The notes below the pieces were generated by a model, which did no database searches, was not told the DNA's origin, and saw nothing but the letters and a program-made list of their open reading frames with translations. Below are positions 1 through 64,000 of a stretch of DNA of 64,000 nucleotides, in pieces. Within the stretch, counting starts at the first letter, position 1. Every line of letters starts with the position of its first letter. Both the position numbers and the translations under genes were made by a program. Source of the stretch: Alphaproteobacteria bacterium (GTDB lineage Bacteria; Pseudomonadota; Alphaproteobacteria; MPNO01); the NCBI GenBank assembly GCA_964291675.2, contig OZ219866.1, positions 2,752,001-2,816,000 of the forward strand, written 5' to 3'.

Positions 1-683
1 CGGCGCGCGGACGCCCGGTCGGCGGCGACGGCGCAGGGCATGTATTTCACCACCGTCCCGGGCGGCGCGCGGCCGGCGGAGGCCGCCCCCTCCGCGGCCA
101 GCGCCGCCGCGTGGCCGGTGTAGCCGGGCGGACACATATTGCTGATCAGCACCCCGTCGCCGATCTCGCCCGCGAGGCGCAGCATGCGCGGCCCCATGGC
201 GGCGACATGGACCGGGATGTCGCGCCGCGGCGCGGCGAAGCCGAGGGCGAGGGCATCGGCGGAGAACACCGTCCCGGCATGGCTCACCGTCTCGCCGGCG
301 AGCATCCCGCGCAGGATGGCGACCGCATCGCGCATCGCCGCGAGCGGGCGTTCGAACCCGGCGAAGCGGGCGATCACCGGCGGCACGCCGACGCCGATCC
401 CGAGCATGGCGCGCCCGCCGGCGAGCTCGTCGAGGGCGGCGATCTCCATCGCCATCAGGCTGGGGTGGCGGTTGAACGGGTTGAACGCCCCGATACCGAT
501 GCCGACCGAGCTCGTGGCCAGGGCGCTCGCGCTCGCCGCCGGCAGGACGCCGCGCTGGAACGGGTTCTCGGCGAACCAGACCGTGCGGAAGCCCGCCGCG
601 TCGGCGGCGGCGGCAAGCCGGGCGGAGCGCAAGGGGTCGATGGTGCCGTCGAGCCGGATCGCGAGACCGGGCGGGGCTGGCAT
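1..683 (-). CDS. LLM-class flavin/F420-dependent oxidoreductase (3' part runs off the window edge)
   Basis: Manual minus-strand translation from ATG at 683: MPAPPGLAIRLDG...AADAAGFRTVWFAENP...NPFNRHPSLMAMEIAALDELAGGRAMLGIGVG, a typical luciferase-like N-terminus. Follows alaS on the same strand. Confidence 0.85.
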   Translation of the reverse strand, partial: MPAPPGLAIRLDGTIDPLRSARLAAAADAAGFRTVWFAENPFQRGVLPAASASALATSSVGIGIGAFNPFNRHPSLMAMEIAALDELAGGRAMLGIGVGVPPVIARFAGFERPLAAMRDAVAILRGMLAGETVSHAGTVFSADALALGFAAPRRDIPVHVAAMGPRMLRLAGEIGDGVLISNMCPPGYTGHAAALAAEGAASAGRAPPGTVVKYMPCAVAADRASAR

Positions 684-697
684 CGGACGGTCCCGGT

Positions 698-3349
<2,652 letters not shown>

Positions 3350-3444
3350 GTCCCGGTCGTCCGCCATTGCCGCGCGCGCCGCGCAACCCATCCAACGGCC
3401 CGGCGCCGGGATTCAGTATAGCGCGGGAGAACGTCTGTCCAGCG

Positions 3445-3670
3445 GGGCGCGTCCTTCGATACGCGCCCTCCGGGCGCTACTCAGGATGAGGGAATGGCCT
3501 TGGGCCACCCACACCCCTTGCCTCGTCCCGAATGGCGGCGGAAGGGCGCGTCCCTCGATACGGCGCTGCGCGCCTGCTCGGGATGAGCGCGGGTTGTCGG
3601 TATCGGGGCCAACCCACACCCCACCCCTCGTCCTGAGTAGCGCCCGGAGGGCGCGTATCGAAGGACCGGC
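3445..3670. repeat. cluster of three REP-like palindromes (family A: CCTTCGATACG..GCTACTCAGGATGAGG)
   Basis: Copies at about 3451-3492 and 3550-3587, and an inverted copy at 3625-3666, between recA and alaS. Confidence 0.85.
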
Positions 3671-3699
3671 GAGGGCCTGGCGCGCGCCCCGCCGCCCCG

Positions 3700-4785
<1,086 letters not shown>

Positions 4786-4840
4786 CGGTCCCTCCGCCTC
4801 TTATTCCACGTCCTTCGTCCGCGTGCAACGAAGCCCATAT

Positions 4841-4887
4841 GTACACGCTTTGTTCCGGTATGCAAGCGAAAAGAACAAACCGTGAAG
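4841..4887 (-). promoter_or_regulatory. two alphaproteobacterial LexA (SOS) boxes upstream of recA
   Basis: GTAC-N7-GTTC at 4841-4855 and GAAC-N7-GAAG at 4873-4887. The alpha-class consensus is GTTC-N7-GTTC / GAAC-N7-GAAC. Confidence 0.75.
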
Positions 4888-4911
4888 ATAAACTTTTCGC
4901 GAGCCCGCGGT

Positions 4912-5337
4912 TCAGTCGCGCCGCAGATAGAAGGTGGCCATCCCGGCGGCGATCTCTCGCCCGCCGGGCTCGGACACGTCGACCCGCACGGTGCCGAGGC
5001 TGCGCCCGGCGCGGATTATGCGGGCGCGGGCCAGCAGGTCCGCCCCGGAAGAGGCGCGCAGATAGTCGACCCGGAGGTCGACGGTCGGCGTCGGCCCGCC
5101 GGTCCGGAGGACGATGGCGGCATGCGCCGCGATGTCGACCGCGCCGGCGACGATGGCGCCGTGAAACCCGGGCTCGCCGGGGATGCGGGCGAGCTCCGGC
5201 CGGGCCGGGATCCTGACGGTGACGGTGTCGCTCCCGGGGTCGGCCGATTCGAGGCTCGGGCGCAGCCAGCGGTGGAACGGCGGCGCGGCGAGCTCGGCCT
5301 CGATGACGGCGATCGGGTCGTCGGGCACGGCGCCCAC
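4912..5337 (-). CDS. PaaI family thioesterase
   Basis: [22 protein letters not shown], hotdog-fold size (141 aa). Confidence 0.85.
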
Positions 5338-5361
5338 TCCGGCAGGTCGCGGGCGTCGATC

Positions 5362-6501
5362 CTACACGATCGGGCAGCGTCCCGCGGCCCGGGCGATGCA
5401 CTCCGCGGCGATGTCGTCGGCGATGCGGCTCGGCGCCGCGCCCTCGCGCCCGGCGCGCGCGAAGATCTCCGCCAGCGTGTCGCCGATCGCCGCGGTCGCG
5501 GCCTCGGCGCGGCGCTCGGAGAACCCGCCCGGCAGGCGGGTGAGCGCGAGCGCGATCAGCCCGCCGGCGTTGATCGCGTAGTCCGGCGCGTAGAGCACGT
5601 TGCGCGCGCTCAGCAGATCGCCGTGGCGCGGCTCGGCGAGCTGGTTGTTGGCCGAGCCCGCGACCACGGCGCAGCGGAGCCGCGCGACCGTGCCGTCGTC
5701 GATCGCCCCGCCCAGCGCGCAGGGCGCGAACACCTCGGCCTCGGCGTCGTAGATCGCCCCGGGGTCGACGACGGCGGCGCCGAAGGCCGCGGCCGCGCGC
5801 CTGGCCGCCGCGGGCGAGATGTCGGCGACGACCAGCTTCGCGCCCGCCGCGGCGAGGCGCTCGCAGAGCCGGTATCCGACATGGCCCAGCCCCTGCACCG
5901 CGACCGTCGCGCCGGCGACCGATCGGCGGCCGAGCCGGTGCGCGAGCGCCGCCTCGATGCCGGCGAACACGCCGCGCGCGGTCCACGGCGCCGGATCGCC
6001 GCCGCGGTCGCCGCTGCCGAGGATGTGGTCGGTCTCCGCCGCCGCCAGGTTCATGTCGTCGACGGTGACGCCCACGTCCTCGCCCGAGATGTAGTGCCCG
6101 GCGAGCGCATCGACCGCGCGGCCGAAGGCGCGGAACAGCGCTTCGGACTTGCCGCTGCGCGGGTCGCCCAGGATCACCGCCTTGCCGCCGCCGAGGGCCA
6201 CGCCGGCGAGCGCGCATTTGTAGGTCATGCCGCGCGACAGCCTGAGCGCGTCGGTGAGCGCGGCGGCCTCGTCCGCGTAGGGCCACATGCGGCAGCCGCC
6301 GATCGCCGGGCCCAGGCTGCGGTCGTGGATCGCCACGATCGCGTCGAGCCCGGCCGCCCGGTCGACCGCGCGGACGATGCGCTCGTGGCCGTCGAAGCCC
6401 TCGTGGTAGCGCGCCCGGGCGGTGATGTCGGCGATCTCCACCCCGGCCCGGTACGCATCCCCGGCCGTTGCCGCGTCGCCCTGAAGCGCAAGCCCGTCCA
6501 T
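5362..6501 (-). CDS. Glu/Leu/Phe/Val dehydrogenase (leucine dehydrogenase-like)
   Basis: [56 protein letters not shown]. Start uncertain (MDGLALQ). Confidence 0.92.
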
Positions 6502-6760
6502 CGCGCTGTCCTTCCGATGTGGCGAGACCCGAGACATGGGATCGCCGGGGCCGCGCGCAAGGCGCTGCGACAAAATAGCAGCATCGTGTCGCGCGGTGCC
6601 CGGCGGGCGACATGTCGTTGCGCGCGGGCCGGGTCGGCGGCGAAGCGCCCAAAGCACCGAACGCCGGATTTCCGACCGTCTCGCCCACCGGGGCAGAGCC
6701 CGCCCCGACGGGCAAATCGGACAGCCCCGGAACGAGTCCGGGCTCGCGGCCGCGCGCCCC

Positions 6761-7963
6761 TCAGTCCAGCCTGGGCTCCAGCCGGTCGAGCGCCTTGGAC
6801 AGGGTGTCGGGCTCGGCGGCGAAGCACAGCCTGAGCCTTCCCTCGCCGGCCTCGCCGAAGGCGCGGCCCGGGGCGAGGCCGACCCCGGCGGTCTCGATCA
6901 GCTCGCGCGCGAAGCCGAGGCTGTCGGTCACGCCGTCGACCGCGAAGAAGGCGTAGAACGCGCCGTCCGGGCGCGGCAGGCGGACCCGGCGCATGGCGCC
7001 GAGGCGCTGCACCACGAGGTCGCGGTTGCGGCGGTAGCGCTCGACCAGGGATTCGATGAAGCCGTCGCCCTGCTCGACCGCGGCGATGCCGGCGTGCTGC
7101 ACGAAGGTGGTGGCCGAGGCGAGGTTGTACTCGTTGAGCTTGGCGAAGGCATCGCCCAGCTCCGCCGCATGGGTGAGCCAGCCGAGCCGCCAGCCGGTCA
7201 TCGACCACGACTTGGAGAACGAGTTGATCGCCACCACCCGGTCGTCGGGCTCGGCGATGTCGAGGAAGGAGGGCGCGCGGGGCAGATCGAAGGCGAGCCG
7301 GACATAGACCTCGTCGGCGACCACGTAGATGCCGCGTTCGCGGCACCGCTCCAGCAGCGCGCGCTGGTCGTCGGCGCTCATCACCCAGCCCGTCGGGTTG
7401 GACGGCGAGTTGACCATCACCGCCACCGTGCGGTCGTCGCAGGCATCGAACAGGCGGTCGAGGTCGAGCCGCCAGCCGCCGCCGTCGGCCGCCTCCAGCG
7501 CCACGATCCGGGTCTCGCCGCCCATCACGTGCACCGTCTCGACGCAGTTGGGCCAGATCGGCCCGACGGCCACCACGTTGTCGCCGGGCGCGACGATCGC
7601 CTGGGCGGTCAGCATGATCGCGCTCATGCCGGATGCGGTCACGGTGATCCGCTCCGTCCCCATCGGGCGGCCGTGCAGCCGCGCCGCATAGCCCGCGATC
7701 GCCTCGCGCAGCGGCGGGATGCCCCGGTTCTGGGTGTAGAACACGTGGTTCGCCTCGAGCGCGCGGACCGCCGCCTGCTTGATGAAATCGGGCGTCGGCG
7801 TGTCCGGCTCGCCGAACCACAGCGCGATCACGCCGGCGCGGCCGATATTGGCCTCGGCGACGGCGCGGATCAGCGACTCGCCGAGCCCCTCGATCTCGGG
7901 GCGCAGCAGGCGCCGCCGCGCGGCCTCCGTCCCCGCCGCCGCCGCCGCTTCTTGGGGGCTCAA
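6761..7963 (-). CDS. class I/II PLP-dependent aminotransferase
   Basis: WFGEPD, NSPSNPTG, ADEVY, SFSKSWSMTGWRLG. TTG start overlaps the upstream stop codon. Confidence 0.93.
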   Translation of the reverse strand: MSPQEAAAAAGTEAARRRLLRPEIEGLGESLIRAVAEANIGRAGVIALWFGEPDTPTPDFIKQAAVRALEANHVFYTQNRGIPPLREAIAGYAARLHGRPMGTERITVTASGMSAIMLTAQAIVAPGDNVVAVGPIWPNCVETVHVMGGETRIVALEAADGGGWRLDLDRLFDACDDRTVAVMVNSPSNPTGWVMSADDQRALLERCRERGIYVVADEVYVRLAFDLPRAPSFLDIAEPDDRVVAINSFSKSWSMTGWRLGWLTHAAELGDAFAKLNEYNLASATTFVQHAGIAAVEQGDGFIESLVERYRRNRDLVVQRLGAMRRVRLPRPDGAFYAFFAVDGVTDSLGFARELIETAGVGLAPGRAFGEAGEGRLRLCFAAEPDTLSKALDRLEPRLD

Positions 7964-8403
7964 AACTCGCCCGGCACGAACAGATTGTCGGTGCCCGGCC
8001 CGGTGCTGCCCTCGGGTTCGTCGGCGACGGTGAAGTTGAGCTCGATGATCACCCCGTTGGGGTCGCGCACGAAGAGCTGCCACAGCCCGAAGGTGGGGAT
8101 CGCGAACTCGCGGTGCGGCATGTCGAGCTCGACCACCCGCCGCTTCATCGCGTCGTAGTTATGCGCCTTGACCGCGACATGGTCGACCGAGGCGCTGCCA
8201 TGCGTCGGGTTGCCGTCGTTGTCGAGCCCCGCATCGCCGGCCATGATGTGGAACATCGTGCTGCCGAGGTCGAACCAGGTGCCCGGGAAGTCGAAATCGG
8301 GCCGCTCGATCTTCTCCAGGCCGAGCACCTCTTCGTAGAACCGGTCGGTGGCCTCGAGGTCCTGCGTCTTGATCGCGACGTGATGGATGTCGAGAAGGGG
8401 CAT
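7960..8403 (-). CDS. VOC/glyoxalase family protein
   Basis: IHHVAI...FYEEVLGL, VDHVA, LFVRDPNGVIIELNF. Confidence 0.88.
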   Translation of the reverse strand: MPLLDIHHVAIKTQDLEATDRFYEEVLGLEKIERPDFDFPGTWFDLGSTMFHIMAGDAGLDNDGNPTHGSASVDHVAVKAHNYDAMKRRVVELDMPHREFAIPTFGLWQLFVRDPNGVIIELNFTVADEPEGSTGPGTDNLFVPGEF

Positions 8404-8622
8404 CGGGATCTGCGCTCCTGAGAATGGGGACGGCACCTAATCTAGGATTTATCCGTCCCGGTTGGAAGCGGTGCCCCTTGCCCCGCGTCCGGGTCCGGGG
8501 ATAAGCGATTCCAATAGCCCCCATCGGAAAATTCGTCTGGCGACGACGGCAGGAGTCCCCAGCTGAGTCGTCAGCGCCTCTATCCGAGTTGCGCGCCGCA
8601 GCGACAGGCTTGGAGACGAGCG

Positions 8623-11600
8623 ATGACCGGGCAAAGAGCCGACGGAAGCCGAGCCGAAAGATGCAGGGGTCGACGCCATCGCCGATTGCGGCCCGCATGC
8701 CGCGACCGCCCGTTCATCCTTCCGGTGCTGCTGTCGGCGGCGCTGCTCTGTGTTCTCCCGCCGGCGGCCCGCTCCACCCAGGTCTACGACCCGCCGGTGA
8801 CCGCGTTGGTGTCCAACATGGGGCAGTCATCGGAGAGACACATGGCGTTCTTCAGCGCCCAGTCGGGGGTGCAGCAGCGCTTCAGGACCGGCCCGAATCC
8901 GGCCGGGTACCAGCTGGAGGGCATCTGGCTGCGCGTGGATGACACGCACGAGAGCCGCTACATGACCCTCGTGGGCTACCTCTACCGCGTCGTCGACGGC
9001 ACCTACCACCATGTCGCCAGGCTCTCGGGGGGACGGCTGAACGACTACGCCGAAAACGAATGGCGGGCGCCGGCCGACACGTACATGGAGCCGGACACCG
9101 AGTACGTCTTTGTACTCGATTGCGAGCGCGGATGCGCCAACGACAACTTCGCCCAGTTCGCCACGACCACAAGCCACAACGAGGATTCCGGAGCGGAGGC
9201 CGGCTGGTCGGTCGAGGGCCATCTCATCTGGCGAAAGGCCGAGAACTCCCGCTGGTACAGAGATCCCCACGACATTCTGAAGATCCGGGTCCAGGGCCGC
9301 CCCAGCCCCCACCGCGCCTACCGGACGGAGATCGTCTCCCGCCCGCGGGACGGGGACACGTACCGGCTCGGCGAGAACATCGACATCGCCCTCACCTACA
9401 ACACGCCGGTCTACGTCGCGCCGGGCGATCCGACGTCGATCGGCATCCAGGTGGGCGATGCGGAAGACGGCTCCGCCCATCGCACCGCAACCTACGAGTC
9501 CGGGCAGTTCACGACCCGCCTGGTCTTCCGCTACCGGGTGCGGCTCGGCGATCTGGACACCGACGGGATCGGCGTCGACGCCGGGGGCGCGAACGCCGGG
9601 TACAGCGGATGGGTGCCGACGCTGGTCTACAGCTTCGGGCTGCTGCCGGTGGACCGCCATTTCCCCGGCCTGTCGGACGATGGCCGGCACAAGGTCGACG
9701 GATCGTTCGAAGTCACCGGCGTCCATGTCACGTCGGTGCCCGCCTCACCCCGGCGGCTACCGGCTCGGCGAGGACATCGAGGTCACGCTGACCTTCAGCG
9801 CCGACGCCTACGTGCCCGACGGCGACTCCTCCATCGCCATCCGCGTGGGCGATGCGGCCGGCGGCGCCAACTACCGGGCGGCGCGCTACGTCTCGGGTTC
9901 CGGGACCCGCCGGCTGGTCTATCGCTACCGCGTTCGGGAAGGCGACCACGACGCCGACGGCATCGGCGTCGATGCGGGCGGGCCGGGCTCCGGCTTCGGT
10001 GGGACGCTCCCCGTCACCGGCCCCGAGCTGGGCTCCGTCCCGGTCGAGCGCGCCTATCCGGGCGTCGCCGAGGATGCCGGCCACAAGGTCGATCGCGCGC
10101 TGACCGTCGCGTTCGGCGCGACCGCGCTGACGATTTCCGAGAGCGGGACCGCGGCATCCGTCACGGTCGTGCTGGACCCGGCCCCCAGCCACGCCGTCGC
10201 CATTCCGCTCGTCGTCGCGCTGGGCGACGGCGCGACGGCCGACGACTACACCCTCTCGGCATCCAGCGCGGTCTTCGAGCCCGGCGAAACGGAGAAGAGC
10301 CTCGCGCTGACGGCGGTCGACGACGGCGAGGACGACGACGGCGAGACCCTGACGATCGGCTTCGGCGACTTGCCGCCCGGGATTCGCGCCGGGCCCCGGT
10401 CGAGCCTCAGCGTCGTGATCGCCGACGACGACGGGGCAGCGGCGGGACAGACCGTCACCATCCGGCCGGGCCGGGAGGCCTTTATCGCGGGGCTGGACGA
10501 CATCGTGTTCAACCTGACGCTGGCCGAGGCGGCGGACCGGGCGATCCGGGTCGAGCTGAGGCTGACGCAGGATCGGCCGTTTCTCGACTCCGGCGATCTC
10601 CGCCGGCAAGTCGCGTTCGCCGCGGGCGCGACCGCCGCCGAGCTTCGGATCCCCGCCTCCCGGCAGAATCCGCGCCCGGCACAAGGGGGAACCCTCACGG
10701 CCACCGTTGTGCTGGGGGCCGGCTACCACGTCGGGACGCCGGCGGCGGCCTCCGTGCGGATGGCGGCGTCCACGCCGGCGCTGATCGCGCGGCTGAGCCA
10801 GACCTCGTACGGCTTCGACGAGGGCGCGAGCGGCGCCGAGGCGAGCGTCGAGGTGGTGATGGAGACCCAGCCCGGACTGCCGCCGCCCAACCGCAGCCAC
10901 GCGGTCGCTCTCTCGACCGAGGCCGGAACCGCGACCGCCGGGGTCGACTATGTGCCCGTCGACACGACGCTGACCTTCGCGCCGGCGGACTATGCGGCGG
11001 TGGACGGGCGCTGGGTCGCGCGCAAATCCGTCGAGCTGCCGCCGGTCGACGACGACGAGGACGAGCCCGGCGAGCAGTTCACCGTCACCCTGTCGCGCGA
11101 CGCCTCGCTCGGCGACCTGGTACAGGTACGCAATCCCAATCGCACGCGATGCGACGATGCGTGCCAGGCAACGGTCACCATTGCCGACGACGACGTGGTG
11201 GGCGTCACGTTCCTGGATGAAGACGGCAATCCCCTTGCCGACTTGCGGCTGAGCGTCCGCGAAGGCGAGCAGGTCACTTACCTGATGAAGCTGGACCGGC
11301 GGCCGGCACAGTGGGGCCTCCTCGTCCGCGAGGCGGGTGAGGGCGATGCCGACCTGGTGCCGCGGGGCGACCGGTCCTGGCCCTTCTCGCCCGATCCCGA
11401 CGAGCGGGCGTCCCGGTCTCTCCCGAGCGAGTCGGGGGCCGGCCGGACTCCGCATCACTGGGGGGAGGCCTTCACGGTGACGGTGGAGGCGCTGCAGGAC
11501 AACGACGCCTACCCCGGCGAGCGGCTCTTCCACCACCATCTCGTGATGGGCGATCTCGGACACACCCGCATCGAGCTGCCCGACATCGTGGTCGTCGAGG

Positions 11601-13844
11601 TCGACGACGAGGCGGACGGCCCGCTCCGGGTATTCGGAGCCCCCGAGGTCGTTTCCGCGCCCGCGTCCGGCGACACCTACGAGCTCGGCGAACGCATCGA
11701 CATCCGGGTCGTGTTCACCCGGCCGGTCAGGGTGACCGGAAGCCCCTATCTGGAGTTCGACCTCGGCAGCGCCGATGCCCCCCGGGCCGCGAGGGCCAAC
11801 TTCGCCGGCGGCGACGGCACCCAGGATCTCGTCTTCGGCTACACGGTGGGATCCGGCGACCGGGACGAAGACGGAATCGAGATCCCGGCCGGGTCCATCC
11901 ACCTCAACGACGGCGCCATCCAGGACATCGAAACCGGGACCCAGGCGGCGATCGAATTCGCCGCATCCGGGGTGCAGGCGGGCCACAGGGTGCGCGGCCC
12001 GGCGGCGCTTGCGGTGGCCGACGCGCGGGCGGCGGAGGAAGACGGCGCGACCCTCGACTTCGCGGTAACGCTGAGCCGGGCGGTCCCGCAGGCGGTGACG
12101 GTCGGCTACGCCACCGCCGACGGCACGGCCACCGCCGGCGAGGATTACGGCGCGGCCAGCGGAACCCTCACCTTCGCCGCCGGTCAGACCCGGAGGACCG
12201 TCTCCGTCGAGGTGCTGGACGATGCCCGCGACGAAGGCGCGGAAACCCTGACGCTGACCCTCAGCGACGCGTCGGGAGCGATTATCGCGGACGACGTGGC
12301 GACCGGGACGATCGTCAACCACGACCCCGTGCCGCAGGCCTGGCTCGCGCGGTTCGGGCGCACCGTGGCCGGGCAGGTGATCGAGGCGGTCGAAGGGCGG
12401 CTGAGGGCAATCTCGGACACCCGGAATCGAGATGACGCTCGCCGGCCAGCGGGTCGGCGGCCACGGCCCGGGCGTCGCGGCAGGCGGCGCCGGGCCGCGG
12501 GGTGCGGGCGTGCCGAGCTCGGCCCGTGAAGCCGAGGCGCGGTCGCGGCTCGCGGCGAGCGCCGACCGGCCGCGCGAGGGCACGCAGGCAGGCGGCGCCG
12601 GGTCCGGATACCGGGCGCGCATGGCGGGCGGGCGCGACCTGCTGACCGGTTCGTCCTTCACGCTGACCGGCGAGACCGGAACGGGCGGCGCGATCGGGAT
12701 CTGGGGCCGGGGCGCGCTCGGCCGCTTCGACGGCCGCGCGGGCGAAATCTCGCTCGACGGCGAGGTGGCCGGCTTCATGCTGGGCGCCGATTGGACATGG
12801 GACCCCGGGCCGGAGTCCGGGGCGGGCGCCTGGACGGCCGGGCTGCTGGTCGCGCGCTCCGAGGGCGAGGGCGGCTACCGGGGCCCGTCGGCGGAGGGCG
12901 AGATCGAGAGCACGCTCACCGGGGTCTTCCCCTACGGGCGCTACATGCCGAACGAGCGGGTGACGCTCTGGGGCGTGGCGGGCTACGGGGCGGGCGAGCT
13001 CACGCTGGGGTCGGAGGACGCGGCGGCGACCCGGACCGACATGGACCTCGCGATGGGGGCGGTCGGCGTTCGCGGCGTCGCGGTCGAGCCGGGGCCCGGG
13101 GGCGGCATCGAGCTGACGGTGACATCGGACGCCATGGCGGTGCGCACCGCGTCCGCGGAAGCGCCGGGGCTGGCGGCGTCGACGGCCGAGGTGACCCGGC
13201 TCCGGCTCGGGCTGGAAGGGGCGTGGCATGGCATCGTCCTCGGCGAGGCGGGCTCGCTCGTGCCCCGCGTGGAAATCGGCCTGCGCCGTGACGACGGCGA
13301 CGCCGAGACCGGCTTCGGGCTCGATCTCGGCGGCGGGCTCGCCTGGTCGGACCTGACACGCGGGATCGCGGCCGAGCTGAGCGGGCGCGGGCTGCTGGCC
13401 CACGAGTCGCGGGGCTTCCGCGACCGCGGGATCTCCGGCTCGTTCGCCTGGGAGCCCGGTGGTGGCACCGGCCGGGGCCCGGCGGCACGGCTGGTCCAGA
13501 CCGTCGGCAGCCCGGCCACGGGCGGCATGGATGCTCTGCTCGGGCGGGAGACCCTGGCGGGACTCGGGGCCGACGATCCCGGCGACGAGCTGGAGAACCG
13601 CCGGCTGGAGCTGCGGCTGGGCTACGGGTTCGCGGTCCTCGGCGGCCGCTTCACCGCGACGCCGGAGCTCGGATTGGGGCTGGCGAACGGGCAGCGGGAG
13701 TACAGCCTCGGTTGGCGCCTCGACCCGGTCCAGGGCGGTTCCGCGACAGTCGAGCTGCGGCTGGAGGCGAGCCGGCGCGAGGCGGCCAACGATAATGCCG
13801 ACCCGCGGCACGCGCTCGGGTTCGGGGTGACGGCGCGCTGGTAG
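8623..13844 (+). pseudogene. large Calx-beta-repeat surface protein with C-terminal beta-barrel, split by two +1 frameshifts (about 1739 aa if repaired)
   Basis: Signal peptide; three YRLGExI..LVFRYxV..DxDxDGI modules; Calx-beta motifs (TADGTATAGEDY..GTLTF); PQAWLARFGRTVA linker; barrel ending GFGVTARW. Frames join by removing one C at 9739-9741 and one A at 12409-12410. Could be a sequencing or assembly error. Confidence 0.8.
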
Positions 13845-13986
13845 CCGGCCGGCCGGTCCGGCGCGCGAAACCGATCTCCCAACCCGACCCGGGCCTCTCC
13901 CGATCCCGAAGGCCGTTGCGGTCCGGCGCGAAACGGATAGGCTCCGGGACCCGACCGGGCCCACGAACCTGCAAGAGGAGAACCGG

Positions 13987-15189
13987 GTGCGCGACGCTCA
14001 CATACCCTACGGCGCCTATTGGTCGACGCCCTTCGCACGCTGGCAGGGCAGCCTGGCGCATCTGCACTCGATGCGGTTCCTCGCCCACGTGGCCAGGGAC
14101 GAGCTCGCCCGGCGCGGAATCGGGCTCGACGACATCGATTACGGCGTGCTCGGCCTCACCGTGGCGCAGCGCCAGTGCTTCTTCGGCCTGCCCTGGGTGA
14201 CCGGGATGATGGGCGCCGGCCATATCCCGGGCCCGACGATCAACCACGCCTGCGCCACCGGCGCGCGCTGTTTGCAGGCGGCGAGCCAGGAGGTCGCCGA
14301 CGGCGGGGCGGAGGTGGCGCTCGCGATGTCGGGCGACCGCACCTCGAACGGGCCGCATGTCTACTACCCCGCGCCCGACGCGCCCGGCGGCACCGGCGAG
14401 CACGAGAACTGGGTGCTCGGCAATTTCTCCTCCGACCCCTATGCCGAGTGCGGCATGATCGACACCGCCGAGACGGTGGCGCGCAAGTGGCAGATCGCCA
14501 CCGCGGAGCAGCACGAGGTGGTGCTCCGGCGCTACGAGCAGTACGAGGACGCGCTGGCCGAGGATCGCGCCTTCCAGAAGCGCTACATGACGCTGCCGCT
14601 GGAGGTGCCGGATGCGCGCTACCGCAAGACGCGCGGCGTGCTCGACGGCGACGAGGGGGTGCACGAGACCACGCGCGCGGGGCTGGAGCGGCTGCGCCCC
14701 GTCGACGAGGACGGCACGGTGACCTATGCCGGGCAGACCCACCCGGCGGACGGCAATGCGGGGCTGGTGGTGACGGACCGCGAGCGCGCGAAGGCGATGT
14801 CGCGCGATGCCGGCATCTCGATCCGGCTCGCCGGGTTCGGCACCGCGCGGGCGGAAATCCGCCACATGCCGGAGGCGCCGATCGGCGCCGCCCGGCGGGC
14901 GCTCGACGATGCCGGGATCGCGCTCGACGACGTGGCGGCGATCAAGACCCACAACCCGTTCGCGGTGAACGACGTGGTGTTCTGCCGCGAGACCGGCGCC
15001 GACGTGGACGCGATGAACAATTTCGGCTGCTCGCTGATCTGGGGCCACCCGCAGGGCCCGACCGGGCTGCGCGCGGTGATCGAGCTGATCGAGGAGCTCG
15101 CGCTCCGCGGCGGCGGCTGGGGCCTGTTCACCGGCTGCGCCGCCGGCGACAGCGCCATGGCCGTGGTCGTCGAGGTGGGGGACGGGTAG
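13987..15189 (+). CDS. thiolase family protein
   Basis: INHACATG (catalytic Cys), HPADG, KTHNPF, GHPQGPTG, GCAAGD. Confidence 0.93.
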   Translation: MRDAHIPYGAYWSTPFARWQGSLAHLHSMRFLAHVARDELARRGIGLDDIDYGVLGLTVAQRQCFFGLPWVTGMMGAGHIPGPTINHACATGARCLQAASQEVADGGAEVALAMSGDRTSNGPHVYYPAPDAPGGTGEHENWVLGNFSSDPYAECGMIDTAETVARKWQIATAEQHEVVLRRYEQYEDALAEDRAFQKRYMTLPLEVPDARYRKTRGVLDGDEGVHETTRAGLERLRPVDEDGTVTYAGQTHPADGNAGLVVTDRERAKAMSRDAGISIRLAGFGTARAEIRHMPEAPIGAARRALDDAGIALDDVAAIKTHNPFAVNDVVFCRETGADVDAMNNFGCSLIWGHPQGPTGLRAVIELIEELALRGGGWGLFTGCAAGDSAMAVVVEVGDG

Positions 15190-15216
15190 GGGGCTTCGAT
15201 ACGCCCCCTCCGGACG

Positions 15217-16737
15217 CTACGCCACGATGCGGCCGGGGCGCATGCCGGCGGCGGCGGCGAGCGCGTCGAGCTGGCGCGACACCGGCTCGTCGAGCGGCGC
15301 GGCGCCGTCCTTGGGCAAGGCGAGGGTGAGGCGGTCCCGGTCGACGGCGAGCGAGGCGCGGGCGAGCAGGGCAGGCGCGCCGCCCGAGACCCGGAAGGCG
15401 AGCCGCATCGCCTCGCCGATCACCTCGGCGCGCTGGCGCTGGCGCTGGGTCATCAGCCGGTGCGCCGCCTGCGCCTCGGGCGCCCCCGGGTCGCCGCCAT
15501 AGCGCACGAAGGCGGCATAGGAGAGGAAGCCGCGCTGGTCGTGCTCCAGCCCCATGAAGGGGAAGCGCTGGATCCGGTTCATCGTCTGCACCGCGCGGTA
15601 GTCGGGGTGTTCGCGCCAGCCGATGTCGGCGAGGTGGCAGGCGATGCGCCGCAGCCGCCGCCCACCCTTGCGGCGCCCCTGGAACAGCGGCTCGATCCAG
15701 TCGAACAGGGTGTGGCCCAGCGGGCCGAAGCGGGACTCGCGGGCGGAGAGCGTCATGGCGGCGGCGAGCACCGGGTCGTCGCGCCGCCGCTCCGGGACCA
15801 GCCGGTCGTAGAGAAACCCCTCGCGCAGCCCGTGGGCGGAGAACGCGATCCGCTTCGCCCCGGTCGCCGCGAGCAACGCGCGCATCATGTCGCAGGCGAC
15901 CGGCAGGCTGTCGCGCCGCCGCCGGGACACGCCGGCGATCTGCTCCAGCGAGCGCGGGCCGAGCGCGCCCATCACCTCGGCGAGGTCGCGCATCTCGCCC
16001 ACCGACATGCGGTAGCCGTCGATCACGTGCAGCGGGTGGTCGGCGCGCGCCATGTGCAGCCGGGCGACCGCGCGCCACGCCCCGCCGACGGGATAGAAGG
16101 CGCGCCCGGCGCCGCCTTTGAGCCAGCGGAGATCGGCGAGCTGGGCGCGGATCTCCTCCAGCATCGCGCGGCGCGCCGCCCGGCCGCGCCCGGCATAGCG
16201 CAGTATCCCGAGCGGCAGGGTTGCCTGGCGGGCGATCCGGCCGCGGCGGATGTCGACCAGCTCGAGGCTGCCGCCGCCGAGATCGCCCATGATGCCGTCG
16301 GCCCCGGGCAGGCCGGAGATCACCCCGAGCGCAGACAGCCTCGCCTCCTCGTCGCCGCTCAGCACGCGGATGCGCTCGCCGCAGCTTTCGGCGACCCCGC
16401 GCACGAACGCCGCGCCGTTGCTCGCTTCGCGCACCGCGGCGGTGGCGATGAAGGCGGGCTCTGCCGCCCCCATGCCGCGGGCGAGCGCGCCGAACCGGGC
16501 GATCGCGCGCAGCGCGCGGCCCGCCGCCGCATCGTCGATCGTCCCGGTCTTCGCCAGCTCGGCGCCGAGCCCGCAGGCCGCGCTCTCGTTGAACATCGGC
16601 ACCGGCGCCCGCCGGTAGCCGTCATAGACCACCAGCCGCACCGTGTTGGAGCCGATATCGACCACCGCGACCGGGGCATCCGGCGCGGCGCGGGCGGGCG
16701 CGGCCTCGGGCGTCTCGATCGGTCCCGTGTCGTGCAT
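15217..16737 (-). CDS. ppx: exopolyphosphatase Ppx/GppA
   Basis: DIGSNTVRL, ATAAVREA, DLGGGSLE, GLREG. Adjacent to ppk1. Confidence 0.95.
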   Translation of the reverse strand: MHDTGPIETPEAAPARAAPDAPVAVVDIGSNTVRLVVYDGYRRAPVPMFNESAACGLGAELAKTGTIDDAAAGRALRAIARFGALARGMGAAEPAFIATAAVREASNGAAFVRGVAESCGERIRVLSGDEEARLSALGVISGLPGADGIMGDLGGGSLELVDIRRGRIARQATLPLGILRYAGRGRAARRAMLEEIRAQLADLRWLKGGAGRAFYPVGGAWRAVARLHMARADHPLHVIDGYRMSVGEMRDLAEVMGALGPRSLEQIAGVSRRRRDSLPVACDMMRALLAATGAKRIAFSAHGLREGFLYDRLVPERRRDDPVLAAAMTLSARESRFGPLGHTLFDWIEPLFQGRRKGGRRLRRIACHLADIGWREHPDYRAVQTMNRIQRFPFMGLEHDQRGFLSYAAFVRYGGDPGAPEAQAAHRLMTQRQRQRAEVIGEAMRLAFRVSGGAPALLARASLAVDRDRLTLALPKDGAAPLDEPVSRQLDALAAAAGMRPGRIVA

Positions 16738-16768
16738 CTACGCTATCGCCCGGAACCCTGGAACCGGC

Positions 16769-18916
16769 TCAGGCGGGGGCGCCGGAGTCGTCGTTCCTGA
16801 GCGCGCTTCCCCGGCCCGAGAGACTCGGGTTGGTCATGAAGTAGTCATGCGCGCTAAAGGCGCTCTCGGGCGCCTCGACGCGGCGATAGGCACCGTCCGC
16901 CTCCAGCACCCAGCTCTGCGCCTCGTCCATCAGGTTGGCGCCCATGATGCGGTCCAGCACCTGGCGGTGGACGGTCCGGTTGAGGATCGGGATCAGGGTC
17001 TCCACCCGCCGGTCGAGATTGCGCGGCATCCAGTCGGCCGACGAGATGTAGACCTTCGCCTTGGCCGAGCCGCGCGGGTGGGCGGCGCCGAAGCAGACGA
17101 TCCGGCTGTGTTCGAGGAAGCGGCCGACGATGCTTTTCACCCGGATGTTGTCGGACAGGCCGGGCACGCCGGGCCTGAGGCAGCAGATGCCGCGCACGAT
17201 CAGCTCGATGCCGACCCCGGCCCGCGAGGCGGCGTACAGGCGGTCGATGATCTCGGGGTCGACCAGGGAGTTCATCTTGGCGAGGATCCAGGCCGGCCTG
17301 CCGGCGCGCGCATTGTCGATCTCGCCGTCGATCAGCCGGACCAGGGTGTCGCGCATGTCGATCGGCGAGACCGAGATACGCTCCATGCCCTCCGGCACGC
17401 CGGTCCCGGTCATGTAGTTGAACAGCTTCGCCGCGTCGCGGCAGAACGTCGCGTCGCAGGTGAAGTGCGACAGGTCGGTGTAGATCCGCGCGTTGATCGG
17501 GTGGTAGTTGCCGGTGCCGAAATGGGCGTAGGTCTGCAGCCCGTTCTGCTCGCGCCGGACCACCAGCGAGACCTTGGCGTGGGTCTTGAGCTGGACGAAG
17601 CCGAACACCACCTGGGCGCCGGCGCGCTCCAGGTCGCGCGCCCAGCGTATGTTGCGCTCCTCGTCGAACCGCGCCTTGAGCTCGATCAGCGCGGTCACCG
17701 ACTTGCCGCGCTCGGCGGCGTCGCGCAGCGCGGCCACGATCGGCGAGTCCTCGCTGGTGCGGTACAGCGTCTGCTTGATCGCCACCACGTTGGGGTCCGC
17801 CGCGGCCTGGCGCAGGAAGCTCACCACCACGTCGAAGCTCTCATAGGGGTGGTGGACGATGATGTCCTTCTGGCGGATCGCGGCGAAGCAGTCGCCGTCG
17901 TAGTCGAGGATGCGCTCGGGGAAGCGCGGCGAGTAGGGCTCGAAGACGAGATCCGGGCGGTCGCGCAGGATCAGGCTGGAGGTCTCGGCGAGGCCCAGCA
18001 GCCCGTCCACGTCGAACACGTCCTCCTCGCCGACGCCGAGGCTGTCGACCACGAAGCTCCTGAGCGCCGCCGGCACGTCGGCGTTGATCTTGAGCCGGAT
18101 CACCGAGCCCCGGCGGCGCCGGCGCAGCAGCTCCTCCGACTCGCGCACCAGGTCTTCCGCCTCCTCCTCGATCTCCAGATCGCTGTCGCGCAGCACGCGG
18201 AACACGCCGACATCCTGAAGATCGAAGCCGGGGAACAGCAGGTCGAGATGGACGCGGACCACCTGTTCCAGCGCGACGAAGGCCGATTTGCGGCTCTCCA
18301 GGCGGACGAAGCGGTCGATCGTGGCGGGCAGCGCAACCAGCCCGGCCAGGGTCTCCTCGTCCTCCGGCCGCTTCATCGACAGCACCAGCGAGAAGCCGAA
18401 ATTGGGGATGAACGGGAAGGGGTGCGCCGGGTCGATCGCCACCGGGGTCAGCGCGGGAAAGATCTCCTTGACGAAATAGGCCGCGAGCCAGTCGCGCTCG
18501 GCCGCATCCAGCGCCTCGGGTTCGAGCACCTCGATCCCCGCTTCGCGCATCGCCTCGCGCAGCGCGCGCCAGCAGCGCTGCTGTTCGCGCATCAGCTTGC
18601 GGGCGCGCTCGTTGACCGCGCGGAGCTGCTCCTGCGGCGTCAGCCCGTCGGCGCTGCGCGCGGCCACGCCGGCCTGGATCAGGCTTTTGAGCCCGGCCAC
18701 CCGGACCATGTAGAACTCGTCCAGATTGGCCGCCGAGATGGAGACGAAGCGCAGCCGCTCGAGCAGCGGATGGGCCGCGTTCGAGGCCTCCTCCAGCACG
18801 CGCTCGTTGAACGCGAGCCAGGAGAGCTCCCGGTTGATGAACCGGTTCGGGTTGCCGGCGAGCGGCGAGGAAGGGGCCTCGCCCGCTTCGGCCTGTTGCG
18901 GTCGCGCGTCGTCCAT
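16769..18916 (-). CDS. ppk1: polyphosphate kinase 1
   Basis: [57 protein letters not shown]. Confidence 0.98.
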
Positions 18917-19095
18917 CGGTTCCACCGGCCGCGCGGCCGGGCCCGTCGAGAAGCAAGAATTCGTCCCGCGAGCGTTTACGCTTTCGCCGCTTCCGTCAAG
19001 CGAAAGGCGCGGGCGGCGTGACCGATGCGGATCGGTCGAACCCGCCTTGCGCGGGGACTGACAAGCGCTCCGCCGCCGGCCTATGCTCGTGCGCG

Positions 19096-19611
19096 ATGCG
19101 CACGCTCTACCTCCTGAGGCACGCCAAGTCCGACTGGGGCGACCCCGGGCTCGCCGACTTCGACCGCCCGCTGGCCGCGCGCGGCAGGCGGGCGGCGCCG
19201 GCGGTGGCGGGCTGGATGCGGGACAACGACTGCGCGCCGGCGTTCGTGCTGTGCTCCGCCGCGCGGCGGGCGGCCGAGACCTGGGCGCTGGTCGCCGGGG
19301 TGCTGGAGAGCGCGCCCGAGGTCGAGACCACCGAGGAGCTCTACCACGCCGCGCCCGCCGGGCTGTTCGCGCTCGCCCGGGCGCTGCCGGACCGGCACGA
19401 GTCGGCGATGATGGTCGGGCACAACCCCGGCTTCCACCTGCTGGCCTGCGCGCTGGCCGGCGAGGGGCCCGACGACCTCCTGGACCTGCTCGCCGCGGGC
19501 TACCCGACGGCGGCGCTGGCGGGCATCGCGTTCGACACGGCGAGCTGGTCGGACATCGCCCCCGGCGCCGGCCGCCTCACTTGCTTCGTCCGGCCGCGGA
19601 CGCTCGAATAG
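19096..19611 (+). CDS. sixA: histidine phosphatase SixA family
   Basis: [21 protein letters not shown]. Confidence 0.9.
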
Positions 19612-19732
19612 CCGGTACTTCGACAGGGGCTTGCTGGAGAAGGCCGGCGCTGCGTCATGCGGCGGCGTTCGACGCTTCGCGGTCCTCGGGCCGGTCGCCG
19701 GCGGAGGTTGGACGGCGGCCCACGCCGGTCGG

Positions 19733-19920
19733 TCACGTCTGCGGAAAGAGCCGGGGAAACAGGCCCTCCGGCGCGTCCACCGGGAATCGCAGCGAGACCG
19801 GGCCTTTCGGCGTCTCCGAGGCGAGCAGCCCCGCCTCTACGACGTCGCGCAGCAGGCGCCGGGCGGGCTCGATCCGCGTCGGCGCTTCGGCGATCTCTCC
19901 GGCCGATGTCATGCGCCCGC
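19733..19920 (-). pseudogene. orphan C-terminal fragment of a Fic-family/wHTH protein
   Basis: ARRLLRDVVEAGLLASETPKGPVSLRFPVDAPEGLFPRLFP resembles the C-terminus of alphaproteobacterial Fic proteins. No Fic motif upstream. Confidence 0.55.
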
Positions 19921-20095
19921 AGGCCTCCGGATTTCTTGCCGTGGCGACAGCTCGATCGCTGGGTTGGCCGATGTGTTGGCCGATATTCCTCCAGCGATCG
20001 GCCGGCGCTGTGGCCGATCCTTGATTCCGGTGCCGCCGTTCGGCCTCCCGCACGGCAGGACAACCGCCTGATTCGACAACCGGGGCGGCTCCCGG

Positions 20096-20539
20096 TCAGT
20101 ACCCGAAGGCGTACTGACCCCCGGGAAGCAGCGTGAAAGTGCCCTTCCGAAGGATGTCGCGGCCGATGATGGCCTGATATCTGCTGAGGCCAGCCCCTTC
20201 GGGATTGAGGCCGGGCACCAGCACCGGACCGGCCAGATCCCAGTTCTCCGCTCCTATGAGATCCTCTGTCCTGTCCTGATCGAGCAGGAAAAAGAATTGT
20301 ACCTGGTTGAGGGACACTTCCACGGCCGGGCCTGCGGTGTGCAGCGTTCTTCGGCCGCGTGGCTCCATCCGGAGATAGTCGACGACCGGCTTCAAGATGC
20401 AGGAATTCAGCGCCCCGGTGTCGAACAGAGCCGGGCACAGGTGAGGAGCGGCGCTTTTCGATGAGATGCCCTCCGGGAGGATGCCGACCTCGCGGATCGG
20501 CCCCGCGTTCCACTCAAAGCGGCCTGAGAGCACCGGCAT
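20096..20539 (-). CDS. retropepsin-like (clan AA) aspartic protease
   Basis: ALFDTGA catalytic motif and IIGRDIL motif; 147 aa. Confidence 0.85.
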   Translation of the reverse strand: MPVLSGRFEWNAGPIREVGILPEGISSKSAAPHLCPALFDTGALNSCILKPVVDYLRMEPRGRRTLHTAGPAVEVSLNQVQFFFLLDQDRTEDLIGAENWDLAGPVLVPGLNPEGAGLSRYQAIIGRDILRKGTFTLLPGGQYAFGY

Positions 20540-20792
20540 GAGACAGATAACCGAGATCGACGGCCTGATCGGTCACTTCCTGGATGGAGAACCGACCGTC
20601 CTCAAACAGATTGGAGCCCGCGACGAAAGCATCCCGGCTCGTGTCGAAGAAATCGACTATCCGCGCATCCCGCATGAGCGCAAACTTGTTTCGATGCTCT
20701 CTGAGCAGGTCGGGCAGGCGCTCACGGAACGCACGGTAGTTCCGCTCGACCTCTTCCTGCTGAGCCGACCTCTCGGTTCGATCGTTGTCCAT
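20514..20792 (-). CDS. small DUF5678-like protein coupled to the aspartic protease
   Basis: MDNDR...NYRAFRERLPDLLREHRNKFALMRDARIVDFFDT...FSIQEV. Overlaps the protease start by 26 nt. Confidence 0.7.
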   Translation of the reverse strand: MDNDRTERSAQQEEVERNYRAFRERLPDLLREHRNKFALMRDARIVDFFDTSRDAFVAGSNLFEDGRFSIQEVTDQAVDLGYLSHAGALRPL

Positions 20793-21018
20793 CGCGGGTC
20801 TCCCTCGCCCGTGGAGTAACGTAATTTCGAAGCGGCCGGCTGTCATTCCGGTACGGTTCGATGGGACGGTTTTCCCGCGCTTGCCCACAGACGGTCGGGA
20901 CGATTCTCCAGCCCCCATCGACGACTTCCGGCACTCGCAGCCGCATCGCGAAGATTTTACTCGGACGCAGGGATGCTGCGGAGGGCGGCGAATAGCCGCG
21001 GTCAGGATTCGGCTCCCC

Positions 21019-21190
21019 CGGTCATGCCCGGAACAAGTCCACTCCGGACCGGCCAACCATGCGGCCCCTCCGCACGCACGGCGATCCGTCCGGAGGGACG
21101 CCGATGGGGGCGGGCCGCGTCCGGCTCCGCATGCACCGCCCATGGATGCCCGGATCGCCCCCGGACTCGATCCGGGGGCCGGCCATGACG
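21019..21190. repeat. REP-like palindromes (family B: GTCATGxCCGGACTTGATCCGGxCATCCA), degenerate pair
   Basis: gtcatgcccgg at 21021 and inverted tggatgcccggatc...ggccatgac at 21143-21189. Confidence 0.7.
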
Positions 21191-21358
21191 ACATGGGGGC
21201 GGGCAGGGCGTCGGCCATGACGGGCGGCGGTCCCCTCGTCGATCCGCGCCGACCGTGCGTCGGGTTATCCGGATAGGCGCCTGTCGAGGACCGCCCGGCT
21301 TGCCGCGGGCGCGGCGACGGGCGACACTGGCGCCGCCCGACCCGACAGGAGTCCGCCG

Positions 21359-22603
21359 ATGCACCCGGTGCAGCTCTTCCACTGGCACTTCATGGCCTAC
21401 CCCTATCTGCCGGAGGATTTCGACGAGCGGTTCGACACCGGCTGGGTGACGGTGCCCAACAGCCTGTGGGACCGCGAGCGGACCGACGGGCTGTATCAGG
21501 AATATATCGACCAGCTCGCCGAGGCGGCCGGGCTCGGCTTCGACGGGCTGGTGCTGAACGAGCACCACCAGAACATCTACGGGCTGATGCCCTCGCCCAA
21601 CATCGTCGCCGCGGCGCTCACCCAGCGCACCGAGCGGGCGAAGCTGGTCGTGCTCGGCAATCTGCTGCCGCTCCACCTCAACCCGCTCCGCGTCGCCGAG
21701 GAATACGCGATGATCGATTCGATCTCGGGCGGGCGGCTGATCGCGGGCTTCGCCGTCGGCGGCGGGCCCGAGGCGTACAACTACAACATCCCCTCGCCGC
21801 AGTCGCGCCAGCGCTTCTGGGAGGCGGTCGACCTGATCCTCAGGACCTGGACCGAGGACGGGCCGTTCGAGCACGAGGGGCCGTCCTACCCGCTGCGCTA
21901 CGTCAATATCTGGCCCAAGCCGCGCCAGACGCCGCACCCCAGGGTGTGGATCCCGGGGGCCCTCAGCGCCGAGACCATGGACCATGTGGCGCGCCGCGGC
22001 TTCGACTACTTCCTGTCGTCGCGCACCCACGGGGCGGCGACCCGCCAGGCGCGCGAGCGCTTCGCCGGCATCCTCCAGCGCCACGGCGATGCCTACCACC
22101 CGTTCCGCATGGGGGTGCTGCTCTCGGTCTATGTCGGCGAGACCGACGAGCAGGCCAGGCAGGAGGCGGAGGAGGGGGTCTGGTACTTCCTCAAATACTG
22201 CCTCAAGGGCCATCTCAGGCGCACCGGGCGGACGCTCACCTTCGGCCCCGGCGTGCCGTCGCAATCGGTGCGCTCGTGGCGCGCCTATCTGGAGAACTCG
22301 ACCGCCGGCGCGCCGATGCTGGGCGATGCCGACGACTGGGAGGAGCTGGAAGCCAAGGCCTCCATCGTGGTCGGCAGCCCGGCCACGGTGCGCGAGAAGC
22401 TGTGGGACCTGATCGAGCAGGCCGAAATCGGCAATCTGCTGATCCAGTTCCATTTCGGCAACATGGCGGATGGGCTCGCGCGAAAGAGCGCCCGCCTGTT
22501 CGCCGAACAGGTGGCGCCCGAACTCCGCGCCCGCTCGGCCGAGCTGTTCGCCCGCAACTACCCGGCGCTCGCCGACCGCCCGACCGCGAGCGCCGCCGAA
22601 TGA
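21359..22603 (+). CDS. LLM-class flavin-dependent oxidoreductase
   Basis: GFDGLVLNEHH, PLRVAEEYAMIDSISGGRL, PKPRQTPHP. Confidence 0.92.
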   Translation: MHPVQLFHWHFMAYPYLPEDFDERFDTGWVTVPNSLWDRERTDGLYQEYIDQLAEAAGLGFDGLVLNEHHQNIYGLMPSPNIVAAALTQRTERAKLVVLGNLLPLHLNPLRVAEEYAMIDSISGGRLIAGFAVGGGPEAYNYNIPSPQSRQRFWEAVDLILRTWTEDGPFEHEGPSYPLRYVNIWPKPRQTPHPRVWIPGALSAETMDHVARRGFDYFLSSRTHGAATRQARERFAGILQRHGDAYHPFRMGVLLSVYVGETDEQARQEAEEGVWYFLKYCLKGHLRRTGRTLTFGPGVPSQSVRSWRAYLENSTAGAPMLGDADDWEELEAKASIVVGSPATVREKLWDLIEQAEIGNLLIQFHFGNMADGLARKSARLFAEQVAPELRARSAELFARNYPALADRPTASAAE

Positions 22604-23418
22604 GCGGCCGCGAGGTCGCCCTTCCCCGGAGCCGGACGGTCCAGATCGCCGAGGCGGGGGACGGCCCGGCCGCGGTCTATCTGCACGGCATCGCCGACAT
22701 CCACGGCGCGTCCTTCTCCTTCCTGCCGTTCCACGAGGCGCTGGCCCAACGCCTCGCGCTGATCGCGCCCGCCCATCCCGGCTGCGCCGGTAGCTCGGAG
22801 GACGAGGCGCTGGAGACCGTCGACGACCTGGTGTTCCACTATCTCGAGCTGTTCGACGCGCTCGGGCTCGGGACGCTCCGCCTCGCCGGCTCCTGCATCG
22901 GCGGCTGGATCGCGGCCGAGATCGCGGTGCGCCATCCGGAGCGAGTCGAGCGCCTCGCGCTGGTCGGCCCGACCGGGCTGTTCGTCCCCGGCGCGCCGAT
23001 CGCCGACGTGTTCTGGGAGACCCATCCGGCCGACGGGGTCTCGCTGGCCGCGCTCCGCGCGCTGCTGTTCGGCGACGCCGAGTCCGGCATCGCGCGCGCC
23101 ATGTTCCCCGATCTCCGCGGCGACATCGACCAGGAGGTGCTGCGCTACAAGCTGTTCCGCTTCGCCTCGCGCATCGGCTTCAGCCCGCCATACCTGCACA
23201 GCCGGCGCCTCGCCGAACGCCTGCCTCGCTACCGCGCCCCGGCGCTGGTGGTGCAGGGCGAGCATGACCGGCTGGTCCCCGCCCGCCACGGCGAGGCCTA
23301 TGCGGACGGGTTCGGCGACGCCCGGCTGGAGATCGTCGAGGGCGCCGGGCACAGCGCCTTCGCCGAGCGCCCGGACGCGGTCGCCGCGCTGGTCGCCGAC
23401 TTCCTCGCCGCGCCGTGA
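22600..23418 (+). CDS. alpha/beta fold hydrolase
   Basis: YLHG, GSCIGG nucleophile elbow, GEHDRLV, GAGH. ATGA overlap with the LLM gene. Confidence 0.88.
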   Translation: MSGREVALPRSRTVQIAEAGDGPAAVYLHGIADIHGASFSFLPFHEALAQRLALIAPAHPGCAGSSEDEALETVDDLVFHYLELFDALGLGTLRLAGSCIGGWIAAEIAVRHPERVERLALVGPTGLFVPGAPIADVFWETHPADGVSLAALRALLFGDAESGIARAMFPDLRGDIDQEVLRYKLFRFASRIGFSPPYLHSRRLAERLPRYRAPALVVQGEHDRLVPARHGEAYADGFGDARLEIVEGAGHSAFAERPDAVAALVADFLAAP

Positions 23419-23936
23419 TCCGCGCGCTCGCCGACGGCGACGATCTGGAGGTAACGGCAGACCGGCCGGACATCCTCGCCGTCGTCAACGCGGCGGCCGA
23501 GGCCTATCGCGGCATCATCCCGCCCGACCGCTGGAAGGAGCCCTACATGCCGGCGGGGGAGCTCGCCGCCGAGATCGCCGCCGGCATCGCCTTCAGCGGC
23601 TGGGCGGACGAAGGCGGGCTGCAGGGCGTGATGGGCGTCCAGCCGGTGGACGACGTGATCCTGATCCGCCACGCCTATGTCCGCCCCGAGCGCCAGGGCG
23701 AGGGAATCGGCACGGCGCTGCTCGCCGCACTCTGCCGCGGCGCCGACCGCCCCATCCTGATCGGTACCTGGGCGGCGGCGGGCTGGGCGATCCGCTTCTA
23801 CGAAGCGCGCGGCTTCGCCCTGGTCGGCGAGGACGAGAAGGCGGGTCTGCTCAGGCGCTACTGGACCGTGCCGGAGCGCCAGATCGAGACCTCGGTGGTG
23901 CTGGGGGACGCGCGGTGGTTCGGGGGGCGGGGGTAG
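23415..23936 (+). CDS. GNAT N-acetyltransferase
   Basis: RHAYVRPERQGEGIG, AIRFYEARGF. Confidence 0.9.
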   Translation: MIRALADGDDLEVTADRPDILAVVNAAAEAYRGIIPPDRWKEPYMPAGELAAEIAAGIAFSGWADEGGLQGVMGVQPVDDVILIRHAYVRPERQGEGIGTALLAALCRGADRPILIGTWAAAGWAIRFYEARGFALVGEDEKAGLLRRYWTVPERQIETSVVLGDARWFGGRG

Positions 23937-23950
23937 GAAAATGCTGCGGG

Positions 23951-24165
23951 AGGGCGCATCCGTCTTGGATGGAACCGCCGGCACGGCCGGGGCCGTCCTC
24001 CCATATGCCCGGATCAAGCCCCGGACTGCGATCCGGGGCTACTCAGGATGAGGGTTGGGAGGCGGGGCGCGGGACGCCCCAAGACCCTCATCCCGAGTAG
24101 GCGCGGAGGGCCGTATCGAGTGACGCCGCGGCGCATCGGTTCCATCCAAGAGCGGACACGCCCTA
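23951..24165. mobile_element. MITE-like element: about 27-bp terminal inverted repeats enclosing family A/B REP palindromes
   Basis: AGGGCGCATCCGTCTTGGATGGAACCG at 23951-23977 versus the reverse complement of 24137-24164, AGGGCGTGTCCGCTCTTGGATGGAACCG. Confidence 0.6.
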
Positions 24166-24591
24166 CCGGCCCGTTTCCCCCGCAACGCCGTCCCACCGCG
24201 GCCGCCCGTCCTTGCGGCCGTTCTCGCGCGCCGCCCTGGCCTTGGCGGACGAGCGGGACCTGCCGCCCGCCGCGCCGAGATGCGCGGCCATCCAGCGCCG
24301 CGAGCCGAGGACGCCCCGCAGCAGGGCCGGAAGGTAGAGATCGGCGTCGAGTCTCGGCCAGTGCAGGCCGAGCCCGCTCGGGCTGAGCTCGATCTCGGCC
24401 AGGTCTTCGGACGAGGCGCCGTCCAGCCCCTCCGCGAGTTCTGGGGGAAAGGCGATTTCGATGCCGGTGTTCAACTTCACGACGACCCGCCGCCTCCGCC
24501 GGTCGTAGCGGGCGGACAGCGCATGGCCGGCATCGCGCTTTTTCTGCATTCGTGCCGCTGCCCGTTCCAGCTCGCGATCGGTCACCGACAT
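24163..24591 (-). CDS. DUF2442 domain protein (antitoxin-like)
   Basis: IELSPSGLGLHWPRLDADLYLPALLRG, AAARENG-like basic tail. Confidence 0.85.
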   Translation of the reverse strand: MSVTDRELERAAARMQKKRDAGHALSARYDRRRRRVVVKLNTGIEIAFPPELAEGLDGASSEDLAEIELSPSGLGLHWPRLDADLYLPALLRGVLGSRRWMAAHLGAAGGRSRSSAKARAARENGRKDGRPRWDGVAGETGR

Positions 24592-24688
24592 GGATGCTTC
24601 TCCGGTGCTCGCTCGGTATCCGCGGCGCTCCGGCCGGCGCCGCGCCGGATATTCTAACCGATCCGCCGCCTCGCTGGCGGAAAGGCCG

Positions 24689-24770
24689 CATGGATGGCCG
24701 GATCAAGTCCGGCCATGACGGGGTGGGGGTGGCGGTGGAGGAGTACGGGAGCCGGGTGCGACCCGCCCCG
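24689..24770. repeat. 82-bp REP-B plus flank unit, inverted copy of 41245-41326
   Basis: Direct comparison gives about 2 mismatches. Confidence 0.85.
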
Positions 24771-24859
24771 AAGGCCAAACCCGACGGCAGCGGAACATGT
24801 CCGGCCACGACGACATGCGGGAGAGGCGCGGCCGGAGAGACCGCACGCCGGCCGCCCCC

Positions 24860-25744
24860 CTACATCTCCGTCCGCACCGCCCAGAGCTCGGGGAACAGGC
24901 GGATGGCGGTGGCCCGGGTCAGATAGCCGACGCCGCTGGTGCCGCCGGTGCCGATCTTGTGGCCGATCACCCGCTCGACGGCGTTGCGGTGGCGGAACCG
25001 CCAGGTCTGGAACAGGTCGTCGATATCGATCAGGTGTTCGGCGAGCTCGTAGAGCTCCCAGTTGCGCGGGCTGGAGCGGTAGATGTCGCGCCACGCCGCC
25101 ATGACGGACCCGTCGGGCTCGCGCCTCTGCGACCAGTCGCGCTCCAGCACCGCGCCGTCGATCGCATGGCCGCGCCGGGCCAGCAGCATCACCACCTCGT
25201 CGTAGAGGCTCGGCCGTTCGAGCAGCGCCACGAGCCGGGCGGCGATCTCGGGCATGTCGGCGAACGGGGCGATGGTCTCGCGCTGCTTGTTGCCGAACAC
25301 GAACTCGATCGAACGGTACTGGAAGGACTGGAAGCCGGAAGAGCGGCCGAGCCCGTCGCGGAACTTCAGATAGTCGGCCGGGGTCATGGTGGTCAGGATG
25401 TGCCAGGCCTGGATCAGGTTCTCCTGGATGCGCTTGACCCGGGCGAAGATCTTGAAGGCCGGGCGCAATTCGTCGTCGCGGACAAGCGGGAAGGCGGCCT
25501 CGAGCTCGTGCAGCATCAGCTTCATCCACAGCTCCTTGACCTGGTGCAGGATGAAGAACAGCGCCTCGTCATGCGCGCCGGTGATCGAGGGCTGGGCGTT
25601 GAGGATCTTGTCGAGCTCGAGGAAGTCGTGATAGCTGCGCCCGCCCTGGAGGTCGGTGTGGAAGGTCTCGCCGGCGAACTCCTGGCCGAGCCGGGCGTCG
25701 CCGCGGGTCTGCGCGCCGGGCGCGCTGTCGTCTCGCTCGGTCAT
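24860..25744 (-). CDS. kynA: tryptophan 2,3-dioxygenase
   Basis: HDEALFFILHQVKELW, SSGFQSFQYR, WRFRH, VERVIGHKIGTGGTSG, FPELW. Confidence 0.95.
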   Translation of the reverse strand: MTERDDSAPGAQTRGDARLGQEFAGETFHTDLQGGRSYHDFLELDKILNAQPSITGAHDEALFFILHQVKELWMKLMLHELEAAFPLVRDDELRPAFKIFARVKRIQENLIQAWHILTTMTPADYLKFRDGLGRSSGFQSFQYRSIEFVFGNKQRETIAPFADMPEIAARLVALLERPSLYDEVVMLLARRGHAIDGAVLERDWSQRREPDGSVMAAWRDIYRSSPRNWELYELAEHLIDIDDLFQTWRFRHRNAVERVIGHKIGTGGTSGVGYLTRATAIRLFPELWAVRTEM

Positions 25745-25778
25745 GCCGTTCCCGCCGCCGCCCCGGGCGGCCAGGGGC

Positions 25779-26783
25779 TCACTCGTACTTCGCGGCCGCT
25801 TCCTTGAGCATGTCGTAGACCTTCTTCACCTCCGGCAGGTCCTCGACCACCGCCTCGCCCACCTGCGACAGGCGCCGGCGCATCTCGGCCCGGTCCTCCG
25901 GCGAGAGGTCGTAGATGTTGGCGCCGTTGTCCTTCCAGATCTTCTCGTTCTTCGCGAGGAACGCCTCGCTGAAGGCGAGCGTCTCCCAATCGGTGTTCTG
26001 GCCCTCTTCCATGACGATCTGGCGGATATCCGCGGGAAGCTTCCTGAGGAAAGCCGGGTTGGTGACGGTCTCCACGCAGATCACCGATTCCAGCGTCCGG
26101 GTGAGGTGCTTGGTGACCGACCAGTACTTGAAGGTGACGAAGATCGCGAGGCCGCTCTTCATCCCGTCGACCGTGCCGCGCTGCAGCGCCTGCAACGCTT
26201 CCAGCAGAGGGATGGGGGCCGCCGCGCCGCCCAGCCGGCGCACCGTCTCGCGCTCGATGGCGCTCGCGAAGACGCGGATCTTCTTGCCCTTGAAGTCGTC
26301 GAGCTTGAGGATCGGCCGGCGCGAGACATAGTGCGCGAGGTCGCCGCAATAGATCCCGACCCCGGTGATGCCCTTCTTGTCGGCCATCGAGAAGAACATC
26401 TTCTTGAACGCGGGGTCGTGCAGCGAGTTCTGCGCGTGGCGCAGGTCGCGGAAGATGCCGGGCGAGGATGTCACCATGAAGCGCTTGTCGATGCCGACGA
26501 AGAAGTCGGGCGGCAGCAGCGTCATCTCTTGGGTGCCGAGCTGGACGCCCTCGATCTGGCGGTGAATGCCGCCGAGCTGGCCGGCCGGGAACACCCGCAC
26601 GTCCACCCGGTTGCCGATGCGCCGCTCCACGTTCTTCTCGAAGTTGATCATCCACTGGTGGACGGTGTCCTTGATCGTGACCGAGCCGATCTTGATCTCG
26701 ATCTTGTCCTTGGCCCATGCGCCCGGGGCGAGAACCAGCGACGCGGCGAGCGATGCGGCGAACATGCGGGTGGGGGTGAGCAT
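25779..26783 (-). CDS. TRAP transporter solute-binding protein (DctP family)
   Basis: Signal peptide, VFPAGQLG, DFKGKKIRV, ALQRGTVDG; GGAG RBS upstream. Confidence 0.9.
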   Translation of the reverse strand: MLTPTRMFAASLAASLVLAPGAWAKDKIEIKIGSVTIKDTVHQWMINFEKNVERRIGNRVDVRVFPAGQLGGIHRQIEGVQLGTQEMTLLPPDFFVGIDKRFMVTSSPGIFRDLRHAQNSLHDPAFKKMFFSMADKKGITGVGIYCGDLAHYVSRRPILKLDDFKGKKIRVFASAIERETVRRLGGAAAPIPLLEALQALQRGTVDGMKSGLAIFVTFKYWSVTKHLTRTLESVICVETVTNPAFLRKLPADIRQIVMEEGQNTDWETLAFSEAFLAKNEKIWKDNGANIYDLSPEDRAEMRRRLSQVGEAVVEDLPEVKKVYDMLKEAAAKYE

Positions 26784-27087
26784 CGAAACCTTCTCCATCT
26801 GCGGACCGGCCCGCCGGGCGGATCGTGCGCGGCTGCGCCGAAGCGCAAACGATGACATCGCCCGTGCCCGCTTGCAAACGCCGCCCCGACGCCGCCGAGC
26901 TGGACCGGTCGGATGAGCGGGGGTTTCGCGAGCGCTACGCGCTCACGCCGCTGGTCCCCCGCGCGCGGGACCCCGGCGACCCCGGGCGCTGGCAGACGGT
27001 CTGCGGAAAGCCCCTCGCGGCCCTCGCGCAAGGCTGGAGGTCGACGCTCGGCGGGTAGGGGCGGGATGTCCGGCCGCCGAGCTGTCG

Positions 27088-27516
27088 CTACTCCAGGCGG
27101 ATCGCCCGTAATGGTTCGAACCGGTCGAAATCCCGGTCGTTCGTCAGCACGGTGTCGATTCCGTGTTCAAGGCACAGGGCCGCGATCTGGGCGTCGAACA
27201 TCAGATTGCCGCGCGTCTGCGCCCGCCGGGCGGTGTCGATCAGGATTTCGATGAACTCCGCGCCGGGGCGTACGATCTCGCAGCTCGGAGCGGAAGCGAT
27301 CCCCTCGACGAACGCGGTCGCCTGCGCGACCGTGGAGGCCGGGTTGAACACGCGCGGGTGCGTGACGACCCGCAGGAATTCGGTCACGCAGAACACCGGC
27401 AGAGCCCATCTCTCCGCCCCTTCGGCCAGGATGACGAGCCTCGACGCGGCTGCCTCATGCAGCGCCGTCTCGCCCCGATGCGCACATATCAGAATGTTCG
27501 TATCGAGCGCGATCAC
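27088..27516 (-). CDS. vapC: PIN-domain toxin VapC
   Basis: IALDTNIL, EFLRVVTHP, FDAQIAA, TNDRDF. Confidence 0.92.
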   Translation of the reverse strand: MIALDTNILICAHRGETALHEAAASRLVILAEGAERWALPVFCVTEFLRVVTHPRVFNPASTVAQATAFVEGIASAPSCEIVRPGAEFIEILIDTARRAQTRGNLMFDAQIAALCLEHGIDTVLTNDRDFDRFEPLRAIRLE

Positions 27517-27749
27517 GCGCCGTCGATCACGTCATAGAGGGCGTTCCGGTCGGCAACGTCCACGTTGGGCGGCGCGTAACCGGTCACCGTCGCCAGCTTG
27601 AGCCGGTAACCCCGCGCCCCGCCGCGCGGCTCGGACAGACGGGCGCGCAGCGCGTCCTCCACGAACCGGGTGAGTGTGATACCGTCCCGCGCCGCGCGCC
27701 GCTTCGCCAGGCGCAGCACCCGATCGTTCAGATTGAGCGTCGTCTTCAT
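27513..27749 (-). CDS. vapB: VapB-type RHH antitoxin
   Basis: MKTTLNLNDRVLRLAKRRAA...VEDALR; 4-nt overlap with vapC. Confidence 0.88.
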   Translation of the reverse strand: MKTTLNLNDRVLRLAKRRAARDGITLTRFVEDALRARLSEPRGGARGYRLKLATVTGYAPPNVDVADRNALYDVIDGA

Positions 27750-27892
27750 CGCGGATCGGCCGGGACGGTTGCGTATGGCTGAACCATATCGCCGGCGGAA
27801 ACACATGGAAAGCGGTTCCGCAGGCTTTGCCGCCCGGCGCGGCGGCGGTCACAATATCCGCGGGCCGGGCGCGCCGGCCGGGAGGGGGTGCG

Positions 27893-29107
27893 ATGGCGGA
27901 GGACAGGCTCGCGCTGAGGCGGCGCTACCCGACGGCGCAGGATCTGCGCCGGCGGGCGCGCCGCGTGCTGCCGCGCTTCGCCTTCGAGTACATGGACGGC
28001 GGCGCGGGCGCCGATACCGGCATCGCCCGCAACTGGGCCGCGTTCGACGACGTGCAGCTTGTGCCCCGCTACGCCCGTGTGATCGAGCCGCCGGCGGGCG
28101 ACACCGAGCTGTTCGGCCGCGCCTATGCCGCGCCCATCGGGATCGCGCCGATCGGCGGGCCGGGCACGGTGCTGCCGGGCGCCGAGACCTATTTGGCGAA
28201 GGCCGCCCAGGCGGCGCGCGTGCCCTATACGCTGGGCGCGCTGTCGGGCATCGATGTCGAGCGGGCGGCCGGGCTCGCGCCCGACGTGCTGTGGTTCCAG
28301 CTCTACCGGTTCTGGCGCGACGACCACCGGATCGGCTTCGATCTCGCGCGCCGCGCCGCCGACGCCGGCGCCCAGGCGCTGGTGCTGACCGTCGACACGC
28401 CGATCCGCACCACCAGGCCGCGCGAGGTGAAGAGCGGGATATCCAACCCCTTCCGGCTGACCGCCCGGCTGCGCCTCCAGGCCCTGTCGTCGCCGCGCTG
28501 GTTCGCCGCGCTGCTGCGCAACGGCATCCCGCGCTTCGTGTCGCTCGCCCCCTATATCGGCGGCAACCCCGGCTTCGCCGAGACCGCTTCGTTCGTCGAG
28601 CGCGAGTTCGGCGGCGCCTTCACCTGGGAGGAGATCGCGCGCTATCGCGACAGGTGGAAGAAGCCGCTGGTGCTCAAGGGCGTGCTCCACCCCGACGACG
28701 CCGAGCGCGCGGTCTCGCTCGGGCTCGACGGGATCTTCGTCTCCAACCACGGCGGGCGGCAGATCGACGCGCTGCCGCCGCCGATCGACCTGCTTCCGGC
28801 GATCGCCGCGCGGGTCGGCGGGCGGGCGACGATCGTCGTCGACAGCGGCGTCCGGTCCGGCGTCGACGTGGCGCGCGGCATCGCGCTCGGCGCCGATGCG
28901 GCCTTCGCCGGCAAGGCGTTCCTGTGGAGCCTCGGCGCGCTCGGCGCGCGCGGGCCGGGACACCTGATCGATCTGTTCGCGGACGACCTGCGCGCCACCC
29001 TCGGCCAGCTCGGCTGCGCCAATCTGGAAGAGCTCCGCTCGGTCGTCGTGCGCCACGACCGCGCGGTCGAGATCGGCGATTGCCGGGCGGAGGGCGGTCC
29101 GGGGTGA
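27893..29107 (+). CDS. FMN-dependent alpha-hydroxy-acid oxidase/dehydrogenase
   Basis: FEYMDGGAG, WFQLY, LTVD, VLKGV, VSNHGGRQ, DSGVRSG. Confidence 0.93.
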   Translation: MAEDRLALRRRYPTAQDLRRRARRVLPRFAFEYMDGGAGADTGIARNWAAFDDVQLVPRYARVIEPPAGDTELFGRAYAAPIGIAPIGGPGTVLPGAETYLAKAAQAARVPYTLGALSGIDVERAAGLAPDVLWFQLYRFWRDDHRIGFDLARRAADAGAQALVLTVDTPIRTTRPREVKSGISNPFRLTARLRLQALSSPRWFAALLRNGIPRFVSLAPYIGGNPGFAETASFVEREFGGAFTWEEIARYRDRWKKPLVLKGVLHPDDAERAVSLGLDGIFVSNHGGRQIDALPPPIDLLPAIAARVGGRATIVVDSGVRSGVDVARGIALGADAAFAGKAFLWSLGALGARGPGHLIDLFADDLRATLGQLGCANLEELRSVVVRHDRAVEIGDCRAEGGPG

Positions 29108-29138
29108 GTCTTCTCCGCCGCCTGTCCCGCCCGCGGCG

Positions 29139-29558
29139 TCAGCCGCCGAAATAGGCGATGACCTCGGCCGGGATCTCCGCCGCCTTCAGCCGGCCCGAAC
29201 CGTCCGGGTGGCGGATGCCCCAGAACCGGATATCGGTGGCCTCGACGGCGATCCTGCCGGAATTGGTGAGCGTGTGGGTCATCTCCAGCGTCTTGCGCCG
29301 GAAGCCCGCGATCCGGGTCTCGATCTGGAGCGCATCGTGCAGCCGGCACGGGCCCTTGAAGGCGGCGCGGGTGTCGACCAGCGGCAGCCCGACGATGCCG
29401 TGCGCCGCCTCGAGCTCGCGCAACGGCCATCCGGCGGTGTCGAAGAACTTCCACATCGCGGTGTCGAACCAGCGGAAATAGTTGGGGTAGTAGACCGCGC
29501 CGGACGGCGCGCAGTCGCCCCAGCCCACGGTGATGGAGAGCGTGCCGGTATATTTCAC
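29139..29558 (-). CDS. 4HBT-like acyl-CoA thioesterase
   Basis: WGDCAPSGAVYYPNYFRWFD. Confidence 0.88.
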   Translation of the reverse strand: MKYTGTLSITVGWGDCAPSGAVYYPNYFRWFDTAMWKFFDTAGWPLRELEAAHGIVGLPLVDTRAAFKGPCRLHDALQIETRIAGFRRKTLEMTHTLTNSGRIAVEATDIRFWGIRHPDGSGRLKAAEIPAEVIAYFGG

Positions 29559-29719
29559 GCGGGATCCTTCGCTCCGGGATGGCGATGCGCGAGATGCCGC
29601 GCCGTCTGTTGACAGGACTTCGGGCGAGCCAAATACTTGCCGCGCAAATCCAGTATTCGGCCCGCCTCCGGCACTGTCAACGGACCGGGCTTTTCGGGGC
29701 GGCAGTTCGGGGACGAGGC

Positions 29720-30148
29720 ATGATCAAGATCACCGGTTTCGAGCACATTTCCATCGGCGCGGCCGATACCGAGCCCTCGGCGAGCGTGCTCGCGCTGTTC
29801 GGCATCAAGCCGCTCTACGGCGAGGACATCCATCCGCACGGGGTGACCACGACCTATTACGAGCACGAGGACTACGAGCAGACCCGCGTGCGCTTCGAGA
29901 TCATCCGCCCGGCCGACGAGAAGGCCCCGCTCAACCATTTTCTCGAGAAGAGAGGGCCCGGGATCCATCACATCTGCCTGCAGGTGGAGGATCTGGAAGA
30001 CGCCATGCGGCAGATCAGGGATGCGGGCGGGCAGCTCGTCGAGCCGGTGTTCGACGATTCGCGCGGCCGCCACGTGTTCGTCCATCCCAAATCCACCGGC
30101 GGGTATCTGCTTGGCCTGATCGAGCTGCACCCGGACCAGAAACCCTAG
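29720..30148 (+). CDS. methylmalonyl-CoA epimerase-like VOC protein
   Basis: EHISI, FLEKRGPGIHHICLQV, FVHPKSTGG. Confidence 0.82.
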   Translation: MIKITGFEHISIGAADTEPSASVLALFGIKPLYGEDIHPHGVTTTYYEHEDYEQTRVRFEIIRPADEKAPLNHFLEKRGPGIHHICLQVEDLEDAMRQIRDAGGQLVEPVFDDSRGRHVFVHPKSTGGYLLGLIELHPDQKP

Positions 30149-30155
30149 GCGTTCG

Positions 30156-31043
30156 ATGTCCGGAAAAATCTCCCTGACCGTGCTGGAGTGCGGGGTCACC
30201 GCGCTCGACTTCGAGCTGGTCGCCACCGGCCATCCCGACAAGCAGGCTTCGCAGCATCTCGCCTGCGGCCACCCGCGCCTCGGCGAAGGCCAGATCGCCC
30301 ATCCCTGCTACGCCTACATCATCGAGCACCCGGGCGGGCGGATCCTGGTCGATACCGGGTTCAGCGACTCGGCCAAGCGGGACTGGAAGAACGAACACTA
30401 CAAGGGCGCGATGGATTACGAGCCCGGCGAGGACGGGCTGTTCTCCCAGCGCCTGGAGCAGCACGGTCTGACGCCCGAGGATTTCGACGACGTCATCGTC
30501 ACCCACCTGCACACCGACCACGCCGGCAATCTGCCGAAATTCGCCGCCACCGACGCGCGCATCCTGCTGCACGAGGAGGAGCTGCGCGGCATCGTCGAGG
30601 TCAAGGGCGGCATGCTGCGGGACGATCTGGTGACCATGTGGGGCGTCACCAGCCCGCAGGGCTTTACCCGCAAGGACTGGGCCTGCCTGATGCCCAACCG
30701 CGCCACCACCGTGTTCGGCGACATGGAGATCTATCGCGGCATCTGGACGGTCAGCCTGCCCGGCCACACCTGGGGCTCGATCGGCGTCGCCGTGAACCTG
30801 CCCCATACCGGCTGGGTGCTGCTGGCGTCCGATCACATCTACCTGGCCGCGACCTGGGGCGACCCGTTCGTCGGCAATATCCTCAACCAGAACCCGACGG
30901 CGTGGGCGCAATCGGCCGTCAAATGCCGCCGGCTGCAGGAAAAATACGGCATGCGGATCTTCCCCGGCCATGACAACAGGATCATCGCCCCCGACCCCGA
31001 CGAGTCGTTCGTTCTGGAGGACGTGAGGCCGTTCTACGACTGA
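30156..31043 (+). CDS. N-acyl-homoserine-lactonase family metallo-beta-lactamase
   Basis: LVDTG, THLHTDHAG, PGHT, ASD, FPGHD. Confidence 0.88.
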   Translation: MSGKISLTVLECGVTALDFELVATGHPDKQASQHLACGHPRLGEGQIAHPCYAYIIEHPGGRILVDTGFSDSAKRDWKNEHYKGAMDYEPGEDGLFSQRLEQHGLTPEDFDDVIVTHLHTDHAGNLPKFAATDARILLHEEELRGIVEVKGGMLRDDLVTMWGVTSPQGFTRKDWACLMPNRATTVFGDMEIYRGIWTVSLPGHTWGSIGVAVNLPHTGWVLLASDHIYLAATWGDPFVGNILNQNPTAWAQSAVKCRRLQEKYGMRIFPGHDNRIIAPDPDESFVLEDVRPFYD

Positions 31044-31064
31044 GCGCGGGCGGCGGGGGCCGGC

Positions 31065-32708
31065 ATGGCGCGGACGATCCGCTCGCTGCCCAGCCTCGCG
31101 CGGCGCCCCCGCGCGGCGTGGGAGGCGCAGGGCTGGTGGGCGCGCGAGCCGCTGTGGCGGCGCGTGCGCGACCGCGCCGCCGCCGAGCCCGACAAGCCGG
31201 CGGTCATCGACGAGACCGGATCGCTGAGCTACCGCGCGCTGTGGCGGGCCGCGCTCGCCGGCGCGGCGGGCATGCGGGCGGAAGGGCTCCGCCCGGGCGA
31301 GATCGTGCTGACCCAGCTTCCCAACTGGCGCGAATTCGCCGCCGTCATGCTGGCCTGCGAGGTCGGCGGGGCGGTGTTCTCGTTCTGCCCCGTCACCTGG
31401 GGGGTGCGCGAATGCGCGCGCGCCCTCGACCTGCTGCGCCCGAGGCTCTGGGTGACCTCCTGCGAGTATCTCGGTGACGACCGCATGGACACCGTGAGCG
31501 GCGCGCTGGCGGAGGCGGAGGAGCCGCCCCAGCCGGTGCTGGTGCGGGGCGGCGCGGCGGGCTTTCGCGCCTGGTCGGAGATCCTCGACGCGGCCTCCGC
31601 GGCGAGCGAAGAGGAGGCCGCCGAGAACGCCGGAAGCGGGCTCTATCCGCTGGAGATCGCCGTCACCTCGGGGACCACGGGCTTCCCCAAGGGCGTCGTC
31701 CACGCCCATGACACGGCGCTCTATACGGTGCAGTCGACCATCGACAGGCAGGGGATCGGCGAGCGCGACGTGGTCCATCTGGCGCTCCCCGTCGGCCACA
31801 CCTTCGGCTATTTCTACGGCGTGCGCTGCGCCTTGCAGGCGGGCGGCACGGTGCTGCTGCAGGAGCGCTGGGACGCGCGGCGCATGGCCGAGCTCGCGCG
31901 CGCCCACGGCGCCACGGTGTCGCTCGGCACCGCCGCCTTCGTCATCGACCTCTTGGGCGCCGGCGAGGACGTGCGCCGGGCGCTCGCGGGTGTGTGGATG
32001 TTCACCCAGTCCGGCGACGCCATGCCCGCCCCGGTCGCCGAGCGGGCCCACCGGGAGCTGCCGTTCCGCATCTCGCGCGCGCTCGGCATGACCGAGTTCG
32101 GCCACGTCGCCTCGACCGACGCCGCCTCTCCCCCCGCACGGGTCTTCGACAGCGCCGGCACCGCCCAGCAGGGGATCGAGATCGACATCGCCGACGCCGA
32201 CGGCGCGCGCCTGCCGCCCGGCGAGGAGGGCCGCATCCTGGTCCGCGGTCCGGCGGTCTGCGCCGGCTACCTCCGCCCCGACGGCGCCATCGAGGACATG
32301 GTGGACGCGGACGGGTTTTTTGACACCGGAGACCTCGGCCGGCTCGACGAGGCGGGCTATCTGCGGATCACCGGCCGGCTCAAGAACGTGCTGCGGCGCG
32401 GCGCGGAGACCGTGCCGGTCGCCGATCTGGAGGACGTGCTGTCCTCCCACCCCGCCGTCGTGTGCGCCCTGGTCGTCGGCCTGCCGGACGAGCGGCTCGG
32501 CGATCTGCCGATCGCCTGCGTCGAGCTCCGCCCCGGCGCCAGCCTGACCATGGACGATCTGCGCGCGTATTTCGCCGGTCGTGGAATCACGCGGAAATTC
32601 TGGCCGACCGGCATCCACCTGGTCGAGCGATGGCCGATCGGACCGACCGGCAAGACCGACCGCCGGATGCTGCTCGCCGCATACCGGGACGCCGCGGGAA
32701 GGGGCTGA
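31065..32708 (+). CDS. AMP-binding acyl-CoA ligase (cyclohexanecarboxylate-CoA-ligase-like)
   Basis: TSGTTGFPKG, GMTE, FDTGDLG, GRLKN, TGK. Confidence 0.9.
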   Translation: MARTIRSLPSLARRPRAAWEAQGWWAREPLWRRVRDRAAAEPDKPAVIDETGSLSYRALWRAALAGAAGMRAEGLRPGEIVLTQLPNWREFAAVMLACEVGGAVFSFCPVTWGVRECARALDLLRPRLWVTSCEYLGDDRMDTVSGALAEAEEPPQPVLVRGGAAGFRAWSEILDAASAASEEEAAENAGSGLYPLEIAVTSGTTGFPKGVVHAHDTALYTVQSTIDRQGIGERDVVHLALPVGHTFGYFYGVRCALQAGGTVLLQERWDARRMAELARAHGATVSLGTAAFVIDLLGAGEDVRRALAGVWMFTQSGDAMPAPVAERAHRELPFRISRALGMTEFGHVASTDAASPPARVFDSAGTAQQGIEIDIADADGARLPPGEEGRILVRGPAVCAGYLRPDGAIEDMVDADGFFDTGDLGRLDEAGYLRITGRLKNVLRRGAETVPVADLEDVLSSHPAVVCALVVGLPDERLGDLPIACVELRPGASLTMDDLRAYFAGRGITRKFWPTGIHLVERWPIGPTGKTDRRMLLAAYRDAAGRG

Positions 32709-32713
32709 CGCGG

Positions 32714-32890
32714 CGTCCCTCGATACGCCCCCTTCGGGCGCTGCTCGGGATGAGGCCAGGTCGGCATGCCCGGGAAACCCCCTCATCCCGAGTAGCGGCG
32801 AAGCCGCGTATCGAAGGACGCCTCGCACCCGGCCTCGGCTGCCCTCCCGTCATGCCCGGCCTCCGGAACGAGCCCGGCCATGGCGATGGG
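32714..32890. repeat. inverted pair of family A REPs plus a degenerate family B REP
   Basis: gtccctcgatacg...gggatgagg at 32716-32756; cctcatcccgagtag...gtatcgaaggac at 32780-32819. Confidence 0.8.
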
Positions 32891-33019
32891 AGAGCGCCGG
32901 GCGCGTATCGACGCATCGCGCTCGACCCCCGGGCAGGTGAAATCGTACCGTATCGCGCGCATGGCTCGCGGGAAACCTGGCTCGGAAACACGAAAATATC
33001 CCGACCGGCAAAATACTGC

Positions 33020-33048
33020 TTGACATGGGACGCGTTTTGGTCTATATT
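33020..33048 (+). promoter_or_regulatory. sigma70-type promoter of the UbiD gene
   Basis: TTGACA-N17-TATATT. Confidence 0.65.
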
Positions 33049-33143
33049 TGCCACAGTCGCGAAATGGGGCGCCGGAGAGACCGGCGCCCTCTTTCGCGGC
33101 CCGGGCCGGGCGGTATGATGGCCGCGGCAGACATGCGGGAGGG

Positions 33144-34574
33144 ATGGACGTGGCGAACAAGGACTTGCGCGACTGGGTGGCGGAGCTCGACGCGGCGGGC
33201 CAGCTGGAGACCGTGACCGGCGCGGACCGCGAGGAGGAGATCGGCGGCATCGTCGACATCGCGATGCGCAAGATGACCAACCCGGCGGTGATGTTCGACG
33301 AGGTGCCGGGCTATCCCAGAGGCCACCGGGTGCTGGCCAACATCCTGACCTCGGTGCCGCGCATCAACCTCGCGCTCGGCCTGCCCATCGACACGCCCGA
33401 GGTGGCGCTGGTCAATCGCTGGCGCGACTACATGCGCGACCAGCCGGTGCACGCCCCCGTCGAGGTCAATGGCGGGCCGCTCAACGAGAACGTGTTCGAG
33501 GGCGACGACATCGACATCACCACCATCCCCTCGCCGCGCTGGCACGAGCGCGACGGCGGCTACTATATCGGCACCGCCTGCATGGTGGTGATGCAGGACC
33601 CGGACTCGGGCTGGATCAATTACGGCGCCTACCGCGTCCAGGCGCACGACCCCAGGACCGCCTCGGTCATGGTGTCCAGGGGCAAGCACGGCAACATGAT
33701 CATGAACAAGTATTTCGACCGCGGCGAGCGCTGCCCGGTCGCCGTGGTCGCCGGGATGCACCCGGCGCTGTTCATGGTCGCCGGGCTGGAGATGCCGCAC
33801 GGCGCGAACGAGTACGACTGCGCCGGCGGGCTGCTGGGCGAGGCGGTGCAGATCATCAACATGCCGAAGACCGGGCTCCCCGTCCCGGCCAATGCCGAGA
33901 TCGCCTTCGAGGGGTTCGTCGCGCGCGACGACCTGGTCGACGAGGGGCCGTTCGGCGAGTGGGCAGGCTACTACGCGGGCGACATGCACCCCGAGCCCGC
34001 CATCCGCATCGAGACCTTCATGCACCGCGACGCCCCGATCCTGCTGGGCGCCATCCCCGGCGTGCCGCCCAACGACGACACGTTCTACCGCGGCACCTAT
34101 CGCTGCGGCGCGGTGTGGAACCAGCTGGAAGCCGCCGGCGTGCCCGAGGTCAAGGGGGTGTGGGCGCACGAGGCGGGGGGGAGCCGGATGTGGCTCACCG
34201 TGTCGATCCGCCAGATGTATGGCGGGCACTCCAAGCAGGCCGGCATGATCGCCTCGCAATGCCACGCCGGCGCCTATGCCAATCGCTGGGTGGTGGTGGT
34301 CGACGACGACATCGACCCGGCCAACATGAACGACGTGCTGTGGGCGATGTGCACCCGCTGCGACCCGCGCGAGGGGATCGAGGTGATCCGCGGCGGCTGG
34401 AGCACCCATCTCGACCCGATGTGCTACAGCCACGACGACCGGCGCAACGCCCGCGTGGTGGTCGATGCCTGCAAACCGTTCGCCCGCGGCGAGGACTTCC
34501 CCGCCGTGGTGCGCAACAGCGCCGGGCTCGAAGCCCGGGTGACCGCCAAGTTCGGCGACCTGTTCGGCGGGTGA
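33144..34574 (+). CDS. UbiD family prFMN-dependent decarboxylase
   Basis: ERDGGYYI, NYGAYR, EIAFEG, EGPFGEWAGYY, VVVDDDIDP. Confidence 0.93.
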   Translation: MDVANKDLRDWVAELDAAGQLETVTGADREEEIGGIVDIAMRKMTNPAVMFDEVPGYPRGHRVLANILTSVPRINLALGLPIDTPEVALVNRWRDYMRDQPVHAPVEVNGGPLNENVFEGDDIDITTIPSPRWHERDGGYYIGTACMVVMQDPDSGWINYGAYRVQAHDPRTASVMVSRGKHGNMIMNKYFDRGERCPVAVVAGMHPALFMVAGLEMPHGANEYDCAGGLLGEAVQIINMPKTGLPVPANAEIAFEGFVARDDLVDEGPFGEWAGYYAGDMHPEPAIRIETFMHRDAPILLGAIPGVPPNDDTFYRGTYRCGAVWNQLEAAGVPEVKGVWAHEAGGSRMWLTVSIRQMYGGHSKQAGMIASQCHAGAYANRWVVVVDDDIDPANMNDVLWAMCTRCDPREGIEVIRGGWSTHLDPMCYSHDDRRNARVVVDACKPFARGEDFPAVVRNSAGLEARVTAKFGDLFGG

Positions 34575-34867
34575 GGCGGCTTTCGATAGGCTCCCGTCCG
34601 GGGCTGGTCGGGATGAGGGTGTGGCCAGGCATCGCACCGAAGAGTGCCGAAGCCCGATTCAGAAGATAGCGGCTCTCGGCCGCATCCAAACCCGTCGTTC
34701 TTGCTTTCGATGCCAAGGGAGCAATATACGGAGTGACTTCTGCGAGGTACGGAGCGGCATGATGAGAACCTTCGGTTCCAGCTCCATGGCCTCGCCGGGA
34801 TGGGTGAGGGAACCTGGTTCCGGTTCAACACGCTCACGTTTGACCGGAAATGTCGGGAACATGAACG

Positions 34868-35263
34868 ATGGCGACTCGAAGGACTCGAAATCCCAATTCG
34901 GGGGAAACGGTCGAGGCGAAAGCAGTCGATATCGAGACTAGCGAAGATCGATCCGGCTTCGACATATCTCCACTCATTCTGCGGGAGATTGCACTGGATA
35001 GTGGAGTCTTGCGCCGGAATGCGCCGTTCGTCGTGAAACCCTACGTCTCGGAATCACATGAGTGTTATCGGGCGGAAGTAGAAGAGCTCGGACTCTCGAT
35101 TTCAGCGTATACCAGGCAAGAATTGGTGGAAGCGATTCAAGACATGATAGCCGTTCTTTGGCAAGAGTATGCCATGGAAGACGATGAAAATCTGACGGAG
35201 AGCGCCGCCGCTCTGAAGCGACGCTTATTGGAAGATTTCCGGATCGTGGACAATGCAACTTGA
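34868..35263 (+). CDS. HicB-like antitoxin
   Basis: YRAEVEELGLSISAYTRQELVEAIQDMIAVLWQEY; low GC; overlaps the next ORF. Confidence 0.6.
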   Translation: MATRRTRNPNSGETVEAKAVDIETSEDRSGFDISPLILREIALDSGVLRRNAPFVVKPYVSESHECYRAEVEELGLSISAYTRQELVEAIQDMIAVLWQEYAMEDDENLTESAAALKRRLLEDFRIVDNAT

Positions 35264-35534
35264 ACGACGGGAAGTGTTGCATAGTCTAGAACACAAGGGA
35301 TTTGGAAGAATAGAGGGCAAAAGGCACACAATACTGATTTACTACAACAAGGACGGAAAGAAGACCGGCATTAAAACTATTGTAAGTCGAGGCACCGGAT
35401 ATAAATATCTCGGCAATGACTTGGTGGGTGCCATGGCAAGGCAATGCGATCTTACAACATCCCAATTTGTAGCGCTTGTCGATTGTTCGATGTCACGCGA
35501 CGACTACGACGATCTATTGGGCGGCGACCGATAG
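35253..35534 (+). CDS. HicA-like toxin (dsRBD-fold mRNA interferase)
   Basis: LEHKGF...GKRH..YY..DGKKT..TIVS..G...LVGAMARQC.L..QF; 93 aa. Confidence 0.6.
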   Translation: MQLERREVLHSLEHKGFGRIEGKRHTILIYYNKDGKKTGIKTIVSRGTGYKYLGNDLVGAMARQCDLTTSQFVALVDCSMSRDDYDDLLGGDR

Positions 35535-35618
35535 TCGACCGGGGGTGGTGCATAGCTTCGGTGCGCTGGCAGGGCGATCGGTGAGCAGGCGCCGACCTTC
35601 TCCATGTCGCCTCCCCGC

Positions 35619-35735
35619 ATCCGCCCCTCCTCGACCCCATGGCAGGCGACCGCCGCGCCGCCGGCGGGCGTGAGCTCCGGGCGTTCCGGGCGGCGGCGGT
35701 TCTCCGGGCACGGGCAGCGCGGGTGGAAGGCGCAG
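35619..35735 (-). pseudogene. degenerate copy of the 3' end of the dppF-like gene (41748-41864)
   Basis: 117-bp ungapped match with 13 mismatches by hand count; encodes CAFHPRC...ERPEL.PAGGA.VACH.VEEGR. Confidence 0.9.
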
Positions 35736-35827
35736 ACCGTCGGCCGCCCGTCCGGTACCCGGCATCGCGGGCTCGACGGGGTGGGAACCATAGCGCTCAG
35801 CGGGGCTGATGGACGAGGGAGCGAGGC

Positions 35828-36760
35828 TCAGCCCAGCTGGCGCCCCATCCACCTTATCTCTCCGACGATCCGGGCCCCGTTCGGCCAGGGCTCGTCGGGC
35901 CAGTCGGGATGATCGCATACCATGAGGCGCCGTCCCTCTTCGTCGGTAGTGATGCGCCTGAATAACGTGTCGTCGCCGAATTTCACGACCTTGATGCCAG
36001 CCGGATCCAAGTCCGTGTTCGTACCATCGACCACGGTCACGCACCCGTTCGGAAGCGTCGGCTCCATCGATTCGTCCCGAATCGGGACGAGGGTCCAGCG
36101 CGCAGGGTCGAGACCATCCGCCTCCAGCCGGTGTGCCAGGAGTTTCCGGAATTTCGGCAGCCGTTTCACAGGGTCGTCTTCGAGAATAGACGCCTCAAGC
36201 GGGTCGTCCCCCCGGAGAGAAGGCATGATGGCGCGGAGCAGCTGCGCTTCCGCGGTAGCAGCCAGATCTTCGGCCGATGGTTCGCTCGCCGACCCGCCAA
36301 TGGGCGCGCGCCGAAGGTCTCCCGTCATGGCGCGAAGACCGGTGTCGAAGTCGACTTCATCTACCTTTGGCCCCATGGCAGGCGGGTCCTCCTGGGCGGC
36401 CTGCGGTTCGGTGGGTCGTCGGGCGAGGAGGACCGGCCAGAGGTCTTCGGGGATCGGGTCGCCGTCGGCGTCTACGGTGATTCGGACCAGGTCCCGCGCC
36501 GATCGCTCCAGAGAGCGGAGAGGGACATCGGGCAGCGCGCCCCCGTCCTCGGCCCGGCGCCACCGCGGCGGTCCGACATAGAACTCCAGGCCGAGCACGT
36601 CGCAGAGTGAGCGCAGCCGTTCCACCGAGGGAACATGGCCGCGCCGCATGTCCCGGATCAGCTCGGGCGCGCCTAGCGCCCGTATCGAGGCTGCCCGGGC
36701 CGAGATCCCCCGGCGTTCGAGCGCGGCGTCGATCTCTCGCAGAATGTCTTCCACGCGCAA
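35828..36760 (-). CDS. CI-like repressor: N-terminal HTH plus degenerate S24 peptidase domain
   Basis: ISARAASIRALG.PELIRDMRRGHVPSVERLRSLCDVLGL; C-terminal DESMEPTLPNG..VVD...TLFRRI...IVGEIRW. Confidence 0.85.
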   Translation of the reverse strand: MRVEDILREIDAALERRGISARAASIRALGAPELIRDMRRGHVPSVERLRSLCDVLGLEFYVGPPRWRRAEDGGALPDVPLRSLERSARDLVRITVDADGDPIPEDLWPVLLARRPTEPQAAQEDPPAMGPKVDEVDFDTGLRAMTGDLRRAPIGGSASEPSAEDLAATAEAQLLRAIMPSLRGDDPLEASILEDDPVKRLPKFRKLLAHRLEADGLDPARWTLVPIRDESMEPTLPNGCVTVVDGTNTDLDPAGIKVVKFGDDTLFRRITTDEEGRRLMVCDHPDWPDEPWPNGARIVGEIRWMGRQLG

Positions 36761-36881
36761 GGGATATATCCCTCGCCTGCGGAAGACAACCCTATGAACC
36801 GGCGAACAAATCCGAGAGAGAAAGGATGATATGCCAGATATGTGATATTTCTCTTGATATAAGGTATATTTTCCTCATAAG
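36760..36881. promoter_or_regulatory. divergent AT-rich control region with three 14-bp operator-like sites
   Basis: AGGGATATATCCCT (36760-36773, perfect palindrome), TGTGATATTTCTCT (36841-36854), AGGTATATTTTCCT (36862-36875); TTGATA-N16-CATAAG in front of cro. Confidence 0.65.
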
Positions 36882-36890
36882 CTCCGCGCC

Positions 36891-37184
36891 ATGAATGAAT
36901 CGTCCTTGGTCCGTCTGGCAGAGCGGTTCGCTGCGGCGCGCGGAATAAGCCTGTCACGCGTCGCATATCTGGCAGTCGACGACGGCAAGTTCTTCAGCCG
37001 TCTCCAGGCCGGGCGGACCTGCACCCTCCGCTCGGCGCGGAACGTCATCGAGTATCTCAGCCGCAACTGGCCTGACGACTCCGCCGAATGGCCCGGCGAC
37101 ATCCCGCGTCCCGCGCCGCGACCCGACGGCGAAAGCGGGGCGGCAACCCTCTCCCGGGAGCCGGCTTCCTCGCCGCTTACCTGA
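36891..37184 (+). CDS. Cro-like small HTH protein (alphaproteobacterial phage type)
   Basis: GISLSRVAYLAVDDGKFFSRLQAGRTCT...W..WPGDIPRP; divergent from the CI-like gene. Confidence 0.75.
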   Translation: MNESSLVRLAERFAAARGISLSRVAYLAVDDGKFFSRLQAGRTCTLRSARNVIEYLSRNWPDDSAEWPGDIPRPAPRPDGESGAATLSREPASSPLT

Positions 37185-37232
37185 ATTCGAGATCGCAGAC
37201 GCCGACAGTCATCAAACCGGTTCGAGGTTGCC

Positions 37233-40200
37233 ATGTACATCGCCGATCCGATCGAAACCGCGAAAATCGCTCCAGAACGCCCCCACCCGCTCGAACGGTT
37301 CCACGGTTCTCCCGCTGGGACCGCTGCCAGGTGCCGAACTGGCGGGGCGGTGGCGGCCGCCCTGGCGGCGGGACTTCTTGTCCTGGCCGACGCTCCCCTG
37401 TCCCCGGCCCCGGCCGCGGTGACCTGCGACGACGCGTGGACCCGGGGAACCCTCGACGCGAGCGGCCGATGGACGACGGGCGCGGGCAACGACTACCGGA
37501 TAGGATGCACTGCAGATACCGACGGCGATGCGATGACAGCCGCCGATGGTCCGGATGATATTCCGGCCAACGCCGACACGCTGGTCATCGACGTGTCCCA
37601 TCCCAACATCGATCGCGTCGTGCAGATAATCCCGGACGCCGAGGGCGGCCGGCTGGCGCTGACCGGCAATCTCGCATCCGATGCGGGGAGCAACGTCTTC
37701 ATCCGTATCGACGGCTTCACGGCCGGATACGAAGCCGCCGATGCCGTGCTCGAATCCTTCGCGACCATCGAAGCTTCCGGCGACGGCAACGACGGCATCG
37801 TGCTCAGGAACAACGACGCAAGCCATACCGGCACGATAGAAGCGATCAACCGGGGCACGATTTCCACAACCGGCGACATGTTTGCGTATGGGATGCTTGT
37901 CTTTTCGGAGTCTTCCTCGGCCCGCGCCGTCAACGCCGGCACAATCACGACCGGCGGCACCGCCGGGCGCGGCGTTACCACCCACGTCGAGAGCGGAAGC
38001 GCCGGAACCGCGACCTCGATCAACCGGGGAACGGTCCGCACGTCCGGCGGCGTTTGTCAGACCTGTGGTGGCAATTTCTTCGTACCGTCGGACGGCGTCC
38101 GCGCGTACCACAACGATAACGGCAACGCCGAAGCGTCGAACGCGGCCGGCGGCACCATTGCGGTCGCCGGAATCGGCGGCCGCGGCGTCAGCGCCCACGC
38201 GAATGGCGACGGCAGCGCGGTCGCCGGGAACGCCGGCTCGGTCGTGACCAGGGGCGATGCCTTCGTGTATCCGTCGAACGACGGGTGGATCGGCCCCTAC
38301 GGGGTGCTCGCCTGGTCCGAGCGGGGGAGCGCGACGGCGCGCAGTTCGGCGAGCGGCAGCGTGGAGACCTATGGCGTGCCGGGCTACGGCGTCGTCGCCA
38401 TCTCGAGAGGCAGCGGCACCGCGAGCGTGGAAAACGCGGGCGCGGTCGTCACCCATGCGACCGGCTCGATCGACACCCTGCCCAACAATGTCGGGCTGGA
38501 GATCGGCGCGCGCGGGCTCTTTGCGACCTCGTGGCGCGGCGACGCCAGCGTCGTGAACCAGCGGTCCGGCTCGGTCGAGACCAGGGGCGCGCGCGCCTTC
38601 GGCGCGATTGCCTGGACCAGCAACGACGGCAGCGCCAGATCGGCGACGGCCACGATCCGCAACAGGGGCCGGGTCGCCACCGGCGGCGACAATGCCGATG
38701 CCGTCATCGCCCTGTCCACCAGCCGCGCAACCGCGGACAATCCCAATACCGTGCGCGCCTATAACGAGGACGGCGGCACGATCACGACCACGGGGGATGC
38801 CGCCAGCGGCTTGGGCGCGGCGATTCTGGTGGCCCGCGGCGGCCAGGGTTACGGCAGCGCGTTCGCCCAGAACGCGGGCACGATCGCGACCGAAGGTGCG
38901 CGCGGCGGGGTCACGGGCACCGATATCGCCTTCGGCATCACCGCCAGCTTCTTCAACAACGACGGTGGGCTCATCACCCGCGCCGGCGACGTGGAGGCGC
39001 GCAATACCGGCTCGATCGAGGTCTCGGGCGAAGCGGCGCAGGGTATCCAGGCGCGTACCTTCGGCAGCGGACGGGCCACCGTCGTGGTCGACGGCGGGAG
39101 GGTGGTCGCCACGCACGATTCCGCCACCGACGCCGACGACGGGGTGGGCATCCACGCATCGAGCGGCGCGGCCGGCTCCATCGCGGTGACGCTCGACAAC
39201 CGCGCGCTGGTCCAGGCGCCGCAGGCGATGCTTCTGGGCGACGCACCGGCGACCGTCACGGTCATGAGGAGCTCCGTGGTGCGGGGCCGCATGTCGTTCG
39301 GCGGATCGGCCGACAGCCTCAAGATCGACAACAGCGTCACGGTGGGCGACATCGCCACGGGCGGCGGGGATGACGTCATCCGCGCGTATGGCGCGGTGAC
39401 GATGACCGGCGACATCGACTTCGGCGCCGGGGAGGACGAGCTGATCCTCGACGTGAGCGGAGCGTCCCGCCTGACCGGCAACATCACCAACCTGGAGACG
39501 CTGAACAAGCTGTGCCCGGGCGATTTCACCATCAACGGCGACATCACCTTCGCCGGCAGCTCGGTCGTCGTCTCGGAAGGCGGGCTGGTGCTGACCGGGC
39601 ACATGAATGTCGGCGCGGACGGCACGGTGGAGGTACATGACGGCACGAGGCTGACCGCGCTGCTGACCGCGACCGGCACGCCCAGGATCACTGCCGGCGG
39701 CGGGACGACGGTGCGCGACGGCGGCGCGGTCGTCGTCGAGGCGGCGGCGGACGCCCGACCGGTCGAGGCGGCAGAGGCGGTGGCGACCTTCCTGGAGGGC
39801 GCGAACGTGCAGGGCGGGGAGGCGCTGCCGGTCCAGACCCGCGACAGCGGCGGTTCGCTGACCCGGCTCGCGTCGTTCGACCCGGCGACCGGGACGGCGA
39901 CGGTCATGCAGGGCGCTTCCGTCGGCGCCAGGCCGGCGGAACGGTTCCCCGAGCAACCGGGTGTCTCTCCCACACCGACCCCCGATCCAGAGCCGACTCC
40001 GCCCGCGCCGACTCCGCCCGTCAGCGGCGGCGGCGGCGGCGGGGACGACAACACCGCCCTGCTCATCGGCGGCGGCGCGATTCTGGCGGCGTTGTTCGCC
40101 GTGCTGGACTGGGATACCGAGGCGCCGGCCTCGTCCGCCTCGCTGAACCCGGCACTCGTCCAGCCCCTCGATCGTTCGTCGCGCTACTGGGTGCGCAGCC

Positions 40201-40991
40201 TGTCGCGGGTCATGCCCGAGAGCGGCGCCGGAGCGGCTTCGGGCACCGAGATCGGCATGGATTTCGCGCTCGGCGACGGCTTCGTCCTCGGATTCGCTGC
40301 CGCGCCCGACGCCGCCCTGGAGCGGGCGGGCGCGGGTGCCCATGCGACGGCGCTGTCGGGCGGCCGCTACGCCCTCAAGGGGGGCTGGCAAAGCGAGACC
40401 CTGTTCGGCGCGCTCAGCCTGTCGCAGGCACGCTGGCGGGTGGCGAGCGCCTATCGGAACCCGACGCTTGGCGGCGGTCTTCGCAGCCGCTACGAGGCGG
40501 CCCAGAGCGACGTGAAGCTCGGCCTCGGCGCGCGCCTCGACCTCGGGGCGGGGCTCACCCTCACCCCGCTCGCGGGCGCGTTCGCCGGCGAGCTGAGGCA
40601 TGAGAGCCATACGGCGGAAGGCCCGGTATTCCGCGCCGCGATGCCGGAGGTCGTCCAGCGCTATGGCGGCTGGAGGATGGGGCTCGACCTTGCGTCCGAC
40701 TGGCAGGACGGGCCGGGGGATCTGAAGCTGCGCCCCTCGCTCAAGCTCGGCGCGGCGCGCATTTGGACGGATTCGCCCGAATTCGCGCTCCGGCAGTCGG
40801 ATCGCCTGGGGATCGTCTCCACCGCCAGCCGGGCCCGTCTGCCCGGTGCGCCCGGGACCGTGCTCGGCCTCGGCACGGGCCTCGATGCCGTCGGCCCCCA
40901 CGGGCTCAGCCTGGGGCTCAGGTATGGCGGTCTGGCGATGGACGGCAAGCTCGTCCACGCCGCCTTCGCCAGGGCGAAGCTCTCCTTCTGA
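37233..40991 (+). CDS. autotransporter (type Va-like) with beta-helical passenger
   Basis: GAGG RBS; signal-like hydrophobic stretch; many NxGxIxT repeats; Pro/Gly linker; amphipathic beta-strand C-terminal domain ending in Phe (AKLSF). Confidence 0.85.
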   Translation: MYIADPIETAKIAPERPHPLERFHGSPAGTAARCRTGGAVAAALAAGLLVLADAPLSPAPAAVTCDDAWTRGTLDASGRWTTGAGNDYRIGCTADTDGDAMTAADGPDDIPANADTLVIDVSHPNIDRVVQIIPDAEGGRLALTGNLASDAGSNVFIRIDGFTAGYEAADAVLESFATIEASGDGNDGIVLRNNDASHTGTIEAINRGTISTTGDMFAYGMLVFSESSSARAVNAGTITTGGTAGRGVTTHVESGSAGTATSINRGTVRTSGGVCQTCGGNFFVPSDGVRAYHNDNGNAEASNAAGGTIAVAGIGGRGVSAHANGDGSAVAGNAGSVVTRGDAFVYPSNDGWIGPYGVLAWSERGSATARSSASGSVETYGVPGYGVVAISRGSGTASVENAGAVVTHATGSIDTLPNNVGLEIGARGLFATSWRGDASVVNQRSGSVETRGARAFGAIAWTSNDGSARSATATIRNRGRVATGGDNADAVIALSTSRATADNPNTVRAYNEDGGTITTTGDAASGLGAAILVARGGQGYGSAFAQNAGTIATEGARGGVTGTDIAFGITASFFNNDGGLITRAGDVEARNTGSIEVSGEAAQGIQARTFGSGRATVVVDGGRVVATHDSATDADDGVGIHASSGAAGSIAVTLDNRALVQAPQAMLLGDAPATVTVMRSSVVRGRMSFGGSADSLKIDNSVTVGDIATGGGDDVIRAYGAVTMTGDIDFGAGEDELILDVSGASRLTGNITNLETLNKLCPGDFTINGDITFAGSSVVVSEGGLVLTGHMNVGADGTVEVHDGTRLTALLTATGTPRITAGGGTTVRDGGAVVVEAAADARPVEAAEAVATFLEGANVQGGEALPVQTRDSGGSLTRLASFDPATGTATVMQGASVGARPAERFPEQPGVSPTPTPDPEPTPPAPTPPVSGGGGGGDDNTALLIGGGAILAALFAVLDWDTEAPASSASLNPALVQPLDRSSRYWVRSLSRVMPESGAGAASGTEIGMDFALGDGFVLGFAAAPDAALERAGAGAHATALSGGRYALKGGWQSETLFGALSLSQARWRVASAYRNPTLGGGLRSRYEAAQSDVKLGLGARLDLGAGLTLTPLAGAFAGELRHESHTAEGPVFRAAMPEVVQRYGGWRMGLDLASDWQDGPGDLKLRPSLKLGAARIWTDSPEFALRQSDRLGIVSTASRARLPGAPGTVLGLGTGLDAVGPHGLSLGLRYGGLAMDGKLVHAAFARAKLSF

Positions 40992-41006
40992 AGCCGCTTC
41001 CCGCCC

Positions 41007-41718
41007 ATGGATGGCCGGATCGAGTCCGGCCATGACGAAGGGGGGGTTCGGCACGTCCCCCACTCCGTCATGGCCGGACTCGATCCACTGGTGTCCGGTT
41101 TAGATGAGCTGGACCGGGCGCAAAGCCTTGTTCCGGGCGGGATATCGGCGCATCCGCCGGATCGGGACACGGATCGCCGCACGCCCGCACTTGCCGTCCG
41201 TGCCCCTCCGTTGTCACCCCGGCCTCGTTCCGGGCACCCACGGGCGGGGCGGGCCGCACCCGGCTCCCGTACTCCTCCACCGCCACCCCCACCCCGTCAT
41301 GGCCGGACTTGATCCGGCCACCCATGCGCGGACTTGATCCGCGCAACCACTAGCGCCACCGGTACAACGCCCCGTCGGGAGGAGCGGCGGCGCCAGTGGA
41401 TGCCCGGATCACCCCCGGACTTGATCCGGGGGCCGGGGCATGACGATGGGGGGAGGCATGGTGATGGGGCGGGAAACGCCGGGCGCGACGCGCGTCGAAG
41501 GCTAAACCGGACAGCAGTGGACTTGATCCGGCCATCCATGCGGCGTCCCCGCTTGCGAGGCGGCCGGCGGGAAGGGGCGGCGGCGCCAGTGGATGCCCGG
41601 ATCAAGTCCGGGCATGACGATGGGGGGAGGCATGGCGATGGGGCGGGAAACGCCGGGCGCGACGCGCGTTGAAGGCTAAACCGGACAGCAGTGGACTTGA
41701 TCCGGCCATCCATGCGGC
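41007..41718. repeat. complex cluster of family B REPs with nested insertions and a tandem duplication
   Basis: At least 7 GTCATGxCCGG/GGACTTGATCC units; units 41384-41544 and 41577-41718 are near-identical. Confidence 0.9.
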
Positions 41719-41740
41719 CTCTCGGCCCGTAAGGCCGGGC

Positions 41741-42721
41741 TCAGGCGATCCGCCCCTCCTCGACCGCGTGGCAGGCGACCTCCGCGCCGCCGGCGGGCCT
41801 GAGCTCCGGGCGTTCCCGGCGGCAGCGCTCGTCGGCGTGCGGGCAGCGCGGGTGGAAGGCGCAGCCCGGGGGCGGGTCGATCGGGCTCGGCACCTCGCCG
41901 GCGACGGGTTCGCGCTCGCGTCGGCTCATCGAAAGGTCGGGGATGGTGTCGAGCAGCAGCCGCGTATAGGGGTGGCGCGGGCGGCCGAACAGGGTCGCGG
42001 TGTCGGCGAGCTCGCAGATCCGCCCGAGATACATCACCGCGACCCGCGACGAGACGTGATAGACCACCGCGAGGTCGTGCGAGATCAACAGATAGGTGAG
42101 CCCGAGCGCGCGTTGCAGCGCCTTCATCAGGTTGAGGATCTGCGCCTGCACCGAGACGTCGAGCGCCGAGGTCGGCTCGTCGCAGACGATGAACTCCGGC
42201 TCGCCCGCCAGCGCCCGGGCGATCGAGATGCGCTGGCGCTGCCCGCCGGAGAACTCGTGCGGGTATTTCTCGCCGTCGACCGGCGAGAGGCCCACGCGGG
42301 TCAGCAGCCCGGCCACCCGTTCCTCCACCGCCGCGCGGTCGGGCAGCAGCCGGTTGTGGCGGATCGGCTCGGCCACGATGTCGCGCACCCGCCAGCGCGG
42401 GTTGAGCGAGGCGTAGGGGTCCTGGAAGATCATCTGCATGCGCCGCCGCGCCGGCGATGCCGGGCCGAGCTCGGCGCCGGCATAGCGGATCGAACCGGCG
42501 CCCGGCGCGTGCAGGCCGACGATCAGCCGAGCGACGGTCGACTTGCCGCAGCCCGACTCGCCCACGAGCGCGAAGGTCTCGCCGCGCCGGATCGCGAAAT
42601 CGACCCCGTCCACGGCCTTCACGATGCGCCGCCCGCCGCCCTCGACGGCGCGGTTGAGCCAGGGCGGGGAGACGTCGAAATGGCGCTTGAGCCCGGCGAT
42701 TTCGACCAGCGGATCAGCCAT
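41741..42721 (-). CDS. peptide ABC transporter ATP-binding protein (DppF/OppF)
   Basis: GESGCGKS, FSGGQRQR, CDEPTSALD, HPYT, CAFHPRC. Confidence 0.95.
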   Translation of the reverse strand: MADPLVEIAGLKRHFDVSPPWLNRAVEGGGRRIVKAVDGVDFAIRRGETFALVGESGCGKSTVARLIVGLHAPGAGSIRYAGAELGPASPARRRMQMIFQDPYASLNPRWRVRDIVAEPIRHNRLLPDRAAVEERVAGLLTRVGLSPVDGEKYPHEFSGGQRQRISIARALAGEPEFIVCDEPTSALDVSVQAQILNLMKALQRALGLTYLLISHDLAVVYHVSSRVAVMYLGRICELADTATLFGRPRHPYTRLLLDTIPDLSMSRREREPVAGEVPSPIDPPPGCAFHPRCPHADERCRRERPELRPAGGAEVACHAVEEGRIA

Positions 42722-43700
42722 GTGCCGGCATCCCGTTGTCGCGATAGAGCCGGCAGGCGACCTCGGATTCGCCGATCGGCGCGAGCCCGGGCCGGTCGCG
42801 GTCGCACCCCGCCACCGCCTTCGGGCAGCGCGGGTGGAAGGCGCAGCCGGCGGGGATCTCGTGCAGCCGCGGCATCGCGCCCGCGATCTGCGCCAGGCTG
42901 TCGACGTCGCGCCCGACCGCCGGGATCGCCGCCATCAGCCCCTCGGTATAGGGGTGGAGCGGCGATTCGAGCACCCGGCGCACCGGCCCGATCTCGGCGA
43001 TCCGCCCGGCATACATCACCGCGACCCGGTCGGCGGTCTCGGCGATCACCCCCATGTCGTGGGTGATCAGCAGCACGGATGCGCCGCGCTCGGCGCTGAG
43101 GCGCTTGAGCAGGCGGATGATCTGCGCCTGGATCGACACATCGAGCGCCGTGGTCGGCTCGTCGGCGATGATCAGCTCGGGCTCGGCGGCGAGCGCGAGC
43201 GCGATCACCACGCGCTGGCGCATGCCGCCGGAGAACTGGTGCGGGTAGTGGTCGATGCGCTCGGCGGCCGCCGGGATGCCGACCTCGCCCAACAGCTCCA
43301 GCGCGCGCCGCCGGGCCGCGCGCACGCCGATGTCGAGATGGGCGAGGATGGTCTCGACGAGCTGTTCGCCCACCGTGTAGAGCGGGTTGAGGCTGGTCAG
43401 CGGGTCCTGGAAGATCGCCCCGATGCGCCGCCCCCGGATGCGCCGGATCTCGTCCGGCGGCAGGCCGTCGATGCGCTCCCCGGCGAGGCGGACCGAGCCC
43501 GCGGCGATGCGCCCCGGCGGCTCCAGCAGGCCGATGATCGCGTTGCCGGTGAGCGACTTGCCGGCGCCCGATTCGCCGACCATGCCGAGCACCTCGCCCT
43601 TGGCGATGGCAAACGACACCCCGTCGACGGCGACCAGCGTGCCGCGGCGGGTCGGGAACTCGACCCTGAGCCCGTCGACCTCAAGCAGCTTCGGGCTCAC
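42714..43700 (-). CDS. peptide ABC transporter ATP-binding protein (DppD/OppD)
   Basis: GESGAGKS, FSGGMRQR, ADEPTTALD. Confidence 0.95.
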   Translation of the reverse strand: MSPKLLEVDGLRVEFPTRRGTLVAVDGVSFAIAKGEVLGMVGESGAGKSLTGNAIIGLLEPPGRIAAGSVRLAGERIDGLPPDEIRRIRGRRIGAIFQDPLTSLNPLYTVGEQLVETILAHLDIGVRAARRRALELLGEVGIPAAAERIDHYPHQFSGGMRQRVVIALALAAEPELIIADEPTTALDVSIQAQIIRLLKRLSAERGASVLLITHDMGVIAETADRVAVMYAGRIAEIGPVRRVLESPLHPYTEGLMAAIPAVGRDVDSLAQIAGAMPRLHEIPAGCAFHPRCPKAVAGCDRDRPGLAPIGESEVACRLYRDNGMPAHG

Positions 43701-44644
43701 AGCGCCGCCCCGCGGCGGAGCTTCGGGTTGAACGCATCGCGCAGCCAGTCGCCGAGCAGGTTGACGGCGAGGATCAGCGCCGCCAGCAGCACGCCGGGGA
43801 AGACCACGATCCACCACTCGCCGGAGAACAGGAAGTCCTGGCCGATGTCGATCAGCGTGCCGAGCGAGGGCTCCGTCGGCGGCACGCCGACGCCGAGGAA
43901 GGAGAGCGTGGCCTCGGTCAGTATGGCGACGGCGAGGCCGATGGTCGCGATCACCAGCACCGGGCCCATCGCGTTGGGCAGGATGTGGCGCAGCATGATG
44001 GCGCCCGGGCCGACCCCGATGACCCGCGCGGCCTGGACGTATTCCTTGTTCTTCTCGACCAGGGTGGAGCCGCGCACGGTGCGCGCGAACTGCACCCAGC
44101 CGGAGGCGCCGATGGCGAAGACGAGAACGTAGAGCGCGAGCTCGTCATGGCGCTCGCGGGGCAGGATGCCGCGCAGCACGCCGTCGATCAGCAGCGCGAC
44201 CAGGATCGCCGGGAAGCTGATCTGCACGTCGGCGACGCGCATGATCGCCGCATCCACCGCGCCGCCGGCATAGCCCGCGACGAGCCCGAGCGTGACGCCG
44301 ATGAAGCCGGCCAGCAGCACCGAGGCGAAGCCGACCAGCAGCGAGATGCGGGCGCCGTAGAGCATCGCCGAGTAGAGGTCGCGCCCCTGGTCGTCGGTGC
44401 CGAGCACGAAGCGCCAGTCGCCGCCTTCGGCCCAGACCGGCGGGGTGAAGGCGTCCAAGAGGTCGAGCTCGGCCGGGTCGAACGGGTTCTGCGGCGTGAT
44501 CCAGGGTGCGAACAGGGCGGCCAGCACGATCGCCGCGGTGACCGCCGCCGCGCCGATTGTGATCCGCGACGCCGTGAAGTCGTGCCAGAGGTCGTGGTCG
44601 CGCAGCCGCGCCGCCGCCCGGCCGATACGCGCGAGGGCGGTCAT
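43697..44644 (-). CDS. peptide ABC transporter permease (DppC)
   Basis: LGTDDQGRD, EYVQAARVIG, EATLSFLG. Confidence 0.95.
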   Translation of the reverse strand: MTALARIGRAAARLRDHDLWHDFTASRITIGAAAVTAAIVLAALFAPWITPQNPFDPAELDLLDAFTPPVWAEGGDWRFVLGTDDQGRDLYSAMLYGARISLLVGFASVLLAGFIGVTLGLVAGYAGGAVDAAIMRVADVQISFPAILVALLIDGVLRGILPRERHDELALYVLVFAIGASGWVQFARTVRGSTLVEKNKEYVQAARVIGVGPGAIMLRHILPNAMGPVLVIATIGLAVAILTEATLSFLGVGVPPTEPSLGTLIDIGQDFLFSGEWWIVVFPGVLLAALILAVNLLGDWLRDAFNPKLRRGAAL

Positions 44645-44676
44645 CGGAGGACCTCGGGGCCGGTCGGAACCGCGAC

Positions 44677-44785
44677 GCGCCCCTCGATACGGCCCTCCGG
44701 GCCGACGCGGGATGAGGGGAGCGTATCGGGGCCGCCCCGCCCGACCTTCGTCCCCGGCAGCGGCGAAGCGGCGTATCGAAGGATG
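44677..44785. repeat. inverted pair of family A REPs between dppB and dppC
   Basis: ccctcgatacgg...gggatgaggg and ccttcgtccccgg...gtatcgaagga. Confidence 0.75.
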
Positions 44786-44794
44786 GCCACCGCA

Positions 44795-45778
44795 CTACCC
44801 TCCCTCGGCCCCGCGGTCGATGCGGAGCCTGGGGTCGACCACGTGGTAGAGGATGTCCACGGCCAGGTTGATCAGCACGAAGAACAGCGCGATCAGCACC
44901 AGGTAGCTCGCCATGACCGGTATGTCGGCGAACTGGATCGCCTGCAGGAACAGGAGCCCCATGCCGGGCCACTGGAACACGGTCTCGGTGATGATGGCGA
45001 AGGCGATGATCGAGCCGAGCTGGAGCCCGGTGACGGTGATCACCGGCACCAGCGTGTTCTTCAGCGCGTGGCCGAAATTGACCGCCCGGTCGCTGAGCCC
45101 GCGGGCCCGGGCGAACTTGATGTAGTCGGTGCGCAGCACCTCCAGCATCTCGGAGCGCACCAGCCGCATGATCAAAGTGAGCTGGAACATACCCAGCGTG
45201 AAGGCCGGCATCAGGATCGACTTCCAGCCGCTCGCGGTCAGCAGGCCCGTGCTCCACCAGCCGAGATCGACCGCCTCGCCCCGGCCGAATGTGGGCAGGA
45301 GCCCGAGCCAGACGCCGAAGACCAGGATCAGCAGGATGCCGATGAAGAAGGTGGGAAGCGATATGCCGACCAGCGAGACGGCCAAAAACGCCTTCGACAG
45401 CAGCCGGGCGGGGTGGAGCGCGGTGTACACCCCCATCGGGATGCCGACCAGCAGCGCATAGAGCGCGGCGACCAGGCTGAGCTCCAGCGTCGCCGGCAGG
45501 CGTTCGGCGATCAGCTCGGCGACCGGGCGGTCGATGGCATAGGAGATGCCGAACCGCCCCTGGGCGATGTCGCCGACATAGCGGGCGAACTGGAGGACGA
45601 CCGGATCGTTGAGCCCGAGCTCCTCGCGCAGCGCCGCGCGCTCCTCCAGCGAGGTCTCCTGCCCGACCATCTGGGCCACCGGATCGCCGACATAGCGGAA
45701 CAGGGTGAAGCCGATCAGCGCCACCGCCAGCATGACGACGACCGATTGCAGCAGCCGGCGCAGGACGAGCGCGATCAC
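44795..45778 (-). CDS. peptide ABC transporter permease (DppB)
   Basis: RLPATLEL, DYIKFARARGL, TETVFQWPG. Confidence 0.95.
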   Translation of the reverse strand: MIALVLRRLLQSVVVMLAVALIGFTLFRYVGDPVAQMVGQETSLEERAALREELGLNDPVVLQFARYVGDIAQGRFGISYAIDRPVAELIAERLPATLELSLVAALYALLVGIPMGVYTALHPARLLSKAFLAVSLVGISLPTFFIGILLILVFGVWLGLLPTFGRGEAVDLGWWSTGLLTASGWKSILMPAFTLGMFQLTLIMRLVRSEMLEVLRTDYIKFARARGLSDRAVNFGHALKNTLVPVITVTGLQLGSIIAFAIITETVFQWPGMGLLFLQAIQFADIPVMASYLVLIALFFVLINLAVDILYHVVDPRLRIDRGAEGG

Positions 45779-45820
45779 GGGGCCGGGCTCAGCGCGTGGC
45801 GGCCGGGCCGGCGCCCGGCC

Positions 45821-47437
45821 CTATTTCATCCGCACGTGCCGCCAGGCGAACTGGTTGTCCGGGCGCTGCGCGAGGGTGACGCCGTCCCGCACGCCCCAGG
45901 CGAGCGCCTGCTGGTGCAGCGGCACGTGGGCGATGTCGGCGATGGTCATCGACCAGGCCTCTTCGATCAGCCGGTCGCGCGCGGCCTTGTCGGTCTCCGA
46001 CAGGATGCGCGCGGCGAGCGCGTCGACCTTGGGGTTGCAGTAGCCGCCGAGGTTGAACTTGCCGCTGGAAATCCGGTTGCGGTCCGCCTCCGCCCAGATC
46101 GCGCCCGCGCCCACGCGCGCGCAGCCGTGCAGGTTGTAGAGCGGGTTCCACGAATCGAAGCTGCCCGGCGTCCAGCCCAGCAGGTAGAAGCTGGTCTCCA
46201 GCCGCGGCGCCAGGATCTTGGGGAAGTACTTGGCCTTGGGCTGGGCGTTGAGCTTCACCCTGATGCCCACCTTGGCGAGCATCGAGACGACGGCCTGGCA
46301 GATCGCCTCGTCGTTGACATAGCGGTCGTTGGGGCAGTCCATGCCGACCTCGAGCCCCTCGCCGTAGCCCGCCTCGGCGAGCAGCGCCCTGGCCCGCCCG
46401 GGATCGTGGGCGAGGCGCTTGAAGTCGGCGCTGAAGCCGTTGATGCCGGGTCCGATCATCATCGCCGACGGGTTGGAGAGGCCGCGCATCACCTTGCGGC
46501 GGATCGCCTCGATGTCGATCGCCCGGTAGACCGCCTCGCGGACCCGCCGGTCCCTGAACGGGTTCCTGCCCTTGACGTCGGAGTAGAGGAGCTCGCCGCG
46601 GAACTGGTCCATGCCGAGGAAGATGGTGCGGAGCTCCGGCCCCACCAGCATCCGCGTGCCGGCGTTGCGGTCGACGCGCCTGATGTCCTGCACCGGGATC
46701 GGATAGGCCATGTCGATCTGGCCCGACAGCAGCGCCGCCACGCGGGTCGCATCCGACGCGATCGGGGTGAAGGTGACTTTGGTGAGGTTGTGCTCCCTGT
46801 TGGCGTTGTCCCACCAGCCCGGGTTGGGCACCGCCACCGCCCGGATCCCGGCCTCCCGGCTGACCAGGCGGAACGGCCCGGTGCCGTTGGCGTGGCGGGT
46901 GGTGTACTTCTCCTGGTCGTCCGCCATCGCCTCCGGGGTCGCGGCGTTGTGCTTCTCCGACCAGCTCTTGGACATGATGCCCCAGGAGCCCCATTCGACG
47001 TGCAGGATGGGGTTGGGGGTCTCGGTCACGAACTCGACGGTGTAGTCGTCGATCTTGACCACCTGCTTGACGCCGGCGAGCCGGGTGGTGAGGTCCGAGC
47101 CCTTGGCGCGCACCCGGTCGGCCGAGAACAGCACGTCGTCGGCGGTGAAATCCTCGCCCTCGTGGAACTTCACGCCGCGCCGCAGATGGAAGCGCCAGCG
47201 GTCGGGCGCCACGATCTCCCAGCGCTCGGCGAGCGCGGGCTCGATGGCGAGGTCGGGTCCGCGCCGGATCAGCCCCTCGTAGATGTTGCCGAGGAAGCCG
47301 AGCGTGAAGGTCTCGTTGAGCGTATAGGGGTCCATCGAATCCGCATCGCCCTGGAAGGCGAAGCGGAGCTCCTTGGCGTTCGCCGTGGCGGCGGCGAGCG
47401 CGCAGGCGAGCGCGACAAGGGTCAGCCTGGTTCGCAT
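45821..47437 (-). CDS. ABC substrate-binding protein, family 5 (DppA-like)
   Basis: Signal peptide, IYEGL, LRRGVKFH, NGTGPF, CPNDRYVND. Confidence 0.95.
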   Translation of the reverse strand: MRTRLTLVALACALAAATANAKELRFAFQGDADSMDPYTLNETFTLGFLGNIYEGLIRRGPDLAIEPALAERWEIVAPDRWRFHLRRGVKFHEGEDFTADDVLFSADRVRAKGSDLTTRLAGVKQVVKIDDYTVEFVTETPNPILHVEWGSWGIMSKSWSEKHNAATPEAMADDQEKYTTRHANGTGPFRLVSREAGIRAVAVPNPGWWDNANREHNLTKVTFTPIASDATRVAALLSGQIDMAYPIPVQDIRRVDRNAGTRMLVGPELRTIFLGMDQFRGELLYSDVKGRNPFRDRRVREAVYRAIDIEAIRRKVMRGLSNPSAMMIGPGINGFSADFKRLAHDPGRARALLAEAGYGEGLEVGMDCPNDRYVNDEAICQAVVSMLAKVGIRVKLNAQPKAKYFPKILAPRLETSFYLLGWTPGSFDSWNPLYNLHGCARVGAGAIWAEADRNRISSGKFNLGGYCNPKVDALAARILSETDKAARDRLIEEAWSMTIADIAHVPLHQQALAWGVRDGVTLAQRPDNQFAWRHVRMK

Positions 47438-47628
47438 GGTCTCGATCTCCCCGTGGAGTTCGCTCGTGGCTGGCCGGAGTGTCGGGGCGCCCATCCGGGA
47501 AGTCAACGCGGGTTCCCGATGCGGCGTCGACTCCGCCCGGCGAGGTTCCGTCCGACGTCGATCCGGCTTAGGCTGATCCGCCGACCGGCCGGCGATCCTT
47601 CAACCGACAACCCGGGAACCGCACGAAC

Positions 47629-49149
47629 ATGGTCCGCATCCTGAACGCCTTTGCGCTCGCGGCGGCGATCGCCCTGGCGCCGCTCCCCGCCGCCGCCGAA
47701 CCGCTCTCCCTGACCATCGTCCATGTCGGCGACTGGGACCGGATGGAAGGCCGCAAGGGGGCGGGCGGGGCGGCGCGGATCGCCGCGGTCGTGGCCGAGG
47801 AACGCGCCCGGGCCGAGGCGCAAGGCGGGCATTCGATCGTCACCTTCGGCGGCGACATGATCTCGCCCTCGCTGATGTCCGGCATCGACAGGGGTGCGCA
47901 CATGATCGAGCTCGCCGACGCCATCGGGTTCGACATCGGCGTCGTCGGCAACCATGAGTTCGATTTCGGCGCCGCGGTGCTGCGTCAGAGGCTGTCGGAG
48001 TCGCGCATGACCTGGCTCGCCGGCAACGTCCGCTACAAGGGCGAGCGCTTTCCCGGCGCCCCCGCGACGACGATGCTGGAAAAAGGCGGCTTCCGCATCG
48101 GCTTCCTCGGGCTGGTGATCGCCGACACGCCGGAAATCTCCAAGCCCGGCAAGGAGACGACCTTCGCCCCCGTCGTGGAGACCGGGATCGCGCTGGCCAG
48201 GGAGTTGAAGCGGGCGGGCGCCGACCTCGTCGTCGCGCTCACCCATGACGAGATTGCCCGCGACATGGAGCTGCTCGGCGGGTCGCGCGGGATCGACATC
48301 CTGCTCGGCGGTCACGACCATCTGCTGCTGGCCCGCTACGACGGAAGGCAGGCGGTCATGAAGGCGGGCTCGCAGGGGGACCACGTCGCCGTGCTCGACC
48401 TCGAGATCGCGCGGCGCAAGAACCGCGCCGGCGCGCAAGTCGCCGTCTGGACCCCGAGCTGGCGCCTGCGGTCCACCGCCGGTCTCGCCGGCGACGCGAC
48501 GGTCGCGGCCAGGGTCGAGGCTTACCGGGCCCGGCTCGACCGGGACCTCGGGGCGGTCATCGGCGAAACGCGGACGGCGCTCGACACCAGGCGGGTCGCG
48601 GTGCGTGCGGGCGAGACCGCCTTTGGCAATCTCGTCGCCGACGCGATGCGGGCGGCGACGGGGAGCGACATCGCGCTCCTCAACGGCGGCGGGGTGAGGG
48701 GCGACACCGTCTATCCCGCCGGCACCGCGATCACCCGCAAGCTGGTGCTGACCGAACTCCCCTTCGGCAACAGGACGGTAACGCTCCGCCTGACCGGCGC
48801 GCAGCTAAAGCAGGCGCTGGAGAACGGCGTGAGCCGGGTCGAGCGCGCCGCCGGCCGGTTTCCCCAGGTCTCGGGCATCGCCTTCGCCTTCGATCCCCGC
48901 CGGCAAGCCGGCGCGCGCATCGCCCGGGTCGCGGTGGGCGGCGAGCCGCTGGATCCCGGCAGGAGCTACACGCTGGCCACCGTCGACTTCCTCGCCGGCG
49001 GCGGCGACGGGTATGGCGTATTGCGCAGCGCCGAGGTGCTTGTCGACGCCCGCTCGGGCGGGCTCACGGCGGGTCAGGTGATCGAGCGCATCGCCGCATC
49101 CGGCACCGTCGCGCCGGCGATCGAGGGGCGGATCGTGCGGGAGGAATAG
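47629..49149 (+). CDS. periplasmic 5'-nucleotidase/UDP-sugar hydrolase (UshA-like)
   Basis: Signal peptide, GGD, GNHEFDFG, LTH, GGHDH, NGGGVR, LPFGN, FPQVSG, FLAGGGDGY. Confidence 0.92.
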   Translation: MVRILNAFALAAAIALAPLPAAAEPLSLTIVHVGDWDRMEGRKGAGGAARIAAVVAEERARAEAQGGHSIVTFGGDMISPSLMSGIDRGAHMIELADAIGFDIGVVGNHEFDFGAAVLRQRLSESRMTWLAGNVRYKGERFPGAPATTMLEKGGFRIGFLGLVIADTPEISKPGKETTFAPVVETGIALARELKRAGADLVVALTHDEIARDMELLGGSRGIDILLGGHDHLLLARYDGRQAVMKAGSQGDHVAVLDLEIARRKNRAGAQVAVWTPSWRLRSTAGLAGDATVAARVEAYRARLDRDLGAVIGETRTALDTRRVAVRAGETAFGNLVADAMRAATGSDIALLNGGGVRGDTVYPAGTAITRKLVLTELPFGNRTVTLRLTGAQLKQALENGVSRVERAAGRFPQVSGIAFAFDPRRQAGARIARVAVGGEPLDPGRSYTLATVDFLAGGGDGYGVLRSAEVLVDARSGGLTAGQVIERIAASGTVAPAIEGRIVREE

Positions 49150-49251
49150 AGCCGGTTGCCGCCAGGATGACGCCAAAGCTGTTGCCATACTCTGTTGATT
49201 TATAATGATATTCTTCCTTTCTGTCGAATAAACAAAGTTGACTCTTCTTAT

Positions 49252-50960
49252 CCTAAATCCGGCAGTTGCTGGTGGTCTGGATTGGCTGGAGTCCTTGTAG
49301 ACTGCGGGGATGAGCGGATTTGGAGAGACCGGAGAGGGTCACCCTGCGGGTGAGGATCCCTGCGCGGTGCGGGACGTCGCCTGCGAGGCCGTGAAGGTGG
49401 ACACCTTCGGCGGCACGGTTCATGTCGAATGGGACCCCGACGCGGCGGTTACGCCGCTGGGCCATCTGGCATTTTTCGCGGAATATCTGAAGGTGAGCGG
49501 GCGCTTCGAGGCGCTGGTGGCGGACTGCCCGCTGCATTACGCGAGCCCGAACGCGCCGTCGAAGCGGGACATTCTGGGCACGGTGCTGCTGTCGGTCCTG
49601 GCGGGCCAGTCGCGCTATGCGCACATCACGGCGCTGCGCGGCGACGGGGTGAACCCGGCGCTTCTGGGGATGGGCAAGGTTGCGAGCGAGGATTCGGTGC
49701 GGCGCGGCCTGGAGCGGATCGCGGCGGATGAGGGCACATCGTGGCTTCAGGGCCATCTCGACGACACGCTTCGTCCCCTGCTGAGCGAGCCCTGGGTTCT
49801 GGATTGCGACACCACGATCAAGCCGCTCTACGGCCGCCAGGAGGGGGCGGTGGCGAGCTACAACCCGAAGAAGCCGGGCCGCCCGTCGCACGCCTGCCAT
49901 GCGTTCCTGATGGCGGGCACGCGGCTGGTTCTGGATGTCGAGGTTGCGCCGGGCAACCGTCACCGTTCGATGCGGGCGGCACCGTCCCTGTGGGCCTTGC
50001 TCGACCGTCTCGGCCGGGATCGCTGGCCGCGCCTGGTGCGGGGCGACAAGGACTGGGGCAGCGAGGGCAACATGGCGTCGTGCGAGGCGGCGGGTCTGGA
50101 CTATCTGTTCAAGCTGCGCCTGACCAAGGGGGCGCGCCGGCTTGCCGAGCGGCAGATGGGTCGGGACGGCTGGCAGGACGCGGGCCAGGGCTGGCAGGGG
50201 ATCGGGGCCGCGCTCCGCCTGCACGGCTGGAGCCGGTCGCGCCGGGTGGCGGTGCTGCGCCGCCGGCTGCGCGAGCCTCTGGCGCTGACGCGCCACGACG
50301 ACGGCCAGGGCGAGTTGTTCTGGACCGAGGCGCGGCCCGGCACCGGGGTGTGGGAGTTCGCGGTGCTCGCGACCTCGCTCGATCTGGAGGTGCGCTCGCT
50401 GGCCCAGCTCTACCGCGACCGAGCCGATGCCGAGAACGGCTTCGACGAGCTTAAGAACCAGTGGGGCTGGGGCGGCTTCACCACGCGCGACCTGACGCGC
50501 TGCCGCCACATGGCCCGGCTGATCGCGCTGATCTATAACTGGTGGAGCCTGTTCGTCCGCCTCGCCGATCCCGACCGCCACCGCGAGGCGATCACCAGCC
50601 GCCCGCTGCTGTTGCACGGCGTCGCCCGCCAGACCCATCATGCCGGCCAGACCCGGCTGACGGTGACCTCCCATCACGGGCGCCGCGCGGCGGTGGCCGC
50701 GGCCCTGCGGCGGATCGCCGGCTTCTTCCGCGCCCTGGCGCAAACTGCGGAGCAGTTGACCGCCGAGGATCGCTGGCGCCGCATCCTCGCCGAAGCGCTC
50801 AAGAAATACCTCCATGGACGCCAGCCCGGCCGTCAACCCTGGCTGCCGCCCCCTCGGGCCGCGCCAGCGTGCTGAAATCGACCCCTGAAATCGACCCCTG
50901 AAATCGACCGTCCAGACCGCGCCAAGAGGCCGATCGCGCCCTCCAACTGCCGGATTTAGG
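49252..50960 (+). mobile_element. IS1380-family insertion sequence, complete (1709 bp)
   Basis: Perfect 17-bp terminal inverted repeats CCTAAATCCGGCAGTTG (49252-49268 and 50944-50960); 5-bp target duplication CTTAT (49247-49251 and 50961-50965). Confidence 0.92.
49310..50875 (+). CDS. DDE transposase (IS1380-like)
   Basis: LDCDTT..PLYGRQEGA..YNP, VRGD, YRDRADAENGFDELKN. Confidence 0.92.
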   Translation: MSGFGETGEGHPAGEDPCAVRDVACEAVKVDTFGGTVHVEWDPDAAVTPLGHLAFFAEYLKVSGRFEALVADCPLHYASPNAPSKRDILGTVLLSVLAGQSRYAHITALRGDGVNPALLGMGKVASEDSVRRGLERIAADEGTSWLQGHLDDTLRPLLSEPWVLDCDTTIKPLYGRQEGAVASYNPKKPGRPSHACHAFLMAGTRLVLDVEVAPGNRHRSMRAAPSLWALLDRLGRDRWPRLVRGDKDWGSEGNMASCEAAGLDYLFKLRLTKGARRLAERQMGRDGWQDAGQGWQGIGAALRLHGWSRSRRVAVLRRRLREPLALTRHDDGQGELFWTEARPGTGVWEFAVLATSLDLEVRSLAQLYRDRADAENGFDELKNQWGWGGFTTRDLTRCRHMARLIALIYNWWSLFVRLADPDRHREAITSRPLLLHGVARQTHHAGQTRLTVTSHHGRRAAVAAALRRIAGFFRALAQTAEQLTAEDRWRRILAEALKKYLHGRQPGRQPWLPPPRAAPAC

Positions 50961-51026
50961 CTTATTTGACCGCAACGCAATCCGCGGCCCCTCTGAGACC
51001 ATCATTTGCGTTGTTGGCTATTGCCC

Positions 51027-51266
51027 TGTTTCGGAAATTCGTTCGCTTGCAGTCGGGCCGGTGCGCGGCCTCTTCAGCCAAGCCTTTCCCACAGGTCGTC
51101 ATGCCCGGACTTGATCCGGGCATCCGTTCCGAGCGGTTGCCTTGCCTGCCCGGGCTGCGTGGATGGCCGGAACAGGTCCGGCCATGACGTGGTGGGGACG
51201 GGGTTCGACAGGTCACGAACGTCGGAACGGGGACACCAGCGGGCCACGAGCGAATTTACCGAAGCA
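51027..51266. mobile_element. MITE-like unit: about 20-bp imperfect terminal inverted repeats around a family B REP doublet
   Basis: TGTTTCGGAAATTCGTTCG (51027-51045) versus the reverse complement of 51247-51266, TGCTTCGGTAAATTCGCTCG; REP doublet at 51098-51189. Confidence 0.55.
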
Positions 51267-51296
51267 AACTTTTGGACGTGAATCGGCGATTGCCCC

Positions 51297-52649
51297 TCAG
51301 CGCCGCACCGTCTCCGGGATCACGCCGCGCGGGCTGAAGCGCATCACCAGAAGCAGGATCAGCCCCATCAGGATGGGCCGCACATGCGCCGCGGCCTCCA
51401 CCAGATGTTTGCGCAGCGGGTCGTCCGCCGCCATCGCCGCGGTCAGGGCGTCGATCGTCCAGAGCGCCAGCGGCTCGGCCTCGATCCAGCTCAGCCACAC
51501 GATGAAGCCGCCGAGCACGGCGCCGAGATTGTTGCCCGAGCCGCCGACGATCACCATCACCCAGATCAGGAAGGTGAAGCGCATCGGGTGGTAGCTGTTG
51601 GGGGTGAACTGCCCGTCCAGCGTGACCAGCATCGCGCCGGCCACGCCGATCACCGCCGAGCCCAGAACGAAGACCTGCATGTGGCGGGCATAGACGTCCT
51701 TGCCGAGCGCCTCGGCCGCGGTCTCGTTGTCCCTGATCGCCCGCATCATCCGCCCCCAGGGAGAGCGCAGCGCGCGTTCGCTGAGAGCGAGCACGGCCAG
51801 CAGGACGGCGGCGAACAGCCCGGCGTAGCACAGCTTGACGAAGATGCCGGACGCCTCGATCACCAGGTCGCGCAAGAGCGTCGCGCGGTCGGCCTCGGAC
51901 ACGGCAGACAGCGCGCCCGCGTTGAGCCGGCTCACCATGTCGGCGAACCAGCCGGCCTGCTGGAGGTCGATCTCGTAGGGCACCGGCCGGTCCAGCCCGG
52001 TCACGTTCTTGACGCCGCGGGCGAGCCAGTCCTCGTTCTTCAGCACGGCGATGACGATCTCGGAGATGCCGAGCGTGGCGATGGCGAAATAATCCGCGCG
52101 CAGCCCGAGCGCCACCCGGCCGATCACCCAGGCGGCGCCCGCCGCGAACAGCCCGCCGACCGCCCAGGAGAGCACGACCGGCAGGCCGAGCCCGCCGAGA
52201 TAGCCGCTGGTCGAGGGGTCGACCGCCTCGATCGCCTCGACCGCGGGATCGAAGAAGGCGGCGATGACGAAATACCCCGCCACCGCCGTGACCGCGACGG
52301 CGAGGGTGCGGAGCCTGCCGCGCGGGACGCTGCGCAGGACCAGCCAGATCAGCCCGGCGGCGAGGCCCGCCGCGCCCGCCGCGAGCAGCAGGTCCGCCCC
52401 GCCCGCCGCCGCCGCCGCGTGCACCGGCGGCTGCGAGACCAGCACCGCCGCCAGCCCGCCGAGCCCGGCGAAGGCCATCGTCCCGACATTGAACAGCCCG
52501 GCATAGCCCCACTGGATGTTGACGCCGAGCGCCATCACGGCCGAGATCAGGCAGAGATTGAGCACCGCCAGGCTGACCGACCAGGACTGGCCGAAGCCGA
52601 CGGCGGCGAGCGCCGCGGCGATCGCGGCGAAGCCGGCCAGCGCGCGCAT
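51297..52649 (-). CDS. branched-chain amino acid ABC permease (LivM)
   Basis: WGYAGLFN, LRADYFAIATLG, RAIRDNE, MVIVGGSGN. Confidence 0.93.
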   Translation of the reverse strand: MRALAGFAAIAAALAAVGFGQSWSVSLAVLNLCLISAVMALGVNIQWGYAGLFNVGTMAFAGLGGLAAVLVSQPPVHAAAAAGGADLLLAAGAAGLAAGLIWLVLRSVPRGRLRTLAVAVTAVAGYFVIAAFFDPAVEAIEAVDPSTSGYLGGLGLPVVLSWAVGGLFAAGAAWVIGRVALGLRADYFAIATLGISEIVIAVLKNEDWLARGVKNVTGLDRPVPYEIDLQQAGWFADMVSRLNAGALSAVSEADRATLLRDLVIEASGIFVKLCYAGLFAAVLLAVLALSERALRSPWGRMMRAIRDNETAAEALGKDVYARHMQVFVLGSAVIGVAGAMLVTLDGQFTPNSYHPMRFTFLIWVMVIVGGSGNNLGAVLGGFIVWLSWIEAEPLALWTIDALTAAMAADDPLRKHLVEAAAHVRPILMGLILLLVMRFSPRGVIPETVRR

Positions 52650-52657
52650 CCGGGCGT

Positions 52658-53674
52658 TCAAAAGAGCCGCCCGCGAAACAGCCCGGTCGGCCGCCACAGC
52701 AGCACCACGACCAGGATGACGAAGGAGACCGAGAGCTTGTAGTCGGTCGACAGCAGCTGCATCAGCCCGTCCGGCTGCATGTCGTCGGGCAGCAGGTAGC
52801 GCAGGAACTTGCGGTAGGGGTAGGTCAGCGCGATCTCCGAGAAGGCGACCAGGAACCCGCCCGCGATGGCGCCGTGGGGCTGGCCGATTCCGCCGACGAT
52901 GGCGGCGGCGAACATGGGCAGGAGGAGCTGCATGTAGGTGAAGGGCTGGAAGCTCTTGTCGAGCCCGTAGAGCGTGCCGGCGACGGCCGCCAGCGAGGCC
53001 GCGATGACCCAGGTGGTCAGCACCACCCGGTCGGGCTCGACGCCCGACAGGAGCGCGAGGTCCTCGTTGTCCGAGTAGGCGCGCATCGCCTTGCCCGCCC
53101 GCGTGCGGCGCAGGAACCAGAACAGCGCCGCCACCGCGACCACCGCCACCGCGAGGGTGAGCAGTTGGGAGGTGCGCACCGTCAGCCCCTCGGCCAGCCC
53201 GGTCGTCTCCTTGAACTGGCGCGCGTTCAGCAAGTAGCGCGTGCCGTCGGCGAACGACCGGTCGTCGGGGCCGATGATCACCCGCACCAGCCCGTTGAGC
53301 ACGAACATCACCCCGACCGAGGCGATCGACAGCACCATGGGCGAGCTGCGCCTGACCCGGTAGAAGCGGAACACCGTGCGGTCGGCGGCGAGCGCGGCGA
53401 GCACCGCCGCGGCGATGCCGGCCGGCAGGGCGAGGAGCGCCGTCGGCAGCGCGCCGAGACCGACCCCCCATCCCTGCAGCTGCCAGGTGGCGAGGATCGC
53501 GGCCATGGTGCCGAACGCCATCAGGTCGCCGTGCGAGAAGTTGGCGAAGCGGAGGATGCCGTAAACCAGGGTGATGCCGAGCGCGCCCAAGGCGAGCTGG
53601 GAGCCGTAGGCGATGGCTGGCACGATCACGAAGTTCGCCAGCAGGACCAGCGCGTTGACCAGGTCGACCAGCAT
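52658..53674 (-). CDS. branched-chain amino acid ABC permease (LivH)
   Basis: GITLVYGILRFANFSHG, AAIVGGIG, WRPTGLF. Confidence 0.93.
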   Translation of the reverse strand: MLVDLVNALVLLANFVIVPAIAYGSQLALGALGITLVYGILRFANFSHGDLMAFGTMAAILATWQLQGWGVGLGALPTALLALPAGIAAAVLAALAADRTVFRFYRVRRSSPMVLSIASVGVMFVLNGLVRVIIGPDDRSFADGTRYLLNARQFKETTGLAEGLTVRTSQLLTLAVAVVAVAALFWFLRRTRAGKAMRAYSDNEDLALLSGVEPDRVVLTTWVIAASLAAVAGTLYGLDKSFQPFTYMQLLLPMFAAAIVGGIGQPHGAIAGGFLVAFSEIALTYPYRKFLRYLLPDDMQPDGLMQLLSTDYKLSVSFVILVVVLLWRPTGLFRGRLF

Positions 53675-53680
53675 CGCCGC

Positions 53681-54385
53681 TCACCCGCCGAGGAAGGAGC
53701 GCCGGACTTCCGGGTTGGCGAGAAGGGCCTCGCCGCTGTCGGTGAAGCGGTTCTTCCCGGTCACCAGCACGAAGCCGCGATCGGCGATGGCGAGCGCCTG
53801 GCGGGCGTTCTGCTCCACCATCAGGATGGCGATGCCGGCGCGGCGTATTTCGAGGATTCGGTCGAACAGCTCGTCCATCACGATCGGCGACACCCCGGCG
53901 GTGGGCTCGTCGAGCATCAGCACGTCCGGCCGGGTCATCAGCGCGCGCCCGATCGCCACCTGCTGGCGCTGGCCGCCGGACAGCTCGCCGGCGAGCTGGC
54001 GACGCTTCTCCCCGAGCACGGGGAACAGGGCGAAGACGCGCTCCATGCTGTCCGAGATGTCGTCGCGGCGCAGGAAGGCGCCCATTTCGAGATTCTCCCC
54101 GACCGAGAGCGTGGCGAATATGTTGCCGGTCTGCGGCACGAAGGCCATGCCCCGCTTCACCCGGTCCTGCGGGGTCAGGCGGTCGATGGGATCGCCGTCG
54201 AGGCGCACCTTTCCCCGGCGCAGCCGCACCATGCCGAACAGCGCCTTCATGGCGGTCGACTTGCCGGCCCCGTTGGGGCCCACGATGACGACGATCTCGC
54301 CCCTTGCGACCGAGACCGAGCAGCCGCGCAGTATGTCGGCTCCGCCATACCCGCCATGCATGTCCTCGCCGGCGAGATAGCTCAT
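53681..54385 (-). CDS. branched-chain amino acid ABC ATPase (LivF)
   Basis: GPNGAGKST, LSGGQRQ, LDEPT, VEQN. Confidence 0.95.
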   Translation of the reverse strand: MSYLAGEDMHGGYGGADILRGCSVSVARGEIVVIVGPNGAGKSTAMKALFGMVRLRRGKVRLDGDPIDRLTPQDRVKRGMAFVPQTGNIFATLSVGENLEMGAFLRRDDISDSMERVFALFPVLGEKRRQLAGELSGGQRQQVAIGRALMTRPDVLMLDEPTAGVSPIVMDELFDRILEIRRAGIAILMVEQNARQALAIADRGFVLVTGKNRFTDSGEALLANPEVRRSFLGG

Positions 54386-55155
54386 GAAGGGGCGCTTCTC
54401 GCGCGGGTGCCGAGATAGGCCTCGATCACCCGCTCGTCCGCCTGCACGTCCGGCGCGGGGCCCTGGGTGAGCACCCTGCCTTCGGTCATCACGATGACCG
54501 GATCGCAGAGCAGCGAGACCAGGTCCATGTCGTGCTCGATCATGCAGAACGTGTAGCCGCGCTCGATATTGAGCCTGAGGATGGCGCCGGCGATCGAGCG
54601 CAGGAGGGTGCGGTTGACGCCCGCGCCGATCTCGTCGAGCAGCACCACCCTGGCGCCGGTCATCATCACCCGGGCGAGCTCGACCAGCTTCTTCTGGCCG
54701 CCCGAGAGCTCGCCGGCCGGCTTGCCGGCGACCTCGCCGAGGTCGAGGAACTCGATCACCTCTTCCGCCCGGCGCCGGATCCGCGCTTCCTCGGCGCGCA
54801 CCCGGCCCGGCCGCAGCCAGGCGCCGGTCAGGCTCTCGCCGGTCTGCCCGCCGACCGACGCCATCAGGTTCTCGATCACCGTCAGCGTGGTGAATTCGTG
54901 CGCGATCTGGAAGGTTCTTGCCAGCCCCCGGTCGAACAGGAGGTGGGGCCGCAACCCGGTGACCTCCTCGTCGGCCAGATAGACCCGCCCGGAGGTCGGC
55001 GGGTACACCCCGGCGATGACGTTGAACAGGGTGGTCTTGCCGGCCCCGTTGGGCCCGATCAGGCCGGTGATCGCGCCCTGCTCGATTTCCAGGCTGGCGC
55101 CGTCGACGGCCCGCACGCCGCCGAAATGCTTGTGCAGGTCGACCACGCGGATCAT
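54382..55155 (-). CDS. branched-chain amino acid ABC ATPase (LivG)
   Basis: GPNGAGKTT, LSGGQKK, IEHDM, VIEAYLG. Confidence 0.95.
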   Translation of the reverse strand: MIRVVDLHKHFGGVRAVDGASLEIEQGAITGLIGPNGAGKTTLFNVIAGVYPPTSGRVYLADEEVTGLRPHLLFDRGLARTFQIAHEFTTLTVIENLMASVGGQTGESLTGAWLRPGRVRAEEARIRRRAEEVIEFLDLGEVAGKPAGELSGGQKKLVELARVMMTGARVVLLDEIGAGVNRTLLRSIAGAILRLNIERGYTFCMIEHDMDLVSLLCDPVIVMTEGRVLTQGPAPDVQADERVIEAYLGTRARSAPS

Positions 55156-55222
55156 GCGGGCGCGCCCGGGGTGGGCGGCCCGGCAAACCCCGCCGGGCCG
55201 CTACCCCCTGATGACTGCCGGG

Positions 55223-56404
55223 TCAGTGGATCTTGACGGTGGCGAACTTGCCGTCCTTGACCTCGTATTCCTTGTAGCTGCCCGATGCGTCGCCGGCGTC
55301 GTTCAGCCCGACATCGGTCGCCCCCTGGTAGTCGATCGCCTTGCCGTCGGCGAGCAGCTTCAGACCCTTGGCCAGCTCGCCCGGACCGATCTGCTCGCCC
55401 GGCGCGTTGGCAACTTCGAGGATCTTGGCCTGGATCGCCGCCCGGTCCATGGAGCCCGCGGCCTGCGCGGCGAGGACGATCAACGCCGCCGCGTCGTAGC
55501 CCTCCGCCGCGAACGGCGACGCGCCTTTGACCCCGCCCTTGTTCGCGGCTTCCTGGAACTTCTTGGCGTTCGGCGAATCCGACCCCGGCGCCGTGGCGAC
55601 GGAACCGTTCAGCGGCTTGCCGATGGCCTTGATCAGGGACTCTCCCACCATACCGTCTGCCAGGAGGAACCGGTCGAACGCCCCGGCGTCGAGCGAGGCC
55701 TGGATGATCCCCTTGCCGCCCTTGTCGACATAGCCGAACACCGCCAGGTGCTCCGCCCCCGACGCGGCCAGCGCGCCGACCTCGGCCGCGTAATCGGCCT
55801 TGCCGTCCTCATGCGCCGCGGACAGGGCGACCTTGCCGCCGACCGCCTTGAAGGCGTTGGAGAACGAGTTCGCCAGACCCTTGCCGTAGTCGTTGTTGGT
55901 GTAGGTCACGGCGATCTCCTTGATGCCGCGCGCCTTCGCGACCTGGGCCAGCACCTCTCCCTGGCGCGCGTCCGACGGCGCGGTGCGGAAGAGATACCCC
56001 TTGTCCTTGAGCGTGGTGATCGCCGGCGAGGTGGCCGAGGGCGAGACCATGACCACCCCGTTGGGCACGCCCACGTTGTTGGCCACCGCGATGGTGACGC
56101 CCGAGCAGTCCGCGCCCATGATCGCCGCCACCCCGTCGGAATTGATCAGGCGCTCGGCCGCCGCCTGCGCCGCCGCGGCATCGACGCAGGTCGAATCGCC
56201 GCGCACCGGGACCACCTTCTTGCCGCCGAGGAACAAGCCAGAATCGCTCGCTTCCTTCATCGCGAGTTCCGCCGAGGCCGCGATGTTGGGGGTGAGCGAC
56301 TCGATCGGCCCGGTAAAGCCCATCAGCACGCCGACCTTCATGTCCGCATGCGCCGCCGACGCCACCAGCGCCGCCGCCGCGGATGCCAGGAGCAAACGTC
56401 TCAT
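55223..56404 (-). CDS. branched-chain amino acid ABC substrate-binding protein
   Basis: Signal peptide, GADCSGVT, SPSATSP, FRTAPSD, NNDYG. Confidence 0.93.
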   Translation of the reverse strand: MRRLLLASAAAALVASAAHADMKVGVLMGFTGPIESLTPNIAASAELAMKEASDSGLFLGGKKVVPVRGDSTCVDAAAAQAAAERLINSDGVAAIMGADCSGVTIAVANNVGVPNGVVMVSPSATSPAITTLKDKGYLFRTAPSDARQGEVLAQVAKARGIKEIAVTYTNNDYGKGLANSFSNAFKAVGGKVALSAAHEDGKADYAAEVGALAASGAEHLAVFGYVDKGGKGIIQASLDAGAFDRFLLADGMVGESLIKAIGKPLNGSVATAPGSDSPNAKKFQEAANKGGVKGASPFAAEGYDAAALIVLAAQAAGSMDRAAIQAKILEVANAPGEQIGPGELAKGLKLLADGKAIDYQGATDVGLNDAGDASGSYKEYEVKDGKFATVKIH

Positions 56405-56534
56405 TTCCGATCTCCTTGCCAAAGTGTCGAACCAATCGCCGATGCCCTGTCGGCCGGTGCCAATAGCCGGCCGGCATCGTCAAGAGGGCACATAATGCCA
56501 CGGATTCGATGGCAAGGCGCACTCCTTCGTCACC

Positions 56535-56622
56535 TCACGTCACGACGAAGGTGCCGTGCAGCGCTTCGGCCGGGGTGGGCGGCAATCCCTGCCAGAGCGG
56601 GCCGTCGGAGAGGCCGGCGGCT
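56535..56622 (-). pseudogene. degenerate copy of the 3' end of the carotenoid oxygenase gene (58694-about 58785)
   Basis: Encodes LSDGPLWQG...ALHGTFVVT* versus IADGPLWQG...ALHGMFAAA* in the intact gene. Stop is in the same register; small indels between the two motifs. Confidence 0.8.
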
Positions 56623-56737
56623 TGGGACCCAGACGCCGAACAGCGGCACTTTGGGTGGATGGCCTCGGTTTCCAGAGATCATGACGGTGAACGGCAGACA
56701 CGCCCACCGGCGTCCGCGTTCCGTCGGGCACCGGTCT

Positions 56738-57346
56738 CTAGTTCGACGCCTTTTCTCGCAATGTGTCGACCAAGCGCTTCGCGTGCGGAGAAGCGTCCAA
56801 TACATTGCCGGAAGCGACTTGGGCCAAAATGCCGTAGGAGTGATTGCCCTTGTGGTACTCGCCTCTCTTCGACCGACGGGTCGCGTCCCGCAGCCCGCGA
56901 AGCACGTCGGCCTTGGCGACGTTCTCGACTTCCCGGCTGCCTGGGAGCGCATTGCGACTGAAGCCGGGACCAAAATAGGTCTCCAAACCGTCTCTGTCGG
57001 CCAGAAACCAAGCCTCCATGCACTGAACCATCAAGTGCGCATTCTCGTCCGCGGCCCCCGGCGGACGTGTCCACTTGTCTCGCGCCTCCAAGTGACGCCA
57101 GGACCCCGAATCGCCCTGAAGCGGGGCTTCGCTGTCGACCAGCAGCACTATGAACGCCTCGTCGCTGGCTGAACCCAATGCGGTGCGAAACTTGTCGAAC
57201 GCGGTGTGTCTGCTACCGCAGGCGACGATTCGTGGCATCCGTCCGGCCAAATTCGCCTTCTCGAAGAACGACGCGAATCCCTCGCGGCATCTCGTTCGCA
57301 AGTCTCGCGTGGTGCCGCCTCCCTCGACATAGACCTTGACGTTCAC
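56738..57346 (-). CDS. DUF4276-family (TOPRIM-like) protein
   Basis: VYVEGGG, LLVDSE, QCMEAWFLAD, YHKG; GTGA overlap with the ATPase. Confidence 0.8.
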   Translation of the reverse strand: MNVKVYVEGGGTTRDLRTRCREGFASFFEKANLAGRMPRIVACGSRHTAFDKFRTALGSASDEAFIVLLVDSEAPLQGDSGSWRHLEARDKWTRPPGAADENAHLMVQCMEAWFLADRDGLETYFGPGFSRNALPGSREVENVAKADVLRGLRDATRRSKRGEYHKGNHSYGILAQVASGNVLDASPHAKRLVDTLREKASN

Positions 57347-58533
57347 CACCGATTCCCTCCGAGCTCTCCAGAGGTCCACAGCTCGCCAAGCCGATACTTC
57401 TGAAGCCACCCAGAGAGCGTGTCTTTATCAGGGCGCTTCAGCGTCGTGTGCCCGCTCTCCTTCTCGCAGACCACTATGCTCTCCGATGTATCCGTCAACG
57501 CGTCCACCAAGGTGTCCGAGTGAGTAGTGACAATGAGCTGGCTCCGCTCGGAAGCGTCACGCAGCAAGTCGGCGAGGCCGGGAAGAATGTCGGGATGAAG
57601 ACCGAGCTCCGGTTCCTCAAGACAGACCACCGGCGGCGGAGCCGGGTGGCACAAGATGGCGAGCAGGCAAAGGTAGCGGAGCGTGCCGTCCGACAGCCTC
57701 GTGGCGGGAATGGTGATATTGCGTTCCTGGAGAAACACCTGTACGGAACCCGCCTCGACCCTTACGTCGAAATCGTCTATTCCCTCATAGAGCCGCCGCA
57801 ATGCAGCGAGAAACCTGTTCTTTGCCTTGGGATCTCCCCTCAAGCGGTTCAACACCATCCCCAAATTGTGTCCGTCTTCCGCCAAAGTGTGGTTCGGGAG
57901 ATCGGCCTTCTGCGGCAATCTGGGCGCTGTGTTACGTCCGAAGGTCCACTCCCTGTACAGATGTATCCTCCCCAAATCCATTCCAAGGATGGTGAGTTCA
58001 GGATACTGCACCGGGTCCTTCAGCTGCGACAAAATCGATTGATCGTTCTTGACATCCGTCGGGGCGAGTTGGCGCTGTTTCCGTCCGCCATTCTCGTCCC
58101 GATAGTTCAAACGAATTGCGCTGCTGTCGCGGGAAAGATACCACTGTCTGCCGGTGTCTGCCTGTTCAGCTTGTTCGACCTCCGCGATTTCTTCAGTCAG
58201 ATTGGGCGCTCCGAAGAAAAACGGTCCAAAGGAAAGACTGTAGCGAATCGGCGGTCTGTCGGGGCGGAACAGGGGCTGGTCTACGACAACCTCCACTCGC
58301 GCCGTTGAATTATGCCGTTCGCCGCGCCAGATCCAATTGTCGCTCCCGCCTCCTTCGCGTATCGGTGCAACCAGATCGGTCGGCGCGGCCTTGAGCAGGC
58401 CGAACACTTCGAGGAAATTTGACTTGCCGGAGCCGTTGGGGCCAATCAATACGTTGAGCGGCTTCAGCTCCACTTCCTGGGCGTCGGGGCCGAAGGAAAG
58501 TATGTTCTCGATCTTGATACTGTGCATGAACAT
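57343..58533 (-). CDS. AAA_21/SMC-like ABC ATPase
   Basis: IGPNGSGKSN, LSDGT, LEEPELGLHP, TTHS; lower GC than flanks. Confidence 0.9.
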   Translation of the reverse strand: MFMHSIKIENILSFGPDAQEVELKPLNVLIGPNGSGKSNFLEVFGLLKAAPTDLVAPIREGGGSDNWIWRGERHNSTARVEVVVDQPLFRPDRPPIRYSLSFGPFFFGAPNLTEEIAEVEQAEQADTGRQWYLSRDSSAIRLNYRDENGGRKQRQLAPTDVKNDQSILSQLKDPVQYPELTILGMDLGRIHLYREWTFGRNTAPRLPQKADLPNHTLAEDGHNLGMVLNRLRGDPKAKNRFLAALRRLYEGIDDFDVRVEAGSVQVFLQERNITIPATRLSDGTLRYLCLLAILCHPAPPPVVCLEEPELGLHPDILPGLADLLRDASERSQLIVTTHSDTLVDALTDTSESIVVCEKESGHTTLKRPDKDTLSGWLQKYRLGELWTSGELGGNRW

Positions 58534-58693
58534 CTCGTGGGTCCCGGTCGTGTAGATCGCACGAGGAAGATCAGGTTGGCGCCACGCCTGCCGCGACCAA
58601 CGATAACTTGCCGCCGTTCGAACCACCAGCCGTTGCACGCATGGCGGTGACCGCGAAGCTCGGGCGAGCCGTTCTCCTCCGACGCCGCCCCGT

Positions 58694-60190
58694 TCAGGCC
58701 GCCGCGAACATGCCGTGCAGCGCCATCGGCAGCGGGTAGGGAAGAATGCCCTGCCACAGCGGCCCGTCGGCGATGCGTCCGGCCTCGAACAGGTTGAGCC
58801 CGGCGGCCTGGCGGCGGGTGTCGATATAGGGACCGATCAGCCAGCCCTCGCCCTCGTCCGGGCCGCGCGCGACGAATACGTGCTCCTCCGGGATCTGGTG
58901 CCGCGGATAGGTCCAGGCGTCCACCGCGCCGCCTTCCGGATCGAGGCTGGCCGCCGCGCGCAGCGGCCAGCCGCCGACAGCGCCGTCGCCGGTGAGCGCG
59001 AACAGCCTGCGGTGCCGCCGAGCCGTGTATCGTCCGTCGATGCGCGGGAACTCGGCAACCCCCGGAGCCCCGTCCTCGATCCCGGCGCCGCCGTCCGGGC
59101 GCAGCACGGCGACGCGGTACCGGGGATGGGCCGACCGGAAGTCCAGGGCGCCCCGCATGACGGCGCGCAGATCGCCGGTCACGAAGCCGGGGTCGGGCGC
59201 CTGGCACAGATCCAGCCGGATCGTGCCGTCGGCCTCTTCCCAGCCATTGCCGTGGTGGAAGTGGAAGCCGGGCGGCAGCTCGTGGCGCCGGACGGGTTGC
59301 AGCGTGTCCTTGTCGACCGCCACGACGCGGGTGCCGAGCCCGGGCCGCCAGGCATGGGCGTCGAGGAACGTGGCGTGGCTCGACGCCCCGTCGATCACGA
59401 ACGGGGTCAGCAGCACGACCAGATGGCGCGCCGTCACCACGAAGTCGTGCGCCATGCCCAGCGGTCCCGTGTCGGGCAGGAGATTGGCCGCGACCCGCCG
59501 CCCGCTGCGGTCGATCCGGTAGAGCAGCAGGGCCGGGCGCGGCCGGGTCGCGAAGCCGATATTCCACAGCGTCCCGTCGGGCTCGACCTTGGGGTGGGCG
59601 GAGAACGGCAGGCCGGCGAGATCCGGGCGCCAGGCGACGAAATCTCCGGCGGCGAGGGTGTCCGGGTCGACCGCGAGCGCCGAGCCGCCCTCCCACAGGG
59701 CCATCAGCCGCTCGGCATGGGCGAGCATGGCGGTGTTGGCGACGTTCATGTCGTCCGGGCCGCGCAGCGCCGCCGGCCCCGGGGTTCCGAACCCCGGCAG
59801 GATACGCTTGCCCGCGCGGGTCTCGCGGCGCCGCTTGGGGGTGTCGAGAATGCGCGCGCGGTGGTTGACGCGTCCGTCCGCGAAGGCGAACGCCTGGACC
59901 ATCCCGTCGCCGTCGAACCAGTGGGCGTAGCGCCGGCCGAAGCGTTCGTGCTCGGCCGGGCCGTTGCGCCACAGCACGCCGGCGAGACCGGCGGGAAGCC
60001 GCCCGCTCAGCGTTTCGACCGGCGCGGCGAAGCTCTCCGCCCGCGCGGTCGCGAAGGCGACCAGCCGGGGGTCGCGGGCGATCGCCGCGGCGAAATCCTC
60101 CCGGGGGCCGGCGGCGGCGCCCGCCGCCATGAGCGCCGGCAGCCCGGCGAGCGTGCGGAGCGCCGCGCGGCGCGACAGCTCGGCCTTCAT
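58694..60190 (-). CDS. carotenoid/lignostilbene cleavage dioxygenase family protein with Tat-like signal
   Basis: SRRAAL twin-Arg leader; RNGP, HWFDGDG; four Fe-His motifs (SAHPK, AHDF, FHH, LHG); EFPRID. Confidence 0.93.
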   Translation of the reverse strand: MKAELSRRAALRTLAGLPALMAAGAAAGPREDFAAAIARDPRLVAFATARAESFAAPVETLSGRLPAGLAGVLWRNGPAEHERFGRRYAHWFDGDGMVQAFAFADGRVNHRARILDTPKRRRETRAGKRILPGFGTPGPAALRGPDDMNVANTAMLAHAERLMALWEGGSALAVDPDTLAAGDFVAWRPDLAGLPFSAHPKVEPDGTLWNIGFATRPRPALLLYRIDRSGRRVAANLLPDTGPLGMAHDFVVTARHLVVLLTPFVIDGASSHATFLDAHAWRPGLGTRVVAVDKDTLQPVRRHELPPGFHFHHGNGWEEADGTIRLDLCQAPDPGFVTGDLRAVMRGALDFRSAHPRYRVAVLRPDGGAGIEDGAPGVAEFPRIDGRYTARRHRRLFALTGDGAVGGWPLRAAASLDPEGGAVDAWTYPRHQIPEEHVFVARGPDEGEGWLIGPYIDTRRQAAGLNLFEAGRIADGPLWQGILPYPLPMALHGMFAAA

Positions 60191-60194
60191 CCCC

Positions 60195-60650
60195 TCAGCT
60201 CCCCGGATAGGCGATGCTGACGGCGACGGAAACGCGCCCGTCATCCGGGCCCACGGTCACCGCCGCCTCGTCGAAGCCCGGCGGGCCCATGAACCCCGTG
60301 GCGCCGTTGGAAAACCCGAACCCCTCGGTGGGAAGTCCGACCATGTTCTGGCCCAGCTTGCCGTCGCCGTCGGCATCGTGGAACGCCGCGACCGCGTAGT
60401 CGCCCGGCGCGAGGTCGGCGAAGACGAAGCGGAGCGCGCCGGTGCCGGCCGTGCGCCAGGCAGCCGCGACGACGCCACCCTCCGGGAAAGCGGCGCCCGG
60501 GACGCGCTTGTGGACGGCAACCCGGGCCTGGCCCTGCGCCGAGCGCAGGCCGTCGACCACGACCTCCAGATCGGCGGCCACGGCGGTCGACGAAACGAGG
60601 AGCGCGGCCGCTGCGGTGCGGCAAATTCCGAGAGTTCTTGAAATCGTCAT
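60195..60650 (-). CDS. DUF2141 family exported protein
   Basis: Signal peptide, PGDYAVAAFHDADGDGKL...GLPTEGFGFSN. Confidence 0.9.
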   Translation of the reverse strand: MTISRTLGICRTAAAALLVSSTAVAADLEVVVDGLRSAQGQARVAVHKRVPGAAFPEGGVVAAAWRTAGTGALRFVFADLAPGDYAVAAFHDADGDGKLGQNMVGLPTEGFGFSNGATGFMGPPGFDEAAVTVGPDDGRVSVAVSIAYPGS

Positions 60651-60754
60651 CGTGTCTTTCCTCCTGGCTGTTCGACGCTGACATCGGCAGTGTTGATCGA
60701 GGCCGGGAGGCGGGTCATTGTCGGTTGCGCGGATGCACCGGACTATTTCGCCAG

Positions 60755-61549
60755 TTGCAGGATTTGTCGTTCACGCTTCGTGAATTGCTCGGCCCCCGGT
60801 CTCTGGCCGTCCAGGGGGCGGTGCTCGCCTGCCTGATCGCGCTGTTCGCGTTCATCGGCCCGTTCGGCACCTACGATTCGATCGGCGCCGCGGGACGCCT
60901 CGGCTACTGGGCGCTGGCGCTCGGCGCCAACTGGCTGGTCTGCGCCAGCATCGTGATCCTGACGCTGCGCCTCGCCGCTTCCGCCTCGCGGCGGGGCCGC
61001 GCGCTGGCGATGGCGGGCGCCGCCCTGGTGGCGGCGGTTCCCGGCACCGCCGTCGTCTTCAGCGCCGAAACCCTGTTCAGGCCGGGCTACGAGGGCGGCA
61101 GCGCGCTCGGGACGATCTATCTCGGCGTGGCCGTGCTGATGATGGCGATCAGCTTCCTCGTGGTCGGTGTGCTGGCGCGCGTTCGAACGGCGGTCGCGGA
61201 GGGCGAACCGCCGAGCCCGGGCGACGGCGGGAGCAAGACCGTGCGTTTCCTCGACCGCCTGCCGCCCGAGCTCGGCCGCGATCTGGTGTATCTCCGGATG
61301 GCGGACCACTATGTCGAGGCGTTCACCGCCGCCGGCTCGACGCTGGTGCTGATGCGTTTCGCCGATGCGGTGGCGGAGCTGGAGGGTGCCGGCGGGCTGC
61401 GCGTCCACCGGTCTTACTGGGTCTCCCGGCGTCACGTGACCGGGGCGACGCGCCGCAACGGCCGCACGGTATTGAACCTTACCGGCGGTCACGAGGCCCC
61501 GGTCAGCCGGGGCTACCTCGCGGCGGTCCGTGCCGCCGGGCTGGCGTGA
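60755..61549 (+). CDS. membrane-bound LytTR-family regulator
   Basis: Four TM segments with GPFGTY; C-terminal ADHYV...RVHRSYWV...PVSRGY. Start uncertain (TTG). Confidence 0.88.
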   Translation: MQDLSFTLRELLGPRSLAVQGAVLACLIALFAFIGPFGTYDSIGAAGRLGYWALALGANWLVCASIVILTLRLAASASRRGRALAMAGAALVAAVPGTAVVFSAETLFRPGYEGGSALGTIYLGVAVLMMAISFLVVGVLARVRTAVAEGEPPSPGDGGSKTVRFLDRLPPELGRDLVYLRMADHYVEAFTAAGSTLVLMRFADAVAELEGAGGLRVHRSYWVSRRHVTGATRRNGRTVLNLTGGHEAPVSRGYLAAVRAAGLA

Positions 61550-61676
61550 ACGCGGCGGTGGAATCGCCCGTTCGCGACGTTCGCCCGCCTTTGTGCTAGT
61601 AAACTCTTCAATTCCGGTATCTGATCTGGCTGAGTTGAAGAATCGTGGACTGGCCACAATCTCCAACTTCGAAACC

Positions 61677-62846
61677 ATGAAGATCCCAGCCGCCTACACG
61701 GACGGGTACGCCAGGGGCCGGCAGGCCGATCCGGAGCGTTCGGCGAACTACCTGGCGCACACCACGATGGGCGACCCGCTCGCCGACGCGATGATCGCCG
61801 AGCTCGAACCGCTCGGACCGGACGAATCGGCCATGCTGATCGAGCTCGGCATGCACGATCGCGAAGGCGACGCGTTGCGCGACGCGCCGGCATCGGTCAG
61901 GGAGTTCTTCGCGCATTGCGCCGAACCGCCGGACTGGCTCGACTTGCCCTCGTTCCTGCCCGGCTGCCGCATGTTCCACCGGAACACGCGGCTGGTGCTC
62001 GCCGGCATGGTGGGCGGCGTTCTGGTCGAGGGGTTTTCCACCAACATCGCCAAGTCGTTTTTTCTGACCGGGCGGCTGCGCGACCAGGGCGTGCGGCGGC
62101 TGAAGCAGAACAACCGCCACATGCTGGAGATTTTCATGCCCGGCGGCATGGAGGCGCATGCCGACGGGTGGACGCATTCCGTCCGGGTCAGGCTGGTGCA
62201 TGCGAAGATCCGGCAGCTCCTCGGCAGGTCCGAAGAATGGGACGCCGAGGAGCTGGGCACGCCGATCAGCTCCGCAAATCTGGGATTCGCCATCGCCGCC
62301 TTTTCGGCCAGGCTGCTGAAGCACCTGAAAAGCCTCGGGGCGACCTTCAGCGAGGAGGAGCGCAGGAGCTTCATGGCGGTGTGGCGGTATTCCGGCTATC
62401 TGATGGGCATTCCCGAGACCATCCTGTACCGGGACGAAGAGGACGCGCTCGAATTGTTCCGGATCGGCCGTCTGTGCGAGCCGCCGCCGTCGATGGAATC
62501 GGTCGTGCTCTCGTCTTCGCTGATCAACTCCGCGCCGCTCTTCGCAGGGCTGGACGACAGGGACGAGCGCCAGAAGCTCGCCGGCTACATCGGACAGATT
62601 TCGCGCGCCCTGATCGGCGACCGGCTCGCCGACGAGCTCATGTATCCCGAAGCCCCGACACGGGGAATCCTGTGGAAATTCCGGACGCTGAACCGGATCG
62701 AGCGGATGATGGAAAAGCTGAGGCGGAGCCCGTCCCGCCAAATGGCGAATCTCACCACCATTCTCGACGTCTCCATGTTCGACAAGCAGGGAATCAGCTA
62801 CAGATTGCCCGACCACGTCTACGCGGAGCGGTCCTCCCAGTGGTAG
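61677..62846 (+). CDS. MpaB/Lcp-like (DUF2236) heme oxygenase family protein
   Basis: GDPLADA, VRVRLVHAKIR, GTPIS, WRYSGYLMGIP. Confidence 0.85.
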   Translation: MKIPAAYTDGYARGRQADPERSANYLAHTTMGDPLADAMIAELEPLGPDESAMLIELGMHDREGDALRDAPASVREFFAHCAEPPDWLDLPSFLPGCRMFHRNTRLVLAGMVGGVLVEGFSTNIAKSFFLTGRLRDQGVRRLKQNNRHMLEIFMPGGMEAHADGWTHSVRVRLVHAKIRQLLGRSEEWDAEELGTPISSANLGFAIAAFSARLLKHLKSLGATFSEEERRSFMAVWRYSGYLMGIPETILYRDEEDALELFRIGRLCEPPPSMESVVLSSSLINSAPLFAGLDDRDERQKLAGYIGQISRALIGDRLADELMYPEAPTRGILWKFRTLNRIERMMEKLRRSPSRQMANLTTILDVSMFDKQGISYRLPDHVYAERSSQW

Positions 62847-62949
62847 GAATTGCGCGGCCGAGCCAGCCTGTCTGTCCCCTGCCGATCCCCACGCCCCGAC
62901 GGAGCCGGCGCAAACCATGCCGACACCCCCACCCGATGCGAGGGCTGCG

Positions 62950-64000
62950 ATGACCGGCGACGCCCTGGACCGCTTCGCCGGCGCGATCCTGCGCCATCGC
63001 TGGCCGGTGCTTGCGATTGCCGCGCTGGTCATGCTCGCGGTGACGGCGGGTGCGGGCTTCGTCGGCGTGACCAACGACTACCGGAGCCTGTTCGACGAGG
63101 ACAATCCGCAGCTCGCCGCCCTGAACGCGCTGGAAGCGACCTACGGCTCGTCCAACAGGGCGCTGATCGCGGTTGCGCCGCGAACCGGCTCGGTATTCAC
63201 CCGAGAGACGCTCGGGGCCGTCGAGGAGCTGACCGAGGCGGCGTGGCAGGCGCCGCATTCAACCCGGGTGGACTCGCTCACCAACTACTCCCACAGCCGG
63301 GCGAATGGCGACGAGCTGATCGTCCGCCCGCTGGTCGAGGATGCGGGCGCGCTCTCGGACGTCGAGCTGGAACGGGTCCGGGGGGTTGCGCTGAACGCGG
63401 TCGAGATCGCCGGACGGCTGGTCTCGCGCGACGGCAAGGTGGCGGGGCTGGCGATCGACTTCGCGCTGCCCGAAAACCCCGATGCCGCGGTGATCGAGAT
63501 CACCGACTATCTCAACGTCCTGCTCGACAAGGCCCGCGCCGACCATCCGGACATCGCCTACTACCTGACCGGCGACGTGCCGTTGAACCGGGCCTTCGCC
63601 GACGCCACCCGGGACGACCTCGAAACCCTGATTCCGATCGTCTTCGCGGTCATCACCCTGGCGGCGGCCGCGCTCCTGCGCTCGGTCCTCGGGACGGCGG
63701 CGATCGTCGCCGTGCTGATGTTCGCGGTCAACACCACGGTGGGTTTTGCCGGCTGGCTCGGAACGGTGTTCAACCCCGCCAATTCCGGGATGCCGATCAT
63801 CGTGATGACTGTGGCGGTCGCCCACTCGGTTCACATCGTCTCGACCGCGCTGGCGGGCATGGGCAGGGGGCTGGACCGCAATGCGGCCATCGCGGAGGCG
63901 ATCCGGGTCAATGCCTGGCCGGTGTTCCTCACGTCGCTCACCACGGCGATCGGCTTTCTGAGCCTGAACGCCTCGGATTCGCCGCCCTTCCGGGTGCTCG
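62950..64000 (+). CDS. MMPL/RND family transporter (partial, runs off the window edge)
   Basis: Manual translation: MTGDALDRFAGAILRHRW...NDYRSLFDEDNPQL...VDSLTNY...AVAHSVH...TSLTTAIGFLSLN. Confidence 0.88.
   Translation, partial: MTGDALDRFAGAILRHRWPVLAIAALVMLAVTAGAGFVGVTNDYRSLFDEDNPQLAALNALEATYGSSNRALIAVAPRTGSVFTRETLGAVEELTEAAWQAPHSTRVDSLTNYSHSRANGDELIVRPLVEDAGALSDVELERVRGVALNAVEIAGRLVSRDGKVAGLAIDFALPENPDAAVIEITDYLNVLLDKARADHPDIAYYLTGDVPLNRAFADATRDDLETLIPIVFAVITLAAAALLRSVLGTAAIVAVLMFAVNTTVGFAGWLGTVFNPANSGMPIIVMTVAVAHSVHIVSTALAGMGRGLDRNAAIAEAIRVNAWPVFLTSLTTAIGFLSLNASDSPPFRVL

Follow-up and report, generated by a model that had tools for sequence, protein, structure and literature searches.

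In phage lambda, the cI/OR/Cro system combines a repressor with a helix-turn-helix (HTH) and an S24-fold domain, a divergent small HTH gene, an A/T-rich control region shared by the two, and three tandem operators; the cI mRNA made from PRM is leaderless. A divergent repressor and a small HTH gene also form the immunity regions of Mu-like phages, among them RS1, Rhodobacter phage RC1 and Thiobacimonas phage vB_ThpS-P1. Phase-variable surface proteins are known to arise through slipped-strand repeats, invertible promoters and methylation switches. The E. coli autotransporter Ag43 (flu) undergoes heritable ON/OFF expression set by Dam/OxyR with no change in DNA sequence, through methylation competition at GATC sites and not through a two-repressor circuit. 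The Qin element of E. coli is still recognisable as a prophage, and its dicB is a phage gene. The DicA/DicC-dicBF system of Qin is reported to be a repressor/Cro-type pair surviving in a defective element and controlling non-structural downstream genes affecting host physiology (10.1101/2023.04.14.536235, 10.1101/708461). The conversion of Ner to SfsB (Nlp) shows a Mu-type immunity-region regulator recruited for host gene control, with SfsB alone acting on metabolic genes located elsewhere (PMC8987985). A non-exhaustive literature search, limited to the accessible text of its sources, returned no report of a cI/Cro-type pair controlling an autotransporter or another surface gene.

The locus described here lies in a window of 64,000 nt (contig OZ219866.1, positions 2,752,001-2,816,000 of the forward strand) from the 4.8-Mb genome, 69% G+C, of Alphaproteobacteria bacterium (MPNO01) (GCA_964291675.2). 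Unlike in the case of SfsB, both switch genes and their control region stand directly upstream of the putative target. Unlike Qin, the window holds no other phage remains, and the putative target is a host surface protein that predates the module and has had its promoter displaced. Where Mu-like phages have transposase, B and Gam genes, the module is followed by no phage gene but by a host autotransporter. The original prediction had proposed an Ag43-type phenotype for this autotransporter, to be achieved by a lambdoid switch. The repressor, the Cro-like gene, the autotransporter and the spacing between them were all found where it had placed them. The features of the locus are:

34581..37361, no strand: mosaic segment of 2781 bp, absent from sister genome G010, where 437 bp take its place (blastn against locus L009)
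34868..35534, plus strand: two low-G+C ORFs (131 and 93 aa) that overlap, a possible toxin-antitoxin pair (G+C 49-57%, weak PHROG match)
35609..35780, minus strand: orphan copy of the 3' end of a dppF-like gene (oligopeptide ABC ATPase), abutting the repressor 3' end (direct repeat D1)
35828..36760, minus strand: cI-like repressor, 310 aa, with N-terminal four-helix HTH, long variable linker and S24 C-terminal domain (Pfam, PHROG, AF2/Foldseek)
36761..36772, no strand: palindrome GGGATATATCCC at the repressor start, putative operator overlapping the repressor promoter (conservation in related loci)
36761..36890, no strand: divergent control region, 130 bp, 45% G+C (composition, promoter scan, alignment of 11 control regions)
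36891..37184, plus strand: small HTH protein in Cro/Ner position, 97 aa (phrog_7669, phage homologues, weakly XRE-like fold)
37185..37232, plus strand: 48-bp gap without terminator, GAGG ribosome-binding site 5 nt before the ATG
37233..37361, plus strand: derived 5' end of the autotransporter gene, with new start codon and MYIADPIE... extension (protein comparison, DNA alignment with G010)
37233..40991, plus strand: autotransporter, 1252 aa, with signal-peptide-like N terminus, repeat-rich passenger and C-terminal beta-barrel ending in Phe (PF03797)
41000..41740, no strand: cluster of REP-like palindromic repeats between autotransporter and dppF (families D4, D5, D11, D19; inverted pairs I1-I7, I14-I16, I23, I24)

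The repressor was compared within a family set of 27 proteins, and the locus with 12 related loci (11 genome loci and the metagenome locus L038). Residues 221-302 match Pfam Peptidase_S24 (E 6.9e-7; 29.4 bits, cutoff 23.3), and the protein matches the PHROG families phrog_4 ('transcriptional repressor', 4e-10) and phrog_6201 ('CI-like repressor', 3.9e-6). Its best matches among solved structures are to the C-terminal domain of lambda cI (hmmsearch with PDB profiles, 1.5e-4; Foldseek, 9.5e-5), and the AF2 model of its own C-terminal domain resembles both that domain and LexA, with Foldseek E values of 9.5e-5 to 4.8e-4. In the N-terminal 66 residues there are weak matches to HTH_31 (0.01) and HTH_3 (0.13), and the N-terminal domain is modelled as a four-helix bundle; pLDDT falls below 50 over residues 110-215, the long and variable linker. 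The protein nonetheless departs from lambda cI, to which it is not closely related in sequence. Arg268, invariant in 27/27 family members, aligns with the catalytic Lys192 of lambda cI, and inspection of the translated linker revealed no Ala-Gly cleavage site. These two features suggest that the repressor is probably not self-cleaving and that the module probably lacks the RecA/SOS arm known from lambda. Ser231 is kept in the window repressor; many family members have A, H, Y, F or V at this position. The RS1 repressor keeps the catalytic Lys where the orphan family has Arg, and Gly occupies the position in the repressor of a Mu-like prophage of the same genus (locus L033). The Arg-for-Lys change is also compatible with plain descent from a phage lineage that was not SOS-inducible. 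The true start of the repressor is probably the GTG at 36754, since a (G/A)TGG following CCCTTG is conserved in the 11 aligned control regions. Only a few bases separate the repressor start from a promoter-like element, an arrangement that can be likened to PRM and cI of lambda.

The 97-aa product of the divergent gene matched no family in Pfam or NCBIfam but belongs with phrog_7669 (E 2.2e-22). Its AF2 model (mean pLDDT 78) has four helices, and the Foldseek matches, weak as they are (E 0.5-4), are uniformly XRE-type HTH proteins (HipB, C.Esp1396I, 434 Cro). As both models show four helices, the DNA-binding domains of the two proteins were considered as possible paralogues; hhalign gave a probability of 0.2%, and the idea was dropped for want of any sequence relation.

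The two genes do share an A/T-rich control region of the predicted length. A sigma-70-like site for the Cro-like gene (GTGATA-17-TATATT) lies at 36842-36870, and CAAG and ATATA blocks are conserved among the 11 aligned control regions, as is a TTGCC some 15 nt upstream of the palindrome. On the side of the Cro-like gene just A/T-rich blocks are conserved, perhaps as promoter elements. The palindrome itself, as GGGAWWWWTCCC with at most one mismatch, is present at the repressor start in the window and in all 12 related loci; elsewhere in these 13 loci it is found only beside the Cro-like gene or its cargo. The window's control region has one copy, and no equivalent of the lambda layout with its three tandem operators is evident there. 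The exact palindrome occurs once in the genome. A role for the module in regulating distant genes was considered and set aside, given this uniqueness and the nature of the sole one-mismatch copy (contig C1, position 534997), which falls in apparently coding DNA of low G+C.

Downstream of the Cro-like gene, no terminator was seen in the 48-bp gap, in line with the original prediction: a scan found no terminator-like site, and shuffled sequences fold about as stably as 37120-37245 (z 0.76). A promoter scan found no good promoter in the gap; a promoter inside the 97-aa gene is conceivable. Co-transcription of the Cro-like gene and the autotransporter would be consistent with this arrangement.

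The last 299 residues of the autotransporter contain, at their positions 49-279, the PF03797 autotransporter beta-domain (E 1.2e-11; 45.3 bits, cutoff 26), and the protein ends in ...AKLSF. The whole 1252-aa protein, used as query, had no match in Pfam. A C-terminal beta-barrel domain of this kind fits a type Va (classical) autotransporter. The passenger carries repeated N-x-G-x-I/V-x-T-x-G motifs and matched nothing in Pfam or among PDB sequences; the term 'adhesin' was an assumption of the original prediction. The hydrophobic stretch AVAAALAAGLLVLA and the APA|AV that follows it are conserved with the orthologues, but here a new extension, some 30 residues long and not homologous to the ancestral MTGSGS-type start, stands before them. 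That ancestral start is found in orthologues down to 54% identity. Among eight full-length close homologues (P0002-P0008, P0010), P0002 alone shares the new N terminus; it is 80% identical to the window protein and differs by an indel of 11 aa (33 nt) that keeps the frame. A region search with residues 1-48 returned only the query itself. The gene is intact, and its dN/dS of 0.41 relative to the G010 orthologue shows purifying selection.

The repressor/Cro-like pair is of phage origin, though not lambdoid as first proposed. In Rhodovulum phage RS1 and Agrobacterium phage Rivra, rightward transcription begins with a gene for a homologue of the 97-aa protein, and a CI-like repressor gene points the other way; in RS1 this homologue lies upstream of the transposase and B genes. 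The same layout (repressor, 97-aa homologue, then transposase and B) is seen in two IMG/VR viral contigs, L053 and L054. In the same-genus genome G011 (locus L033), the genes that come after a distant pair encode Mu-transpos_C, Phage-MuB_C and Mu Gam domains. Genes of Mu-like phages in the Cro/Ner position are 33-42% identical to the 97-aa protein. The 'CI-like repressor' of RS1 aligns over both domains, including the motif G..PSV..L..L...LGLE.Y.GPPR. The lineage is Mu-like, and the module descends from the immunity (c/ner-position) region of transposable phages of this type in Alphaproteobacteria. Closer homologues of the Cro-like gene, 50-66% identical and divergent from the repressor, are found in 10 of the 11 related genome loci and in L038 (thus 11/12). 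The recurrence of the pair across genome loci, a metagenome locus and real phages indicates that the pairing is not due to chance.

The claim that no integrase, replication, structural or lysis gene lies nearby also held: members of such families were lacking among the 23 neighbouring ORFs (20-59 kb), the nearest mobile gene being an IS-type DDE transposase (49310-50875). A search for Mu A, B and Gam, in which the L033 prophage served as positive control, found no homologue in the window or in the 12 related loci; nor was one found in the whole genome of the organism, which thus has no resident Mu-like prophage. Since the window lacks A and B, the locus is a derivative of a Mu-like immunity region and not a prophage. 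Together with the PHROG matches and the phage homologues, these results bear out the predicted stand-alone phage-type module.

Comparison with the sister species revealed how the module came to adjoin the autotransporter. Homology between the window and G010 stops at 34580 and restarts at 37362. In G010 an orthologue 81% identical lies between the same ubiD and dppF genes, preceded by 437 bp of unrelated DNA; window positions 36741-37240 aligned with the G010 ubiD-autotransporter spacer no better than shuffled sequences did. A search of G010, a 100%-complete genome, with the window repressor found no homologue. Module and autotransporter are physically joined: the insert exchanged the native promoter, the start codon and approximately the first 43 codons for DNA contiguous with the Cro-like gene. 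The link is recent: in the sister species the orthologue occupies the equivalent position but has a promoter of its own, and the pair is missing. A stretch in the native G010 promoter resembling the operator (GATATATCC) was discarded as a chance match, because a local alignment between the two upstream regions reached a score of 22, compared with a shuffle mean of 21.6 (maximum 30), and also because the search of that genome with the window repressor found no homologue.

The remainder of the insert is a mosaic. The 93-aa ORF has a weak match to phrog_353 ('toxin', E 0.0017), and neither it nor the 131-aa ORF fell into a Pfam or NCBIfam family. Within the dppF scrap, which is 81.6% identical to the dppF 3' end of G010, positions 35619-35755 are 85% identical to 41748-41884 (repeat D1). 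The scrap looks like a recombination or integration scar. The two dppF repeats were examined as possible ends of an integrative island (35756-41747: repressor, Cro-like gene and autotransporter); the idea was set aside, as no integrase is present, the left repeat is missing in G010 although the autotransporter is there, and the G010 type of N terminus is the ancestral one. The ubiD-dppF interval is a variable hotspot, whose content in five same-genus genomes spans 73 bp to 7.3 kb.

The closest relatives of the window proteins are repressors P0032-P0044 and autotransporter P0002. An autotransporter gene is absent from all 12 other loci. Glycosyltransferase genes of the GT25 (LPS) type follow the Cro-like gene by 38-47 bp in L015, L017 and L022, and a lipoprotein gene follows it in L016 and L018-L021; in L019 and L021 the lipoprotein gene has a promoter-like TTGAAT-17-TATTCT in front of it, immediately preceded by a second copy of the palindrome. 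Downstream of other homologous pairs lies an ATP-grasp operon, at a distance of 255 bp, or a convergent gene, and L013, L014 and L038 have no tightly linked co-directional gene. The original prediction had counted arbitrary downstream genes as evidence against itself, and in part this is what was found, as the cargo does vary. The repressor tree has one clade per cargo type, the GT25 and lipoprotein clades each occurring in two genomic contexts. An autotransporter promoter independent of the module had been seen as damaging too; one exists in the sister species, but in the window that native promoter has been replaced.

No phage carrying the close family emerged. A scan of 2.9 million IMG/VR viral contigs with the family yielded no relatives among 52 pattern matches, the phage collection had none, and the repressor was not found on 72,556 plasmids, where a Thioclava megaplasmid gave one distant match to the Cro-like protein. 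Scanning JGI metagenomes with the repressor alignment gave no relatives among 601 pattern matches; the Cro-like alignment gave two among 32, of which L038 was used. As far as these collections reach, the family appears only as phage-less orphans, whose shared traits are a DNA-binding domain that hardly varies, the conserved palindrome and an Arg replacing the catalytic Lys. The first 65 residues are almost invariant over the 27 proteins, which are otherwise 45-76% identical overall. This and the conserved palindrome are signs of a selected regulator rather than of debris.

We propose, with a probability of roughly one half, that an orphan Mu-derived module has captured a resident autotransporter gene, which would be co-transcribed with the Cro-like gene and under ON/OFF control of the two regulators. 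A 2.8-kb mosaic piece comprising the module, the toxin-antitoxin-like pair and the dppF scrap would have entered the ubiD-dppF hotspot and displaced the promoter, the start codon and about 43 codons of the resident accessory gene, making the autotransporter the second gene of the operon of the Cro-like gene. Since module DNA has replaced the native promoter and start, the intact autotransporter most likely depends on the promoter of the Cro-like gene, and control by the repressor is likely. The repressor would shut the rightward promoter, turning both the Cro-like protein and the autotransporter OFF; if the Cro-like protein prevailed, it would hold down the repressor promoter through the palindrome, and the autotransporter would be ON. 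This assignment of proteins to sites is our inference, and bistable, heritable switching a purely inferential step beyond it. Speaking against this reading is that the association is lineage-specific, the sister species having the same autotransporter without the module, and that an insert with a gene scrap and a toxin-antitoxin-like pair looks like a recombination accident.

The pair might instead be an inert leftover, either from a Mu-like prophage that decayed or from foreign DNA that recombined, with the autotransporter adjacent by accident and either using an unrecognised promoter in or after the 97-aa gene or silenced and due to decay. The mosaic insert with its low-G+C ORFs, the variability of the hotspot, the varied or absent downstream genes of homologous pairs and the fact that G010 manages without the module would all agree with this explanation. 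In L016, L019, L020 and L021 the repressor ORF ends at 172 aa, with an S24 remnant in another frame in L019-L021 and none detected in L016. L012 has a repressor of 219 aa and the palindrome opposite a fasciclin-domain secreted protein, the Cro-like gene being missing. Thus, the module does decay. However, in the window neither module ORF is broken, conservation of the DNA-binding domain and of the palindrome greatly exceeds that of the remaining protein (27 proteins, 13 loci), and the close family was never found with phage genes in viral contigs or related loci. The intact autotransporter with its selective constraint and the new N-terminal frame, kept in a relative just 80% identical (P0002), also speak against an inert scar. 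We consider this alternative rather doubtful.

We think it unlikely that the module is an immunity relic, its repressor kept to block the early promoter of incoming Mu-like phages sharing the operator and the downstream envelope genes (autotransporter, LPS glycosyltransferase, lipoprotein) being exclusion-type or incidental passengers. Viral contig L054 does have an operator of the same type, GGGATATTACCC, with one mismatch, between its repressor and Cro-like gene, and immunity to one phage group would require just such a conserved DNA-binding domain and operator. Envelope-modifying cargo moreover resembles lysogenic-conversion and exclusion genes. But the cargo lies on the Cro side and would therefore be off while the repressor is on; the autotransporter is older than the module at this site; the phage, IMG/VR and plasmid collections yielded no phage with a repressor of the close family; and the organism has no resident Mu-like prophage. 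Finally, a graded, signal-responsive repression with the 97-aa protein as mere co-regulator or anti-repressor and no bistable or heritable state, which the single clear palindrome, the gene arrangement of L012 and a linker that might be a regulatory or sensor region would allow, is made quite improbable by the retention of a 50-66% identical Cro-like gene in 11/12 related loci and by its phage homologues sitting at the position of the second switch protein.

If capture and switching by the module are correct, surface structures would undergo phase variation without DNA change or methylation. A phage-borrowed transcription-factor toggle before a host surface gene would be a further route to such variation, movable by simple recombination. 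It is a tentative and rather uncertain extension that the phage-less switches derived from alphaproteobacterial Mu c/ner regions are portable epigenetic ON/OFF cassettes for envelope genes, with the fixed palindrome GGGAWWWWTCCC and a probably non-cleavable repressor, travelling with their cargo or capturing resident genes. The locus offers a clean natural comparison, the same autotransporter at the same site being preceded by its own promoter in the sister species and by a phage-derived module here. The orphan family may provide a small and orthogonal repressor/operator pair for use in Alphaproteobacteria of high G+C. Bistable or not, this family clearly exemplifies a phage immunity region that the host has retained while all other phage genes were lost, recognisable by its near-invariant DNA-binding domain, fixed operator and missing catalytic Lys.

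The repressor gene, its divergent partner and the autotransporter gene occupy the following positions in the window.

35828-36760, minus strand: repressor of 310 aa, with an S24 domain in its C-terminal 90 residues
36842-36870, plus strand: promoter-like site serving the 97-aa gene (promoter scan)
36891-37184, plus strand: 97-aa ORF, divergent from the repressor (phrog_7669, E 2.2e-22)
37233-40991, plus strand: autotransporter of 1252 aa, starting 48 bp after the 97-aa gene

The S24 assignment (Pfam, E 6.9e-7) is accompanied by PHROG matches to "transcriptional repressor" and "CI-like repressor", and the closest solved structures are of the lambda cI C-terminal domain (sequence profile E 1.5e-4; Foldseek E 9.5e-5). 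The N-terminal 60 residues are modeled as four helices and give weak HTH_31/HTH_3 scores. The 97-aa protein falls in no Pfam or NCBIfam family. Its AF2 model is a four-helix bundle (pLDDT 78) whose PDB matches are weak (E 0.5-4), all being helix-turn-helix proteins of the XRE type, HipB, C.Esp1396I and 434 Cro included. The spacer separating the two genes (130 bp) has 45% G+C in an alphaproteobacterial genome of 4.8 Mb and 69% G+C. Thus, the original observation of a CI-like repressor and a Cro-like gene diverging from an AT-rich control region was borne out.

The lambdoid origin proposed for this arrangement was not. Nine phage records contain homologues of the 97-aa protein. The one in Rhodovulum phage RS1 heads the rightward genes: a "CI-like repressor" gene diverges from it close to the left end, and small ORFs, a transposase and a "DNA transposition protein" come after it. 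The homologue of Agrobacterium phage Rivra is flanked by "repressor protein CI" and "regulatory protein CII". Two IMG/VR contigs are organized likewise, with an RS1-like repressor in terminal position, a homologue of the 97-aa gene next to it and a gene resembling Mu A beyond. Within the genus of the window, genome G011 harbors a distant pair, and the genes behind it encode Mu-transpos_C, Phage-MuB_C and Mu Gam domains. The window repressor can be aligned with that of RS1 across both domains, and its C-terminal domain is also similar to c repressors from RcapMu, RcapNL and the Pseudomonas D3112/DMS3 group. Together, these gene positions and alignments show that the module is a true phage switch region, derived from transposable (Mu-like) phages and not from lambdoid ones.

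In an alignment of 27 homologues taken from the protein search, the N-terminal 65 residues of the repressor are nearly invariant even though overall identity is merely 45-76%; the linker is hypervariable and the S24 domain moderately conserved. Arg268, the counterpart of the catalytic base Lys192 of lambda, is invariant, and in many members A, H, Y, F or V stands at the catalytic Ser position. In the window protein, Ser231 and Arg268 are present and the linker contains no Ala-Gly. RecA-type self-cleavage has thus probably been lost. The Lys is retained in the RS1 repressor and in a distant homologue from genome G007. Since the repressor of the Mu-like prophage in G011 has Gly at this position, the Arg may be a trait of the lineage rather than a mark of domestication.

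The family is an orphan one. A scan of 185,579 species, one genome each, returned 11 loci with close relatives of the repressor, 10 of which have the divergent 97-aa gene, as does one metagenome locus. No Mu A, B or Gam homologues were detected in the window or in these 12 loci (up to 8 kb on each side), the G011 prophage serving as positive control; the neighbors of the module at these loci are housekeeping genes. Close relatives were likewise missing from IMG/VR (none among 52 pattern hits), from JGI metagenomes queried with the repressor (0/601 pattern matches) and from plasmids. In the genome of the window, Mu-like genes are absent, and the repressor, 97-aa and autotransporter genes each occur once. 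As originally described, integrase, replication, structural and lysis genes are lacking around the pair: at 20-59 kb the window holds metabolic and transport genes, a PIN-type toxin-antitoxin pair, an IS transposase 8 kb away and a defense-like ATPase pair. The PIN-domain toxin, with a small upstream ORF, maps to 27088-27806. The ATPase pair (56738-58638, of lower GC3) comprises adjacent AAA_21/AAA_15 (431 aa) and DUF4276 (223 aa) genes and looks like an anti-phage defense system. An ARAGORN call of tRNA-Met(CAT) at 59710-59805 is likely a false positive, being unusually long (96 nt) and lying inside a long high-GC3 ORF (58694-60244, minus strand).

The autotransporter ends in a 299-residue beta-barrel (a PF03797 match of E 1.2e-11 that passes the curated cutoff); that its passenger acts as an adhesin is an assumption. 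In the protein database, PF27417.1 is tagged on this protein and most of its relatives, and it had no match in the Pfam copy searched. The gene is accessory, being present in 3 of 41 related genomes searched. It lies between ubiD and dppF, an interval that is a variable hotspot in the genus, ranging from an empty 73 bp in G001 through 1.4 kb (G004), 2.8 kb (G008) and 4.2 kb (G010) to 7.3 kb (G005), with differing contents. The sister genome G010 (100% complete) carries an orthologous autotransporter, 81% identical, between the same two genes, and contains no repressor homologue anywhere when queried with the window protein. Relative to G010, the window has an extra segment:

34581-37361: toxin-antitoxin-like pair, dppF scrap, repressor, 97-aa gene, autotransporter codons 1 to ~43

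The dppF scrap is a 172-bp copy of the 3' end of the gene, 82-85% identical to the real dppF copies. With 41748-41884 it forms a direct repeat (35609-35780; 137-172 bp, copies 85% identical) enclosing repressor, Cro-like gene, autotransporter and a REP cluster. The repeat has the look of an old scar left by integration or recombination, although integrase genes are lacking. The cluster (41000-41740, between autotransporter and dppF) consists of dense REP-like palindromic repeats in both orientations with core GGACTTGATCCGGCCATCCATG; the corresponding spacer of G010 is merely ~110 bp. The overlapping 131-aa and 93-aa ORFs at 34868-35534, in a patch of 49-57% G+C between ubiD and the scrap, are possibly a HicA/HicB-like toxin-antitoxin pair, the 93-aa ORF weakly matching phrog_353 "toxin" (E 0.0017). 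A DUF4258 and HTH pair likewise lies just beyond the repressor gene at one related locus (L015).

In G010, the autotransporter is preceded by 437 bp of unrelated DNA and begins with an ordinary MTGSGS... start. This start or a close variant is found in 6 of 8 full-length close homologues; one (P0007) is longer with a different start, and only P0002 shares the MYIAD... start of the window. The G010 form is thus the ancestral one, and the native promoter and start codon were lost through an insertion or replacement event. The autotransporter remained intact through it. In the comparison with G010, dN/dS is 0.41 across the whole gene and falls to 0.26-0.27 over its C-terminal half (0.21-0.24 in flanking genes), and P0002, 80% identical, has kept the new reading frame through an 11-codon indel. 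At 0.28 (37362-40988 against G010), its dS is roughly double the values for its neighbors ubiD (0.13) and dppF (0.15), a hint of allele exchange or of faster evolution. A gene deprived of its promoter but still under selection would have to be transcribed from upstream, where the only promoter-like site is that of the 97-aa gene. The 48-bp gap contains no terminator-like site and no unusually stable hairpin, in line with the original description, and the two genes would be co-transcribed. Mainly on the strength of this argument, we assign a probability of about 0.5-0.6 to control of the autotransporter by the module. That their adjacency is functionally meaningless is unlikely.

A 12-bp palindrome, GGGAWWWWTCCC, directly precedes the repressor start in the window and in 12/12 related loci. 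It is single in the 4.8-Mb genome of the window; elsewhere in the window and the 12 loci it occurs only next to the Cro-like gene or its cargo. A conserved TTGCC lies ~15 nt upstream and the repressor start codon no more than ~8 nt downstream, which suggests that the palindrome is an operator overlapping the promoter of a nearly leaderless repressor mRNA. Second exact copies are present in L019 and L021 (7577-7588), and a further palindrome of the family in L020 (7583-7594), in all three loci between the Cro-like gene and a lipoprotein gene. In L019 and L021 the second copy sits just ahead of a promoter-like TTGAAT-17-TATTCT preceding the lipoprotein gene, suggesting that the candidate operator directly controls the cargo promoter in this clade.

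Genes found next to the module at related loci (calls from a GC3-based ORF filter, not annotation)
L015, L017 (one context): GT25 LPS glycosyltransferase 47 bp after the 97-aa homologue, then FkbM methyltransferase
L022 (another context): two GT25 genes and a partial third, from 38 bp after the 97-aa homologue
L016, L019, L020, L021 (one context), L018 (another): lipoprotein of 173-207 aa, no family assigned
L014: ATP-grasp operon 255 bp from the 97-aa homologue
L013: convergent AlgH-like gene after the 97-aa homologue
L038 (metagenome): nothing clear after the 97-aa homologue
L012 (genus of the window): no 97-aa gene; repressor of 219 aa with incomplete S24, facing a fasciclin-domain secreted protein

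The expectation that such pairs precede autotransporters or adhesins elsewhere held only in part: the followers are neither autotransporters nor uniform, but four of the cargo types serve the cell envelope and several are spaced as tightly as in operons. In the repressor tree each cargo type forms one well-supported clade, suggesting that the associations are old; since kin share labels, they do not amount to independent replication. In L016, L019, L020 and L021, four syntenic species, the repressor ORF stops at 172 aa (around 8001-8700), which counts against a selected switch. An S24 remnant persists in another frame in L019-L021 and was not detected in L016; the L012 ORF is 219 aa long (8001-8660). 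The DNA-binding part of all these shortened proteins is still highly conserved, and they could represent either DNA-binding-only variants or decay.

We envisage that the repressor, probably a dimer held by its S24-fold domain, would shut the rightward promoter and keep the 97-aa protein and the autotransporter off. Accumulating 97-aa protein, like Cro and Ner, would repress the repressor promoter through the palindrome and lock the operon on. Given a repressor that is probably incapable of self-cleavage, the switch would flip stochastically or in response to an input other than SOS. That control of the autotransporter is bistable and heritable, as originally proposed, seems rather doubtful. 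The domain identities, the positional homology with phages, the orphan status, the conservation of the operator and the replacement of the promoter are shown by the analysis, whereas co-transcription, the assignment of proteins to binding sites, mutual repression and bistability are inferred.

Takeover of phage regulators by hosts is already known, PrtR/PrtN and AlpR being examples. Mu Ner gave rise to the host regulator SfsB (PMC8987985), and DicA/DicC control dicBF in the cryptic prophage Qin (10.1101/2023.04.14.536235, 10.1101/708461). A full-text literature search, at the level of titles and abstracts, found no paper in which a pair of the cI/Cro type controls an autotransporter or any other gene for a surface structure. 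The main interest of the locus lies in the natural comparison it offers between genomes with and without the module, and in a possible family of switch cassettes for envelope genes.
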